Shown piece after piece: positions 1-64,000 of a stretch of DNA of 64,000 bases; within the stretch, counting starts at the first letter, position 1; each line of letters opens with the position of its first letter. Under the pieces are notes generated by a model, which was not told where the DNA came from, searched no databases, and saw only the letters and a program-made list of their open reading frames with translations. Location of the stretch: NCBI GenBank assembly GCA_965261595.1, contig CBDHDG010000006.1:352001-416000 (forward strand), in the 5' to 3' direction. This DNA comes from a bacterium (GTDB lineage: Bacteria; UBA8248; JACPRG01; G963555815). The position numbers and the translations under genes were made by a program.

Positions 1-541
1 CGCGGCGGCGGATGGCCGGAGCGACGCGTCTCAACGGGAGATGCGCCGTCACCAGGGCCACGCGGAGCTTTCCGGCAAAGAAGGCCATGGCGAACTCCTC
101 GGCCCCGGTGAGCTCGGCCAGCGCCTCCGTGTGTCCGGGGTGCGAAATCCCGGCCAGATCCCAGGCCCGCTTCGAGATGGGGGCGGTGACCAGGGCGTCG
201 GCCCGGCCGGATCGGACGAGGCGGACGCCGGCCTCCACGCATTCGTAAGAGAACCTTCCGGCACCGGCGGAGAGGACTCCCCACTCGAAGTTCCGGCCCC
301 TTCCCGCCTTCTGAACGTGAAGACCGGCCAGCCAGTCCCGCGCGCCGCGGGCGGACCCGCCATTCAACGTGCGGGCGGCCCTCTCAAGAATTCGCCGGTC
401 GCCCAGGATGATGAGCTCGCACACGCGCGCAAGGGCGGGGTCGTTCGCCGCCCGGAGGACGATCTCGGGGCCGATTCCGGCCGGGTCTCCCGGCGTGAGG
501 ACGATGGTCGGCGGTTCGGAGGAGGGCTTACGCGCGGTCAT
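1..541 (-). CDS. pdxA: 4-hydroxythreonine-4-phosphate dehydrogenase, 5' part (runs off window start)
   Basis: Not in the ORF track. Manual minus-strand translation from ATG at 541 gives IVLTPGDPAGIGPEIV...ALVTAPISKRAWDLAGISHPGHTEALAEL...LRVALVTAHLPL, the PdxA motifs. Confidence 0.9.
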   Translation of the reverse strand, partial: MTARKPSSEPPTIVLTPGDPAGIGPEIVLRAANDPALARVCELIILGDRRILERAARTLNGGSARGARDWLAGLHVQKAGRGRNFEWGVLSAGAGRFSYECVEAGVRLVRSGRADALVTAPISKRAWDLAGISHPGHTEALAELTGAEEFAMAFFAGKLRVALVTAHLPLRRVAPAIRRR

Positions 542-1035
542 GGCAATCCATTCAGGGCATTCCTGTAGATTATACCACGGTGTGCGGGGCGTCCCGCGAA
601 AACGGGTGACTTCCGCATCATCGGCCGGGGAGATTGCACCCCGCGGCGATCCGTTCCATATTTTCACCGTGATTCATCACCCGATTGACAACCCGTTCCG
701 GTTCCGCATACGATCTGAAACAGATTCCTTCTTGCGCCCGGCATCGGATTCAATCGCGATTATATACTTGACCCCTCGACCCACTCATGTAGTAAAATGG
801 ACCCAAAAGGCCGAACCACAAGATGTAGGGGTTGACATTCTCCCTATTTCTGCTCGAAACTGAAGCTCCTTAGATCACTAGACTTTGGTGGCAGAGATTG
901 CACACAGGTTCTATATCCTGCAAAACGGAGCATGAACCAAATCAATCATTCTGGCATCGAAAGTACAAGATCATAATGTCAGGCCGACGGCCAATTGGTG
1001 TCGCTTGTCCTTTTCTGGGGCCTGGAGAAAACAAG

Positions 1036-1539
1036 ATGAAAAAGTGTCCCCTGTATTTTAACATCCGAGAACACGTCTTTGGCAAAGGGTTCCTCGCAGA
1101 GGTCGTAGCAAAGGGCAAGGCCTTCACCGAAGAAGAAAAAGAAGGTGTTTGGTTTTACGGTGTGGAGCCAGGTGGTCTAGCTGCGTGCGGGAAGACCAGG
1201 ACAGAGGCCTATTGGGAATTCAAAAAAACATTCATTTCAATAATCTTTGATTTCGCTGAAAAGGAGCAGAACTATGACCAATTCAGCGAACGGGTACAGC
1301 GTTTCTTCCACGAGGTAAGCCGCCCCACGCTTGAAGAATGGGAAGAGGCGGTGTGTGATGTAAGAAGCGGAAAAGTGAAGGAAGATACCCTAACGAGGGA
1401 GCCTGCGGAATCCCCTGCTCAGGTCGATGTAAGTCTAATCGTTGCCATGAATCAAGGGAGGCTCCTAGAAAATTCACTATTGCCAGAAAAGAACAAGATT
1501 GAACAGACAGAACCTAAAATCAACCTCTTGGCGGCTTAG
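1036..1539 (+). CDS. HicB-like (RNase H-like fold) putative antitoxin
   Basis: ATG 1036 after GGAGA; EEEKEGVWFYGVEPGGLAACGKTRTEAYWEFKK resembles the HicB G-x-T-x-x-E-A signature; acidic C-terminus. Confidence 0.5.
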   Translation: MKKCPLYFNIREHVFGKGFLAEVVAKGKAFTEEEKEGVWFYGVEPGGLAACGKTRTEAYWEFKKTFISIIFDFAEKEQNYDQFSERVQRFFHEVSRPTLEEWEEAVCDVRSGKVKEDTLTREPAESPAQVDVSLIVAMNQGRLLENSLLPEKNKIEQTEPKINLLAA

Positions 1540-1544
1540 GGCGT

Positions 1545-1865
1545 TTGGGCTCTTTTGGCCAAGTTAAGCTCAAAAATGTCTTTGACATGCTCAAGAAGTG
1601 TGCCCAAGGACACGAGATTGAAACGACTGACCACTATTACTGCGTAAAATTTGGGGAGAAATCCTTCCCCTCATTGCCAAAAGGGGAGCACGGCTCAAAA
1701 TCACAAGCCGATATCAAGAGGGGTAAGATCAAGCAGATGGTCAATCATTTGGAGATTGACCCAAAATGTGAGAATAAAGAAATCCCATCCCTGAATCTAA
1801 AAGCCAAGCCCATAAAAAAGGCAACGTTACACTTGACATACCCAGTGATGGGTGCTAAGCTATGA
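1545..1865 (+). CDS. HicA-like putative toxin; C-terminus interrupted by the IS at 1820
   Basis: Small basic protein (DHYYCVKF...LPKGEHG...IKRGKIKQMVNHLEI) with a HicA-like pattern, 5 bp after the hicB-like gene; the last ~14 codons are read from the IS end. Confidence 0.5.
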   Translation: MGSFGQVKLKNVFDMLKKCAQGHEIETTDHYYCVKFGEKSFPSLPKGEHGSKSQADIKRGKIKQMVNHLEIDPKCENKEIPSLNLKAKPIKKATLHLTYPVMGAKL

Positions 1866-1897
1866 TTAAGTTGGCACCATTTACTGGGGAAAAGCGC

Positions 1898-3481
1898 ATG
1901 ACGCCCGTGACGGTTAACCTCGACGCTCTTATACCCCGTGGCGACTTTGTCTCGGAGGCGATCCAATCCGGCGGAAGTCCACGACAAACAATCAGCATTT
2001 CAGACTTTGGCAGCAATGGTTTCTTCCAAAACTCACTTAGGAAGCCGGACTTTCAGCGCGAAACGACGCACTGGGCGCCAGCGGCAGTATACGATTTGGT
2101 CCGCGCATTCCTTCAGGGCGATCTAATCCCAGCCGTCATTCTTTGGGAGCGAGGAGACGAAGTTTTTGTTATTGATGGCGCGCACCGGCTGAGTGCTCTC
2201 ATTGGGTGGATTCGCGATGACTATGGCGACGGCACTAATTCTAACGCGATCTTTGGGAGCGGGCTGACTGACGAACAGCGAAAGATTGCCGACCGCACGA
2301 GAAAGGTCATTAATAAGGAAATTGGACCATACGCTGAGTTTATTGGTCTGATAGGGCAGTCGGTCCCCAATCCTGTAAAGGCAAGGTATCTAAGCGCAAT
2401 TGGAAAGAATTCTGTTCTTATTCAATGGGTTAAGGCAGAGAGTACCGAAGCCGCGGAGAATTCATTCTTTAAGATCAATCAAGCAGCACAGCCTATTGAT
2501 CCCGTCGAGCGGCGTATCCTTCAAAGTCGCACATCCCCGAACGCGATAGCGTCTAGATGCATAGCCAGGGGCGGTAGAGGCCACAAATATTGGGCTAAAT
2601 TCGATCTGTGCCGACAGGAACAGGTAGAGGAACTAGGGGCTCAGATTTGGGATATATTGTATAAGCCAGCTCATGCCCCGCCCATTACATCCACCGACCT
2701 GCCGATAGCCGGGCAGGGCTATAACGCTCTGCCGTTTGTGTTCAATCTGGTGAGTCTCACGAATGGATTGAAGATTCCTAATAGCCTAGCGAACAAGACC
2801 ATGGAAAATCCTCTTCCGCCTGATGAAACTGGAGAGGAAACCATTGAATACCTAGAGAATGTTAAAAAACGCCTTATTTTGGTTAGCACAAACCATGCAG
2901 GGTCTCTAGGGCTCCACCCTCTTATTTACTATTACGCGAGATCAGGTCTCTTTCTTTCAAACGCCTTCCTCGCATCTCTGGAGTTTTCCAAAAAACTAGA
3001 TAAAGAAAATAGAAAAGATGACTTTACGCGCGTTCGGAATCGATTAGAAGAGTATCTTCATGCAAACAAGTTGTTTGTATCTCTCACGATTAGTAGGTTG
3101 GGAAGTGGTGGGCGCAGCCTGAATCGTATCGCCAACCTCTACTGGTCCATCTTTGAGGGAATGCACCAAAGGCTGTCCGATGCCGATCTATTCGAGGCGT
3201 TTATCGAACGAGATGATTTTGTCCACTTGAAGCAGTCAAGCATACCGCCGCCGACGTTCGACAGGGAGGTCAGTAAGCGTGGGGCATCCCGTGAATCAAA
3301 GTCCGCAACATTCATTCGAACGGCGCTAGATAATCCCATTAGATGTGACATTTGCAAAGCGCCTATCCACAGTAATTCTGTGACATTTGATCATGTGATT
3401 CGAACAAAGGGCGGGGGAGACAACCAAAGCGATAATCTACGGCTTTCGCACCCTTACTGTAACTCGGGATTTAAGGGCTAG
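1898..3481 (+). CDS. DUF262 (ParB/Srx, GmrS-like) plus C-terminal HNH nuclease; GmrSD-like putative defence protein
   Basis: KPDFQRET..W, IPAVILW, VIDGAHRLSAL (DUF262 motifs); CDIC...TFDHVI...GG.N..DNLRLSHPYCN (HNH). Start 1898 (GGGGA RBS) or 1862. Confidence 0.8.
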   Translation: MTPVTVNLDALIPRGDFVSEAIQSGGSPRQTISISDFGSNGFFQNSLRKPDFQRETTHWAPAAVYDLVRAFLQGDLIPAVILWERGDEVFVIDGAHRLSALIGWIRDDYGDGTNSNAIFGSGLTDEQRKIADRTRKVINKEIGPYAEFIGLIGQSVPNPVKARYLSAIGKNSVLIQWVKAESTEAAENSFFKINQAAQPIDPVERRILQSRTSPNAIASRCIARGGRGHKYWAKFDLCRQEQVEELGAQIWDILYKPAHAPPITSTDLPIAGQGYNALPFVFNLVSLTNGLKIPNSLANKTMENPLPPDETGEETIEYLENVKKRLILVSTNHAGSLGLHPLIYYYARSGLFLSNAFLASLEFSKKLDKENRKDDFTRVRNRLEEYLHANKLFVSLTISRLGSGGRSLNRIANLYWSIFEGMHQRLSDADLFEAFIERDDFVHLKQSSIPPPTFDREVSKRGASRESKSATFIRTALDNPIRCDICKAPIHSNSVTFDHVIRTKGGGDNQSDNLRLSHPYCNSGFKG

Positions 3482-3619
3482 AGATATGCTCTTGAATGCC
3501 CGGTCAAAAGCCTTTGGGTCTTTATCCACCTCGACTTCTTCGGCGGTTTCGAGAAAACGCCTATATTGCTCAGGATCGTCAGGCTTAAAAGCTGTCTTAT
3601 GTGTGGGCTTCTGCATCAT
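3437..3619 (-). CDS. Small hypothetical protein downstream of the IS1595 transposase
   Basis: ~60 aa, DPEQYRRFLETAEEVEVDKDPKAFDRAF; co-oriented with the transposase, inside the TIRs, GAGG upstream. Confidence 0.55.
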   Translation of the reverse strand: MMQKPTHKTAFKPDDPEQYRRFLETAEEVEVDKDPKAFDRAFKSISLALKSRVTVRVRKP

Positions 3620-3740
3620 GGGTGAACCATACCTCACAACCAGTCAGTCCTCAACGATGAAGAAAAACTCTAGTTGCGGGTCGGGCAACTGCAACCGAGC
3701 CCATACCCGCCAGCGCCGGGTTTTCTCGTTTAGCGATTGC

Positions 3741-4676
3741 TTACGAGTGAGCCGTTTCGTAGGTGAGTCGTTTGCCTTTGAACCCTTTCAGAGCGACCGC
3801 GGCGCGGCCAACGTCGTCTACGCCCAACCCTTCTCGGTTGCTGTAGCGGAAGTCGAACTCGGCCAGATAGCGATGCAGGTGTGCCTCGCTAACGTGGAAG
3901 TAGCATCCGGTGATACCGCGCTTGAGGATGCTGAAATAGTTCTCGACGGTGTTGGTGTGTGCATTCCCGCGCACGTACTCATTGGAGCTGTGGTTGACGC
4001 TATTGTGCTCGAAGTCTCGCCCCATTTGGCGGTACTGACCAGCTTCGTCAGTGTACAGATTGGACTTGCTGTCAATCTGGGCCACCAACACCGGCCGCAG
4101 ATTTCCGGCGGTGACGCTCGCAACGCGTATCGAACGAACGCGTCCATTTCTCTCCACCAGAGACAGCACGGCTACCTTGCCAACAGAGCCACGGCCAGTG
4201 CGCAGTTTCTTGTTGGCATGCTTGTTCTTCTCCTTGCCGCCGATATAGGTTTCGTCGACCTCGACCGCCCTGCCTTCGCCGCCCAGGGGATCAAGCGATC
4301 CGTCTTTCATGGCTTCGCGGATGCGATGGGCAAGGAACCACGCAGTCTTCATGCTGCACTGGAGCATCCGTTGAATTTGGCGGGTTGCGATGCCCTTCTT
4401 GCTGGCGCACATCAGATGGATCACTTGCAGCCACAAGTGCAGCGGCAGGTGCGAAGACTCGAAGATAGTCCCGATCCGAATGGTGAACGGTTTCTGGCAG
4501 GCGTAACACTTGTGCAAACCCTTGCGGGTGGTCTTGCCATTCAGCTTGCGGACATGATCTTCAGTAGCGCCACAGAACGGACAGTAAGGGCCATCTGACC
4601 AAAGGGAATTCTCGACGTATGCGAAGGCCGCATCCTCATTGTGGAAATGCGAGGCAGATAGAACAGAGTGGGCCAT
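3741..4676 (-). CDS. IS1595-family (ISXO2-like) DDE transposase
   Basis: Zn ribbon CPFC...CYAC, HTH ending KTAWFLAHRIREAM, VEVDETYIGG, LYTDE, HTNTVENYFSILKR; ATG 4676 with GGAGGT RBS. Confidence 0.96.
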   Translation of the reverse strand: MAHSVLSASHFHNEDAAFAYVENSLWSDGPYCPFCGATEDHVRKLNGKTTRKGLHKCYACQKPFTIRIGTIFESSHLPLHLWLQVIHLMCASKKGIATRQIQRMLQCSMKTAWFLAHRIREAMKDGSLDPLGGEGRAVEVDETYIGGKEKNKHANKKLRTGRGSVGKVAVLSLVERNGRVRSIRVASVTAGNLRPVLVAQIDSKSNLYTDEAGQYRQMGRDFEHNSVNHSSNEYVRGNAHTNTVENYFSILKRGITGCYFHVSEAHLHRYLAEFDFRYSNREGLGVDDVGRAAVALKGFKGKRLTYETAHS

Positions 4677-5143
4677 GAGAGAATACCTCCTGACCCCAAT
4701 ATGGGGGATCGTGCGTGGTATGTCAAGTGTAACGTTGCCATAAAAAAACACTTGCCACAAAAAAGGCCACGGCGCCGGGGTCAGCCCCGATGATCCCTCG
4801 AAAAACCTCCCCCCTACATCTTGTGGTCAACCGAGACGCGGACGCGATCTACATGTTGTGGTCGTCTGTGTCAAGTATATAACTCCGGTATTCAATCATC
4901 ACCTGGCGGTCGGGTTGCGGGTTCAGATACGTCCTCTTCTTGATTGCCGCGAGAGGATTTTCCGGATAGAAGGCGGTCTAAATTCCAATCATGTCAGAGA
5001 TGGGGATTCCATCCGCCTTCGGGGGAGGGGAGGGGGAAGAATCCCCGCGCGTTTTTTTCCGTCGTTTTGTTTGATGTTTTCCAATCGGGATTATGTAGTA
5101 AGGGATCTATCCCGTCTGTTTTTCCTGCAGTAGGAGTATATGT

Positions 5144-7337
<2,194 letters not shown>

Positions 7338-7366
7338 AAGTCCTCAAGACCGGGGGTTTTTCGCAC

Positions 7367-8212
7367 GTGCGAGAGATCGAAGCCGCGCTCATCACCGAAA
7401 CCGTCCAGGAGGTGTGCGTGCGGGCCAACCGCGTCCTGGGCGGGGACATGAAGGCGGCCTTCGCGCAGTCCATGGAACGCGAGGAATCGGCCGCGGGATT
7501 GATCGTTCTCGAACAGCTCGTCGAAAATGCCCGCCTGGCTGGCGAGCGGGAATCGCCCCTTTGCCAGGATACGGGGTTTGCGGTCTTCTTCCTGGATGTG
7601 GGTCAGGATCTGCACGTCGCGGGGGGAAGCCTGGAGGGGGCCGTCCAGGAGGGCGTGCGGCGGGGTTACCGGGACGGGCTGTTGCGGGCCTCGATCGTCG
7701 AGCGGCCCTTCTCCGGCCGGTTGAACACGGGCGACAACACGCCCGCGGTGATCCATACCCGGATCGTTCCAGGAGAGGACCTCCGTATCATCTTCGACGC
7801 CAAGGGGGCCGGCAGCGAAAACCAGAGCGGGCTCCGGATGCCCAAGCCCTCCGACGGGCGGGAGGGGGTGCGGGACTTCATCGTCGAAGCGGCCGTGAGC
7901 GCCGACCCCAGCGCGTGCCTGCCTTTGATTGTGGGGGCGGGGGTCGGCGGAACGTTCGAGATGTCGGCCTTGATCGCCAAGCGGGCGCTGCTGCGGGAGC
8001 TGGGCGCGCCCCATCCAGACCCGGAAACGGCCGCGCTCGAGGCGGAGTGCCTCGAAGCCATCAATGACTCCGGCGTCGGGCCCATGGGGTTCGGCGGCCG
8101 GGTGACCGCCCTGGCGGTCCACATCGAGACCCATCCGTGCCACATCGCCAGTTTGCCCGTGGCCGTGAACATCGAGTGTCATTCCCACCGCCACGGGGAA
8201 GTGACGCTGTAA
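7367..8212 (+). CDS. Class I fumarate hydratase, alpha subunit (Fe-S hydro-lyase)
   Basis: PLCQDTG, NTGDNTPA, KGAGSEN, GVGPMGFGG, PCHIASLPVAVNIECHSHR; TCA context. Confidence 0.92.
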   Translation: MREIEAALITETVQEVCVRANRVLGGDMKAAFAQSMEREESAAGLIVLEQLVENARLAGERESPLCQDTGFAVFFLDVGQDLHVAGGSLEGAVQEGVRRGYRDGLLRASIVERPFSGRLNTGDNTPAVIHTRIVPGEDLRIIFDAKGAGSENQSGLRMPKPSDGREGVRDFIVEAAVSADPSACLPLIVGAGVGGTFEMSALIAKRALLRELGAPHPDPETAALEAECLEAINDSGVGPMGFGGRVTALAVHIETHPCHIASLPVAVNIECHSHRHGEVTL

Positions 8213-8222
8213 TGGAGATCCC

Positions 8223-8792
8223 GTGTCCGAAGAAAAGCAGCTCAGCACGCCCCTGACCGACGAGGACGTAGAAGGTCTCCGGGCCGGCGACAAGGTCCGG
8301 CTCTCCGGGCCGCTCATCACGGCGAGAGACGCGGCCCACAAGCGGTGGGTGGCGTTGATCGACGCCGGCGAGCCGCTCCCTGTCGATCTGACAGGGCAAG
8401 TGATATACTTCGTCGGGCCCACGCCCCCCAAGCCCGGGGAGGTCATCGGCGCGGCCGGTCCCAGCACCGCGTCCCGAATGGACGCATACTCTCCCAAGCT
8501 GATGGCCCTGGGTCTGAAGGGAATGATCGGCAAGGGCGCGCGGGGTCCGGAACTGATCGAGGCCATCCGGAAGTACAAGTGTGTATACTTCGCCGCCGTG
8601 GGCGGGGCGGGCACGTTGCTGTCTCAATACATCAAGTCCAGCGAAATGCTGGCTTACGAGGACCTGGGAACGGAGGCCGTCCGCCGCCTGGATGTGGAGG
8701 GCTTTCCGGTGATCGTCGCCAACGACGTTTCGGGCAACGACCTCTTCCGGATGGGCAAAGAGGCGTTCGCCCGAAAGAGAAATCGGGCGTAG
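8223..8792 (+). CDS. Class I fumarate hydratase, beta subunit
   Basis: TARDAAHKR, AGPSTASRMD, GMIGKG, YEDLGTEA. Confidence 0.92.
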   Translation: MSEEKQLSTPLTDEDVEGLRAGDKVRLSGPLITARDAAHKRWVALIDAGEPLPVDLTGQVIYFVGPTPPKPGEVIGAAGPSTASRMDAYSPKLMALGLKGMIGKGARGPELIEAIRKYKCVYFAAVGGAGTLLSQYIKSSEMLAYEDLGTEAVRRLDVEGFPVIVANDVSGNDLFRMGKEAFARKRNRA

Positions 8793-8819
8793 CGCATCCG
8801 AAAGCAAGGAGAGATTCGC

Positions 8820-9572
8820 ATGGCCAACGCGGCTGCAACCGTCGGAGGAGAAGGCTTCGGCGCGACGAAACGGCGCGACGCCTGGTGGTTGGAGCCCCTG
8901 GTGACCGGCCTGGGCCTCGGGCTCTTCGGCGTGTACGCCACCTGGGCGGCTTTTCAGGGGGAGAACTACTACGCCGCGCCTTACCTGTCCCCCTTTTACT
9001 CCCCGCTGATTCTGGTGGATTGGTGGCCCTTTTCTCCCGCCATTCTGATTTTGTGGGCGCCGCTGGGGTTCCGGGGGACCTGCTACTACTACCGCAAGGC
9101 CTACTACCGGGCCTATTTCCAGGACCCGCCCGCGTGCGCGGTGGAAGAGCGCAAGGGCCGGTACTATGTGGGCGAACGGGCCTTCCCCTTCGTTCTTCAG
9201 AACCTGCACCGGTATTTTTTCTACGCGGCCGTCGTGGTCGTGGCCTTTCTGTGGTACGACGTCTATGAAGCCTTCTTCTTCGCCGAAGGCTTCGGGATGG
9301 GCCTGGGGACGCTGGTCCTGTTGGCCAACGTCGTTCTGCTCTCCGCCTACACCTTCTCCTGCCACAGCTTCCGGCACCTCATCGGCGGAAAGCTGGACTG
9401 CATGGCGTGCACGCACCAAGGCGGCGCGCGGCACAAGGTCTGGAGCGGGGTCAGCCAGATCAACCACCACCACATGTTCTGGGCCTGGACCAGCCTGGTC
9501 ATGGTGAGCGTTGCGGATCTGTACGTCCGGCTGGTCGCCTCGGGCGTCATTCAGGACGTGAGATTCTTCTGA
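8820..9572 (+). CDS. Succinate dehydrogenase membrane anchor, mycobacterial Sdh1 (Rv0249c)-like
   Basis: Multi-TM protein with YLSPFYSP, FRGTCYYYRKAYYR, PPACAV, QNLHRYF, SCHSFRH, HMFWAW; stop overlaps the sdhA start. Confidence 0.85.
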   Translation: MANAAATVGGEGFGATKRRDAWWLEPLVTGLGLGLFGVYATWAAFQGENYYAAPYLSPFYSPLILVDWWPFSPAILILWAPLGFRGTCYYYRKAYYRAYFQDPPACAVEERKGRYYVGERAFPFVLQNLHRYFFYAAVVVVAFLWYDVYEAFFFAEGFGMGLGTLVLLANVVLLSAYTFSCHSFRHLIGGKLDCMACTHQGGARHKVWSGVSQINHHHMFWAWTSLVMVSVADLYVRLVASGVIQDVRFF

Positions 9573-11362
9573 TGGAAAAAATCGAAACCCACGAATATGA
9601 CCTGATTGTCATCGGCGCGGGAGGCACGGGACTCCGGGCGGCCATCGAGGCGTCCGCCCAGGGGGTGTCCGTGTGCCTGGTGTGCAAATCCCTGCTGGGC
9701 AAGGCCCACACGGTGATGGCCGAGGGAGGCATCGCCGCGGCCCTGGCCGGCGTAGACCCCGAGGACAACTGGCAAACCCACTTCCGCGACACGATGCGCG
9801 GCGGCAAGATGCTGAACCAGTGGGAAATGGCGCGGGTCCACGCCCAGGATTCCCCGGACCGGGTCAAAGAGCTCGAGGCCTGGGGAGCGCTCTTCGACCG
9901 CACCCCGGAAGGCGGGATCCTCCAGCGCTCCTTCGGGGGCCACCGCTACCGAAGGCTCGCACACGTGGGCGACCGGACCGGGCTGGAGATGATCCGCACC
10001 CTTCAGGACCGGGGCGTCCACCTGGGCATCGACGTCTATATGGAGTGCACCATCACCCATCTCTTCAAGGACGGCGACCGGATCAGCGGGGCCCTGGGAT
10101 ACTGGCGGGAGAGCGGCCGGTTCGTTCTGTACAAGGCCAAGGCCGTCGTCGTGGCCACGGGCGGCATCGGGATGGCCTACAAGGTCACGTCCAACTCCTG
10201 GGAGTACACCGCCGACGGCATGGCGCTCGCCTACCGGGCGGGGGCCGAGCTGATTGACATGGAGTTCGTCCAGTTCCATCCCACCGGGATGATCTGGCCC
10301 CCGGGCGTCATGGGCATCCTCGTCACCGAGGGCGTTCGGGGGGACGGCGGGCTGCTCAAGAACAACAAGGGCGAGCGGTTCATGTTCAATTACATCCCGG
10401 ACATGTTCCGCTCGGAGACCGCCGAGACCGAAGAGGAGGCCAACCGCTCGCTGGCGGGAGACAAATCCGCGCGCCGCACGCCGGACCTGCTCACCCGCGA
10501 CGTGGTGGCCCGGGCCATTCTGAACGAAGTCAAAGAGGGCCGCGGCAGCGAGCACGGCGGGGCCTATCTGGACATCTCGCACAAGCCGGCCGAATACGTC
10601 AAGAGAAAGCTGCCCAGCATGTACATGCAGTTCATGGAGCTGGCGGACGTGGACATCACGCAGCAGGCCATGGAAGTCGGGCCGACCACCCACTACATCA
10701 TGGGGGGCGTCCGCGTCGAGGGAAAGACCACCGCCGCCACGGTCCCCGGCCTGTTCGCCGCGGGCGAGGCGGCCGGAGGGCTTCACGGCTCGAACCGCCT
10801 GGGCGGCAACTCGCTCTCCGACCTGCTGGTCTTCGGCCGGCTCGCCGGCCTGGCGGCCGCCGGGTACGCCAAAGACCTGAGCACCGCCCCGACGGTGGAT
10901 TCGGAAGAAGTGGATCGCGCCGCGGCGGAGGTCCTGGCGCCCTTCGAACGCCCCGACGGCGAGGACCCCTTCCAGATCCATCGCGAGCTTCGCGACCACA
11001 TGCAGGACAACGTGGGAATCATCCGCGACGCCGAAGGGCTCGAGCGCGGATTGGAGGGGCTGAGGGGGTTCAAGGAGCGGGCCGGCCGCGTGCGGGCCAC
11101 CGGCTCCCGGTTGTTCAACCCCGGCTGGCACCTGTGCGCCGACCTGAAAAACATGATCGAGGTCTGCGAGGCGATCGCGCTGTCCGCGCTCCGGAGGGAG
11201 GAGAGCCGGGGCGCCCACACCCGCGCCGACTATCCGGACAGCACGGAGGAGCAGGGGCGCGCCAACACCGTCATCAAGCTGGAAGGCGGAGAAATGAAGA
11301 TTGATTCCGTCCCCCTTCCCGAGATGCCCGACGAGCTCAAGAAGATGTTCGAGGAGAACTAG
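9572..11362 (+). CDS. sdhA: Succinate dehydrogenase/fumarate reductase flavoprotein
   Basis: GAGGTG, KAHTVMAEGG, EFVQFHPTG, TEGVRGDG, HYIMGG, HGSNRLGGNSL, ESRGAH; ATG 9572 (TGATG overlap). Confidence 0.95.
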   Translation: MEKIETHEYDLIVIGAGGTGLRAAIEASAQGVSVCLVCKSLLGKAHTVMAEGGIAAALAGVDPEDNWQTHFRDTMRGGKMLNQWEMARVHAQDSPDRVKELEAWGALFDRTPEGGILQRSFGGHRYRRLAHVGDRTGLEMIRTLQDRGVHLGIDVYMECTITHLFKDGDRISGALGYWRESGRFVLYKAKAVVVATGGIGMAYKVTSNSWEYTADGMALAYRAGAELIDMEFVQFHPTGMIWPPGVMGILVTEGVRGDGGLLKNNKGERFMFNYIPDMFRSETAETEEEANRSLAGDKSARRTPDLLTRDVVARAILNEVKEGRGSEHGGAYLDISHKPAEYVKRKLPSMYMQFMELADVDITQQAMEVGPTTHYIMGGVRVEGKTTAATVPGLFAAGEAAGGLHGSNRLGGNSLSDLLVFGRLAGLAAAGYAKDLSTAPTVDSEEVDRAAAEVLAPFERPDGEDPFQIHRELRDHMQDNVGIIRDAEGLERGLEGLRGFKERAGRVRATGSRLFNPGWHLCADLKNMIEVCEAIALSALRREESRGAHTRADYPDSTEEQGRANTVIKLEGGEMKIDSVPLPEMPDELKKMFEEN

Positions 11363-11365
11363 CCC

Positions 11366-12097
11366 ATGCATGAGGCCGTTCTGAGAGTTTTTCGAGGGGA
11401 TGCCCGGGGCGGAGAAGAAAAGGAATACCGCGTCCCGGTTGAAGAAGGCATGGTCGTCCTGGACGCCATCCTTTACATCCAGGGACACATCGAGCCGGAC
11501 TTGGCCGTCCGCTGGAACTGCAAGGCCGCCAAATGCGGATCGTGCAGCGCGGAGGTGAACGGCAAGCCGAGTCTGATGTGCAAAACCCGGATGGACGATC
11601 TCCCGGAGGAGGAGCCCATCACCGTCTATCCGATGAAGGCCTTCCCGATCATCAAAGACCTGGTAACGGACGTCTCGTGGAACTACGAGGTCAACAAGAA
11701 GATCGCCCCCTTCGCCCCGGACCCCGAGACCGATTGGAAGATGTACCAACCCGACGTGGACCGGGTCCAGGAGTTCAGAAAGTGCATCGAGTGCTTCCTC
11801 TGCCAGGACGTCTGCCACGTCCTGCGGACTCACGACCTAACGCCGCAGTTCTCCGGCCCCCGGCTCTTCGTGCGCATGGCCGGACTGGAGATGCACCCCC
11901 TGGACACGGCCTCCAGGCTGGAACACCTCAAGGACGAGGCGGGCATCGGGTTATGCAACATCACCAAGTGCTGCACCGAGGTCTGCCCGGAGGGGATCCA
12001 TATCACGGACAACGCCATCATCCCCCTCAAAGAGCGGGTGGTGGATGAGTATTACGACCCCATCCGGAAACTGTTCAAAAAGATCCTGGGAAGGTGA
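11366..12097 (+). CDS. sdhB: Succinate dehydrogenase iron-sulfur subunit
   Basis: WNCKAAKCGSC...C, CIECFLCQDVC, CNITKCCTEVCP. Confidence 0.95.
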   Translation: MHEAVLRVFRGDARGGEEKEYRVPVEEGMVVLDAILYIQGHIEPDLAVRWNCKAAKCGSCSAEVNGKPSLMCKTRMDDLPEEEPITVYPMKAFPIIKDLVTDVSWNYEVNKKIAPFAPDPETDWKMYQPDVDRVQEFRKCIECFLCQDVCHVLRTHDLTPQFSGPRLFVRMAGLEMHPLDTASRLEHLKDEAGIGLCNITKCCTEVCPEGIHITDNAIIPLKERVVDEYYDPIRKLFKKILGR

Positions 12098-12199
12098 CGG
12101 CGGGTGGGAAGGGGTCCGATCCGCGTGTGTAGTATCTGAAAATTAGTCGACACTTCATGAAATGCGGAGAAGATCGCTACGAGCGCCGGAGAAATTGAA

Positions 12200-12276
12200 G
12201 GCGGGCAGGATGCCCGCCCTACCGGTTTGAAATGCCGGCTTCCCGCCAATCGTCGGGCCGGGCGCCCTGCCCGGCC
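12200..12276. repeat. Inverted pair of GTAG-type REP-like palindromes
   Basis: 12200-12223 is the reverse complement of GGTAGGGCGGGCATCCTGCCCGCC; degenerate partner GTCGGGCCGGGCGCCCTGCCCGGCC at 12252-12276. Confidence 0.6.
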
Positions 12277-12356
12277 GGAGCCGCCGATGTGAGAGCATTG
12301 CGAACTCCTCTAACCTGAACGGGCTGAACACGACGGGTTCGTTCCGGGGCCATCGC

Positions 12357-13517
12357 ATGAAGATCCATGAATATCAAGGCAAAGAGATCCTCAAATCTTT
12401 CGGCATTCCCGTGCCCGAGGGCGGGGTGGCCGAAGCGCCCGCCGAAGCCAAAGCGATTGCCGAGCGCCTGAAAGGACGCGTCGTCGTCAAGGCGCAAATC
12501 CACGCGGGCGGACGCGGCAAGGGGGGCGGCGTCAAGCTGGCCGACACCCCGGCGGACGCGGAAGAGGCCGCGCGGAAAATCCTCGGCATGCGGCTCGTCA
12601 CCCCCCAAACCGGCGCGGAGGGGCAAAAGGTCAAAAAGGTCCTGGTGGAGGAAGCCTCGTCCATCGCCAAGGAGCTCTACGTGAGCGTGGTGATCGACCG
12701 GGCGCGGTCGGCCCCGGTCGTCATGGCCAGCGAGGCCGGCGGAATGGACATCGAAGAAGTGGCCCGGGAGACGCCGGAGAAGATTCTCACCGAAACCGCG
12801 GACCCGGCCTTCGGGCTTCAGGCTTTTCAGGCCCGCCGGCTGGCGCTCGGTCTGGGCCTGCCCAAAGAAACCCTGGGCGCGGCGTCGGAGTTTTTCCGGA
12901 ACCTGTATCGCATCTTCCAGGACAAGGACTGCTCCCTGGCGGAGATCAATCCGCTCGCCCTGATGGAAGACGGCAGGCTGCTGGCCCTGGACGCGAAGCT
13001 CAACTTCGACGACAACGCCCTGTACCGCCATGCCGATGTGGCCGGACTCCGGGACACGGACGAGGAGGCGCCCCTGGAGGTCGAGGCCTCCAAGCACGAC
13101 CTGAATTACATCAAGCTGGACGGCGAGGTGGGCTGCATGGTCAACGGGGCGGGCCTCGCCATGGCCACGATGGATATCGTCAAGATGGCCGGGTCTTCGC
13201 CCGCGAACTTCCTGGACGTGGGCGGCGGCGCCAGCCGGGAAATGGTCGAAAACGCCTTCCGCATCCTGATGGACGACGAGGCGGTCCGGGCGGTGTTCAT
13301 CAACATCTTCGGCGGCATCATGCGGTGCGACGTGCTGGCCCAGGGCGTGGTGGACGCGGTGCGAAAGCTCGAGGTGAAAGTCCCGGTCATCATCCGGATG
13401 GAAGGGACGAACGTGGAGGAAGGACGAAAGATCCTGGCGGATTCGGGCCTGAACTTCACGGTGGGCGCCGATATGCGGGACGCGGCACAGAAGGTTGTAG
13501 AAGCGCTGAAAAGGTAA
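12357..13517 (+). CDS. sucC: Succinyl-CoA synthetase beta subunit
   Basis: MKIHEYQGK, KAQIHAGGRGKGGGV, CMVNGAGLAMATMD, NIFGGIMRCD. Confidence 0.98.
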   Translation: MKIHEYQGKEILKSFGIPVPEGGVAEAPAEAKAIAERLKGRVVVKAQIHAGGRGKGGGVKLADTPADAEEAARKILGMRLVTPQTGAEGQKVKKVLVEEASSIAKELYVSVVIDRARSAPVVMASEAGGMDIEEVARETPEKILTETADPAFGLQAFQARRLALGLGLPKETLGAASEFFRNLYRIFQDKDCSLAEINPLALMEDGRLLALDAKLNFDDNALYRHADVAGLRDTDEEAPLEVEASKHDLNYIKLDGEVGCMVNGAGLAMATMDIVKMAGSSPANFLDVGGGASREMVENAFRILMDDEAVRAVFINIFGGIMRCDVLAQGVVDAVRKLEVKVPVIIRMEGTNVEEGRKILADSGLNFTVGADMRDAAQKVVEALKR

Positions 13518-13710
13518 AGGTCCCAGGGGGGGCGCTTGAGTGCCGGCCAAGCTGCGGATGAAGGTGCTTGTGTTTATCACTGGCGTGGTCGGCGCACATC
13601 ATCTGTGAGTTGTTCAACCAGACACGCCAGTGGCGAATTCTAACGCCGCGTGTCTCGCCCCCCGCAACTTTCCTTTTGCGCTCGGTGCTTGAGAACAGGA
13701 GAGTCATTGG

Positions 13711-14604
13711 ATGAGTGTTCTCGTTGGCCGTGAGACGCGGATTGTCGTTCAGGGGATGGGCCGGCACGGCCGGTTTCACGCGGCCCGCTGTCTGGAGTAC
13801 GGGATAGAGAACGGGATCGAAGCCCAGGTCGTCGCGGGCGTCACGCCCGGCAAGGGGGGCGAGGAGGCCAAATCCATCCCGATCTTCGACACCGTCGCGG
13901 ACGCCTTGGCGGAGACCGGGGCGAACGCCTCGCTGGTCTTCGTCCCGCCCGCCGGCGCCGCGGACGCCATCATGGAATCCGCCGATGCCGGGTTGCCCCT
14001 GTGCGTGTGCGTCACCGAGGGCATACCCGCCCTGGACATGCTTCGGGTGCGGGATTTCCTCAAAGACCGGAAGACGCGGCTCGTAGGCCCCAACTGTCCG
14101 GGCGTCATCTCTCCCGGCGGCTGCAAGATGGGGATCATGCCGGGGCACATTCACAAATCCGGAAAGGTGGGCGTCGTCTCGCGCAGCGGGACCCTCTCCT
14201 ACGAGGCGGTGGGGCAGTTGACCGCCCTGGACATCGGGCAATCGACGTGCATCGGAATCGGCGGGGACCCCATCATCGGGACGACGTTCGTGGACGCCCT
14301 GACCCTGTTCCAGAATGATCCGGAGACCGAGGCCGTTATCCTGATTGGAGAGATCGGCGGGAGCGCCGAGGAGGAGGCGGCGGCGTTCATTCGCTCCGGC
14401 GAGTTCAACAAACCGGCCGTCGGATTCATCGCCGGCCGGACGGCGCCGCCGGGCCGGCGGATGGGCCACGCGGGGGCCATCATCTCCGGGGGCAAGGGGA
14501 CGGCCGCCGATAAGATGGCCGCCCTCGAGGCGGCGAACGTATCGGTTTGCGAGAGCCCGGCCGATATGGGAAGCCGCATGGCGGAGGTGCTGAATCGACG
14601 CTGA
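13711..14604 (+). CDS. sucD: Succinyl-CoA synthetase alpha subunit
   Basis: [35 protein letters not shown]. Confidence 0.97.
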
Positions 14605-14890
14605 CGGGTTGAATCCTCCGTTCGCGCGCGTATATTGAACTGGACAAAAAGGTTCCGCGCTGATTGCGCGCTTCAGGGAAACCGCGCGTGCGCCGATAAG
14701 CCTTTAAGAGAAAACGGCCGGGAGCCGTTTGTCGATGTCGGGGTTTGAACGTTTTCCAGGCATGTGGTACCGTGAAGATTCACCTGCCAAAACCCGAGCG
14801 GAGGAGGCTCGCGCCTCATCGCGGAGGTCGGCGCCGGGAAGGGGACGGTTTCTCTTTCTTCTGTCGAATGCTACGGGGGAAGTTTAGGAG

Positions 14891-16771
14891 ATGAGCAATA
14901 CAGTCGAAACAGACCACGGAGGGAACGGGGGCGCCGCGCCCCAGAAGGGCGTAGAGACGCTGGAGATGGTGGCCATCCGTTTCGCCGGAGACTCGGGAGA
15001 CGGAATGCAGCTTGCCGGAACGCGGTTCACGAACGCGACGGCGCTCGCCGGCAACGACCTCAGCACCCTGCCGGACTTTCCGGCGGAGATCCGGGCGCCC
15101 GCGGGCACGCTGGAGGGGGTGAGCGGATTTCAGATCAATTTCAGCAGCCACGACATCCACACCCCCGGAGACAGCCCCGATGTCCTGGTGGCCATGAATC
15201 CGGCGGCTCTGCGGGCCAACCTGGGCGACCTCAAGCGCGGGGGCATGCTCATCCTCAACACCTCCGCGTTCAACGCCAAGGCCTACGCCAAGGCGGACTA
15301 CGCGTCCGATCCCCTGACCGACGGCTCCCTGGACGGATACCGCGTCTTCGAGGTCGACATCACCAAAATGACCCAGGCCGCGCTGAAGGACATGGGACTC
15401 CAACCCAGCGTCATGGACCGCAGCAAGAATCTTTTCGCCCTCGGCATGATGTTCTGGATGTATCAGCGCCCCATGAACAACACCATCGAGTGGATCAAAG
15501 AGAAATTCAAGAACCGGGAGGAAATCGTCGAGGCCAACCTCCGGGCGCTGCACGCCGGATTCCATTTCGGCGAAAACACGGAAATCTTCCAGACCTCCTA
15601 TCTCGTCAAGGAAGCCCACCTTCCGCCCGGAACGTACCGCAACATCACAGGCAACGAATCGGTGGCCAAGGGGTTCATCGCCGCGGCGAGGCTGGCGGGG
15701 CTCCGCTTGGTGTACGGAAGCTACCCCATCACCCCCGCCAGCGACGTGCTTCACGAGCTCTCCCGTTACAAGAATTATAACGTCATCACCATCCAGGCCG
15801 AGGACGAGATCGCGGCCGTTTCCGCCGCCATCGGCGCCTCGTTCTCGGGCGCGCTGGGCGTGACGGGCACCAGCGGCCCGGGCCTGGCTCTCAAGTCCGA
15901 GGCCATGAACCTGGCGGTCATGACCGAGCTCCCCTTGGTCGTCCTGGACGTCCAGCGCGGCGGCCCCAGCACGGGGCTTCCCACCAAGACCGAACAGGCC
16001 GACCTCCTCCAGGCCCTTTACGGGCGGAACAGCGATTCACCCATCCCCGTCGTGGCCGCTACCACCCCGGGCGATTGCTTCTTCGCGGCGATTGAGGCCT
16101 CCCGGATCGCCCTCAAGTACATGACGCCGGTGGTCCTGCTCACCGACGGCTATCTGGCCAACGGGTCCGAGCCCTGGAGCATCCCCCCGGTGGAGAGCCT
16201 GCCGAAGCTGGATATCGAATTCCGCACCGATCCTGAAGGATTCCTGCCCTATCTCCGGGACCCGGAAACCCTGGCGCGGCCCTGGGCGATACCCGGAACG
16301 CCGGGACTGGAGCACCGGATCGGAGGAATCGAGAAGGAGGACGGAACGGGCGCCCTCAGCTACGACCCGGTCAACCACGAGAAAATGGTCCGGATCCGCG
16401 CGGCGAAAATCGCGGGCATCGCCAAAGACATTCCCCCGGCGGAAGTCGTGGGCGAGGAAACGGGCAAGCTGCTCGTCATCGGTTGGGGGAGCACATACGG
16501 AGCCATCACCACGGCCATCAGCGTCCTCCAGGCGCGGGGGGCCCCGGTGTCCTACGTTCACTTGCGGCATCTCAACCCGTTCCCGGAAAATCTCGGCAAG
16601 GTCATCTCGAGCTTCGACCGGGTGCTCATCCCCGAGATGAACATGGGGCAGCTCTTGTTGATCGTCCGGGCCGAGTTCCTTGTGGACGCCGTCGGTTTCA
16701 ACAAGATCCAGGGGCAACCCTTCAAGATATCCGAGCTCGTGGACAAGATTGAGGAGGTGCTTGCGTCATGA
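14891..16771 (+). CDS. korA: 2-oxoacid:ferredoxin oxidoreductase alpha subunit (probably 2-oxoglutarate)
   Basis: FAGDSGDGMQL, PAEIRAPAG, SYPITPAS, QAEDEIA, QRGGPSTGLPT. Confidence 0.92.
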   Translation: MSNTVETDHGGNGGAAPQKGVETLEMVAIRFAGDSGDGMQLAGTRFTNATALAGNDLSTLPDFPAEIRAPAGTLEGVSGFQINFSSHDIHTPGDSPDVLVAMNPAALRANLGDLKRGGMLILNTSAFNAKAYAKADYASDPLTDGSLDGYRVFEVDITKMTQAALKDMGLQPSVMDRSKNLFALGMMFWMYQRPMNNTIEWIKEKFKNREEIVEANLRALHAGFHFGENTEIFQTSYLVKEAHLPPGTYRNITGNESVAKGFIAAARLAGLRLVYGSYPITPASDVLHELSRYKNYNVITIQAEDEIAAVSAAIGASFSGALGVTGTSGPGLALKSEAMNLAVMTELPLVVLDVQRGGPSTGLPTKTEQADLLQALYGRNSDSPIPVVAATTPGDCFFAAIEASRIALKYMTPVVLLTDGYLANGSEPWSIPPVESLPKLDIEFRTDPEGFLPYLRDPETLARPWAIPGTPGLEHRIGGIEKEDGTGALSYDPVNHEKMVRIRAAKIAGIAKDIPPAEVVGEETGKLLVIGWGSTYGAITTAISVLQARGAPVSYVHLRHLNPFPENLGKVISSFDRVLIPEMNMGQLLLIVRAEFLVDAVGFNKIQGQPFKISELVDKIEEVLAS

Positions 16772-17784
16772 GCACGGAAACGGAAAAACTCACCAAAAAG
16801 GATTTCACCTCGGACCAGGTCGTCAGGTGGTGTCCGGGTTGCGGCGACTACGCCATCCTGGCGCAAGTGCAGGCCATTTTCCCGGACTTCGGGATTCCCC
16901 GGGAGAAGGTCGCTTTCGTCTCGGGAATCGGCTGCGCGGCCCGGTTCCCCTACTACATGAACACCTACGGGTTCCACTCCATCCACGGCCGGGCGCCGGC
17001 CTTCGCCACGGGCCTCAAAACGGCCAACCCGGACCTCTCCGTCTGGGTGGTGAGCGGGGACGGGGACGCCCTGTCCATCGGGGGCAATCACCTTCTCCAC
17101 ATTCTTCGCCGCAACGTCGATGTGAAGATCCTCCTGTTCAACAACCGGATATACGGCCTGACCAAGGGGCAGTACTCTCCCACCTCGGAGCTCGGCAAGA
17201 AAACCAAGTCCACGCCGATGGGCTCGGTGGACACGCCGCTCAACCCCGTCTCCGTCGCGCTCGGCGCGGAGGCCACGTTCGTCGCCCGGACGGTGGACCG
17301 GGACGTGAAGCACATGAGAGAGGTCATCCGACAGGCCGCCGCCCACAAGGGAACGGCCTTCGTCGAGATCCTCCAGAACTGCCCCGTCTTCAACGATGGC
17401 GTCTTTTTCAACCTGACCGAGAAGGCCACCAAAGAGACCGACGGCATCCGCCTCGACATCGGACAGCCGGCCGTCTACGGGCCGAAAGACAACCTGATGG
17501 GCCTCCGGTTGAACGGGCTGAAACTCGAGTCCGTCCCGGTCAACGGAGACACCGACGGATTGCTCGTGCACGATCCGCACGCCGCCGACCCCACCCTGGC
17601 GTTTATGATCGGCCAGATGCACAACCACGGCCTCCCGGTCGCCCTGGGCGTCCTCCGCGCCGTGGAAAGACCCTGCTACGACACCCTCGTGAACGACCAG
17701 GTCCAGCAAGCCATTCAGTCCAAGGGGGAAGGCGACCTCGAAGCGCTCCTGAACGACGGAGATTCCTGGACGGTGTCCCCGTAG
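16768..17784 (+). CDS. korB: 2-oxoacid:ferredoxin oxidoreductase beta subunit
   Basis: [26 protein letters not shown]-binding motif, [11 protein letters not shown]. Confidence 0.92.
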
Positions 17785-17893
17785 TCTCCGCGTCCCGAAG
17801 GTCCGTTCGAACCCCGCCGCAAGGGAAATCCGCACCGGGTTTCCCTTGTGTTTTTCCCGATGCCTGGAAGCGATTTGCAGGGAGCCGAGTTTC

Positions 17894-18307
17894 ATGGAAA
17901 ACACGTTCGCCATCATCAAGCCCGACGCCGTGGGCCGCAAGCTGACCGGCCGGATCCTCGACCGGATCGAAGCGGCCGGCTTCCGGATTCGCGCCCTGCG
18001 CCTCCTGCGCCTGACCCGGGCCGAGGCCGAGGGGTTTTACGCCGTCCACCGGGAACGGCCCTTTTTCGCCGGCCTGACCGAGTTCATGTCTTCCGGGCCC
18101 TGCGCGGCGATGGTCCTGGAGAAGGAGGACGCCATCGCGGCCTGGCGCCGTCTCATGGGGGCCACGAACCCGGAGGAGGCCGAGGAGGGCACCCTTCGAA
18201 AGGAATTCGCCGAGAACATCGAGCGCAACTGCGTCCACGGAAGCGATGCCCCCGAGACAGCGGCGTTCGAAACCGCGTACTTCTTCAGGGCCCTGGACAA
18301 GGTGTAA
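17894..18307 (+). CDS. ndk: Nucleoside diphosphate kinase
   Basis: [26 protein letters not shown] 17894. Confidence 0.97.
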
Positions 18308-18506
18308 GGGAAGCCCTGGGGGGAGGGGGGGGGAAGAGTCCGTCCTCAAGCTCCGGGGCGGATGGACCGCCTCGTCGAACCGCCCAAGCGTAAATCGACT
18401 TCCGCGCCCGCCCGGGAGTCTCCATGACTGAAAGTGGATTGGAACGCCGCACAGGGGTTCCACCGGGCGAAATCCAACGGCCGGAATGACTTCCTTCCCG
18501 CCCGCC

Positions 18507-18535
18507 TTGAATCTCAAAACCCTTTGATTTAGAGT
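18507..18535 (+). promoter_or_regulatory. Putative sigma70 promoter of the glycan cluster
   Basis: TTGAAT-17 bp-TAGAGT. Confidence 0.4.
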
Positions 18536-18656
18536 GTCCTCGCAGGCATGAGCGCGGGTCGGCCGGAAGCGGACCGGGCCCGACCGCACGGAGAACGGGC
18601 GGCTCGCCGGGTCCTCCCGGCGATTTCTCATTTCAACCTTTTATCGGGTTTAGCGA

Positions 18657-19340
18657 ATGCGCGCGGTCATTCTGGCGGGCGGGCTGGGAACGAGGCTCCG
18701 GCCTCTCACGTTCTCGATCCCCAAGCCCATCCTCCCCGTGGGGGAAAAGCCGATCCTCGAGATCATCCTCGACCGGCTCAAGGGATTCGGCTTCCATGAA
18801 TTCATCCTCTCCGTCGGATACCGGGCCGAGCTCATCGAAACCTACTTCGGCGACGGCGCGCACTTCGACACGAAAATCCATTACCTGAAAGAAGAAAAGC
18901 CCACGGGCACGGCCGGCGCTCTCCACTTGCTCCACCAGGGCTTCGACATCGCCCGGGACGAGACTTTCCTCCTCATGAACGGCGACGTCCTGACCGAGCT
19001 CGACTTCCACCGCTTCATCGACGCCCACAAGTCCGAAAGGTTCGAGCTCAGCGTGGGCGTCAAGGAGATCGAGCGCCAGCTCCCTTACGGCGTCCTCGAG
19101 GTCGAAGGCCGCCTCGTCCGGCGGATCGTTGAAAAACCCGTCTCGCGGTACCTCATCTCGGCCGGCATCTACCTGCTTCAGGGAAGCGTCCTCCCCCTGG
19201 TCCCGGCCGACACCTACTTCACCCTGCCGGACCTCGTGGAACGCCTGGTGGGGGAGAACCGGCGCGTCGGGAGCCATCTCATCCGGGAATTCTGGCTGGC
19301 CGTGGAGCACCCGGATGACATGGAAGAGGCCCGGTCCTGA
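18657..19340 (+). CDS. Sugar-phosphate nucleotidyltransferase
   Basis: ILAGGLGTRLRPLT...PKP, EEKPTGTAGAL, MNGDVL, EKP. Confidence 0.9.
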   Translation: MRAVILAGGLGTRLRPLTFSIPKPILPVGEKPILEIILDRLKGFGFHEFILSVGYRAELIETYFGDGAHFDTKIHYLKEEKPTGTAGALHLLHQGFDIARDETFLLMNGDVLTELDFHRFIDAHKSERFELSVGVKEIERQLPYGVLEVEGRLVRRIVEKPVSRYLISAGIYLLQGSVLPLVPADTYFTLPDLVERLVGENRRVGSHLIREFWLAVEHPDDMEEARS

Positions 19341-19357
19341 ATCGAGGCGGGCTCGGG

Positions 19358-20056
19358 ATGAGTCTCTCGCTGCGAAAACTTTCCATCATCATTCCCGTTT
19401 ACAACGAGCGAGACACCATCGAGGAGGTCATCCGCCGGGTCCTGGCCGTGGACATCGGCCTTGAGCGCGAGATCATCATCCTGGACGGCGACTCCACCGA
19501 CGGGACCCGGGAGTTCCTGGAGACCCTCCGGGAGGAACAGGTTCGGGTGATCTTCGAAAAGGATCGGGGCGGCAAAGGCGCGGCCGTCCGGCGCGGCTTC
19601 GGCGAGGCCACGGGCGACATCGTCATCATCCAGGACGCCGACCTGGAATTGGATCCGTCCGAATATCCGGACCTTCTGGCCCCCATCCTCCGGGGCGACG
19701 CGAAAGCCGTTTACGGGAGCCGGTTCACCAACGGAAGGGGCGCGACGTCCCTCGGAAGCTACATCGGCAATCTGACCATCACCTGGGCGACCAACCTCCT
19801 CTTCTTCGCCCGGCTCACCGACATCGCGACCGGCTACAAGGTCATCCGCAGGGATGTCCTCGACACCCTGAGCCTTTCGTGCAACGGCTTCGATTTCGAC
19901 GCCGAAATCACCAACAAGCTCCTCAAGGCGGGCGTCCGCATTCACGAGGTCCCCGTCTCCTATGCGCCCCGCGACCACCAGGCCGGAAAGAAGCTTCACT
20001 GGTCCGAAGGTTTGCGGGTTCTGCTGGCGATCCTGAGAAACCGCTTCACCGACTGA
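19358..20056 (+). CDS. GT2 glycosyltransferase (DPM1-like polyprenol-phosphate type)
   Basis: IIIPVYNE, DGDSTDGT, GKGAA, IQDADLE, YGSRF. Confidence 0.92.
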   Translation: MSLSLRKLSIIIPVYNERDTIEEVIRRVLAVDIGLEREIIILDGDSTDGTREFLETLREEQVRVIFEKDRGGKGAAVRRGFGEATGDIVIIQDADLELDPSEYPDLLAPILRGDAKAVYGSRFTNGRGATSLGSYIGNLTITWATNLLFFARLTDIATGYKVIRRDVLDTLSLSCNGFDFDAEITNKLLKAGVRIHEVPVSYAPRDHQAGKKLHWSEGLRVLLAILRNRFTD

Positions 20057-20064
20057 CCGACGCC

Positions 20065-22083
20065 ATGCCCCCCCCCCCCCCTCCTCCCCCCCGGGACAGC
20101 CGATCAGCGCGACTCCGGACGCGGATCTTCACCTCCGTCCTCCGATTCAACGACCGGGTGGATGAATGGATCCGCCGGAACCCGGCCGCGCGCCTCCTGG
20201 GACCCGCCGGACCGTTGCGGCGATGGAGGGAAGGAGAAAGGCGCGGCCCCCGCCCATCGGGGCCGGCGGCCGACAGTGACGGCTGGATCGACGGCAGTCT
20301 CTTCATTACAGCGATCCGGAGGTTTTTGGCGGCGCTGGGCGGTCGAATCGCCGCCCAGGCGCGGGAAGGGATCTTCGGGCGCTGGCGGGACGCCGTGGCC
20401 CGCTCCCGGACGACCGCCCCGCAGCGAACCGCCGCGGCCGTTCTCTTATCGACCATCGGCGCGAACGCGGTTTTCCTTCTTGCCTCCCAAACGCTCCTGG
20501 GAGCGGAAGGCCTGGCGATTCGGGCGCTCCTGCTCACCGGTGCGGGAGCGGCGACGGTCCTGGAAGAGGGCGGGTTCGCCCGCTGGTGGCGGGCTTGGCG
20601 GCCGGTCCAATGGCTCCGGAATTCGGGAAGGAAGAAGGAGGCAACCCCCGGAACCGCCGCTCCGGCCGCTCCGGAGGGGTCTCCCGGCTTCCTCCCCGCG
20701 ATGGCGGCGGGGGTGGTTGCGGGGTTTTTCTGGTGGCTTTCGCCCGGCGCCGCATTTCTGGGACTGGCCGCGGCGGGGTTGGCGGCGGGCCTGAAGCGAT
20801 TCTGCGCCCCGGAGGATTGGGAATTTTTGCGGGGTCTTTTCATCGCTTCCCTGGCCCTTCGCCTGGCCCTCCTGGCCGTTGCGTACGCGTGGGCGATCAC
20901 GCACGTGTGGACCTACTCGAATTCGAATGTCCTGGACTTTCACTTCAGGACCCCGATGGTGTTCGGCGACGGGGGATACTTCACGGCGCGCGCCTGGGCG
21001 CTCAGCCAGATCTGGAGGGGCGCTGAGGTCTGGCCGCGGGCCCTGTATGAAATTCGCCAAACTTACGGGGCCACGTCATTTCTTTACGTCCCCACGGTCT
21101 TCTTCTATCTTTTCGGCCCCGAGGGATTGATCGCGGTCCGGCTCATCAATCCCTTCTTCGGCGCATGCCTCCCTTTGATGGTGTACGGGTTTACCCGCGA
21201 CCTGTTCGGCCGGCCGGCCGGCCGGATCGCCTCGATCACGGTCGCTCTCTTCCCTTCGCTGATCCTCTGGAGCCTGGACCTGCTCAAGGACACCACGTTC
21301 ATCGTGATGACCCTGGCGACCGTCTGGGGGCTGGTTCGATTCCAACGGCGAGAGAGATTCGGCGCCTGGCTTACCGCCGCCGTCATGGCGGCGCTTGCCT
21401 TCACCGTGCGCAATAACCTGGGCATTCTTCTCCTCATCTTGGTCGGACTCGGCTGGATACCCGCCATGTGGCGGCGGTGCGTGGGGCGGAGCCCGGCTCG
21501 GGCGCTGCTCGCCCTTTTGCTTCTGGCGGCGGTTTTCCTCTCCCCCCCCGTGCGCGGTGTGATGGGGGTTCGGCTCTACTGGCTCTTTTCCATCCAGCGG
21601 GGAGCGGCCGAAACGGCCGGAAGGTCCACCTATCCGCTGTGGAGCCGAAGACTCTACCGGCACATGACGCCCGAGACCTTCCTGAAGGATGTCAAACCCT
21701 TGGAAGTCCTCCGCGCGTTCGGACTCGGGCAACGCCATTTCTGGCTCGAACCCACCCCCTGGGGGCCGCGCTCCCGGGGAGAGCGGCTGGCCATCCCCCA
21801 GATGATGCTTTGGTACGTGATCCTCCTGGCGAGCCTCGCCGGGATATGGCGTCTGCGGCGAAACCCCTCGGAGCTCTTCGTCCTGCTTGTGTTCCTCGGG
21901 GCGACGAGCGCAAGCATCGGGATGACGGGAGGGAACGTCGGGACGATTTTCCGCCACCGGGATGTCCTGACGCCGGTCCTGATTGCCGCGGCCGGCGGAG
22001 GACTGGCCGGCTGGCTCCGCCGGACGCGGGACCCGGCCCATCAGGGCGGCCGGGCCGATCGCGGGTCGGCGGGCGAGGCCTGA
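20065..22083 (+). CDS. Polytopic membrane protein, GT-C-like glycosyltransferase/polymerase
   Basis: Many TM segments; FGDGGYF, ALFPSLILWSLDLLKD, NVGTIFRHR; lies between GT genes. Start uncertain. Confidence 0.6.
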   Translation: MPPPPPPPPRDSRSARLRTRIFTSVLRFNDRVDEWIRRNPAARLLGPAGPLRRWREGERRGPRPSGPAADSDGWIDGSLFITAIRRFLAALGGRIAAQAREGIFGRWRDAVARSRTTAPQRTAAAVLLSTIGANAVFLLASQTLLGAEGLAIRALLLTGAGAATVLEEGGFARWWRAWRPVQWLRNSGRKKEATPGTAAPAAPEGSPGFLPAMAAGVVAGFFWWLSPGAAFLGLAAAGLAAGLKRFCAPEDWEFLRGLFIASLALRLALLAVAYAWAITHVWTYSNSNVLDFHFRTPMVFGDGGYFTARAWALSQIWRGAEVWPRALYEIRQTYGATSFLYVPTVFFYLFGPEGLIAVRLINPFFGACLPLMVYGFTRDLFGRPAGRIASITVALFPSLILWSLDLLKDTTFIVMTLATVWGLVRFQRRERFGAWLTAAVMAALAFTVRNNLGILLLILVGLGWIPAMWRRCVGRSPARALLALLLLAAVFLSPPVRGVMGVRLYWLFSIQRGAAETAGRSTYPLWSRRLYRHMTPETFLKDVKPLEVLRAFGLGQRHFWLEPTPWGPRSRGERLAIPQMMLWYVILLASLAGIWRLRRNPSELFVLLVFLGATSASIGMTGGNVGTIFRHRDVLTPVLIAAAGGGLAGWLRRTRDPAHQGGRADRGSAGEA

Positions 22084-22088
22084 GACCC

Positions 22089-23354
22089 GTGGCGAATCAT
22101 CCCCCTCCTCCCCCCCTCCCCCCAACCAACGGCGGGCGGCGGCGTCCACCCAGGATCCTCTTCCTCTCCTACAACGGCGTCCAGGAGCCCCTGACGCAAT
22201 CCCAGGCGCTGCCCTACCTCCGCGGGCTCGCCCGCCGGGGCGCCCGGGTTCATCTGCTCACCTTCGAGAAAGAAACGCCGGGGGGAAACCCGCCGGGCAA
22301 GGACCAGCGCGCGGCTTTGGCCCGCGACGGTTTGCGTTGGACCTGGCTCAGGTACCATAAGCGTCCCGCCTTCGTTTCCACACTCTTCGACGTCGCTCTC
22401 GGGATGGTCATCTCTTTTTGGCTCACCCTGCGGCATCGCGTGGACATCATCGAAGCCCGGGGGACCATCCCCGCGGGAATCGGATTTCCGGTGGCCCGGA
22501 TCCTTCGGCGGCGATTCCTCTTCAACGTCCGGGGGCTGCTCGCCGAGGAAAACGCGGACGCGGGCCGCTGGAGGCTGGATCACCCCGCGGTCCGATGGGT
22601 GAACCGGCTCGAGAAACGATGGATTTCCTCCGCGGACGCGGTCATCGTGCTCACCGAGGCATTGAAACGTCTCCTGGCGGGACCGGATTACCTGCCGCGG
22701 CCAAGGGCCGAAGGGGTGACGGTGATCCCGTGCTGTGCGGACACCGACCGGTTTCTGCCGGCCCGCGAGACGAGAGGGCCGAAGACCGCCTTCCCCACGT
22801 TCGTCTATGCGGGATCGCTCGGCGGGTACTATCTGGTCCGGGAGATGTTCGACTTTTTCGCCGCCGCCCTGGCCCGCTGGCCCCGGGCGCGTCTGCGGAT
22901 CCTGGCCAACGGGTATGAAGACGGGGCGCGCGAAGCCGTGCGCGAGACCGGCCTGGATCCCGGGCGGGTGGAGATCGAGACGGTCGCCCATGAGGATGTC
23001 CCCGGACAGCTGGCCGGCGCCGACGCGGGCCTGATCTTCGCCCGCCCGGCCTTTGCCCGGATCGGCATGTCTCCGACCAAACTGGCCGAGTATCTGGCCT
23101 GCGGTCTGCCGGTCGTCACAACGCCTGGAATCGGGGACACCGAGAGCGTTGTCCAGGAAGACCGGACCGGGGTGGTGGTTCGGGGTCTCGACCGGGCCGG
23201 GTACGAGGGGGTCTGCGAGGCGCTCTCGACGCTTTTCGAGGAAGGCGAGACCCTGCGGACCCGGTGCCGGCAATCGGCGGTTCGTCGATTCGGGTTGGAG
23301 AGAGGGCTTGCGGGATATCGTGAAGTCCTGGGATTTCTCGGGTTCCGACTGTGA
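22089..23354 (+). CDS. GT4 (GT-B) glycosyltransferase
   Basis: QSQALPYL, VIPCCADTDRF, YAGSLG, SPTKLAEYLACGLPVV; GTG 22089. Confidence 0.9.
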   Translation: MANHPPPPPLPPTNGGRRRPPRILFLSYNGVQEPLTQSQALPYLRGLARRGARVHLLTFEKETPGGNPPGKDQRAALARDGLRWTWLRYHKRPAFVSTLFDVALGMVISFWLTLRHRVDIIEARGTIPAGIGFPVARILRRRFLFNVRGLLAEENADAGRWRLDHPAVRWVNRLEKRWISSADAVIVLTEALKRLLAGPDYLPRPRAEGVTVIPCCADTDRFLPARETRGPKTAFPTFVYAGSLGGYYLVREMFDFFAAALARWPRARLRILANGYEDGAREAVRETGLDPGRVEIETVAHEDVPGQLAGADAGLIFARPAFARIGMSPTKLAEYLACGLPVVTTPGIGDTESVVQEDRTGVVVRGLDRAGYEGVCEALSTLFEEGETLRTRCRQSAVRRFGLERGLAGYREVLGFLGFRL

Positions 23355-23540
23355 CTTTCCCAAGGGGGTTGCGTATATAGATTTTTACATCGTTAGACGT
23401 TGGGGTGGTTGGTAAAATACGCGCTGTTCGGAGCGTCGTCCCGAGACCCGGCCGGCCGGGCCGGCGGACCGCCCCCGTCGGGGGATCGAGCAAGTTGAGT
23501 CATCGGGTTTCGCCGGAACCTCCCGGGCGCGAAAATTGGA

Positions 23541-25290
23541 GTGGGGAAAATCGCTGAGACGCCGAAAAGATTCGGCACCCATGTGCTGTACACCGCGATT
23601 TCCATCGGGACGCTCCTGCTGTTCCTGCCGGCGACCCGGGCGTGGTTCATCGGCCGGGGGATGCGGTGGTTTTTCATTTTCCTTCTGTCCCTCTTCCTGA
23701 GCCTGCTCCTGACGCCGGCCGTCCGCCGCTTGGCCCGCCGCCTTGAAGTGCTGGACGCGCCTTCATCCCGAAAGGCCCACGAGAGAAGCACCCCGCTGCT
23801 GGGCGGAATGGCTATTTTTCTCTCCTTCGCCATCGCCGTCATCTACAACCTGTATTTCTCGTTTCAACTCAAGGGCGTCGCCATCGGCGCCACGCTCGTC
23901 ATGGTTTTTGGCCTGGCGGACGACATCTGGGACCTGCCGGCGCTGATGAAGCTCATGATTCAGCTTTGCGCGGTGGGGGTCATGATCGTTTACGGGGTCA
24001 GCGGAAATTTCATGCCGACCTCCTTTCTGGGGGACGGCTTCGAGGTGCCCCTGACGATTATCTGGATGATCGGCATCACCAACGCCGTGAACTTTCTGGA
24101 CGGGATGGACGGTTTGGCGGCGGGGCTGGGCCTCATCGCATCCACGTTCATCGGTCTTGTGGCCCTGCAAACCGGCCAGCGGTTCCTGCTTTTTCTCGCC
24201 GTGGCGTTGGCGGGCAGTTGCCTGGGATTTCCCCCCTACAACTTCCATCCCCGAAAACCCGCGACCATCTTTCTCGGGGACGCGGGCAGCCAGTTCATCG
24301 GATTCACCCTGGCGGGGATGGCCATCATGGGAAATTGGGCGATCGGCGATCCGGTGAAGGCCTACAGCATGCCCATTCTGATCCTGGCCATCCCAATCTT
24401 CGACATGACCTACATCACTTCCACGCGCATTTATTGGGGGCGGATTCGCAGCTTCAGGGAGTGGCTTGAATACACCGGAAGAGACCACCTGCACCACCGC
24501 CTGGAAAACCTCGGCCTCTCCAAGAAGCAAACGGTTCTGTTCATCTACTTCCTGGCAGCCGCGTTGGGCGTCAGCGCGGTCGTCCTGAAAAACGGCCGGA
24601 CATTGGACGCCGTGGTCCTGTTGTTTCAGGCGGCGATGCTGCTGTTGATCACCGCCATGCTGATGGTCCGGGGCGCCCGCCTGGTTCAGGACGCGGGACG
24701 GGAGATCCGCCGAACCCTGACCAACATCCTCGGCTTCAGCGAAGTCATGCTGGGGGAGGAGCCGGAATCGCCGAGCGCCCGTCGGGAGTACGCGGAAATC
24801 ATCCGGCGCAAGAAGATCCGTTTGGAGAGCGAGCTCAACCGCCTTTCGGGCGCCCTCCCGCCGGAAGCCCCCGCCGGGTCGGAAGGGGACGCCGAATCCG
24901 CCGATGCGGAAGCGGAGTCCCGAACGATCCTGGTCGTCGATGACGACCTGGATTTCCGCCGGTTGATCGAGATCATCCTGGGCAAACGTAACCGGATCAT
25001 CACGGCCTCCGACGGCGCCTCAGCCATCTCCTGGGCCCTCGACGCCCGGCCCGATCTGATCCTGATGGACCTCTTCATGCCCCGCCTGGACGGCTTCGAA
25101 ACCGTCCGGATCCTTCAGGAAAACCCCGATACGCGGCAAGATTCCCGTGCTGGCCCTGAGCGCGGAGATGTCTCGGGTCAACGCCGAACGGGCCTTGGAA
25201 GCCGGATGTGTTGGCTATCTGGGGAAACCGTTCGACGCCCGGACCCTTCGCCGCGCGGTGACACGCGCCCTCCGCATCGCCGCCGACTGA
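23541..25290 (+). CDS. WecA/MraY-family polyprenyl-phosphate HexNAc-1-P transferase fused to degenerate HisKA and receiver domains (frameshift near 25138)
   Basis: TPLLGG, GLADD, NAVNFLDGMDGLA, FLGDAGS, DHLHHRL; then REIRRTLTNILGFSEVML and ILVVDDD...ILMDLFMPRLDG; the receiver continues in the +1 frame to TGA 25288-25290 (unshifted ORF ends 25307). Confidence 0.85.
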
Positions 25291-25346
25291 ACCGCGCTCT
25301 TCCTTAAGGGGCTCCCCGCCTCAGGGAAGAAGTCCGCCTCGGGTTC

Positions 25347-26276
25347 TCACCCGGATCCCTCGCCGGGCCGGCCGGCCGCCTGCGGCCTTGCGCACGCCCC
25401 CGGTTTCGCCAGCCGCTCGGCGTTCCGGTAGGCGATCTTCTCGGCCACGGACCGGGGCAGCTCCTTCAGCCAGGCCCGGTGTCCGTCCAGCGTCCGCGGC
25501 AGAAACGCCCACCGGTCGTCCGCCCAAGTGTCCGTCCCCACCAGGAAGCGATCCGGGTGGCGCAGGAACAGCTTGCGCCAATCCGGCTTCAGCCCGTCGT
25601 GAGAGACGTCCCACCGAAGGGCCAGCTCGGCCCAAAGATTCGCGTGGCGGTCCAGGAGCTGTCCGATGGTCTCCGGCCCCGCCGTCATCCCCGCGTGCGC
25701 CCAGAGGACGCAGACGCCGCGCTTCATCGCCGCGATCTCCGCAACGGCCGCCGCGTCCACGTGGGCGTGGAGGAAGAGATTTTCCCGCGCCGCCAGATCG
25801 ACGATCCGTCGGAAGACCGGGGAGGCGGCGTCGCCCGCGCCCATGTGGAACTCCCCAATCCCCCGGTAGACGCCCCGCCCGGTCCGGATGCGTTCTTCGA
25901 GATAGGCCGGGATCTCCGGATCCCGAAACCACGTGGCCATGTCCGCCGGCGTCCTGTAAGGGCGCAGGACGGGGACGACGACATTCGGCGCCGCCCGGTG
26001 GAGCCTGAGCGTGCCGTCGTCCGGCGTGCTGGAGACGAAGGCCCGGATCACGCCGCCCCGCTTCAGGATCTTCAACGCCCCGGCCGGCGGGAGCCGATCC
26101 CAGGCGTCCCGGCCGTAATGGATATGGGCATCGAAGATGGGGAGCCGCTGGGCAGCCGCCGGCCCGGCGGACAAAAAAGGGACAACCGACAGACCGGCCA
26201 GGATCGCGACCCGGCCGGAAACGAGCAAGCCGGACCGCCCGAACCGCATATGGAAGAACGTGGTGATGGGCTTCAT
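25347..26276 (-). CDS. Amidohydrolase-family (TIM-barrel) protein, probably exported
   Basis: IFDAHIHY, GIGEFH, LWAHAG, DRFLVGTD; signal-like N-terminus. Confidence 0.8.
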   Translation of the reverse strand: MKPITTFFHMRFGRSGLLVSGRVAILAGLSVVPFLSAGPAAAQRLPIFDAHIHYGRDAWDRLPPAGALKILKRGGVIRAFVSSTPDDGTLRLHRAAPNVVVPVLRPYRTPADMATWFRDPEIPAYLEERIRTGRGVYRGIGEFHMGAGDAASPVFRRIVDLAARENLFLHAHVDAAAVAEIAAMKRGVCVLWAHAGMTAGPETIGQLLDRHANLWAELALRWDVSHDGLKPDWRKLFLRHPDRFLVGTDTWADDRWAFLPRTLDGHRAWLKELPRSVAEKIAYRNAERLAKPGACARPQAAGRPGEGSG

Positions 26277-26401
26277 GGCCTTCTTCCCCGAGGATATGCG
26301 GATCGATTCGGGGAAAATGGAGAGTTCGGATGGCGAGGCGGGGGCGGCCGGTCGGAGGAACCCGCTGCCGCCGCTTTGGCTTCGGAACCGCCCGCGCGGC
26401 C

Positions 26402-27283
26402 TCAGACGGCTACGTGGATGCTGAGCTTTTCGTAGTCCTTCTCCTTCATCTCATCCCGCAGCCCCCAACTCTCCAGCCATGCGTGGTTCTCTTCAAAGAA
26501 GCCCTCGCCGTACGGCTCGAAAACCATCAACTCGCCCAGACAGAATTTGGAGTAATCATAGTCGCCGCGCATGTCCGCCGGGATGTTCCTTTCCCAAAGG
26601 GGCAGGTAAGGCGCCGGGTCCGCGCGAAGCGCCTCATCGGCCCGCCTGAGAACGCGGAAGTACGCCTTCAGGGTGTCGGGGTCCAGGTCCTCGCTCACCC
26701 AGGAAAGGATCCGGAACTGCCCCATCGCCAGCCGGCGATGGCCCCGCTGGAGGGCCATGTCGATCGCCGGGTCCACGAGGTTGATCACCTCGATCTCCCC
26801 CGACTCCAGGTATTGAAGCCGCTGAACCGGCCCGCCCAGGTTGTTGATGATGATCTTCTCTCGCGAATGGATCATCTCCATCGCCTTCAAAGTCGTGTAG
26901 TGGGTCCCCGCGCGGATTCCGACGCCGATGGGGACGTTCGCCAGGTCCAGAAGGGAGTGGTAGGGCGAATCCGGCCGGACGAAGAAGGAATAGTTGGCCA
27001 CGCCGTAGAGGTCGGGGACGATCTTCCCCATGCCCGCGCCGGCGTTGCTCGCCGCGCCCCAGTGGCAGGCCGCGTGGACGCTCGACACCCCATCCACAAA
27101 AGGGCGGTCCTGCGGCCGCTCGTAGTACGCATCGCCCTGGTGGCTGAGCAACCCGTGCGTCACGCCGTCCAGGTGCTCAGGCGCGAGGCCCTCATCTTGG
27201 TAATAGCCGTTTTCGAGCGCAATCCACTCGTGGAGCCTCATGAAATGCGGCACCACCTTGACGGGCTTCAGATGTTGCGTCAT
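26402..27283 (-). CDS. NMT1/SsuA-like substrate-binding-fold protein
   Basis: WIALENGYYQDEGL, FVRPDSPYHSLLDLANVPIGV; ATG 27283; no evident signal peptide. Confidence 0.7.
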   Translation of the reverse strand: MTQHLKPVKVVPHFMRLHEWIALENGYYQDEGLAPEHLDGVTHGLLSHQGDAYYERPQDRPFVDGVSSVHAACHWGAASNAGAGMGKIVPDLYGVANYSFFVRPDSPYHSLLDLANVPIGVGIRAGTHYTTLKAMEMIHSREKIIINNLGGPVQRLQYLESGEIEVINLVDPAIDMALQRGHRRLAMGQFRILSWVSEDLDPDTLKAYFRVLRRADEALRADPAPYLPLWERNIPADMRGDYDYSKFCLGELMVFEPYGEGFFEENHAWLESWGLRDEMKEKDYEKLSIHVAV

Positions 27284-27451
27284 CTCTTCATTCCCCCCTT
27301 GGCTTTTCGGGCGGCGGAACCCATTCCCGCATTTTCCGGATATCCCCACCGATGAAGCCACTTTAATACAAAACCCGGTTCGATGCAGGCCGAAACTTCC
27401 TTTCGCCCAAGCGGAGCGCCGCAGCCTCGCCGCGCGCATGTCCGAAAGCCC

Positions 27452-27480
27452 TTGACCCTCGGGCCGATGGGCGGTAGATT
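27452..27480 (+). promoter_or_regulatory. Sigma70 promoter upstream of the TPP riboswitch
   Basis: TTGACC-17 bp-TAGATT about 10 bp before the aptamer. Confidence 0.6.
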
Positions 27481-27490
27481 GGATTCAAGA

Positions 27491-27572
27491 TCGCTAGGGG
27501 TGCCTTGTACTGAGAGTCATACTCTGACAACCCTTAGAACCTGAACTGGGTAATGCCAGCGTAGGGAAGCGG
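27491..27572 (+). ncRNA. TPP riboswitch
   Basis: CTAGGGGTGC...CTGAGAG...ACCCTTAGAACCTGAACTGGGTAATGCCAGCGTAGGGAAG matches the THI-box consensus; upstream of a thiXY-like transporter. Confidence 0.95.
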
Positions 27573-27632
27573 CGGATAGCAGGGACGTTCGTGGGGAGGG
27601 ACCTTATCCCTTCCCCGAGCCATCGCTTGACG

Positions 27633-27669
27633 GGCCGTTTCCCTCTCTTCGAGAGACGGCCTTGTTGTT
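27633..27669 (+). terminator. Probable riboswitch expression-platform hairpin
   Basis: GGCCGT...CTCTC-TTC-GAGAG-ACGGCC followed by TTGTTGTT. Confidence 0.5.
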
Positions 27670-28570
27670 GAGAGCGAAAGAAGGCCCCGCGCTGGCCAAG
27701 CCGGGGGGGGGGGGGGAGGCCGAAGTTTTCCAGCGGCCCGCGCGGGCGCCGGACGTTTCGGAACGCCGTCCCGCGGCCGTCCCGAAACGGACGAACGGCG
27801 CCGGCCGGGCCTCTTCCCGGGCGCGCGACTACGCGACCCCCGCCCTTCTCCTCCTGTTTTTTCTGGTTCTCTGGCAGGCGGCGGTCGCCGTATTCGCCCT
27901 CCCCCACTACATCCTCCCCTCTCCCATCCTGGTCTTTCAGACCCTCGGCCAATCCTGGGAAATCCTCCTGTTTCATGCCGGCCGGACGCTCGTCGAAGTC
28001 CTCGCGGGCTTCGGGGCGGCCCTGGCGGCGGGCTTCGTCCTGGCCGTCGGGATCACCTATTCACGGGCCCTCCGAAGGGCCCTGTATCCCCTGGTGATCG
28101 CCTCGCAGACCATACCGGTCATCGCCATCGCGCCGCTTCTCGTCATCTGGTTCGGCTACGACATGATGCCCAAGGTGGTGATGACGGCCCTCATCGCGTT
28201 CTTCCCGGTGGTGGTCAACACGGTGGACGGCCTCGAGGCCACCGACCCGGACCTGTTGGATCTGATGCGGCTGCTTCAAGCCGACTGGTGGCAGACCTTT
28301 CGGAAGGCGCGCTTTCCGGCGGCGCTTCCGTTCATCTTCTCCGGGCTGAAAATCGCGGCGGCGATCAGCGTCATCGGGGCCGTCATCGGCGAGTGGGTCG
28401 GGGCGGACCGGGGGCTCGGCTTTCTGATGATCCGGGCCAACGCCCAGCTTCGGACGGACCTGATCTTCGCCTCCATCGTAATCCTCTCGGCCATGGGCAT
28501 CCTGCTCTTCCTCGCCGTGTGCGCGCTGGAGCGGATCAGCATGCCCTGGGAAAGAGGAAATGAAGGCTGA
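27662..28570 (+). CDS. ABC transporter permease, ThiX/SsuC-like (start uncertain)
   Basis: ILPSP, SQTIPVIAIAPLL, FPAALPFIFSGLK, VIGEWVG; TPP-regulated. Confidence 0.9.
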   Translation: MLLRAKEGPALAKPGGGGEAEVFQRPARAPDVSERRPAAVPKRTNGAGRASSRARDYATPALLLLFFLVLWQAAVAVFALPHYILPSPILVFQTLGQSWEILLFHAGRTLVEVLAGFGAALAAGFVLAVGITYSRALRRALYPLVIASQTIPVIAIAPLLVIWFGYDMMPKVVMTALIAFFPVVVNTVDGLEATDPDLLDLMRLLQADWWQTFRKARFPAALPFIFSGLKIAAAISVIGAVIGEWVGADRGLGFLMIRANAQLRTDLIFASIVILSAMGILLFLAVCALERISMPWERGNEG

Positions 28571-28628
28571 GCCGGCGGCGGCCTTCGACTTCCCTTCAAC
28601 GTCCTACAACGAAAGAGGAGACTCCGAG

Positions 28629-29621
28629 ATGCGAATGCGACGGCGATCGATCACCTGGACGGTCCTGGCCCTGCTGGGAGCGGTTTTTCTTCTCGCGGGC
28701 TTCGGACCCGGGGCGGTCTCGGCCGAGGAGCGGGTGAACTTTCGGCTGGATTGGACTCCGTGGTCGCTTCACACCTTCCTGTTCGTGGCCGAGGAGAAGG
28801 GGTATTTCAAGCAAGAGAACCTCAAAGTCCGCCTCTACGTTCCCGCCCATCCCGAGGACACCCTGAAGCTGGTCGGCGTCGGGAAAGACCACTTCGGCCT
28901 GAGCTACCAGACCGACACCATCATCGGCCGCTCGGAAGGCCTCCCCGTCGTGTCGGTGGCCGCGGTGGTGCAGCACCCCCTGAACGTCATCCTGACGATG
29001 AAGGACTCCGGGATCACGCACCCCCGGCAGCTCAAGGGCAAGAAGATCGGCTCGCCCATGATCCCGTCCGACGACGCCTTTCTCAAGACCATCGCCCGGG
29101 CGAACGGCATGACGATGAAGGATTTCCGTGTCGTCAACGTCGGGTTCAACCTGGTCCCTCCGCTCCTTCAGGGCAGCGTGGACGCCGTCATCGGGACTTA
29201 TTGGGTGTGGGAGAAGGTCCAAATCGAGCTGGAGGGAAAGGCGGTGAACGTCATCCGCCTCACCGACCACGGCGTCCCCGATTTTTACGAATCGGTCCTG
29301 ATCACCAGCGACGGAATCGTCCGGAAGAACCCGGCCCTCATCCGCCGCTTCCTCCGGGCGTCCGACCGAGGCTGGAAGTTCGTGATGGACCGGCCCGAGG
29401 AGGCCCTCCAAATCCTGTTGAAGAAGAACAAAGACCTCCGCCCCGAGCTGGCCCGCCGGGCCATTCAGCTCCTCATCCCCCTGGTGCGCGACGGCGTCCC
29501 CAAGGTGGGCTGGCAGACGGAGGCCAAGTGGCGCGAGTTGCGGGATTACATGCTGGACAGTAAGCTGATCCGCAAGAGCGTCCCCGTGAAGCCCCTGTTC
29601 ACCACGTCCTTCCTGCCCTAA
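28629..29621 (+). CDS. ABC substrate-binding protein, ThiY/NMT1-like (thiamine precursor)
   Basis: Signal peptide; LDWTP...H, EKGYFKQENL, LSYQ, GVPDFYE; AGGAG RBS before ATG 28629. Confidence 0.9.
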   Translation: MRMRRRSITWTVLALLGAVFLLAGFGPGAVSAEERVNFRLDWTPWSLHTFLFVAEEKGYFKQENLKVRLYVPAHPEDTLKLVGVGKDHFGLSYQTDTIIGRSEGLPVVSVAAVVQHPLNVILTMKDSGITHPRQLKGKKIGSPMIPSDDAFLKTIARANGMTMKDFRVVNVGFNLVPPLLQGSVDAVIGTYWVWEKVQIELEGKAVNVIRLTDHGVPDFYESVLITSDGIVRKNPALIRRFLRASDRGWKFVMDRPEEALQILLKKNKDLRPELARRAIQLLIPLVRDGVPKVGWQTEAKWRELRDYMLDSKLIRKSVPVKPLFTTSFLP

Positions 29622-29658
29622 CACGCGGGGGGGCCGGCAGCGAGACGGGAGGACCGGC

Positions 29659-30822
29659 ATGAGCGCCCCCCCCCCCCCCGAAAATCCGCCCGCTTCCCTG
29701 ACGCCGGGTTCGGCCACGCCGGAGGGCACAGCCGCCTACCGAGACCGGTTCGCCGAGGCGACCGCCGAAGGCCACTACCGGCCGTACCAGGACCTCTGGG
29801 TCTCGACCATCGGAATCGGCACCTATCTGGGAGAGGAGGACGAGCCCACCGACGACCTCTACCGCCGGGCCGTGGCCCAGTGCCTGGACCTGGGCTGCAA
29901 CGTCATCGACACGGCGGCGAACTACCGTTGCCGGCGAAGCGAGCGGTCCGTCGGCGAGGGGCTGCGGGACGCGTTTGGCGGGGGGAAGACCCGCCGGGAG
30001 GAAGTGGTCGTCACGACCAAGGGCGGCTTCATCCCCTTCGACGGCGCGCAGCCGAAGGACCGGGATGAATTCATCGGCTACATCGTCAACACCTTTCTCA
30101 AACCCGGCATCATGCGGAAAGAGGACATCGTGGCCGGCTGCCACTGCATGACCCCCGGCTATCTCCAGCACCAACTGGACGCCAGCCGCGCCAACCTGGG
30201 ACTGGACCGCCTGGACGTCTACTATATCCACAACCCGGAAACGCAGCTTCAGGAGGTCGACCGTCAGGAGTTCCTTTCCCGCGTGCGCGCGGCGTTCGAG
30301 ACCCTGGAGAAAAACGTCGGGGACGGGAAGATCCGTTACTACGGAACCGCCACCTGGTCGGGGTGCCGCCTCAAGCCCGAGGAGCGGGAATACCTCTCTC
30401 TGGCCGAACTCGTGGGGGCCGCGAAGGACGTGGCCGGAGAGGACCACCACTTCCGGGCCATCCAGCTTCCGCTCAACCTGGCGATGCCCGAGGCCATCGC
30501 CCTGGCCAACCAGCCGGTGGACGGCGAGATGACCTCGCTCGTCAACGCCGCGGGCCACTTCGGCATCTCCCTGATGGCCAGCGCGTCCATCTTCCAGGGC
30601 CGGGTGGCGGAGAACCTGCCGGATTTCGTCAGCGGGGCGTTTCCCGGGCTGAAAACCGACGCCCAGCGGGCGATCCAGTTCGTTCGCTCGACCCCCGGGA
30701 TGACGGTGGCCCTGGTGGGGATGCGTCAAACCGCCCACGTGGATGAAAACATGGCGATCTCGGGGGTTCCGCCGGCGACCATCGAGGACTACGAGAAGGT
30801 GTTCAAGCCGGCGGAAGGCTGA
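29659..30822 (+). CDS. Aldo/keto reductase family protein
   Basis: IGIGTYLG, IDTAANY, TKGG, YYIHNPE, ALVGMRQTAHVDEN. Confidence 0.9.
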   Translation: MSAPPPPENPPASLTPGSATPEGTAAYRDRFAEATAEGHYRPYQDLWVSTIGIGTYLGEEDEPTDDLYRRAVAQCLDLGCNVIDTAANYRCRRSERSVGEGLRDAFGGGKTRREEVVVTTKGGFIPFDGAQPKDRDEFIGYIVNTFLKPGIMRKEDIVAGCHCMTPGYLQHQLDASRANLGLDRLDVYYIHNPETQLQEVDRQEFLSRVRAAFETLEKNVGDGKIRYYGTATWSGCRLKPEEREYLSLAELVGAAKDVAGEDHHFRAIQLPLNLAMPEAIALANQPVDGEMTSLVNAAGHFGISLMASASIFQGRVAENLPDFVSGAFPGLKTDAQRAIQFVRSTPGMTVALVGMRQTAHVDENMAISGVPPATIEDYEKVFKPAEG

Positions 30823-31184
30823 CCTCTTCGGCTGAGATCGCGCAGGACGCGGAGGGGGGGGGGGCTTTTTCGTTTCGGGCGGCGTGGGGTGTCCGACTTT
30901 ACCTCGGATTTCCCATTCGGGTCATAGGATTCGGCGGGCCGAAGGCTGTTTTCCAGCGTAAAATCAAGCGGTTACCCTCTTGCCCGCCTTTTCGCGGGGG
31001 GACCCTATGGGTGAAGCGAAAGGTGGGCTTTGAAGGTCCGTTCCGACCATGGCGGCCGGCGATCAGCGCCCGGATTATGGCTTCGAGGGGCTCTTGACAG
31101 GGCCATTGGAGGGGGAGCCTAATGATTTCAAACCGCAAAGACGACCCGAAGAATATCGACCGAAGTTGAAAGGGAAATTCCCAT

Positions 31185-31870
31185 ATGGAACAAGTGCTGC
31201 CAACCGTTTGCCAAGAATGCTGGAACGAATGCGGTGTGCTGGTGCATGTCGAGGACGACAAGATCAAGGAGATCGTCGGCAACCCCGCGCATCCGGTGAC
31301 CAAAGGGTATATCTGCAATAAAGGATCAAGATTCACCGAAGTTGTGTACCACAAAGACCGACTGCTTCATCCCCTCAAACGGGTTGGCGCCCGCGGCGAA
31401 GGAAAATGGCAGCAGATATCGTGGGATGAGGCGTTGGACTACGCCGCCGATGCCATCCAGAAGATCCGGCGGACCCACGGCCCTCAGTCGTTCGCCATGT
31501 TTGATCACCACGTCTTTCGCGACCCCATCTGGACACTGTTCGAGCGCTTCGTCGGCAATAACAATGTGATCGGCTGCCTGGATCGATGCGACGGTTCGGC
31601 GGGCAAGGAATCGACAACGGCGACTGGTGCTGGATCCTCACGCCGAGAGGAAAGGTGAAGATGGTCGCCACCCTCACCGACCGGATGCATCCAAAGGTGG
31701 TGAGTGCACAGCATGGCTGGTGGTTTCCAGAGAAAAACACGACAAATCATGGCGTGAACGAATCAAACATTAACCTCCTAACCGACAGAGAAACGGAGCA
31801 TGCCGATCCAGTCATCGGGGGTCATACCTTCAAAGGCCTTCTCTGCACCATTGAGAAGATCGCGGATTGA
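31185..31870 (+). pseudogene. Molybdopterin oxidoreductase remnant (N-terminal Fe4S4 region joined out of frame to the C-terminal dinucleotide-binding region)
   Basis: CQECWNEC...ICNKG, DRLLHPLKRVGARGEGKWQQISWDEALD; then in another frame GIDNGDW...TPRG...QHGWWFPE...NINLLT; the central several hundred residues are absent. Confidence 0.85.
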
Positions 31871-32048
31871 GGTGGCGCGCGATCCCATCAAGCGGCAAGT
31901 GCAACCGTAGGAATTCAGCCGAAGAGATTTGAAATTCCGGTCTGGGCGCGGTTGGGGAAAACGGTGCGTGCGGTGAAGGCCCGCGTACACCGGAGTCCCT
32001 TGCCGACAGGGACCCGATGACGCGGAAAATAGACAGGTGAATGCGGAC

Positions 32049-33584
32049 ATGAGCGAAACGCGCGACATCGACTTATCCAAGGGCGGCGTTCACGATTACC
32101 ACCGCACCGTCCGGTGGCTGGAATCTCTGATCGACCTCCCCATTTACGACCACCGGGACTTTCCGGCGGAGAAGGGGCAGCCGTTCGTCCTGGGGCTTCG
32201 GCGGTTCGTCGAGTTCCTGGACGCCCTGGGCATCTCCATCGAGGACGGCAACGGGCCCGAGATCACCCACGTGGCGGGGACGAGCGGGAAGGGGTCCGTC
32301 TCGGCCTTCCTGGCCGCCATCCTCTTCGAGGAGGAGAAGACCCGGTCCCGGCCGCGCGGCGTCGGGTCCTTTTTCTCCCCCCATGTCTCCTCCCTCACCG
32401 AGCGCACCTGGTCGGACGGGAAGCTCATCGACCCGGCCGGCCTCGACCGGATCGTCGAGCGCATGAAACCCCACATCCAGCGCGCCTATCTCGAAGGGAA
32501 GTACGGCATCCCCTCCTTCTTCGAGATCACCCTGGCCCTCGCCCTCCTTCACTTCCGCGCCCGGGCGGCCGGGCGGGTCATCCTGGAAGTCGGCCTCGGC
32601 GGAACGTACGACGCCACCAACGTCTTCGCGAAGACCGCGCTTTCCATCATCACGAAGATCGGCCTCGACCACACCGACATCCTCGGAAGCACCATCGGGC
32701 AGATCGCTGCCGAGAAGGCCGGGATCGTCAAGCCGGGCGGCCTGGTTCTCTCCGGCGTCCAGACGCCTCGCGCCCAAAAGGTCATCCGGGAAGTCTGCGC
32801 GGAGCGCAAGGCCCAACTCATCTCGCTCAACGACACGCCCCTGGGCGCGGCCGCCGGCCTGCGGGAAACCCGGCCGGACGGAAGCGTCTTCGACTTTCTC
32901 CCCGGCCCGGTGACCAGCCTGACCTCCATCCGGAACCTCGAAATCCGCATGCCGGGGATCCACCAGGTCCAGAATGCGTGCCTGGCCGCCGCCGCCGCCC
33001 AGCTTCACGGCGTGGGCGAGGAGGCCATCCGCCGGGGTCTCGCGAAGACCCGCCTCCCCGCCCGGGTCGAGGTCGTCGGCGACGCCCCGACCGTCGTGCT
33101 GGACGGCGCCCACAACACCGACAAGGCGCGCGCGCTCCGCAACGCCCTCGACCTGACGCCCGCCTCCGGACGGCTCTTTGTCCTGGGCGTCCTGGGAGAC
33201 AAGGACGTGGACGGCCTCTGCGAAGTCCTCCTGCCGGGAAGCGCGGGCGTGTTCGTGACCCGTCCGTCGAGACCGCCGCGGCCCGCCTGCGACCCGAAGC
33301 GTCTCGCGGAGGCGGCCTCCCGCTTCTCGCCGGTCCGGGGCGTCTTCCTGGACCCCTTCGATGCCGTGGAAGCCGCCCTGAACGCGGCGAAAGAGAACGA
33401 CTTGGTCTGCGTAACGGGGTCCCTCTTTCTGGCCGGCGAGGTCCGCGAGCGCTGGCGGCCCCTGAGAGACATCCTGCGGGAAGGAACGTCTTTTCCGGAT
33501 ACGTCCGAGGCCGGCGAGATCAAAGCGTCCGGAACCCCTTCGAACGTCGCCTCCGGTTCACGGGGCGGCGGCGCAAGGCGATAA
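32049..33584 (+). CDS. folC: Folylpolyglutamate/dihydrofolate synthase
   Basis: HVAGTSGKGS, SPH, LEVGLGGTYDATN, IGLDHTDILG, EKAGI, LDGAHN, TGSLFLAGE. Start 32049 or 32037. Confidence 0.92.
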   Translation: MSETRDIDLSKGGVHDYHRTVRWLESLIDLPIYDHRDFPAEKGQPFVLGLRRFVEFLDALGISIEDGNGPEITHVAGTSGKGSVSAFLAAILFEEEKTRSRPRGVGSFFSPHVSSLTERTWSDGKLIDPAGLDRIVERMKPHIQRAYLEGKYGIPSFFEITLALALLHFRARAAGRVILEVGLGGTYDATNVFAKTALSIITKIGLDHTDILGSTIGQIAAEKAGIVKPGGLVLSGVQTPRAQKVIREVCAERKAQLISLNDTPLGAAAGLRETRPDGSVFDFLPGPVTSLTSIRNLEIRMPGIHQVQNACLAAAAAQLHGVGEEAIRRGLAKTRLPARVEVVGDAPTVVLDGAHNTDKARALRNALDLTPASGRLFVLGVLGDKDVDGLCEVLLPGSAGVFVTRPSRPPRPACDPKRLAEAASRFSPVRGVFLDPFDAVEAALNAAKENDLVCVTGSLFLAGEVRERWRPLRDILREGTSFPDTSEAGEIKASGTPSNVASGSRGGGARR

Positions 33585-33624
33585 ACCGAGTCTCTGAAAC
33601 GCCGAAACCCCTCCGGATCCGGGA

Positions 33625-34632
33625 ATGAACATGGCGGGCTTCAAAGAAAGCGCGAGGCCGGCGGAAGGGCTGTCCCCCCCCCCTCCCCCTCCTCCCCCCC
33701 CGGCTCATCTTCGAAGGACGGCGTCCGCCCAGCCCGAAAAAGAAATGACCGCGCCCCGCGGCGACGCTGGCCCCATTCTCCACCTCGGCGGAAAATCCCT
33801 GAGTCTCGCCCGCCCCCTGATCATGGGGGTCGTGAACATCACGCCCGACTCCTTTTCGGACGGCGGACGGTTCTTCGATCCTGACGCGGCGCTTCAACAC
33901 GCCCGCCGGCTGCTGGACGAGGGGGCGGACATCCTCGACCTCGGCGCGGAATCCACCCGCCCCGGCTCCGTCCGGATCACCGCCGAAGAAGAGCTCCGCC
34001 GCCTCTTGCCGGTCCTGGAACCCCTTCTGGAAGAAAAGGGGGGGGGGGACCGAACCGTCCTGTCCGTGGACACCTCCAGCCCGGAAGTGGCCGAGGCGGC
34101 GCTGCGCCGGGGCGTTCCCCTGATCAACGACGTCCGGGGGCTGCGGGACCCGGACCTTCGAGACGTGATCGGGGGGTTCAAGGCCGCCGCGCTCATCATG
34201 CACATGCGGGGCGAGCCGGAAACCATGCAGGACGATCCCCGGTATGGCGACGTCGTCGCGGAGATCAAGGCGCACCTGGCGCGTCAGGCGGAGCGGGCCG
34301 CCGCCTCGGGGATCCGGGAGGTGATCATCGACCCGGGGATCGGGTTCGGAAAAACCCTGGAGCACAACCTGGCGCTGATCCGGAACCTGTCCGATTTCCG
34401 GGAGCTGGGGCGTCCCGTCTGCCTGGGCGTGAGCCGGAAGGCCTTTATCGGCGAGATCACCGGGGCTCCGGACGCCCAGGACCGTCTGGAAGGGACCATC
34501 GTCGCCAACGCCTTCGGCCTGGGGGCGGGGGCGGACATCCTCCGCGTGCACGACGTTCAAGCGGCCGTGCGCACGGTGAAGATGGTCGAGGCCCTCCGGG
34601 GGCCGGAAGGGGGGGGGGGGATTTCATTTTGA
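33625..34632 (+). CDS. folP: Dihydropteroate synthase
   Basis: MGVVNITPDSFSDGG, ESTRPG, IDPGIGFGK, SRKAFIG, LRVHDV; start may be downstream (33745). Confidence 0.95.
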   Translation: MNMAGFKESARPAEGLSPPPPPPPPPAHLRRTASAQPEKEMTAPRGDAGPILHLGGKSLSLARPLIMGVVNITPDSFSDGGRFFDPDAALQHARRLLDEGADILDLGAESTRPGSVRITAEEELRRLLPVLEPLLEEKGGGDRTVLSVDTSSPEVAEAALRRGVPLINDVRGLRDPDLRDVIGGFKAAALIMHMRGEPETMQDDPRYGDVVAEIKAHLARQAERAAASGIREVIIDPGIGFGKTLEHNLALIRNLSDFRELGRPVCLGVSRKAFIGEITGAPDAQDRLEGTIVANAFGLGAGADILRVHDVQAAVRTVKMVEALRGPEGGGGISF

Positions 34633-34955
34633 TTGCGTGAAATCGGCCGGCGTCTTATGTAAACTGAATGGCCATGCATTTCATTGACGGACCCGCACAA
34701 ACTCCGTAAAGGAGTTTTCCTTCGACCTGACAAATCCAAAAGGAATCCCGCAACGTAGATCATCTGATGCGGCTATTGGGGTAAAATATCCTCTTCTCCG
34801 CTTCCGCGGGCATCGGTCAGCGGAAGCGGCCGGGGGGCCGAGAAGATATTCAACGATTGGGAACTTCCCGGGGCATCACGGGGTCTAAGGTTGAAGGAGG
34901 GCGAGCGTTCCCCCATCGACCGCACAGGGGCGACAGATTGGGTTGGAGATAAGCC

Positions 34956-35906
34956 ATGATCGATGTCCAAAGCCAGCGCGACACCCGTAAAGTCCCATTG
35001 AAAAAGGTGGGCGTGAAAGACGTCCGCTATCCGATCACGGTCCGTGACAAGGCCAAGGGCGAGCAGCACACGACGGCCACCTTCAACATGTACGTGGAGG
35101 TCCCCCACCACTTCAAGGGGACCCACATGAGCCGGTTCCTCGAGATCCTCAACAAATTCCGAAACGGCGTGAGCATCGGAGGATTCCATGACATCCTGGA
35201 TGCCATGCGGGTCCGCCTCGATGCCGATGCCGCCCACCTGTCCATCGCCTTCCCGTATTTCATTGAGAAAAAGGCCCCGATCTCGGGCATTCCCAGCATC
35301 ATGGATTTCGAGTGCACCTTCTCGGGGACCTCCGGGCCGGGAAAAAAGCGGGACTTCATCCTCGGCGTCACCGTTCCCATTACGACCCTGTGTCCCTGCT
35401 CGAAGGCCATCAGCGCGTTCGGGGCGCACAACCAGCGGGGGCTGATCACCGCCCGGACCCGATTCCAGGACTCGGTCTGGATCGAAGACCTGATCGAGTT
35501 GATCGAAGTCAAGGCGGGCAACCGCATCTACGCCCTCCTGAAGCGGTCGGATGAGAAGTTCGTCACCGAGCAGGCCTACAACAACCCCATGTTCGTCGAG
35601 GACGTGGTCCGCGAGGTGTACGGGGCCCTTCATTCGGACCCCAACTTCACGTGGTTCAGCGTGGAGTGCGAGAACTTCGAGAGCATCCACAACCACCAGG
35701 CGTACGCCTACACCGACTTCGAGCGCAAGCCGTCGGCCGCGAAAAAGACGGCGGCCCGGGCGGCTTCCCCCGCTCTGAAAACCAAGAACGGGCACCCGAA
35801 AAAGTCCGCCCCCGCCTCCAGGGCCGCCAACGGCCGCACCGCCAACGGGCAAAAGTCCAACAGCCGAAGCCCGGCCAAACGCCGGGTCCCGGCCAAGACG
35901 AGATAG
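34956..35906 (+). CDS. folE2: GTP cyclohydrolase IB with basic C-terminal tail
   Basis: DVQSQRD, KGTHMSRF, TLCPCSKAIS, AHNQR, KRSDEK, NPMFVED, ESIHNHQAYA. Confidence 0.95.
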   Translation: MIDVQSQRDTRKVPLKKVGVKDVRYPITVRDKAKGEQHTTATFNMYVEVPHHFKGTHMSRFLEILNKFRNGVSIGGFHDILDAMRVRLDADAAHLSIAFPYFIEKKAPISGIPSIMDFECTFSGTSGPGKKRDFILGVTVPITTLCPCSKAISAFGAHNQRGLITARTRFQDSVWIEDLIELIEVKAGNRIYALLKRSDEKFVTEQAYNNPMFVEDVVREVYGALHSDPNFTWFSVECENFESIHNHQAYAYTDFERKPSAAKKTAARAASPALKTKNGHPKKSAPASRAANGRTANGQKSNSRSPAKRRVPAKTR

Positions 35907-35936
35907 CGGGCCTCGGGCCGATTCCGGAACCGGCGA

Positions 35937-36887
35937 TTGAGGGTTCTCATCCAGGGCGCGGGAGCCCTCGGCTCCCTGCTGGGATATCATCTGGCCGAAG
36001 CGGGCCATGAAGTCACCCTCGGCCTCCGGCGCCGGCCCGACGCTTGGCCCCGCCAAGACGGCTCACCCGTACTTTCCCTTTTCTCCCCGAATTCCAAAAA
36101 CAAGAAGACCGTCCCCATCCGGCTCACCTGGCCGGAGCGGAGGGATACACCCGCCGATCTCCTTCTCCTGACCACCAAGGCCCAGGACGCCGAAGAGGCC
36201 GCCCGCCGGGCCGAACCCCTCCTCCTGCCCGAGGGGGCGGCCGTTTTGCTCTCCAACGGGTTGGGGCTCGAGCGCGCCGTCTCGGCGCGCCTGTCCGGGC
36301 GCCTTTTCCTGCGGGGTCTCGCCTACTGCGGCGCCCTCCTGGAATCCCCCGGCGGCGTCCGGGACACCGGCGCGGGCCGGATCGTCTTCGGTTTGTGGGA
36401 AAATGAAGGGCAAGCGGCGTCGGACGCCGGCGGCCGGTTGGAATCGATCCTCCGGACGTTCCGCGAGGCGGGGATCGCCGCGGAGGCCGCGCCCCGGCTG
36501 GACTTGGCGCTCTGGGGAAAGGCCATGGCCAACCTGGCCATCAACCCCCTGGGCGCCCTCGCGCGCGTGCGAAACGGCGTCGTCGGGACCGACCCGCGCC
36601 TCAGCGCCCTCGGAAAGAAAATCCTCGAAGAGGCCCGCGCCGTGGCGGCGTCGGAAGGCGTGTCCATCGGACGGGAGGAGGCGGAAGAAATCTTCCGTTC
36701 GACGGCGGCGGCCACGGCCGAAAACGAGAACTCCATGCTGCGCGACCTCTTGTCGGGAAAACGGACGGAGATCGACCACCTCAACGGGGCCGTGGCCCGA
36801 AGGGCGAAAGAGCGGGGCATGGCCGCCCCGTTGAATTCGGCCCTCGCCGCTTGGGTGCGCTCCTATCATCCGGGGGCCCGGTCTTGA
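35937..36887 (+). CDS. panE: 2-dehydropantoate 2-reductase
   Basis: GAGALG, LSNGLG, WGK...NLAINP, NSMLRDL...TEIDHLNG. Confidence 0.88.
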   Translation: MRVLIQGAGALGSLLGYHLAEAGHEVTLGLRRRPDAWPRQDGSPVLSLFSPNSKNKKTVPIRLTWPERRDTPADLLLLTTKAQDAEEAARRAEPLLLPEGAAVLLSNGLGLERAVSARLSGRLFLRGLAYCGALLESPGGVRDTGAGRIVFGLWENEGQAASDAGGRLESILRTFREAGIAAEAAPRLDLALWGKAMANLAINPLGALARVRNGVVGTDPRLSALGKKILEEARAVAASEGVSIGREEAEEIFRSTAAATAENENSMLRDLLSGKRTEIDHLNGAVARRAKERGMAAPLNSALAAWVRSYHPGARS

Positions 36888-38314
36888 CGTTGAAACAGCG
36901 GCCCGCCGGCCGCGATCGAACCCTCCCGAATGACCGTGTCCGGCGGGCCCGGGAGCTGGGAATCGATCCCTATCCCGCCCGCTGTCACGCCAAGACCCCC
37001 GTCTCGACGATCCTCGAGCCGGGTGCTTTGGAAGAGTGCTGGGCCGCCGGCCGGATTCGCGGGATCCGAACCCAAGACGGCGGCCGGTCGATCGTCCTGT
37101 CCGACCTGACGGGAAGCCTGAGGATCCGAGTGCGCCCGGAGGGGATTTCCGGCGCCGGGCGGAAGGTCCTGGGGTTCATCCGGCCGGGCGACATCATCGA
37201 GGCGCGCGGCCGTCTTTCAGAAGGGGAATTTCTCGCCGATGAGGTCCGGCTTCTCGCGGCCGGGGCCGAGCCGGAAGGAGCGGGGGCGGCGGGAATCCCC
37301 GCCGCCGGGACGCTGCGGCTCCGCGCAAGTCTCCTGAAGGCCGTCCGGGGATTTTTCGACAGCCGCGGATTTCTCGAAGTGGAGACGCCCGCCCTGCTCG
37401 CCGCGCCCGATCCGGCCCCGCACCTGGATTCCTTCGTCACCGAGTACGCCGATGCCCGGGGCCGGCGGCGGTTCTTCCTCCAAACCTCGCCCGAGCTCCC
37501 GATGAAGCGCCTCCTCGGCGCCGGCCACGAACGCATCTATCAGATCGCGAAGTTTTTCCGGAACGGAGAGCGGACTGCCCTGCACAACCCGGAATTTACG
37601 GGAATCGAGTGGTACGAGGCCTACGCCGACTATCGGTCGGCCATGGAGACCGCCGAAACCCTGGTGGCCTCCGTCACGAAAGAAGTCCTGGGCGAGACCC
37701 GGCTGCGGGTTGGGGGGGGGGGCGGCGCCCTCGATCTGAGTCCGCCGTGGGAGCGTATTCGTGTTCGCGACGCCTTCATCCGCCACGCCGGAATCGACCT
37801 CCGGGCGTGCATGAGCCGGGCGGACCTGGCGGAATCAGCCCGGAAGTCGGGCGTGCACGTCACCCCGGACGACTCGTGGGAGGACCTGTTTTTCAAGATC
37901 TCCCTGGAGCGCGTCGAGCCGATGTTGGGCCGCTCACGGCCGACCCTGCTCTTCGATTACCCTGCCCCCCTGTCCCTGCTGGCGAAGCGAAAGATCGACG
38001 ACCCGGCGGTCGCGGAGCGGTTCGAGATCTTCGCGGGGGGCATGGAGCTGGCTAACGGTTTCACCGAGCTCAACGATCCGGCCGAGCAGCGCGACCGCTG
38101 GGAGCGGGAGCTGGACGTCCGGCGAAGCGGAGATCCCGACGCCCCCTCCCCCTCCCCCCTCCCGCCGCTGGACGAGGAATTTCTCGAAGCCCTGGAGGGC
38201 GGCGTCCCCCCGGCGGCCGGCGTCGCGCTGGGCCTGGACCGGTGGGTCATGTTGCTGGCGGGGTGTGCGGACATCGGCGAGGTCCGGTGCTTTGCGTTCG
38301 ACGCCCAAGGCTGA
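36884..38314 (+). CDS. epmA: EF-P lysine ligase EpmA/GenX-like with an N-terminal LysRS-type OB-fold
   Basis: FLEVETP, FLQTSPELPMKRLL, FRNGE...HNPEF..IEWY, ERFEIF..GMELANGFTELND, GVALGLDR; TTG 36884 overlaps the panE stop. Confidence 0.8.
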   Translation: MTLKQRPAGRDRTLPNDRVRRARELGIDPYPARCHAKTPVSTILEPGALEECWAAGRIRGIRTQDGGRSIVLSDLTGSLRIRVRPEGISGAGRKVLGFIRPGDIIEARGRLSEGEFLADEVRLLAAGAEPEGAGAAGIPAAGTLRLRASLLKAVRGFFDSRGFLEVETPALLAAPDPAPHLDSFVTEYADARGRRRFFLQTSPELPMKRLLGAGHERIYQIAKFFRNGERTALHNPEFTGIEWYEAYADYRSAMETAETLVASVTKEVLGETRLRVGGGGGALDLSPPWERIRVRDAFIRHAGIDLRACMSRADLAESARKSGVHVTPDDSWEDLFFKISLERVEPMLGRSRPTLLFDYPAPLSLLAKRKIDDPAVAERFEIFAGGMELANGFTELNDPAEQRDRWERELDVRRSGDPDAPSPSPLPPLDEEFLEALEGGVPPAAGVALGLDRWVMLLAGCADIGEVRCFAFDAQG

Positions 38315-38381
38315 GCGTCGCGCGTTCTCTATCGCGAATGGGAAACAGGGATTCTCGGGCGCCTTCCCGGAACGGGGGACC

Positions 38382-39362
38382 ATGAGGGTGAACATCCGGT
38401 CGAGATGGGCCGCCGCCGCGCTCGGTTTGGGATTGCTCCCCGGGGCCTGCTCCCTCCCCCCCCTCCCCTCCCCATCGGGGTTTTTTGAGGCGTTCAATCA
38501 CCCGAAGCGCACGCTCAAGGACACCGTCCGTTTGCTGGAGCGGAAATCCGGCGGCGAGAGACGGAAGGCCCTCGAAACGATCCTCCGGGACCTGGGCGTC
38601 CGCTATGAAGTCCAGCGTTACCCGGCCGGCCCGGACGCGGCCGGGCCGGGCGAAGGGGCGAATATCTTCTTCGACCTCGGCGGCGGCGCGAAGACCCTCA
38701 TCGTTTCCGCCCACCATGACGCCGTCCCGGGCAGTCCCGGCGCGAACGACGACGCCTCGTGCGTCAGCGCAATCCTGGACGCATACGCCAGACTCCGGCG
38801 GACGCCGCCGGCCAATCTGAAGGTCCGGTTCATCTTCTTCGACGGCGAGGAAATCGGCCTGAAGGGGTCGAAGGAATACGTCCGCGCCCATGACCTGAAA
38901 AACATTCTCGCCATGTTCAGTCTGGAGCTCTGCGGCATCGGGGATGCGGCGGCGGTCTGGGAGTCCGAAGAGACGGAGAGAAAAACCCCGGCGATCCGGG
39001 CGCTCCTTGAAACCCTCGAAGAAAACAACGTCGCCCACCTCGTCGAAGGAGACATCCCGAAATTCGGCTCGGACCACGAGTCCTTCAGGAAGGCGGGGAT
39101 TCCCGCGCTGGCCCTATCCATCTTCCCGAAAAAGGAAGAATCGATCCTGCGGGAATTCATTTTCAATCCGGGCTCGCCCAAGTGGGCCGACCGCGGGCGC
39201 CGGCCCTCCATTCTTTCGGCATTACCACACGCCGAACGACACGGCCGGCCGATTGCGCGAGGACGCCATGGCCTTGATGTCGGAGATCATCCACCGGACG
39301 GTCTTGAGACTGGACCGAACGCTAAAAAAAATCAAAGCGGATCGTTTCGGGACGCGCCGTAA
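38382..39362 (+). CDS. M28-family peptidase lipoprotein (frameshift near 39211; 3' end uncertain)
   Basis: Lipobox LPGAC; SAHHDA, PGANDDAS, DGEEIGLKGS, SDHESF; YHTPND occurs in the +1 frame. Confidence 0.8.
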   Translation: MRVNIRSRWAAAALGLGLLPGACSLPPLPSPSGFFEAFNHPKRTLKDTVRLLERKSGGERRKALETILRDLGVRYEVQRYPAGPDAAGPGEGANIFFDLGGGAKTLIVSAHHDAVPGSPGANDDASCVSAILDAYARLRRTPPANLKVRFIFFDGEEIGLKGSKEYVRAHDLKNILAMFSLELCGIGDAAAVWESEETERKTPAIRALLETLEENNVAHLVEGDIPKFGSDHESFRKAGIPALALSIFPKKEESILREFIFNPGSPKWADRGRRPSILSALPHAERHGRPIARGRHGLDVGDHPPDGLETGPNAKKNQSGSFRDAP

Positions 39363-39417
39363 ATTTGCATATCCGGCCACGGCCAACTCTTCGGAACCTC
39401 ACGGATTCTTCGACCGC

Positions 39418-39840
39418 TTATCCCCCCTCTCTCCCCCTCCCCCCCTTCCCCTCGGGCGGTTCGCCCTCCAGGATCACGCTGGCCAGGGCCAGGTCCCGGG
39501 AGTGGGACAGGCTCAGGTGCGCGCGGCGCACCCCCAGGGCGTCGGCCACATCACGGGCGACGCCCGTGAACCGCAGCGTCGGGGGGCCGCCCTCTTCCCG
39601 GAGGACCTCTACGTCTTTCCAGGTGATCCCGCGCGCCCACCCCACGCCCAGGGCCTTCAAGGCCGCCTCCTTCGCCGCGAAGCGGACCGCAAGGTGCTCA
39701 TCGGGACGTCCTTTCGACTCGCAGTAGGCCCGCTCTCCAGGCGTGAAGACGCGGCGGTGGAACCGCTCGCCGTACCGCTTGCCGGCTTGGGCCATCCGCT
39801 CGATTTCCAACAGGTCGGACCCGATCCCCAGAATCACCAC
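39418..39840 (-). CDS. acpS: Holo-ACP synthase
   Basis: GIGSDLLEIER, FTPGE, RFAAKEAALKALG, LSLSH; GTG start with GGAGG RBS. Confidence 0.93.
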   Translation of the reverse strand: MVILGIGSDLLEIERMAQAGKRYGERFHRRVFTPGERAYCESKGRPDEHLAVRFAAKEAALKALGVGWARGITWKDVEVLREEGGPPTLRFTGVARDVADALGVRRAHLSLSHSRDLALASVILEGEPPEGKGGRGREGG

Positions 39841-40006
39841 GCTTCTTCTCCTCCATGTTGGGCCGGCCGGGACGTTCTCGGTCCGAAAACGTCCGGTCCG
39901 AAAACGCGATGAGAAATTATAGGCCGATTCCGGTTTGACAGAAAAGTTACATCTCTCCCGTTGGATTCCACAGGCAAGGCGCATAAATTTGGAGTCGAGG
40001 TGAGCC

Positions 40007-41617
40007 ATGCGCATACATCAGAGCGGTGAGAAGAGGGCGCGGAGGCGATTCCAGATCATCCTGGGATTGAGCGTTTTGATCCCTTGCGCCCTCCTGGGCG
40101 CCCTCGCGGTGCACATCCTCCGCTCCCGCGAGGCCCAGATGCTCGAAATGGCCCGGTCCCGGACGCGGGCGACCGCGCGGATGGCGGTCTCGGCCGTCGA
40201 GAAGGCCGTGGCGGCGGAGACGGGTGAAATCCTGATGGGGTTCATGAAGGTTGTCCTCGAGCCCGGGCCCTCGTTGAACGAAACATTGAGCGCCTACCTC
40301 GCGGATCACCCCATGTCCGTCGCCGTCTTCGTATTCGGCCGGGAAGGAAAAGTGTCAGGCCGCGCCGTCTCGGGTCCGGGGGGAGAGGGGAAATCCGCCG
40401 CGGCGTTCCGCCCCGGGTCTCCCCTTCTTCAGCGCGTTTACGCCGCGGTCCGGAGCCGGCGGCGCGAAGGGCGGACGGATTTTTCTCTGCACGAGCGGGC
40501 GGGGGATCTCGATCTCCTGATCATTCATACCTCTCTGGGCAAACGCCCGGGCGCCCCCCCCGCCTCTCTCGCCGTCGTCTTGGACTGGGATTGGCTGAAA
40601 AGAAACGTGGTGGCCCCCGTCCTCAAGAGGCAGGCGGGGGGATCGGGCCTCACCATCCGGCTGAGCGGAAAGAAGGCGGGGACGCCGGCCGGGGCGTCCT
40701 CGGCGAGCGCGCCCTTTTCCGAAAGTGTGCCCCTGGGCGCCGTGGAGGTGGGCGGCGTCGAGGCGGCCATCCGCCGGTCGAGAAACCGGGACCGGGTCCT
40801 CCTGGGGGTCGGCCTCGCGCTGGTGTACGTGGTGGCGGCCGGGGGCGTCTCCTTCAGTTGGAGGGTGTTCAGGCGGGAGTGGGCGCTCAACCGCCTCAAG
40901 ACCGATTTCATGGCCAACGTCTCCCACGAGCTGAGGACGCCCCTGTCCCTCATCCGCATGTACGCCGAATCTCTTCTGCTGGGCAGGGTTTCGGATGAAA
41001 CCCGGCGGAACGAGTATCACCAAATCATCGTCCGGGAGACCGGCCGCCTCACGCACCTCATCAACAACGTCCTGGATTTTTCCGAAATCGAGTCGGACCG
41101 CAAGAAGTTCGAGTTCCGCCGGGCGAGCCTGGCGGAGGTGGTGCGGAAGGTTCTGGCCGATTACGGTCCGCATCTCGAACAGGCCGGGAAAAGGCTCGAC
41201 GCCCGCATCGCCGACGACGCGGCCAAGGCGCTCCTGGACGAAGGGGCCGTGACGCAGGCGCTGATCAACCTCCTCGACAACGCCGCGAAGTTCTCGCCGG
41301 ACCCATCCGAGATCACCGTCCGCGTCTACGCCGACGGCGGCCCGGCGCCGGGAAACCTGGTGCTGGAGGTGGCGGATCAGGGAAAAGGGATCGCCCCCGA
41401 TCAGCGCGCGCGCATCTTCGAGCCCTTCTACCGCGTGAATCCCGGAATCGCCCCCCGGGGAAGCGGATTGGGCCTGGCCGTCGTCCGGCACGTGGCCGAA
41501 GCCCACGGCGGGTCGGTCCGGGTCGAGCCGGTCCCGGGGGGCGGGAGCCGGTTCATCCTCCGTCTCCCGCGCGAAATAGAGCCCGCCGGCGGCGCCGCCC
41601 GGGGGGAAGACGCGTGA
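40007..41617 (+). CDS. Membrane sensor histidine kinase
   Basis: Two TM segments; SHELRTPL, NLLDNAAKF, DQGKGI, GSGLGL. Confidence 0.95.
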   Translation: MRIHQSGEKRARRRFQIILGLSVLIPCALLGALAVHILRSREAQMLEMARSRTRATARMAVSAVEKAVAAETGEILMGFMKVVLEPGPSLNETLSAYLADHPMSVAVFVFGREGKVSGRAVSGPGGEGKSAAAFRPGSPLLQRVYAAVRSRRREGRTDFSLHERAGDLDLLIIHTSLGKRPGAPPASLAVVLDWDWLKRNVVAPVLKRQAGGSGLTIRLSGKKAGTPAGASSASAPFSESVPLGAVEVGGVEAAIRRSRNRDRVLLGVGLALVYVVAAGGVSFSWRVFRREWALNRLKTDFMANVSHELRTPLSLIRMYAESLLLGRVSDETRRNEYHQIIVRETGRLTHLINNVLDFSEIESDRKKFEFRRASLAEVVRKVLADYGPHLEQAGKRLDARIADDAAKALLDEGAVTQALINLLDNAAKFSPDPSEITVRVYADGGPAPGNLVLEVADQGKGIAPDQRARIFEPFYRVNPGIAPRGSGLGLAVVRHVAEAHGGSVRVEPVPGGGSRFILRLPREIEPAGGAARGEDA

Positions 41618-42303
41618 AAAAGGCCCGGATTCTCGTGGTCGATGACGACCGGGACATGGTGCGGGGGCTGGAGGACAACCTCGCCCTCGAGGGCTACGAG
41701 GTCATCACCGCCGCGGACGGAGAGACGGGACTTGCGGCCGCGCTGACCGCCAAGCCGGACCTGGTCATCCTCGACATCCTGATGCCGGGGATGGACGGGT
41801 TGGACGTTTGCCGCCGGCTCCGCCGGCAGAACGCCGAGGTGCGGATCCTCCTCCTGACGGCCAAGGGGCAGGAGTCGGACAAGGTCCTGGGACTGGAGCT
41901 GGGGGCGGACGACTACATCCACAAACCCTTCGGCCTGCTCGAGCTCCTGGCCCGCGTGAAGGCCCACCTGAGAAGGGCGGGTCCGGAGGTCCGGACGGAA
42001 CCCTACCGGTTCGGCGACGCGCGCGTTGATCCCGTCCGGCGTGAAGCGACCCGGGCCGGCGTCCGCGTCGATCTCACCGCGAAGGAGTTCGATCTCCTCG
42101 TCTATTTCCTGGAGCACCCCGGCGAGGCCCTGAGCCGCGACCATCTGCTCGAAAACATCTGGGGGTATGAGCACTATCCCACGACTCGCACGGTGGACAA
42201 CCACGTCCTCAGGCTTCGGAAGAGCCTGGAGCCGGACCCCGCACATCCCCGCCACTTCCTCACGCTTCACAGCGTGGGCTACAAATTCGACCCCGGCGAT
42301 TAA
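41614..42303 (+). CDS. OmpR/PhoB-family response regulator
   Basis: LVVDDD, LDILMP, GADDYIHKPF, winged helix TRTVDNHVLRLR. Confidence 0.96.
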   Translation: MKKARILVVDDDRDMVRGLEDNLALEGYEVITAADGETGLAAALTAKPDLVILDILMPGMDGLDVCRRLRRQNAEVRILLLTAKGQESDKVLGLELGADDYIHKPFGLLELLARVKAHLRRAGPEVRTEPYRFGDARVDPVRREATRAGVRVDLTAKEFDLLVYFLEHPGEALSRDHLLENIWGYEHYPTTRTVDNHVLRLRKSLEPDPAHPRHFLTLHSVGYKFDPGD

Positions 42304-42323
42304 CGAACCCACCGGAACGCATT

Positions 42324-42352
42324 TTGACTCACCCTTGACATAACCGTGACAT
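42324..42352 (+). promoter_or_regulatory. Three TGAC direct repeats at 11-bp period; likely OmpR-family binding site overlapping a -35 box
   Basis: TTGACTC, TTGACAT, GTGACAT with TGAC at 42325, 42336, 42347. Confidence 0.6.
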
Positions 42353-42464
42353 CCCGAAGCCGCGCGGCGGCCATATTGGGTAGCGTGGTTCGTCCATGTC
42401 CATCCACCCAACCGGCCGCCCGACCCATCGGTCCCGATCGGCCCCCACCCGGGAGAAACCAATC

Positions 42465-42758
42465 ATGCGCAAGAGATTCGTCATTTCCGCAACCCTGGCC
42501 CTGTTATCCGCTCTCAGTATTCCCGCCCTTTCCGCCGAAATGAAAAAAGAGGGGATGATGAAGAAGGAAGGAATGGTCAAGAAAGAAGCCTCGATGAAAA
42601 CGGACGGAATGTCGAAGGACGATGGGATGATGAAGAAAACGGGAATGGCCAAGAAAGACCCCCCGATGAAGGCGAACGGAATGTCGAAGGACGATGGGGC
42701 GATGATGAAAGGCGACAAAACCAAGAAGACCGGAATGATGGACAAAGAATCGAAATAA
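42465..42758 (+). CDS. Secreted methionine-rich repeat protein (MXKDX-like)
   Basis: 24-aa signal peptide, then ~73 aa containing 15 Met in GMxKKE/GMSKDD repeats; directly upstream of msrP. Confidence 0.85.
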   Translation: MRKRFVISATLALLSALSIPALSAEMKKEGMMKKEGMVKKEASMKTDGMSKDDGMMKKTGMAKKDPPMKANGMSKDDGAMMKGDKTKKTGMMDKESK

Positions 42759-42769
42759 CAGACGGATTC

Positions 42770-42797
42770 GGACCCAAGGGTTCAAACCCTTGGGTCC
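42770..42797. repeat. Perfect 12-bp stem hairpin between the Met-rich gene and msrP
   Basis: GGACCCAAGGGT-TCAA-ACCCTTGGGTCC; no U-tract. Confidence 0.6.
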
Positions 42798-42887
42798 GGA
42801 CCCCTTGGTCCAATGATTCATACCCTGTAGGATAAAAGGGAGAGTTGTCCTTTCACCCCCATCGAGGGACGGGAAAAGGAGGAATCC

Positions 42888-43868
42888 ATGCACTACCTGA
42901 AAAAGCCGGAATGGTCGATCCCGGAGCGGGACGCGACCCCGGAATCCGTCTTCCTGGACCGCCGGAAATTTCTGGCGGGAAGCCTGGGCGTCGCCGCGGG
43001 GGGCATCCTGGGCGCGCACGGCCTCGCGGGGACCGCGGAGGCCAAGACCGATTCGCCCAAAGACATGACCTTGGACCTCTACCCGGCGAAGCGGAATCCC
43101 GCGTTCACCTTGGACCGTCCGCTGACCCTGGAGGCCGTGGCGGCCAAATACAACAACTTTTTCGAGTTCGGCGGGACGAAAACGATTCACCGTCTCTCCA
43201 AGCGCCTCAAGACCCGTCCCTGGCAGGTGGAGGTCGGGGGTCTCGTCCGCAACCCCAAGACCTACGACATCGACGACCTCATTCGCGCCATGCCGCTGGA
43301 AGAGCGCCTCTACCGGTTCCGGTGCGTGGAGGCGTGGGCCATGGCGATCCCGTGGACCGGTTTTCCGATCTCCGCCCTCATCAAGGCGGTCGAGCCGAAA
43401 AACAACGCCAAGTACATCAAGATGACCACGTTCCTGAAACGGACCGTGGCCCTCGGCCAGCTCCAGATCTGGTATCCCTGGCCCTACGTCGAGGCCCTGA
43501 CCATCGAGGAGGGGATGAACGACCTCGCCCTGTTCGTGACCGGCATCTACGGCAAGCCCCTGCCCCAGCAGCACGGCGCGCCCATCCGGCTCATTACGCC
43601 GTGGAAATACGGTTTCAAAAGCGTCAAGTCCATCGTCTCCATCGAGTTCACGGAGAAGCGGCCGAAGAGCTTTTGGGAAAAGCTCGCCCCCAACGAATAC
43701 GGCTTCTGGGCGAACGTGAACCCCAAATTCCCCCACCCGCGCTGGTCGCAGGCATCCGAGCGGATGCTCGGCACCGACGTGCGCAGACCCACGCGGGTCT
43801 TCAACGGCTACGGGAAGTGGGTCGCCTCGATGTACCCGAACATGAAGGAGCGCAAGTACTTCATGTAG
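42888..43868 (+). CDS. msrP: Periplasmic protein-methionine-sulfoxide reductase, catalytic Mo subunit
   Basis: Tat motif DRRKFL; YNNFFEFG, ERLYRFRCVEAW, PWKYGFKSVKSI, HPRWSQASE. Confidence 0.95.
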   Translation: MHYLKKPEWSIPERDATPESVFLDRRKFLAGSLGVAAGGILGAHGLAGTAEAKTDSPKDMTLDLYPAKRNPAFTLDRPLTLEAVAAKYNNFFEFGGTKTIHRLSKRLKTRPWQVEVGGLVRNPKTYDIDDLIRAMPLEERLYRFRCVEAWAMAIPWTGFPISALIKAVEPKNNAKYIKMTTFLKRTVALGQLQIWYPWPYVEALTIEEGMNDLALFVTGIYGKPLPQQHGAPIRLITPWKYGFKSVKSIVSIEFTEKRPKSFWEKLAPNEYGFWANVNPKFPHPRWSQASERMLGTDVRRPTRVFNGYGKWVASMYPNMKERKYFM

Positions 43869-43976
43869 CGAGCCCGCGGGCCGCCGGATCCCCCCCCCCG
43901 ATGCTCAGGGGTTTCGGGCGGAGGGCGCGTCCTTCGCCCGAAACCCGTTTTTGGATACCGTTGAATCGAAGCGACA

Positions 43977-45263
43977 ATGAGCTCGAGGCAGGCAAACCCT
44001 TCCGCCGTATACGCCAACGCCAAAGGCGAAATCTTCGACGTTCCCAATCTGGAAATGGCGGGCCTTTCTGGGGGAAACCTGGTCCGCCCGGACGATGAGG
44101 ACCTGACCCCCCTTCCGGACGGAAGCAAGTTCTTTCTCCTGCCCGGCGGGCGGCCCGTCGGCTGGGACCCTCAAGGCAAGGCGTTTTCCCCGGCCCCGGA
44201 GGGCCTGACGGCCGTATCGGCCTTCCCGGCCCCGGGCTTTGCCCGCACCCTGCTTCCCGCCGTGGACTTTTCCGGCGCGCGGACGCCGCTTCCCCTGTGG
44301 GCGTACACCGCGATTGGATGGAGAGAAGACGGATTCGTGGCCGCCGCCGTCCGGGTGGACCCGAGCCCCAAGCAGGACCCCGGGCGCTACGACGATCGTG
44401 ATCTGGAGGTCCTCGTGAAACGCCGGCTCGCGGAAGACCCGGACAACCGGCTCCTGGCTCATGTGGCCCATTGCGCAACCCAATACCACTGCTTCGCGGC
44501 CAAGAACCTCTTCTACCGGCGGTGGGAGGCGCCCTTGCCGACAACGGCCGTGTGCAACGCCGACTGCGTGGGGTGCATCTCCTTCCAGCCGGACGGGGAG
44601 TTCCCCGCCTCCCACAACCGGATCGCCTTCATCCCCGAGGTGGAGGAGCTCGCCGCGTTGGCCGCGCCCCATCTGAACGAGGCGGAGGACGCCATCGTCA
44701 GCTTCGGCCAGGGCTGCGACGGGGACCCCTTGATGCAGACCCCGCTCCTGAAGGCGGCCATCGGGCGCATCCGCTCGGAAACGGACCGGGGCGCGATCCA
44801 CCTGAACACCAACGGGAGCCTGCCGGGCGCCCTGACGGAGCTGGCCCGGGCGGGGCTGGACAGCGTCCGCGTCAGTCTCAACAGCGCGCGGGAGGAGGTC
44901 TATGCCCCTTATTATCGGCCGAAGGATTACCGCTTCTCCGACGTCCGGGAGACCCTCCGCCGGGCGGCGGCCGAGGGGCTGTTCGTGTCGCTGAATTATC
45001 TGATCTTTCCCGGCGTGACCGACCGGGAGGAGGAGATGGAGGCCCTGGAAGCCCTCATCGAGGGGTCGGGTCTTCACATGGTCCAAACGAAGAACCTCTG
45101 CATCGACCCGGCGCTTTACCTGAACACCGTCCCCCCCGCACGGGGCGGGGTCATCGGAATCGCGGGCTTTCTGGATCGGCTCCGGGAGCGGTTTCCGTCC
45201 CTGGACGTGGGCTATTTCAACCGGCCGAAGGAGCGGTTTCCGTTCGTCCGGGGCGGCGAGTAA
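43977..45263 (+). CDS. Radical SAM protein, function unknown
   Basis: CNADCVGC (CxxxCxxC), SFGQGCDGDP, NTNGS. Confidence 0.88.
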   Translation: MSSRQANPSAVYANAKGEIFDVPNLEMAGLSGGNLVRPDDEDLTPLPDGSKFFLLPGGRPVGWDPQGKAFSPAPEGLTAVSAFPAPGFARTLLPAVDFSGARTPLPLWAYTAIGWREDGFVAAAVRVDPSPKQDPGRYDDRDLEVLVKRRLAEDPDNRLLAHVAHCATQYHCFAAKNLFYRRWEAPLPTTAVCNADCVGCISFQPDGEFPASHNRIAFIPEVEELAALAAPHLNEAEDAIVSFGQGCDGDPLMQTPLLKAAIGRIRSETDRGAIHLNTNGSLPGALTELARAGLDSVRVSLNSAREEVYAPYYRPKDYRFSDVRETLRRAAAEGLFVSLNYLIFPGVTDREEEMEALEALIEGSGLHMVQTKNLCIDPALYLNTVPPARGGVIGIAGFLDRLRERFPSLDVGYFNRPKERFPFVRGGE

Positions 45264-45353
45264 CGGTCGAGGGGTGAAACGGCCGAGCCGCCCTGGTGGA
45301 ATCCCGAAAGGGATGGAAAACCCGCTCCCTCCCCCTTCCCCCCTACTCTCTCC

Positions 45354-45722
45354 CTACCCCACCCGCTGGATATAGTTCACAAGGATGCTGGTCGATAAGT
45401 ATTCCAGGTCCACCGGCTTTGTGACGTAATCGTCGGCCCCGTTCTGAACGGCGCTCCGGGCCAGGTGTTCATCCCGGACGGCCGAGACCATGATGACCCG
45501 CACCTCCGGGTCCTCCGACTTGATGTGATGGAGGGCGTCGATGCCGGTCATCCCGGGCATCATGATATCCAGCAAAATGAGGTGCGGCCGAAAGGCGGCC
45601 TGGCTCTTCAAGCCTCTTTGGCATTCAGGGAGACTTGAACGTCGTGCTCCTATGGATGTCAGATATTTCTTCAGGACGCGACAGACATCCGGCTCGTCGT
45701 CAACGATCAGTATCCTGGCCAT
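45354..45722 (-). CDS. Single-domain response regulator (internal compensated frameshifts likely)
   Basis: ILIVDDE, LLDIMMP, MVSA, YVTKP. Confidence 0.85.
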   Translation of the reverse strand: MARILIVDDEPDVCRVLKKYLTSIGARRSSLPECQRGLKSQAAFRPHLILLDIMMPGMTGIDALHHIKSEDPEVRVIMVSAVRDEHLARSAVQNGADDYVTKPVDLEYLSTSILVNYIQRVG

Positions 45723-46117
45723 CCATTCACCTCTGAATTGAATGCATCACCCGGAACATCGAACCCGACGGGTGGTCGGCCCCTTTCAATCAATTCGCGC
45801 TGGTCGATGGTCTCTGGTCCGAGCAGGCGGATTCCCGCCTCTCATTTTCCTAATATGGATTTCCAATACCAAAATCGATAGTGGAGAATTGGTAAAATTT
45901 CGTTACGTTGGCCCCAAAGGATCCGCTCGATCTTTTCCCCTTTTTCCCGCGTCATTCACCGAATGCCCGCTGAACCGCCGGACGGAGAGCCCCGGCTCAT
46001 TCTCGCCTAAGGCGCCGAGCAGCGGCCGGCGGCGGCGAATTTTTTCGAAAAAAAAGAGCCCGCATTCAACGGGCCCTGGAAACGCTTGATTCGGACAACC
46101 GAATTTGGGGACGGCGG

Positions 46118-46405
46118 CTACTCGAACAAGTCGGGCTCTTCCTCACGTAAGATGCACTCGGCGACCCGGAAGCTGTCCACCCGGTACGTTCCGTTTCGGA
46201 CGGCCCGCTTAATTTCCTTCACCCGCCGCGCGCGCGCTTCGTCGTCCAGCTTTCTGAGCGAATGGATGTCGCGCAAAGCGATGGCCGCCTCGGAAAGCTT
46301 CAGGTCATAGTGGGGGCTCGTTTCCACCGGGACCCTGCGGGTCATGCGCGAGAGCCCCCGGCGGGTGTGGTCGGCGTCTTGATAAAAGCGCTTCGGTGGT
46401 CCCAT
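46118..46405 (-). CDS. flgM: FlgM-like anti-sigma-28 factor
   Basis: DLKLSEAA...RARRVKEIKRAVRNGTYRVDSFRVAECIL matches the FlgM C-terminal motif; start uncertain. Confidence 0.7.
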   Translation of the reverse strand: MGPPKRFYQDADHTRRGLSRMTRRVPVETSPHYDLKLSEAAIALRDIHSLRKLDDEARARRVKEIKRAVRNGTYRVDSFRVAECILREEEPDLFE

Positions 46406-46743
46406 CCGAGCTTGCCGCGCTCCGGATTGATGGAATTGATACTAAAATTAGAAACGGAGGCATCTTACCAGAAACGCTCCCGCATCGCAACCCCCAAGGG
46501 GGGAGCGTCTTGTTTGGAAATCCGGAGAGGGTTTGTTCCCCACCGGGTCTTGAGGCGGGGATTGGGGGACGACCGGATCCCTCCCGAGAGCGGGAAGCTC
46601 ATTTGAAGGGCTGAAATTCATTTGTAAAAATGTGGCGGCGATTGAGAGCCGACTCTAAATAGGCGGGGAACATCGATATCGGAATTCCTACACGACAGGC
46701 GTGCGGGACTGAGATCGAAAAAGTATTGATTGGAGAAGTGCAA

Positions 46744-46953
46744 GTGGTTCAAGGAACAGTAAAGTGGTTTAACGACTCGAAAGGTTTTGGTTTCATCTCG
46801 CCCGGGGAAGGTGAAGAAGACGTTTTTGTTCACCACACGGCCATTCAAGGAGAGGGCTTCAAGTCCCTGACAGAAGGAGATTCCGTCTCCTTCGACATCA
46901 CGGAGGGTCCAAAGGGACTCCAGGCATCCAACGTGCAGAAGTTGTCGGGTTAA
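46744..46953 (+). CDS. Cold-shock protein (CspA family)
   Basis: [27 protein letters not shown] start after GGAGA. Confidence 0.96.
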
Positions 46954-46977
46954 TTACAAATACCGGACAGAAGATTC

Positions 46978-47011
46978 AAAAAGGCGGCCTGGTTACAGGC
47001 CGCCTTTTTTT
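46978..47011 (+). terminator. Intrinsic terminator
   Basis: AAAAAGGCGGCCTG-GTTA-CAGGCCGCCTTTTTTT. Confidence 0.9.
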
Positions 47012-47127
47012 ATTTTCGATGCCGCCGACAGAGAGGGCTGTCATCCGGATTCGGCGGCGACCCGGCCGGGAACGGGAAAATCCACACCCTCAAACCTTGT
47101 GGCCGATTCCCCATGAGGTTGCCCGCT

Positions 47128-47156
47128 TTGACTTCCAGTCCGCGGGGCTATATCCT
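47128..47156 (+). promoter_or_regulatory. Putative sigma70 promoter of hflKC
   Basis: TTGACT-17 bp-TATCCT. Confidence 0.5.
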
Positions 47157-47196
47157 GACACCACGTTGAACGGAACCCTTGATTGGAGGATTGATT

Positions 47197-48234
47197 GTGG
47201 ACTGGGATGAATTCAGAAACCGCCGAAAGCCCGACGGGGGAGGGGGAGAGGGTCCACAGTTCCAACTGCCGAACATCAAGCTGCCCGATATTGGAAAGCT
47301 GGGGGTTTGGGGCCTGATTGTTGTCGCCTTGCTCATCTGGATCGCCACGGGGATCTACACCGTGGGTCCGGACGAGCAGGGGGTGGTGCTGCGGTTCGGT
47401 AAGATAAACACCATCACGGGCCCGGGTCTCAACTATCACCTCCCTTACCCCTTCGAGACCGTCTTCAAACCGAAGGTGACCGAGGTCAAGCGGATCGAGG
47501 TCGGCTTCCGGACGCTCGACCCCGGTCCGCCGGCCCGCTACGCCGACCGTCCCCAGGAATCCCTGATGCTGACCGGTGACGAGAACATTGTGGACGTCGA
47601 CCTCATCGTCCAGTACCGAATCGCCGACGCGGCCAAGTTCCTGTTCCATGTCAAGGACCCAGACGGGACGGTGCGCAAGGCGACCGAAGCGGCCATCCGC
47701 GAGGTGGTCGGGAGCAAGATCATCGACGAGACCCTCACAACGGGCAAGGACCAGATCCAAGCCGAGACCATGGCGCTCGTCCAGAAGATCCTGGACCGGT
47801 ACGATTCCGGGCTCCTCATCATGGCCGTCCAGCTCCAGGACGTGAACCCGCCCACGCAGGTCCGGGACGCATTCATCGACGTGGCGAGCGCCCGCGAGGA
47901 CAAAAACCGGATCATCAACGAGGCCCAGGGCTACAGAAACGCCATCATCCCGGAGACCCGCGGAAAGGTGTCCCAGGTCATCAACGAGGCCCAGGGCTAC
48001 CGCGCCGAGAAGACCCGAAAGGCGACCGGAGACGCCGACCGTTTCAAGCAGATCCTGCGCGAATACCAGAAGGCCAAGAGCGTCACCCGCAAGCGGCTCT
48101 ACCTGGAAACCATGGAAGAGATCCTGCCGGGGATCAAGAAGATCATCCTGGACCAGAGTAAAGGGAGGGGGGTCCTTCCCATCCTCCCGCTGGGAGACAG
48201 CGGCTCGCTGACCGGCCTGAAGGGGACCCGTTAA
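47197..48234 (+). CDS. hflK: FtsH modulator HflK
   Basis: GVVLRFG, MLTGDENIV, VRDAFIDV...AREDK, TRKRLYLETME; GTG after GGAGGA. Confidence 0.95.
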   Translation: MDWDEFRNRRKPDGGGGEGPQFQLPNIKLPDIGKLGVWGLIVVALLIWIATGIYTVGPDEQGVVLRFGKINTITGPGLNYHLPYPFETVFKPKVTEVKRIEVGFRTLDPGPPARYADRPQESLMLTGDENIVDVDLIVQYRIADAAKFLFHVKDPDGTVRKATEAAIREVVGSKIIDETLTTGKDQIQAETMALVQKILDRYDSGLLIMAVQLQDVNPPTQVRDAFIDVASAREDKNRIINEAQGYRNAIIPETRGKVSQVINEAQGYRAEKTRKATGDADRFKQILREYQKAKSVTRKRLYLETMEEILPGIKKIILDQSKGRGVLPILPLGDSGSLTGLKGTR

Positions 48235-49089
48235 ATGCAAAAGCGCCAAGTGATCGCCCTGGTCATCCTCATCGCGGTCTTGATCGGTGTGCGTTCGACC
48301 GCGTTCATCGTCAACGAGGGACAGCAGGCCATCGTGTTGCAGCTGGGCAGGCCCGTGGGGGGCGTAAAGACGCCGGGTCTGCACTTCAAGACGCCGTTCA
48401 TTCAGAATATCCGGTTCTTCGACCGGCGAATCCTCGAGTATGACGCCACCGCCCGGCCCATCATCACGAAGGACAAGAAAACCCTCGTGGTGGACAACTT
48501 CGCCAAGTGGCAGATCATCGACCCCCTGAAATTCCTCCAGACCGTGCGGACCGAAGGAGGCGCCCAATCCCGCTTGGACGACATCGTCTACTCCGAGCTT
48601 CGCGTCGACCTGGCCCGAAAAACCCTGGTGGAAATCGTCACCAAAGACAGGGCCGAGATAATGGGGTTGGTTGCCCGGCGCAGTGACGCGAAGGCCCGGG
48701 ACTACGGCATCCGGATTGTGGACGTCCGGATCAAGCGCGCCGACCTGCCGCCGGAGAACGAGAAGGCCATCTTCGGCCGGATGCAGGCCGAGCGCCAGCG
48801 GATCGCCAGGCAGTACCGCTCCGAGGGACAGGAGCAGGCCCTGAAAATCCGGGCCGAAACCGACAAGGAGAAGACCATCCTCCTCGCCGACGCGTATCAG
48901 AAAGAGCAGCAGATGCGCGGAGAGGGGGACGCCAAGGCCATCTCGATTTACGCCGATGCCTTCGAAAAGGACCCGGAATTCTATGGGTTCCTGCGGACGT
49001 TGGAGGCCTACAAAAAATCGCTGAAAACCGGGACGACCCTCCTGATGCCCGCCCAGTCCGATTTCCTCAAGCATCTTTTCAAAGAGTAA
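48235..49089 (+). CDS. hflC: FtsH modulator HflC
   Basis: PGLHFKTPF, TKDKK.LVVD, DVRIKRADLP, RMQAER, DPEFYGFLRTLEAY. Confidence 0.95.
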   Translation: MQKRQVIALVILIAVLIGVRSTAFIVNEGQQAIVLQLGRPVGGVKTPGLHFKTPFIQNIRFFDRRILEYDATARPIITKDKKTLVVDNFAKWQIIDPLKFLQTVRTEGGAQSRLDDIVYSELRVDLARKTLVEIVTKDRAEIMGLVARRSDAKARDYGIRIVDVRIKRADLPPENEKAIFGRMQAERQRIARQYRSEGQEQALKIRAETDKEKTILLADAYQKEQQMRGEGDAKAISIYADAFEKDPEFYGFLRTLEAYKKSLKTGTTLLMPAQSDFLKHLFKE

Positions 49090-49174
49090 CCGCCGGCGCC
49101 GTCCCGGGAGGAACGGGTTGGGACGGCTTCGTGGGGGAACCTGTCCTGGCCGCGAGCGTTCAACCTTCTAATCC

Positions 49175-49768
49175 ATGACCGGATTTTCCGGATACGAGCT
49201 CGGCCCCATCGTCATTTTTCTGCCCTTGCTCTGGGCGGTCCTGGCCGTCCTGGTCGTCCTGTGGTTCACGCTGCCCTTCGCGGTGTTCGGCATCAAGCGG
49301 CGCCTGGACCGGATGATCGACCTCTTGGAAGCCCAGGGGGAGAGAGCGAGGGGAGCCGAACACCCGACCCGTGCGGAGGCCCCTTCCGGGGCGGCGGCCC
49401 GAATCTTCGAGGAGATCCGGCGCGAGCTGATTCAGGCCCGAGCCGATATCTCCGAAGAGGGCCGGGTCCCGGGACGGGCGTCCTTCGTTTTGACGTCCGG
49501 CGCCCGCCGGATCGAGTGGGCCGAGCTTAGCCTTCGGGGAGACAGGGTGGAGCTCGTGTTGGACCTGGAGGGCCTGGCGCCCGCCTTGCGCGGGGACGAC
49601 ACCTTGGCCCGGATTCAGGCCGCCTTGGCCCGCGAACCCGGCATCCGGCTGCTCACGGGACAGAAAAGACATCAGGCCACGGTCCAAATCGAACCGGAAG
49701 GGGAAGCCCGCGTCCGCGAATTGACGGCGCTGCTCAAGACGCGAATCCTGGACGTTCTCCCCTCCTAA
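49175..49768 (+). CDS. Hypothetical membrane-anchored protein
   Basis: N-terminal hydrophobic segment; host-like codon usage. Confidence 0.6.
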   Translation: MTGFSGYELGPIVIFLPLLWAVLAVLVVLWFTLPFAVFGIKRRLDRMIDLLEAQGERARGAEHPTRAEAPSGAAARIFEEIRRELIQARADISEEGRVPGRASFVLTSGARRIEWAELSLRGDRVELVLDLEGLAPALRGDDTLARIQAALAREPGIRLLTGQKRHQATVQIEPEGEARVRELTALLKTRILDVLPS

Positions 49769-49887
49769 CCTGGATTTCTCACTATTACAAAGGGTCAAGC
49801 CACCTATGGTCGGGGAAACTCATTTCCGGTCAACGCCTTGCCTGAGAGGAGGATTTCAACCGGGTATGTCTCCCTGGGCGTTTGCTG

Positions 49888-49967
49888 GGGCGGGTACAGA
49901 GCCCCGCCCCTACACTGGAGCGAACGTGCGCACTTTCCGATGTAGGGGCCGGGCTCCGTACCGGCCC
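49888..49967. repeat. Inverted pair of GTAG-type REP-like palindromes
   Basis: 49888-49914 is the reverse complement of TGTAGGGGCGGGGCTCTGTACCCGCCC; 49941-49967 is TGTAGGGGCCGGGCTCCGTACCGGCCC. Confidence 0.7.
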
Positions 49968-50100
49968 TCCCCGTTAGCCGGCGCGTGAGTCATGAGCGTG
50001 TGGTGCGGCCCCATCGCAGTCTTTGTGAGAAACCCAGGCTAAGCCCTTCACGCCCGGCAGGCTGGAGACCTCCTCGAACGGGGTCTCCGGAATACAGCGA

Positions 50101-51567
50101 ATGAGTGAATCGATCCCCTACGCCCCCATGCACGCGCTTTCCGAGGGACTGCAACGGGGCGAATACTCCTCCGAAGAGATCACGCAGACCTTCCTGGACC
50201 GGATCGCCGAGATCGGCCCCCGGGTCAACGCCTACATCTCGGTCCAGGAAGAAGCGGCCCTGGCCATGGCGCGCGCGGCGGACGAGAGATGCCGGAAGGC
50301 GGAGAACGTCTCCCCCCTGACCGGAGTCCCCATCGCTCTCAAGGACCTGCTCTGCACCCGCGGCGTTCAAACGACCTGCGGCTCCAAGATCCTCCGCGAC
50401 TACATCGCGCCTTACGACGCCACCGCCGTCGCCCGGCTCCGGGAGGCGGGCGCCGTCTTCCTGGGCAAGACGAACATGGACGAATTCGCCATGGGGTCCT
50501 CCAATGAGACCTCGGCGTACGGCGTCGTCAAGAACCCCTGGGACCCGGATCGCATCCCGGGCGGCTCAAGCGGCGGGAGCGCCGCGGCGGTCGGGGGCGG
50601 GCTCTGCGCCGCCGCCCTGGGGTCGGACACCGGAGGCTCCATCCGCCAGCCGGCGTCCTGCTGCGGCATCGTCGGCCTGAAGCCGACCTACGGCCGGGTC
50701 TCGCGGTTCGGCCTCGTGGCCTTCGCCTCCTCGCTGGACCAGATCGGCCCAATGACGCGGGACGTGCGCGACGCCGCCCTCCTGCTCAACGTCCTGAGCG
50801 GCAAGGACCCGCTGGACTCGACCTCGGCCGACGTGCCGGTCCCGGATTTCACGGCGGCCCTCACGGGGGACGTGAAAGGGCTCAAAATCGGCCTGCCCCG
50901 TGAATACAACATTGAAGGGATCGAGCCCGACGTGGAGGCCCGCGTCCGGGAGGCCGTCGAGGTCCTCCGGGGAATGGGCGCGGAGGTCAAGGACATCTCG
51001 CTCCCCAACAGCCGATACGGCGTCGCCACGTACTACATCGTCGCCCCGGCCGAGGCATCGAGCAATCTGGCGCGCTACGACGGGGTGAGATACGGCCACC
51101 GCTCCGAGCGGACCGGCGACCTCATCGAGATGTACAAGGAGACGCGGGCGGAGGGATTCGGCGCCGAAGTGAAGCGGCGAATCATGCTCGGGACATACGT
51201 GCTGAGCTCGGGTTACTACGACGACTATTACCTGAAGGCCCTCAAGGTGCGGGCGCTGATCCGCGAGGACTTCGAGCGGGCCTTCGAGGAGGTGGACATC
51301 GTGCTGACGGCCACGGCCCCGACGCCCGCCTTCAAGATCGGCGAGCGCATGGACGACCCCCTGACCATGTATCTTTCCGATGTCTTCACCATCCCCTGCA
51401 ACATGGCGGGGATACCGGGGATCAGCATCCCGTGCGGGTTTACCGCGGAGGGCCTCCCGGTCGGGCTTCAGCTTCTGGGCCGCAACTTCGACGAGGAAAC
51501 CCTGCTCCGGGCAGCGGACGCTTATCAGCGAGAAACCGATTTCCACCGGACACAGCCGGATTTGTAG
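50101..51567 (+). CDS. gatA: Asp/Glu-tRNA amidotransferase subunit A
   Basis: [52 protein letters not shown]. Confidence 0.98.
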
Positions 51568-51579
51568 AGGGAAACGGGG

Positions 51580-53019
51580 ATGGAGTACGAAACCGTCATC
51601 GGGCTGGAGGTTCACGCCCAGCTCAAGACCCGCTCGAAGATCTTCTGCGGGTGCAGCACGGCGTTCGGGGCCGAGCCCAACGCGCACACCTGCCCCATTT
51701 GCCTGGGGATGCCGGGCGTCCTGCCGGTGATGAACAAGCGGGCCATCGAGTTCCTCCTCCGCATGGCCATCGCCGCCGGAAGCGAAATCGCGCCCATCAG
51801 CCGATTCGCCCGGAAGAACTACTTCTACCCCGACCTGCCCAAGGCCTATCAGATCTCCCAGTACGAGCTTCCCCTGGCGACGGGCGGACACATCGACATC
51901 GACGTGGACGGGACCACGAAGCGCATCCGCCTCGTCCGCATCCACATCGAAGAGGACGCGGGCAAGCTCATTCACGGCGAGAACATGGACGACCCCCGGG
52001 CGAGCTACGTCGATCTCAACCGGGCGGGCACGCCGCTGCTGGAGATCGTCGGCGAACCCGATCTGCGAAGTCCCGCCGAGGCCAGGGCGTACGTCCAGAA
52101 GCTCCGCACCCTGGTCCAGTACCTGGACATCTGCGACGGCAACATGGAGGAGGGCAGTCTGCGGTGCGACGCCAACCTCTCCGTCCGCCCGGCGGGAAGC
52201 GAGGCGCTGGGGACCAAGACCGAGCTGAAGAACATCAACTCTTTCCGCTTCCTCCAGCGGGCGCTGGAATGCGAGCGCGACCGTCAGATCCGCATTCTCG
52301 AAAAGGGGGGGGAGGTCGTCCAGGAGACCCGTCTGTGGGACCAGGCCCAGGGCGTCACCCAACCCATGCGGACGAAGGAAGCCGCCCATGATTACCGCTA
52401 CTTCCCCGACCCCGACCTGGTCCCGCTGGCCGTCGGCCGCGAGTGGCTGGACGCGCTTCGCGCGGACCTGCCCGAGCTCCCCGACGCCAAGCGGGCGCGA
52501 TTCATCGAGCGGTACGGGATTCCGGCCTACGACGCGGGCATCCTCACCACAAGCCGCGGCCTCGCCGACTACTACGAGCGGGCGGTCGAGGCGCTCGACG
52601 CTTCCAAGGCCCTGAGCAACTGGGTCATGGGCGACCTCCTCGGCGCGCTGAACGACGCCAAGAAGGACATCGCCGACTCCCCCGTCCCGCCGGAGGGTCT
52701 CGCCGGGCTGGTGAAATTGATCGAAGACGGCACGATCAGCGGCAAGATCGCCAAGACGGTGTTCGAGGAGATGTTCAGCACCGGAAAAGAAGCGGCGGCC
52801 ATCGTGGAGGCCCGGGGTCTGACACAGATCTCCGACGAAGGGGCGCTCGAAACCGCGGCCGACGAGGTCATCGCGGCGCACCCGGATGAAGTCGAGCAAT
52901 ACCGGTCGGGCAAAACGAAGCTTTTGGGCTTCTTCATGGGCCGGGTGATGAAATCGACCGGCGGGAAGGCCAACCCGCAAACCATTCAGGAAATTCTGAA
53001 GCGCAAGCTTTCCGTGTAA
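51580..53019 (+). CDS. gatB: Asp/Glu-tRNA amidotransferase subunit B
   Basis: [38 protein letters not shown]. Confidence 0.98.
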
Positions 53020-53060
53020 CCGCCCCGGGCGGAGCCCACGACAATTCAAGGAGAGATTCG

Positions 53061-54059
53061 ATGCCCAATCCCGTGAAAGTCGCGAGCGTCGGAATCGGCT
53101 GGTGGTCAGGCATGCTGGCGGATGCCGTCGGAAAAACCGACACCCTGGAGATCGTCACCTGCTTCACGCGCAACCCGGAGAAACGCGCGGGGTTCGCCGG
53201 GAAGTACGGCTGCCGCGAGTCCGAGAGCTACGAGGCCGTCCTGTCCGACCCCGAGGTCGAGGCCGTCCTCCTCACCACCCCCCACACGGCCCACCGGGCG
53301 CAAATCGAAGCGGCGGCCGGGGCGGGGAAGCACGTCTTCGTCGAGAAACCCATCGCCCACACGGTGGACGAAGCCAAGACCGCCGCGGCCGCTTGCGGGA
53401 AGGCCGGCGTGATCCTTTCCGTGGGGCACAGCCGGCGACACCAGACGGCGGCCCGGAAGATCAAATCCCTCATCGATGACGGGACCCTCGGCCAGGTCAT
53501 CACGGCGGAGGCGAACCTCTCCTACGGAATGGCCCAGACGCTGGACGACAGCAAGTGGAGATCGAGCCGGACGGAGAGTCCCGGCGGCCCCCTGACCAGC
53601 CTGGGCATTCATCACCTGGACACCCTGGCCTATCTCCTGGGGCCCATCGCGCGGATCGCGGCCTTCTCGAAGCGCCTGATCGCCCCGGTCGATATCGACG
53701 ACGCCGTGACGGCCATCCTGGAATTCGAGTCGGGCGCGCTGGGGTACGTGGGCTCGAACTTCGCCACGCCCCGGGTCTTTTACCTGAACGTCTACGGGAC
53801 GGAGGCCAACGTCTTCCTGGAAGCGGAGGGGGCGAAGCTTTTCCTCCAGAAGAAGGGGAGCGAGGAGCACGAGCCGGTGGACCTGGGAGAGATCGTGGAC
53901 ATCCTCCTGGAGGAGATGGAGGAGTTCGGCCGCTGCGTCCGGGACGGAAGCCGGCCCGAGGTGGGCGGGGACGAAGCCGTCCGGGCCATCGCCGCCGTTC
54001 AGGCCATCGTCCAATCCTCGGAGGAAGGAAGAGCGATCGCCCTGTCGGAGCTTCTCTGA
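53061..54059 (+). CDS. Gfo/Idh/MocA-family oxidoreductase
   Basis: GIGWW, GKHVFVEKP, GGPLTSLGIHHLD. Confidence 0.92.
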   Translation: MPNPVKVASVGIGWWSGMLADAVGKTDTLEIVTCFTRNPEKRAGFAGKYGCRESESYEAVLSDPEVEAVLLTTPHTAHRAQIEAAAGAGKHVFVEKPIAHTVDEAKTAAAACGKAGVILSVGHSRRHQTAARKIKSLIDDGTLGQVITAEANLSYGMAQTLDDSKWRSSRTESPGGPLTSLGIHHLDTLAYLLGPIARIAAFSKRLIAPVDIDDAVTAILEFESGALGYVGSNFATPRVFYLNVYGTEANVFLEAEGAKLFLQKKGSEEHEPVDLGEIVDILLEEMEEFGRCVRDGSRPEVGGDEAVRAIAAVQAIVQSSEEGRAIALSELL

Positions 54060-54244
54060 GCCGGGGGCTTCGTCACAGAGCCAAAGCGAATGCCGCTTTC
54101 CCCCGAGGCCGAGGGGGGGAAGGAGGAGGGGATTCACATCCGCCGATTGGCATGGGTGTTGTCGTGAGAAAATCTCTTTTCTGTCTCCATCCTGACATCT
54201 GAAATCGGATTGCATTTTCGAGCACCCCGAGGGAGCTCCGTGTC

Positions 54245-55513
54245 CTGATCAAAACGCGTTTCTACTACGGCTGGGTGGTCGTGGGGGTCTGCCTTCTTAC
54301 GCTCACCTTCGGCTTCGGCCTGCGGTACAGCTTCAGCGTGTTCTACGTCACCCTGTTCGAGGACTTCGGATGGGGGCGCGCGGAAACGGCGGGGATCTAT
54401 TCCATCCACCGGCTGGTCTACGCCGCGCTGGCACCCGTCGCCGGCATCCTCGTGGACCGGTGGGGGCCGAGACGTCTCATGCCCGCCGCCCTGGCCCTCG
54501 TGGCCGCCGGGTTCGCCTGCGCCGCCTTCATCACGAGCCTCTGGCACCTCTACGTGCTGTTCGGCGTCGTCCTGGCCGCCGGCATCGTCATGATCGAGTA
54601 CGTTCCCAACGCCGCCATTGTCTCCCGGTGGGTCGAGGGGGGCCGGGGGCTGGCCTCGGCCATCGCCTTCACGGGCATGGGGACCGGAGCCCTGGTCATC
54701 GTGCCGCTCTCTCAATTCCTCATCACGGCGCTTGGCTGGCGCGGGGCGTTCGTCGTCCTGGGCGTGGGGACCTTCCTGCTCCTGACGCCCATCATTCTTC
54801 TCTTCCAACGCGGGCGGCCCGAGGAAATGGGGTATGAGGGCCCCCAGCCGCTGATGGGCGGGAAGGAGATCATTCTCGAGGTCGTCAATCCGTCCTGGGC
54901 GGCCTTTCCCTGGACGGTGCGCACGGCCATCAAGACCCGCGTGTTCTGGTTCCTGACAATCTCCTTCTTTCTCCAGTCGGTTTCGGGAGAGTTGATGATT
55001 GTCCACCAGATCGCCCACGTCGTGGACCTGAGGTATTCGAAGACCCTGGCCGCCTCGACCTTCGGCTTGGTTTATCTGATCGCGATTGCGGGCATGTTCT
55101 TCTGGGGATCGGCGTCCGACCGCTGGGGCCGGGAGCGGATGTTCCTTTTCGGCACGATTTTCATGTTGGCGGGCCTCGGGCTGTTCATGAAATTGGGGCC
55201 CGGCGCCGTCTGGCCGCTCTACGGGTTCGTCGTCCTGTACGGCTTCGGATTCGGATCGAGGGCCCCGCTCTACTCGGCCGTGGCGGCCGACCTCTTTCAG
55301 GGCCGGAGCTTCGGGGCGATCCTGGGGGCGCTGACGGTGGGCTTCGGTCTGGGCGGGGCTGTCGGCCCCTGGCTCGGCGGCTGGATCTTCGACGTCTCCC
55401 GGAGCTACCAGGCGGCCTTTTGGGTCGTCGCGGCGACGGCGGCGGGAGCATGCCTGTTCGTCTGGCTGGCCGCCCCGAGGAAGGTCCGCCTCCCCCGGCG
55501 GACGGCCCATTAA
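54245..55513 (+). CDS. MFS transporter (start uncertain: CTG 54245 or GTG 54275)
   Basis: RFYYGWVVV, GILVDRWGPR, GSASDRWGRE; about 12 TM segments. Confidence 0.9.
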   Translation: MIKTRFYYGWVVVGVCLLTLTFGFGLRYSFSVFYVTLFEDFGWGRAETAGIYSIHRLVYAALAPVAGILVDRWGPRRLMPAALALVAAGFACAAFITSLWHLYVLFGVVLAAGIVMIEYVPNAAIVSRWVEGGRGLASAIAFTGMGTGALVIVPLSQFLITALGWRGAFVVLGVGTFLLLTPIILLFQRGRPEEMGYEGPQPLMGGKEIILEVVNPSWAAFPWTVRTAIKTRVFWFLTISFFLQSVSGELMIVHQIAHVVDLRYSKTLAASTFGLVYLIAIAGMFFWGSASDRWGRERMFLFGTIFMLAGLGLFMKLGPGAVWPLYGFVVLYGFGFGSRAPLYSAVAADLFQGRSFGAILGALTVGFGLGGAVGPWLGGWIFDVSRSYQAAFWVVAATAAGACLFVWLAAPRKVRLPRRTAH

Positions 55514-55577
55514 CCCGCCATCCGGTCAATCAACCGAGACCCACGCAAGGGGGGGGGAGGGGGGGGGAGAACGCTAC

Positions 55578-56614
55578 ATGTCGGACGCGGGCGGTGACAT
55601 CGACGGAGTCGGGGCCGGCGGCTCGGACTGGGCCGCCATGCCCCGCACGGGCGGCGACGGGCTGGAGGATCGGACGGCGATCGGCCTCATCGTGCTCGCC
55701 ACCGACCTGGCCATCGAGCCGGAGTTCTACGCCTTTCTGCCGGGGGACCGCGTGTCGATTCACACCAACCGCATTACCAAGCGGAGGGTGGTTTCGGTCG
55801 AAACGGCCCGTGAGATGGAGGCCGATCTGACGAAGACCGCGGCCCAAATCCTGCCCGGCGGCCCCCTCAAAGTCATCGCCTTCGGCTGCGCCTCCTGCAC
55901 CATGACGATCGGGGAGGCCAGGGTGGTCGCGCTCCTTCGTGAGACGCGGCCCGGGATCGCCGTGACCGACGCGATCACGGCGAGTCTGATAGGCCTGAAG
56001 CCCTTGGGGTGCGGCGAATCGCCATGCTCACGCCCTGGGCGGACGACGTCAACCGGTTTTCTGAATCCTATATCGCGGACCGGGGCTTCGAGGTCCCGGT
56101 CAAGGGCAGCTTCAAGCAGACGGACGATTATGAGATTCACCGGATATCGCCGGAGGCGGTGTATGACGCCGGCCTGGAGCTCGGCCGGGCCGACGTGGAT
56201 GGGCTCCTCATCTCCGGAACCGGGCTCAGGGTCTCTCCCGTCCTCGAATCGCTGGAAGACGCCCTCGGAAAACCGGTGATCACAAGCACGCAGGCCCTCG
56301 CCTGGCAAAGCCTGCGCCTTGCCGGGATTGACGATCCGGTTGCGGGTTACGGCAGGTTGCTGAGGACGCAGCGTTTGGCACCCGTTGACCCGGCGCTGGC
56401 CGACACCCGCCCGGACCATCCTCGTCACGCATCCCTTCCTCGCAAGGAGGAACTGACAGCCGCCGCAAGCGCAATGAATCCCGCAAGACCGAACGCGGCG
56501 CACAGTCGAAGCATCAAGGAGAGGGATGTCCACTCCGCCGGGGCATTCGAAACAGGGACCCGGGAGAGCAGAAACAGAACCCCCGAGAACGATAGCCGCC
56601 CGGCGAGGCTTTGA
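55578..56614 (+). pseudogene. Asp/Glu racemase superfamily (EutA/maleate isomerase-like), split by a 1-bp frameshift near 56000; may be an assembly error
   Basis: IGLIVLATDLAIE, AFGCAS in the first frame; LGVRRIAMLTPW, LLISGTGL, LGKPVITSTQAL, GYGRLL in the second frame. Confidence 0.75.
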
Positions 56615-57681
56615 ATCGAGAGGTAGGTCGCCCGGTGGGACTGGCCTATCTTGGGGGTGACGGCGGCATTGAGCGGGGCGGCCATCAACGCCCGGGGGAC
56701 GCCGCGCAGCAGAATCAAAAGTGTAACGGCCGGATGGAGGATGACCCCCATCATCCCGATGATGACAGTCTGGAGGAGGGCGCTCAACAGGAGCGCGGGG
56801 CCGAGACCCAGCCGGTCCCGAATGCGGACACTGCGGGACGCGAACCACGACCCGAGCAACATCGTCACGGCCATGTGGCCGCCCGCCGCCAAAGGCGCGC
56901 CCTTTGCCGGAAAATCCAATTCGGAGCCCAGGACTCCGAGATAGGGTTGATAAAACTCATACGGAACATGGTTGAGCACCGTCATCAGGACGGCGAAGCC
57001 GAAGAGCCACCGAAGACGAAGATTCTTGAGATAAGCCACACACTGCCTGAGTTGGAGAAAGAACCCGCCGGCAGGCGCGGCCTCCCGTTCGCGGGTCGTC
57101 GGCTCGACCGTTGCGACGATAATCCCGAAGGTCGCCAGTGCGGAAAGGAGTGAAAGCCCGTAGGCGTAACGAAGCTCGAACGTCGCGACCGCTCCGCCCA
57201 GAAACGCCGTCACGGCCCCCGCCACGAAAGCATTCCTGGTCGCCCGCGCCTCGCGCCCGGCAAACTCCGCCTCCTTCCCGAGGGCGGCGAGAGAGTCGAA
57301 GTGGAAGGATGTGTCCGTCCCTGAATTGAAGGAGACCCCGGCCGCGAGAAGCGCCTGGGCCACCGCGAAGATCGCAAACCCCGATCCGAAAAGAAAGAGG
57401 GCATAAGCCATCGCCAGCCCGGCCGAAGAGACCAGGAGTGTCGGCCGGCGGCCGAACCTATCGGAAAAGTGGCCGGACGGGACTTCCAGCAAAACGACGG
57501 CGGCATAGTAGATGGCTTCCAGAAGCAGCACCTTTTCCAAAGAAAAAAGGCTGGTGAAATAAAGAAAGAAGACCGGCATCCAGAAGAAGGCGTTGAAAGC
57601 GGCCACGTAGAAAGGATAGATACAAACATTGCGATTCAATCCGCGAATATCGGCCGGAAGATCAGATCGAGAATTCTTCAA
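56425..57681 (-). CDS. MFS transporter
   Basis: LEVPSGHFSDRFGRR, SGTDTS, RATYLS; multi-TM. Confidence 0.9.
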   Translation of the reverse strand: MKNSRSDLPADIRGLNRNVCIYPFYVAAFNAFFWMPVFFLYFTSLFSLEKVLLLEAIYYAAVVLLEVPSGHFSDRFGRRPTLLVSSAGLAMAYALFLFGSGFAIFAVAQALLAAGVSFNSGTDTSFHFDSLAALGKEAEFAGREARATRNAFVAGAVTAFLGGAVATFELRYAYGLSLLSALATFGIIVATVEPTTREREAAPAGGFFLQLRQCVAYLKNLRLRWLFGFAVLMTVLNHVPYEFYQPYLGVLGSELDFPAKGAPLAAGGHMAVTMLLGSWFASRSVRIRDRLGLGPALLLSALLQTVIIGMMGVILHPAVTLLILLRGVPRALMAAPLNAAVTPKIGQSHRATYLSIQSLAGRLSFSGVLFLLSRVPVSNAPAEWTSLSLMLRLCAAFGLAGFIALAAAVSSSLRGRDA

Positions 57682-57911
57682 TTTGAATGATCAATCCTTA
57701 TCGTTTCGGGCATCGGTTTCCATGGTTCCCGCCATTCTAAAGGCAACTGCCCACTCGATTTCAACGGCAAAGCCCTTGATCCCGCGGCCCCATTGTCAGA
57801 GGGGCATTCCCATCCAAGCGCGGCGGCGAGTCTTGCCAACGCGGACTGCCTGGTGATACGTTGAGAATCGGGTCGGTCCCCAACGGTTCCCCGATTCCTC
57901 CTTAAAGAATC

Positions 57912-58952
57912 ATGCCCTTGGAAACTTCCGACAGCTTCGGAGAATTCCTGAGCGGCGCGAAGCGCGCCCTCGTCATCGGCATCGGCGGGGGCGGCGACGT
58001 GGTGGGGACGCTTCCCACCGCCCGGCTCCTGGAGCTCTTCGGCGCGGAGACAATCATCGGGGGCGTGGCCTGGGAGCGGGTGGTCTTCGACCAGGCTCCG
58101 GGCGCCCGGAGCCTGGTCGAAGTCGAGGGGGTCCGTCCCATCCATGAGACCGTCTGGCAGGCGGGGCCGGAGGCCCGGACGAAAACCGGCGTTCTCTTCA
58201 CCGAGGGCCGCGTGGCCGAGATGCGGGGGCGGGACACCCTCCTCGTGACCATCCGCCGGGGACCGAAGACGCTGGCGGAGGGGATCGTCGAGGCCGCCCG
58301 CGCGCTCAAGGCCGACCGGGTGATCGGCGTGGACGTAGGCGGCGACGCCGTGGCCACGGGGGAGGAGCCGGGGCTGAGGAGTCCGCTTTGCGACGCCGTC
58401 CTGGTGGCCGCCCTCGCCGAGGCCGGCCGGGAGGTCCCGACGATGCTCGGGGTGCTCGGCTACGGGAGCGACGCCGAGCTGAGTCCGGAAGAGATCGACC
58501 GGAACGTCAGCGAGCTGGCGGCCCGCGGCGGATACCTGGGCACCTGGGGAATCACGGCCGACGTGGCCGACGAGATGGAGGCCCTGGCCCGGGAAGTCGG
58601 CACGGAGGCCAGCGCCCTGCCCGTCGAATGCTTCCGGGGCGCGCAGGGACGGAGGGCCATCCGGAGCGGAACGTGCTTCGTCCGCCTCAGCCCGGTCTGC
58701 GCCGTGACGCTCTACCTCGACCCCCGGGTCGTCGCCGGGCGGGAGACCTCGCTGGCGCACGCCGTCCGCGAGGCCGGCTCGCAGGAAGAGGCCAACGACG
58801 CCCTGCACACGAAAAAGGGTCTGCGAACCGAGCTCGATCTGGAAAGGGAGATGGCGGCGCGGGGGACGCGGGACTACCGGGACATCCGGCGGCCCGGGCA
58901 TGAGGGAGATGTCCCTCAAGGTGAATCAGGTGACGGCAAACATGATTTCTAA
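57912..58952 (+). CDS. DUF1152-family protein
   Basis: GIGGGGDV, GVDVGGDAVATGEEPGLRSPLCDA, GYGSDAEL, TEAS. Confidence 0.7.
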   Translation: MPLETSDSFGEFLSGAKRALVIGIGGGGDVVGTLPTARLLELFGAETIIGGVAWERVVFDQAPGARSLVEVEGVRPIHETVWQAGPEARTKTGVLFTEGRVAEMRGRDTLLVTIRRGPKTLAEGIVEAARALKADRVIGVDVGGDAVATGEEPGLRSPLCDAVLVAALAEAGREVPTMLGVLGYGSDAELSPEEIDRNVSELAARGGYLGTWGITADVADEMEALAREVGTEASALPVECFRGAQGRRAIRSGTCFVRLSPVCAVTLYLDPRVVAGRETSLAHAVREAGSQEEANDALHTKKGLRTELDLEREMAARGTRDYRDIRRPGHEGDVPQGESGDGKHDF

Positions 58953-58976
58953 GGTCTCCGAGGAATTCCCACGGCC

Positions 58977-61694
58977 ATGAATCCAAAAACCAAGGAACCC
59001 CGTCCTCATCTCTACCTGATCGACGGCTCCGGGTACATCTTCCGGGCGTTTCACGCCATTCGGAACAGCATGACCAATTCCAAGGGCCTTCCCACCAACG
59101 CCGTCTACGGCTATACGCAGATGCTCCGCAAAATACTGAACGAGCAGTCTCCGACCCATTGCGTCGTCGCCTTCGACCGGGGTCCGCCCAGGCAGCGCCT
59201 GGCGCTTTACCCCGCCTACAAGGCCAACCGGCCCGAGACGCCCGAGGAGATCAAGGCCCAATGGCCCTTCTGCCTTGAGATCACCAAGGCGCTGGGGGTG
59301 CCCATCGTGGACATGGAGGGGGTGGAGGCCGACGACCTCATCGGCACCCTGGCCCGAAGGGCCGAAACCGCGGGCTTCGATGTGACCATCATCACGTCCG
59401 ACAAGGACTTCTACCAGCTTGTGGGTCCGCGAATCTCCCTCTGGGACACGATGAAGGACCGGCGGATCGGGATCCCGGAGGTCGAGGAGCGCTTCGGCGT
59501 CGCGCCCGACCGGGTGATCGATGTCCTGGGGCTGATGGGGGACAGCGTGGACAACGTCCCCGGCGTTCCGGGGGTGGGGGAGAAGACGGCCAAGACCCTC
59601 GTGCGGGAATTCGGGGACGTGGACTCCCTCTTGAGCCGCCTCGACGAGCTCAAGCCCGGCAAGCAGCGGGAGCACCTGGAGGAAAACGCCGACCTCGCCC
59701 GGTTGAGCGTCACCCTGGTGACGATCGACACGGACGTGGACCTCCCCCTGGGCATGGACAACCTCAAGGTCGGGGCCCTGGACCGGGAGGCGGCCCTGGC
59801 CCTTTTGAAAGAGCTCGAATTCAGACGGCTGGCCGATGACATCCTCGGGAGCGCGCCCGCGGGGCCGTCGCCGAAGAAAGACTACGTCACCGTCCTGACC
59901 GGGAAGGACCTGGACGCCCTCATCAACCGTCTCAAAAAATCGGGCGGGTTCGCCATTGACCTGGAAACGACCAACAAGGAGCCCATGTGGGCCGAGATCG
60001 TAGGCTTCGCGCTTTCGTCCAAGGCCGGGGAAGGCTACTACGTCCCCGTCGCCCACGACTATATGGGGGCGCCTGAGCAGCTATCGCTGGAGACCGTCCT
60101 GGAGCGCCTTCGGCCGCTCCTGGAGGATCCCAAGCTCCCCAAGCACGGCCAGAACATCAAGTACGACAAGATCGTCCTGGACCGCGCGGGACTGGCCATG
60201 GAAGGGATCGCCTTCGACACCATGTTAGCGAGCTACGTCCTCAACCCCTCCCGGCGCGGCCACGGCATGGACGAGATCGCCCGCGAGTTTCTCAATGTCC
60301 AGCCCATGTCGTACAAAGACGTCGCCGGGACCGGCGCAAAGGAGAGACCCTTCAGCGAGGTGGAGATCGAGACGGCGACGCGGTACTCGGCGGAGGACGC
60401 GGATGTCACATTCGCCCTCATGGAAGCGCTGGGTCCTCTGCTGGACGAGGGCGGCCTGCGCCCGCTTTTCGATGAGCTGGAGATGCCCCTCATCCCGATC
60501 CTGTCGGCCATGGAAGAGGCGGGGGTCCTCATCGATCTGGACCTGATGGGGGAGATGGGGAAGTCCCTCGACATCCAATTGGAGGCCGCCCTTGAGCGGA
60601 TCCACGAGGCGGCGGGCGCGGAGATCAACCCCAACTCGCCCATCCAGCTTCGGGAGATTCTCTTCGACAAGCTCCAGCTCCACAAGCAGGCCCCGCCCGG
60701 GGTCATCAAGAAAACCAAGACGGGAATGTCCACCGCCGCGGACGTCCTGGAGAGGCTCGCCCCGCTTCACCCCCTCCCCCAGGAGGTCCTGGCCTACCGG
60801 GAGCTCTCCAAGCTTCAGTCCACGTACGTCCAGGCCCTGCCGAAGCTCGTCCATCCGGAGACGGGGCGCATCCACACCTCCTTCAACCAGTCCGTCGCCG
60901 CCACCGGACGCCTCAGCTCCGCCGACCCCAACCTCCAGAACATCCCCATCCGGACGGAGCTGGGCCGGCAGATCCGCCGGGCGTTCATCCCCGCGCCCGG
61001 CATGAAGATGCTTTCGGCCGATTACTCGCAGGTCGAGCTCCGCATCCTGGCGCACCTGTCCGGGGACGAGGTCCTGACGGAGGCCTTCCACGCCGGGGAG
61101 GACATCCACACACGGACGGCGCTGGAGGTCTTCGGCGTTTTGCCGGGGACGGTCACGGACGACATGCGGCGGATGGCCAAGGCGGTGAACTTCGGCGTCG
61201 TGTACGGCCTCAGCCCCTTCGGCCTATCTCAGAACATCGGCGTCCCGGTGGAGGAGGCCCGGCGGTTCATCGACGGGTACTTCGAGCGGTACGCGGGCGT
61301 GCGGGCCTATATCGACCGGACGCTGGCGGAAGCGAGGAAGAAGGGATACGTCGAGACCCTGCGGGGCCGGAGGCGGCCGATTCCCGACATCAACCACTCC
61401 AACCACAACCTGCGCGGCTTCGCCGAGCGGACGGCGGTGAACACGACCGTCCAGGGCTCGGCGGCGGACATCATCAAGCAGGCCATGATCGACATCCACC
61501 CGAGGCTGATCGGCGAGGGTTTCAAGAGCCGGATGATCATCCAGGTCCACGACGAGCTGGTCTTCGAGGGCCCGCCCAAGGAGATGAAAAAACTGGCGGC
61601 GCTGGTCAAGGAGAAGATGGAGGGCGCGGCCAAGCTGTCCGTCCCGCTGGATGTCGAGACGCACACGGGGGACAACTGGGACGAGGCGCACTGA
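58977..61694 (+). CDS. polA: DNA polymerase I
   Basis: 5'-3' exonuclease LIDGSGYIFRAFHA, 3'-5' exonuclease DLETT, polymerase TGRLSS.DPNLQNIP, ADYSQVELR, KAVNFG, QVHDEL. Confidence 0.98.
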   Translation: MNPKTKEPRPHLYLIDGSGYIFRAFHAIRNSMTNSKGLPTNAVYGYTQMLRKILNEQSPTHCVVAFDRGPPRQRLALYPAYKANRPETPEEIKAQWPFCLEITKALGVPIVDMEGVEADDLIGTLARRAETAGFDVTIITSDKDFYQLVGPRISLWDTMKDRRIGIPEVEERFGVAPDRVIDVLGLMGDSVDNVPGVPGVGEKTAKTLVREFGDVDSLLSRLDELKPGKQREHLEENADLARLSVTLVTIDTDVDLPLGMDNLKVGALDREAALALLKELEFRRLADDILGSAPAGPSPKKDYVTVLTGKDLDALINRLKKSGGFAIDLETTNKEPMWAEIVGFALSSKAGEGYYVPVAHDYMGAPEQLSLETVLERLRPLLEDPKLPKHGQNIKYDKIVLDRAGLAMEGIAFDTMLASYVLNPSRRGHGMDEIAREFLNVQPMSYKDVAGTGAKERPFSEVEIETATRYSAEDADVTFALMEALGPLLDEGGLRPLFDELEMPLIPILSAMEEAGVLIDLDLMGEMGKSLDIQLEAALERIHEAAGAEINPNSPIQLREILFDKLQLHKQAPPGVIKKTKTGMSTAADVLERLAPLHPLPQEVLAYRELSKLQSTYVQALPKLVHPETGRIHTSFNQSVAATGRLSSADPNLQNIPIRTELGRQIRRAFIPAPGMKMLSADYSQVELRILAHLSGDEVLTEAFHAGEDIHTRTALEVFGVLPGTVTDDMRRMAKAVNFGVVYGLSPFGLSQNIGVPVEEARRFIDGYFERYAGVRAYIDRTLAEARKKGYVETLRGRRRPIPDINHSNHNLRGFAERTAVNTTVQGSAADIIKQAMIDIHPRLIGEGFKSRMIIQVHDELVFEGPPKEMKKLAALVKEKMEGAAKLSVPLDVETHTGDNWDEAH

Positions 61695-61812
61695 ATTTCA
61701 TTTCGTCCTTCCCCCCCTCCCACCTTCGGGTTTCGTTGGACGCCCTCCCCCTCCCCCCTCCACAACCCCATCACGGCCCGGCGGGTCCCCGCTCCGGCGT
61801 CCGCCCGAAACC

Positions 61813-62829
61813 TCAGAACGACCGGCCGGCGGCGGCGACGAACGGGATGAGGTCCTTCATGAGCTGGGCGAACTTGGGCGGCTTGAGCGACTGGGCGCCG
61901 TCGGACATGGCTTCGGCCGGGTTCGCGTGCACCTCGACCATCAGGCCATCGGCGCCCACCGCGACAGCGGCCCGGCACAGGATGTTGACCAACCGCCAGT
62001 TGCCGCTGGCGTGGCTGGGATCGACGAACACCGGCAGGTGGGTCTCGGATTGCAGGACCGGGACGGCCGAGATGTCCAGCGTGTTGCGCGTCGCCGTCTC
62101 GAACGTCCGGATGCCGCGCTCGCACAGGATGACGCGGGCGTTCCCCTCCGACAGGACGTACTCCGCCGACATCAAGAACTCCTCCAGCGTCGTCATCATC
62201 CCGCGCTTGAGGAAAATGGGCTTGGAGGCCTGCCCGACCCGCTTGAGGAGAGAGAAGTTCTGTACGTTGCGGGCCCCAATCTGGAGGACGTCGGCGTAAC
62301 GCTCCACGAGATCCACCTCCTCGGGGTTCATCACTTCCGTGACGATGGGAAGGCCCGTCGCTTCCCGGGCCTCAACGAGGTATTTCAAGCCCTCTTCGCC
62401 CATCCCCTGGAAGCTGTACGGCGAAGTGCGGGGCTTGAAGGCGCCCCCCCGGAGCATGTTCGCCCCGCCGTCTTTGATCAACCGGGCGATCTCGAGGATC
62501 TGCCCGCGGCTCTCGACCGAGCACGGGCCGGCGATGACCGAGAGCTTCCCGCCGCCGACCGACGTCCCGTTCACCGTGAACACGGACCGCTCCGGGCGGC
62601 CCTGGGAGGAGGCCAGCTTGTAGGGCTTCAGGATGGGCATGACGCTTTCCACCCCGGCCATGACGTCCAGGGCCTGAAGGCGGGTCTTCTCCCGTTCGTC
62701 CCCGACGGCCCCGATCACGGTTCGCTCCACGCCCTCGATGATGTGGGGGCGGTAGCTCATTTCCTCAATCCGGCTCACAACCGCGTCCACTTCCTCGCGC
62801 GTGGCACCGGCTTTCATCACGATGATCAT
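61813..62829 (-). CDS. aroF: DAHP synthase, type I-beta with N-terminal regulatory domain
   Basis: MIIVMK, IAGPCSVES, GGAFKPRTSPYSFQG, QIGARN, LCERGIRTFE, VDPSH. Confidence 0.96.
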   Translation of the reverse strand: MIIVMKAGATREEVDAVVSRIEEMSYRPHIIEGVERTVIGAVGDEREKTRLQALDVMAGVESVMPILKPYKLASSQGRPERSVFTVNGTSVGGGKLSVIAGPCSVESRGQILEIARLIKDGGANMLRGGAFKPRTSPYSFQGMGEEGLKYLVEAREATGLPIVTEVMNPEEVDLVERYADVLQIGARNVQNFSLLKRVGQASKPIFLKRGMMTTLEEFLMSAEYVLSEGNARVILCERGIRTFETATRNTLDISAVPVLQSETHLPVFVDPSHASGNWRLVNILCRAAVAVGADGLMVEVHANPAEAMSDGAQSLKPPKFAQLMKDLIPFVAAAGRSF

Positions 62830-62848
62830 CGGAGTTTCTCCTCAAATC

Positions 62849-62882
62849 AAAAAGAAGCCGCGGCACGATTGCCCGCGGCTTC
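62849..62882 (-). terminator. Attenuator terminator upstream of aroF
   Basis: mRNA GAAGCCGCGG-9 nt-CCGCGGCUUC-UUUUU ending just before the aroF RBS. Confidence 0.8.
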
Positions 62883-62958
62883 AAGGACTATCCGGTCAAT
62901 CGGCCGCGGGACGGTTCGTCCACCCGCGGCCGGAAGTTTTCCGTCCGGCGCGGGCGGA

Positions 62959-63012
62959 CTACCGAAACCCTCCAAAAAAATCGCAGCCGTACGGAAAATC
63001 ACTCGGACGCAT
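62959..63012 (-). CDS. Phe/Tyr-rich leader peptide MRPSDFPYGCDFFGGFR
   Basis: ATG 63012, TAG 62959-62961, GAGGTG RBS; 4 Phe (all TTT) and 1 Tyr in 17 codons. Confidence 0.75.
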   Translation of the reverse strand: MRPSDFPYGCDFFGGFR

Positions 63013-63144
63013 TCAACTCACCTCAATCTCTCGGTGGGAAACAACACCTTCTGTTTTTAGGGTGTCCGTGATGGAATGTCAAGGACCGGACCGGGGTGAA
63101 AAGGCGGCGGTGAATGGACCCGGGCCGTTGATTCCCTTTGACGC

Positions 63145-63612
63145 ATGATCCGGGCGCTGGTAAATTCTCCGGACTCGTGTTTGGGGGGGGGGGGAGGAAT
63201 CCCGGCCCCTCTGATCTCCCGCGTCACAAAGGACGACCAGGATGGGACGAGCGATTCGGTTGCGGCGGCGCGCATGCGGGCCTCCCAGCGCCCGGATCCC
63301 CGGACCGTCGAGCGAATCCTCAAGGGCCCCGCCTTGGTCATCACGTTCTTGCGGAGGGACGTCAAAAAGACCGCTGTCACACGGATTGATATGGTCCTCC
63401 TGCAAGGAGGCCGGAGGTTCTACGCTCCCGCGTTGAAGCGGGGTCCGGCCCGGCCCGTCAAGGACGGCGAGAGGGTGATCGCGTATGAAGGCGAGCTGGA
63501 AGGGGAATACCCGCTGGATGAGCTGGACCCGCGAAGGTCCGCCACCCTGGAAGTCCGGCTGGAGGACGGGTCGCGCTTAACCTTCGACATCCCGCTTTGG
63601 CGCTTGCGGTGA
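63145..63612 (+). CDS. Hypothetical protein (start uncertain)
   Basis: ORF with host-like codon usage in its 3' part; poly-G tract near the 5' end. Confidence 0.45.
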   Translation: MIRALVNSPDSCLGGGGGIPAPLISRVTKDDQDGTSDSVAAARMRASQRPDPRTVERILKGPALVITFLRRDVKKTAVTRIDMVLLQGGRRFYAPALKRGPARPVKDGERVIAYEGELEGEYPLDELDPRRSATLEVRLEDGSRLTFDIPLWRLR

Positions 63613-63685
63613 GGATTTTTTCCGCGCGGATCGGAGAATCCGTAGATCCCGGCCCCCCCCTTGCGGCAAGAGGACGACAGCGTTG

Positions 63686-64000
63686 ATGAAGTTTTCACGC
63701 ATCCTGAGAAAACCTCCGCGTTCTCTGCCTATTTGGGCGTGCTGGCCGCCGGGATCTGCGCGGCCCTTTCGTCGGGGATCATCCCGGCGCGCGCCGGCGG
63801 AGGCAGCCGGGCCGAGATGGTGACCATCCCCGCCGGGAAGTTCATCATGGGGAGCGCTCCCGAGGAGCGGGAATACGGCTACAAGCTGGACGAGACCCTC
63901 CACAAAAGTCCCGTCGCGCGGCAGAACAAGTGGTTCGAGAAAGAGACGCGCAAGGCGCAGGAGCTCCCGGCCTACCGGATCGACAAGTATCTCGTGACCA
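63686..64000 (+). CDS. FGE-sulfatase/SUMF1-domain protein, 5' part (runs off window end; probable frameshift in the signal peptide near 63710)
   Basis: Manual translation EMVTIPAGKFIMGS...WFEKE...LPAYRIDKYLVT; ATG 63686 (MKFSRILRK) is one base out of frame, in-frame TTG at 63661. Confidence 0.8.

Follow-up and report, generated by a model that had tools for sequence, protein, structure and literature searches.

It is an open question how scarce polyprenyl phosphate is shared out among the glycan pathways that compete for it; the priming step of these pathways is the obvious point of control. Receiver activation of a priming transferase was first demonstrated only in 2025, in a monotopic superfamily unrelated to the enzyme considered here: in Myxococcus xanthus, the phosphorylated receiver EpsW~P is described as activating the priming transferase EpsZ post-translationally (PMC12802240). 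The same article cites O'Toole et al. (2021, PNAS) for small monotopic transferases that are fused to receivers. Phosphorylated receivers can also be read by kinase-like proteins. DivL of Caulobacter, which carries Tyr at the His site, is described as having neither kinase nor phosphatase activity and as binding DivK~P, and this binding is reported to be lost in the R553A (+3) and T557N (+7) variants (PMC4211667). For the polytopic MraY/WecA superfamily, PMC4790310 presents MraY as a dimer, assigns the Mg2+ site to the DDxxD-type motif, and describes the role of the HHH motif.

We analyzed a 64,000-nucleotide stretch of bacterial DNA (contig CBDHDG010000006.1, positions 352,001 to 416,000; hereafter the window), in which one open reading frame of 588 amino acids joins a predicted polytopic priming transferase to parts of a two-component system (Table 1). 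The sequence-only reading that drew attention to this gene had described an intact transferase continuing in frame into a HisKA-like hairpin, and both halves of that description agree with our results, as the transferase profile match is strong and the frame stays open across the junction.

Table 1. Positions of the fusion gene, its domains and motifs, and its upstream neighbors in the window.
Feature	Positions	Strand	Evidence or remark
Fusion open reading frame, 588 aa	23541..25307	+	
Polytopic phosphoglycosyl transferase domain (WecA/MraY superfamily), residues 1-376 including the last membrane helix at its end	23541..24668	+	Pfam
ADDIWD motif (D127, D128), DDxxD-type	23916..23933	+	D128 in 13/13 and D127 in 12/13 aligned transferases
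NAVNFLDGMDGLA motif (N181, D187, D190), NxxNxxDGxDGL type	24081..24119	+	Invariant in 13 tabulated transferases
FLGDAGS motif (D247), third Asp	24270..24290	+	Asp invariant in tabulated transferases
DHLHHRL His-rich cytoplasmic loop (H316, H318, H319)	24483..24503	+	'HHH' nucleotide-sugar loop of the superfamily
His-less DHp-like (HisKA-like) helical hairpin, residues 377-437	24669..24851	+	Pfam below cut-off, hhalign, models
R387, at the acceptor His position	24699-24701	+	hhalign
Acidic linker, residues 438-459, probably disordered	24852..24917	+	Composition, pLDDT
Receiver first half, residues 460-532	24918..25136	+	Pfam Response_reg, frame 0
Acidic pocket D467-D469	24939-24947	+	Frame 0
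Phospho-acceptor D510	25068-25070	+	Frame 0
Extra base, +1 frame change	25137..25137	+	Comparison with P0116 and P0233
Receiver second half, stop included	25138..25290	+	Pfam Response_reg, +1 frame
Receiver Ser	25159-25161	+	+1 frame
Receiver Lys	25225-25227	+	+1 frame
Terminator-like hairpin ahead of the glycan row	18604-18623		
Four-gene glycan row upstream, same strand	18657..23354	+	Pfam, NCBIfam
Sugar-1-phosphate nucleotidyltransferase	18657-19340	+	
GT2 (AglJ/ArnC-like)	19358-20056	+	
PMT_2/GT-C membrane transferase	end 22083	+	Start uncertain
GT-B transferase	end 23354	+	Start uncertain

The N-terminal 376 residues are, as judged from profile and motif matches, a WecA/MraY-type polytopic phosphoglycosyl transferase with all catalytic motifs intact and with predicted activity. 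Glycos_transf_4 (Pfam PF00953) matched residues 112-264 at an E value of 9.2e-36 (123.7 bits against a cut-off of 27), and D127/D128, N181, D187, D190, D247, and H316/H318/H319 were retained in all 10 fused sequences tabulated. The structural model of P0001, a homologue 74% identical to the window protein, resembled MraY (TMt 0.74-0.81) and DPAGT1 (TMt 0.63-0.66), and a Foldseek comparison of this model with MraY 8cxr gave an E value of 3.5e-10 (TMt 0.77). The NCBIfam model for WecA (TIGR02380, ECA_wecA) scored 135.2 bits, below its equivalog cut-off of 326.05. We therefore class the predicted enzyme as WecA-like rather than file it as a WecA orthologue, and this score does not fix its sugar specificity. 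Unfused relatives have their C-terminus directly after the last membrane helix.

Sequence comparison points to the stalk that follows this helix as a probable homologue of the histidine kinase DHp (HisKA) domain, with R, K, or Y replacing the acceptor His. Pfam HisKA (PF00512) matched residues 380-430 of the window protein at E 0.003, with 18.0 bits and thus below the cut-off of 26.9. Scores were 20.8 bits for P0001 and, above the cut-off, 30.0 bits for P0004; all 10 family members were matched at E<=0.01 (best 2.7e-7). In an hhalign comparison with the canonical kinase of the window (40007-41617), R387 aligned with the His of SHELRTPL (probability 51%, E 1.6e-4). His occupied this position in none of 13 family sequences, which carried Y (seven), R (five), or K (one). 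The Arg at +3, G398, and F399 were invariant in the aligned family, as was the Thr at +7 save for a Ser in P0086. The a/d hydrophobic positions were fully conserved with heptad spacing (389, 393, 396, 399, and 403; 417, 420/421, 428, 432, and 435). HATPase_c was absent from the window protein and from nine out of 10 members, P0086 being the sole carrier. The Arg at the phospho-His position and the absence of an ATPase domain from the open reading frame, both of which had been read from the letters alone, are thus borne out. The phosphatase-type residues of HisKA varied at +1 (E, K, R, or Q) and +4 (R, S, or K), which gives no support to the idea that the stalk is catalytic. Compared on its own with PDB sequences, the stalk gave no significant match; the best was KinB (3d36, E 0.47), again with Arg on the His.

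AlphaFold models from two subfamilies suggest how the stalk is attached. The last membrane helix and the first stalk helix were predicted as a single unbroken helix of 51 residues (347-397 in P0001 and 349-399 in P0004); after it came another helix, a disordered linker, and finally the receiver (pLDDT 88.1 and 84.6, respectively). These are models of monomers, in which a four-helix bundle cannot appear. The equivalent of the linker had pLDDT below 50 in both (431-450 in P0001 and 435-456 in P0004). The acidic character ascribed earlier to this linker fits its composition in the window protein, where residues 438-459 include seven acidic and no basic residues.

The receiver was matched in two pieces. 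Response_reg (PF00072) covered residues 463-530 in frame 0 (profile positions 1-69 of 111, E 9.3e-12) and positions 71-110 in the +1 frame (E 4.4e-6), which places the break at profile position 70. The sequence-only reading had located the second half correctly in the +1 frame. Its description of the receiver as complete holds only for a reading that bridges the frameshift; in the assembled sequence, frame 0 encodes about 70 receiver residues and then a 56-aa out-of-frame tail. All five active-site residues (DD, D, S/T, and K) were found in the window receiver when read across the two frames, and they were present in every aligned family receiver. Intact relatives scored 72.6-82.2 bits against Response_reg. 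The best NCBIfam match of the second piece was EpsW (E 7.5e-6), a match that falls far short of the cut-off of that model.

Two close relatives, P0116 (98% identical) and the fragment P0233 (92% identical), read DTR-KIPVLALSA without a break, so the window has one extra base at 25137. Frame 0 ends with ...DTR, equivalent to residue 191 of P0116, and the +1 piece opens with K, equivalent to residue 192. The base lies within ...ACG CGG C AAG..., where it is not possible to distinguish which G/C base is surplus. We considered programmed frameshifting and rejected it, as the relatives have no shift and neither a slippery nor a stop-codon context was seen in the sequence.

We judge it about equally likely that the extra base stems from an error in the assembly or from a genuine, very recent mutation. 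If the frameshift is real in the source organism, to which we give somewhat less than an even chance, the receiver would be cut at about 70 residues, leaving either a locked, unregulated transferase or an incipient pseudogene. The base sits outside any long homopolymer (…ACGCGGCAAG…), an atypical context for a short-read indel error; P0116 has a different 3' lesion, a read-through after RRAVT; and another clear gene remnant in the window (31185-31870) indicates that decay occurs in this genome. However, conservation beyond the break equals that of the upstream part: identity to P0116 was 41/42 in the +1 piece and 187/191 in frame 0 (residues 342-532), while the +1 piece was identical to P0233 at 46/50 positions and had the same C-terminus. 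GC3 was likewise of coding type in the +1 frame (0.76) compared with the frame-0 tail (0.53). Since the +1 frame is equally conserved and has coding-type GC3, any mutation at 25137 must be very recent. P0116 and P0233 also had a continuous reading frame through the break point, and in P0001, P0002, and P0004-P0009 the frame was uninterrupted over its whole length. A real frameshift would mean that this strain has the enzyme without its switch and, considered together with the 3' lesion of P0116, that the switch could be dispensable in the lineage.

A frameshifted copy of a rare gene could also suggest that a transferase gene and a two-component gene were joined by accident or as a chimera, and that the product is decaying and has no joint function. 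The family is indeed rare: a degenerate DNA pattern for it matched once in the window (0 expected) and at one locus in 185,579 species genomes, although this pattern was made by hand and is tied to the spacing of one subfamily, so that other transferase-receiver architectures would escape it. Even so, we consider such a join very improbable. The transferase and receiver occurred together in eight of the best 120 homologues, at 46%-74% identity and with uninterrupted receivers. As noticed from the sequence alone, the junction lies apart from the frameshift, inside the open frame and with no indel relative to fused homologues; the identical indel-free junction recurred in P0086 and in all eight fused relatives, the most distant at 46% identity. 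The predicted helix runs continuously over the junction in both independent models, and the C-terminal module was conserved at 66%-67% identity within the close subfamily and 32%-35% between subfamilies. These relatives span separate assemblies from four source collections, and it is unlikely that all are chimeras. The fusion is therefore a conserved protein family rather than a chimeric join or a decaying accident, and its absence from relatives, once raised as a concern, is contradicted.

Several searches bear on the extent of this family. Among the candidates scored with a family profile, the top matches were six known fused proteins (921-1041 bits, a further point against an accidental join), and unfused proteins followed from 644 bits; the 8000 scored candidates contained no further fused members. 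P0007, P0008, and P0086 fell outside these 8000, and the count of fused members is thus a lower bound. A phmmer search with residues 340-532 returned 132,012 matches at E<=0.001, but gives no census of the family: the best 150 were mostly multi-receiver proteins with summed scores and included only P0121, P0008, and the fragment P0233 as members. A word-indexed search with residues 335-450 of P0001 found only four close proteins. All members come from uncultured bacteria of Nitrospinota type and their relatives. On a tree of transferase domains, the fused proteins fell in three places, with P0086 as a long branch, and a single clade of fused proteins was rejected when that grouping was forced (AU p 0.0074). 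Because the fused proteins do not form one clade, the history of the module includes loss or transfer; the tree fits either one gain followed by losses or transfer of the module.

The genomic context of the fusion gene is not conserved. In the window, four glycan genes lie upstream on the same strand (Table 1), and the interval from 23354 to 23541 that separates them from the fusion gene showed no hairpin. In this arrangement, the window enzyme would carry out the priming step for the glycan that these four genes assemble. The link to an upstream cluster that had been proposed for this gene may hold for the window, but not for L001, the one other fusion locus examined, where alanine dehydrogenase and phosphorylase genes lie upstream with no glycosyltransferase genes. 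No histidine kinase or Hpt gene adjoins the fusion gene in the window or in L001, and the nearest kinase/regulator pair in the window (40007-42303) is 15 kb away. In L001, a separate single-domain receiver gene is convergent with the fusion gene. We considered this neighbor as a conserved free receiver partner and discarded it, as it was 32% identical to a free receiver of the window (45354-45722) and 34% identical to the fused receiver, a generic level of similarity.

We favor a receiver-gated priming transferase as the best reading of this gene, at about even odds. In such an enzyme, the hairpin of one subunit would pair with that of a second to form a four-helix bundle, holding two transferase domains side by side. 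D510 would receive its phosphoryl group from a small phosphodonor or from a kinase whose gene lies elsewhere, and the phospho-receiver would then dock on, or leave, the His-less bundle. With the docking residues Arg+3 and Thr+7, the bundle could read a phosphoryl group that it cannot accept, as in DivL. The resulting movement would travel along the continuous helix to the membrane domain, near the His-rich nucleotide-sugar loop, and would either start or stop the reaction that loads the polyprenyl phosphate carrier with sugar-1-phosphate. By analogy with EpsW~P/EpsZ and DivL, gating of transferase activity by phosphorylation is plausible. More tentatively, and with rather less likelihood, the stalk may be a former histidine kinase transmitter that, having neither His nor ATPase, reads phospho-Asp in reverse, with R, K, or Y touching the phosphoryl group of the docked receiver and the helix driving the WecA/MraY-type core.

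The same parts could instead make up a signaling protein, in which the transferase either anchors the protein in the membrane or senses how much carrier lipid or nucleotide sugar is available, while the stalk and receiver signal outward, through binding of a partner kinase or regulator or as a phosphate sink. P0086 has a kinase-like layout that would suit this role, since the same transferase and His-less stalk are followed by HATPase_c (E 8.4e-23) in place of the receiver. HisKA+receiver proteins of about 206-215 aa that stand alone also look similar to the module: in the ESM Atlas, the C-terminal 204 residues of P0001 scored 0.97 against such proteins, with 223 out of 256 features shared, which we treat as a lead only. 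The convergent receiver gene in L001 could be seen as a partner for such a protein, but its modest identity to both the free and the fused receivers of the window leaves no evident conserved partner. Without the His, and without an ATPase in the receiver-bearing forms, the stalk cannot make or relay a phosphoryl group, and a mere anchor would not need the catalytic residues that are conserved in all 10 fused members. We therefore regard outward signaling as unlikely.

If the stalk does read phospho-Asp in reverse and drive the transferase core, two-component signaling would exert direct, allosteric control over the step at which glycan synthesis first becomes lipid-linked. No earlier case of control by a receiver would then be known among the polytopic transferases, a superfamily that is home to MraY and eukaryotic DPAGT1. 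With receiver, coupling element, and polytopic enzyme in one polypeptide, the family offers a self-contained test of how a cytoplasmic phosphorylation signal passes into an MraY-like membrane core. It would also be a second, independent case of a His-less DHp apparently re-used as a reader of phosphorylation rather than a writer. In practice, work on the family is limited by its rarity, its origin in uncultured bacteria, and the frameshift in the window copy.

Compared with known enzymes of the WecA/MraY/DPAGT1 superfamily, the window protein shares the PF00953 domain, catalytic motifs, predicted fold, 11-helix-type topology, and cytoplasmic C-terminus. Known members stop after the last membrane helix, and none is described with a DHp-like stalk or a receiver. 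A literature search found no paper on a polytopic (WecA/MraY-type) transferase fused to a receiver, in line with the earlier statement that no characterized phosphoglycosyl transferase was known to have this architecture. Hybrid histidine kinases have the same order of membrane domain, DHp, flexible linker, and receiver, and in them, too, a membrane helix leads directly into DHp helix 1; here, in contrast, the acceptor His and the ATPase domain are absent and the membrane part is an enzyme rather than a sensor. The free-standing HisKA+receiver proteins, which are commonest in Verrucomicrobiota, are alike by feature score and may be homologous, and they are soluble and fused to no enzyme.

DivL is similar in having a HisKA-type DHp with the His replaced (by Tyr, as in seven out of 13 sequences here) and with Arg+3 and Thr+7 kept. 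In both, information would run from a receiver to a kinase-like module, as described for DivL and as proposed here. As PMC4211667 describes it, however, DivL keeps its ATPase (CA) domain and PAS sensors, binds DivK as a separate receiver, and has another kinase as its output, whereas the output here would be the fused membrane enzyme. By analogy, the window protein may work like DivL, but it is no DivL-type member, as the CA domain is absent.

The small monotopic fusions, as presented in PMC12802240, likewise unite a receiver with a priming transferase in a single chain, and they too are a bioinformatic find with predicted function; their enzymes belong to another superfamily and are said to be monomers. 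In the EpsW~P/EpsZ system described there, a phospho-receiver controls a priming transferase at the first step, with promotion of the active dimer as the proposed means. EpsW is a separate protein and EpsZ a large monotopic enzyme of unrelated fold, while here a polytopic enzyme carries its own receiver on a His-less stalk; the likeness is confined to function. Receiver control of a priming transferase is thus known in trans from EpsW and EpsZ, and the principle is therefore not new; what is new here is only the polytopic enzyme superfamily and the His-less stalk.

The fusion gene encodes a WecA/MraY-type transferase that continues into a HisKA-like stalk and a receiver. In Pfam searches of the window ORF, Glycos_transf_4 matched residues 112-264 (E 9.2e-36) and HisKA matched residues 380-430 weakly (E 0.003; 18.0 bits, under the 26.9 cut-off), while domain searches including Pfam found no HATPase_c in the protein. 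When a family profile was aligned by hhalign with the window's own canonical kinase, R387 paired with the phospho-His of SHELRTPL (probability 51%, E 1.6e-4). The linker (residues 438-459) contains seven acidic and no basic residues. From the Pfam domains, the R387 alignment and the linker composition, the anatomy described by the sequence-only reading (transferase, HisKA-like segment with Arg, acidic linker, receiver) is therefore accurate. Its "complete receiver" stands in part: Pfam found both halves, one in frame 0 at residues 463-530, ending at profile position 69 of 111, and one covering profile positions 71-110 in the +1 translation of 25138-25290 (E 4.4e-6), but the domain is complete solely when translated across a frameshift.

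The fusion is shared with relatives. Glycos_transf_4 and Response_reg occur together in eight proteins of 557-596 aa and 46-74% identity (P0001, P0002 and P0004-P0009) among the best 120 of 5541 matches, which settles whether relatives lack the fusion, a doubt raised by the sequence-only reading. The same 120 include P0116, a near-identical, N-truncated copy; P0086, a 606-aa protein with Glycos_transf_4 and HATPase_c; and 110 proteins of about 320-416 aa with the transferase alone. The close subfamily has two more fragments, P0121 (204 aa, 55% identical) and P0233. In the alignment, unfused relatives end directly after the last membrane helix and fused relatives run on into the stalk with zero indels at the junction, which, as first described, lies away from any frameshift. 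All 10 members searched match HisKA at E<=0.01, the strongest at 2.7e-7, and P0004 exceeds the Pfam cut-off at 30.0 bits. Against the family profile, six fused proteins reached 921-1041 bits; the top unfused protein reached 644 bits. Together, the fused relatives, indel-free junction, HisKA matches and profile scores exclude a chimeric join or a decaying accidental fusion. P0086 (Fidelibacterota by source name) shares the transferase and the His-less stalk, with Tyr, but continues into HATPase_c rather than a receiver, and is a transferase-pseudokinase fusion.

The break in the receiver traces to a single base. The frame-0 piece stops at ...ENPDTR (25136), and the +1 piece starts at KIPVLALSA (25138). 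The 98%-identical P0116 matches the window at 187/191 residues upstream of the break and 41/42 downstream, and the junction residues of the two pieces are its consecutive residues 191 and 192. P0233, a 92%-identical fragment (46/50), reads DTRKIPV uninterrupted and has the same C-terminus as the window's +1 frame. Since both are continuous across the junction, the window carries one extra base at 25137, in the context ACGCGGCAAG, with no long homopolymer. The receiver has a GC3 of 0.85 up to the break and, after it, 0.76 in the +1 frame versus 0.53 in the frame-0 tail; the coding signal goes over to the +1 frame, with no decay there. The extra base is either an assembly error or a very recent mutation. 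Programmed frameshifting is unlikely because the relatives lack the shift. The window copy may truly have lost its receiver switch, which is compatible with the receiver-gated function that we favor. The 3' end of P0116 differs and is a second, different lesion in a near-identical sequence: after RRAVT (residues 233 onward) its frame stays open for ~370 residues, antisense to the gene that lies downstream in the window, without the last eight codons and stop present in the window's +1 frame and P0233.

The conserved residues are those of an intact polytopic priming transferase and a competent receiver. D127/D128, N181, D187, D190, D247 and H316/H318/H319 are present without exception in a table of 10 fused sequences, and the aligned receivers retain DD, D, S or T, and K. 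At the phospho-acceptor position of HisKA, His occurs in 0 of 13 sequences compared: the residue is Arg in the window, P0116, P0001, P0121 and P0003, Lys in P0002, and Tyr in P0004-P0009 and P0086. Counting from this position, Arg at +3 is invariant in the family alignment, as are G398 and F399, and Thr at +7 is replaced only in P0086, by Ser. Variation at positions +1 and +4 speaks against conservation of a phosphatase motif. The large hydrophobic residues that are fully conserved (389, 393, 396, 399 and 403, with a second set at 417, 420/421, 428, 432 and 435) follow an a/d heptad pattern. AlphaFold2 models of P0001 (pLDDT 88.1, pTM 0.76) and P0004 (pLDDT 84.6, pTM 0.72), structure prediction being a check suggested at the outset, agree on the layout. 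A single unbroken helix makes up the last membrane span and the first stalk helix (347-397 in P0001, 349-399 in P0004), followed by a second stalk helix (404-429 and 408-433), a linker modelled at pLDDT <50 and a canonical receiver. The protein is a transferase attached via a predicted continuous helix to a His-less, ATPase-less DHp homologue, with the receiver on a flexible tether, and all three parts are conserved across two subfamilies.

Alternatively, the fusion protein may work in signalling, its enzyme domain serving as anchor or sensor. The ATPase domain of P0086 fits such a role, as do, as a lead only, free-standing HisKA-receiver look-alikes, but the full conservation of the transferase's catalytic residues and a stalk without any phosphoryl donor weigh heavily against it. 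The look-alikes, found in the ESM Atlas, are ~206-215 aa proteins with HisKA and Response_reg annotation and without ATPase, are commonest in Verrucomicrobiota, and score 0.97 against the C-terminal module. The HisKA and Response_reg pair may be a mobile two-domain cassette.

In a 41-sequence tree built from just the transferase domain, fused proteins occupied three places: the close subfamily (P0001 and P0002), the Tyr subfamily, sister to an unfused clade (support 98/92), and P0086 on a long branch. A single clade of fused proteins was rejected (AU p 0.0074). With an identical junction, the fused proteins could descend from a single gain with later tail loss, or the module could have been transferred. 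The family is rare, with the observed frequency a lower bound. A degenerate DNA pattern (DHLHHRL loop, fixed 204-nt gap, RxxLTxIxGF motif) matched once in the window versus 0 expected, and in the genomes of 185,579 species, where the window's own genome was not among the matches, it found a single locus, the Nitrospinota MAG contig encoding P0004 (L001). Protein searches with the C-terminal module, the stalk region or the family profile, each with blind spots, added no further fused clusters.

Features of the window and of the Nitrospinota locus
Feature	Position	Strand	Remark
GmrSD_N/HNH protein gene	1862-3481	+	539 aa
TCA-cycle gene row	5144-18307	+	
Terminator-like hairpin	18604-18623		ahead of glycan row
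Sugar-1-phosphate nucleotidyltransferase	18657-19340	+	glycan row
GT2, polyprenyl-phosphate-sugar synthase type	19358-20056	+	glycan row
PMT_2/GT-C membrane transferase	ending at 22083	+	glycan row; longest ORF 19879-22083
GT-B transferase	ending at 23354	+	glycan row; longest ORF 21468-23354
Fusion ORF	23541..25307	+	588 residues
Molybdopterin oxidoreductase remnant	31185-31870	+	ORFs 31185-31658 and 31586-31870
Kinase/regulator pair	40007-42303		closest to fusion gene in window; canonical kinase 40007-41617
Free receiver gene	45354-45722		
Nitrospinota fusion gene	L001 9041-10843		
Single-domain receiver gene	L001 10761-11189	-	overlaps fusion-gene 3' end by about 83 nt

The fusion gene is the last of a same-strand row of glycan genes, and no hairpin was found in the window directly ahead of it. 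The longest GT-C and GT-B ORFs have long Pro/Arg-rich N-terminal extensions overlapping the preceding genes; their real starts probably lie well downstream, the extensions being a high-GC ORF artefact. Upstream of the glycan row is a long, same-strand TCA-cycle row, running from isocitrate dehydrogenase, malate dehydrogenase and a two-subunit class I fumarase through succinate dehydrogenase/fumarate reductase flavoprotein and Fe-S subunits and succinyl-CoA synthetase to a two-subunit 2-oxoacid:ferredoxin oxidoreductase and ndk, a gene set that would suit a reductive or reversible cycle. The GmrSD_N protein, with its C-terminal HNH nuclease, is a type IV restriction-like enzyme. In the molybdopterin oxidoreductase remnant, the first ORF covers the Fe4S4 domain but no more than profile positions 1-44 of the Molybdopterin domain, most of which, normally between the two pieces, is missing, and the second holds the end of Molydop_binding. 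The remnant lies in the lowest-GC stretch of the 17000-33000 profile (0.56 at 31000-31999 versus 0.64 for the whole window). At L001, alanine dehydrogenase and phosphorylase genes lie upstream of the fusion gene; on its downstream side are a single-domain receiver, convergent with it, and Lnt. This receiver is 32-34% identical to the window's receivers, a likeness that is only generic. With different neighbors and generic receiver similarity at this one comparison locus, no conserved gene neighborhood ties the fusion gene to a partner kinase or to the glycan cluster.

We propose a receiver-gated priming transferase, a mechanism to which, taken whole, we give an even chance. The stalk would pair into a dimeric four-helix bundle, and an unlinked kinase or small phosphodonor would phosphorylate the receiver. 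Phosphorylation-dependent docking on the stalk, with R/K or Y at the old His site acting as a phosphoryl-group ligand and not an acceptor, would alter helix register or dimer geometry and thereby transferase activity.

The P0001 model shares its transferase fold with MraY (TMt 0.74-0.81) and human DPAGT1 (TMt 0.63-0.66), and its receiver resembles RpaA, PleD, RR468 and DivK. The dimer interface of MraY includes its C-terminal helix. MraY is described as a dimer (PMC4790310). The receiver-gated mechanism is reasonable because of two precedents. DivL, reported to have Tyr in place of His and to be without kinase and phosphatase activities, binds DivK~P specifically, and R553A (+3) and T557N (+7) abolish binding (PMC4211667). 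The priming transferase EpsZ is reported to be activated post-translationally by EpsW~P, probably via dimer promotion (PMC12802240). Our literature search, mainly of titles and abstracts, found no description of a WecA/MraY-type transferase fused to a receiver, and the sequence-only reading likewise knew of no characterized phosphoglycosyl transferase with this architecture. Receiver fusions in small monotopic transferases are cited in the discussion of PMC12802240. From these fusions and the EpsW work, receiver control of a priming transferase is therefore a known principle; what is new here is that the enzyme is polytopic, that the receiver is fused to it and that the stalk lacks His.
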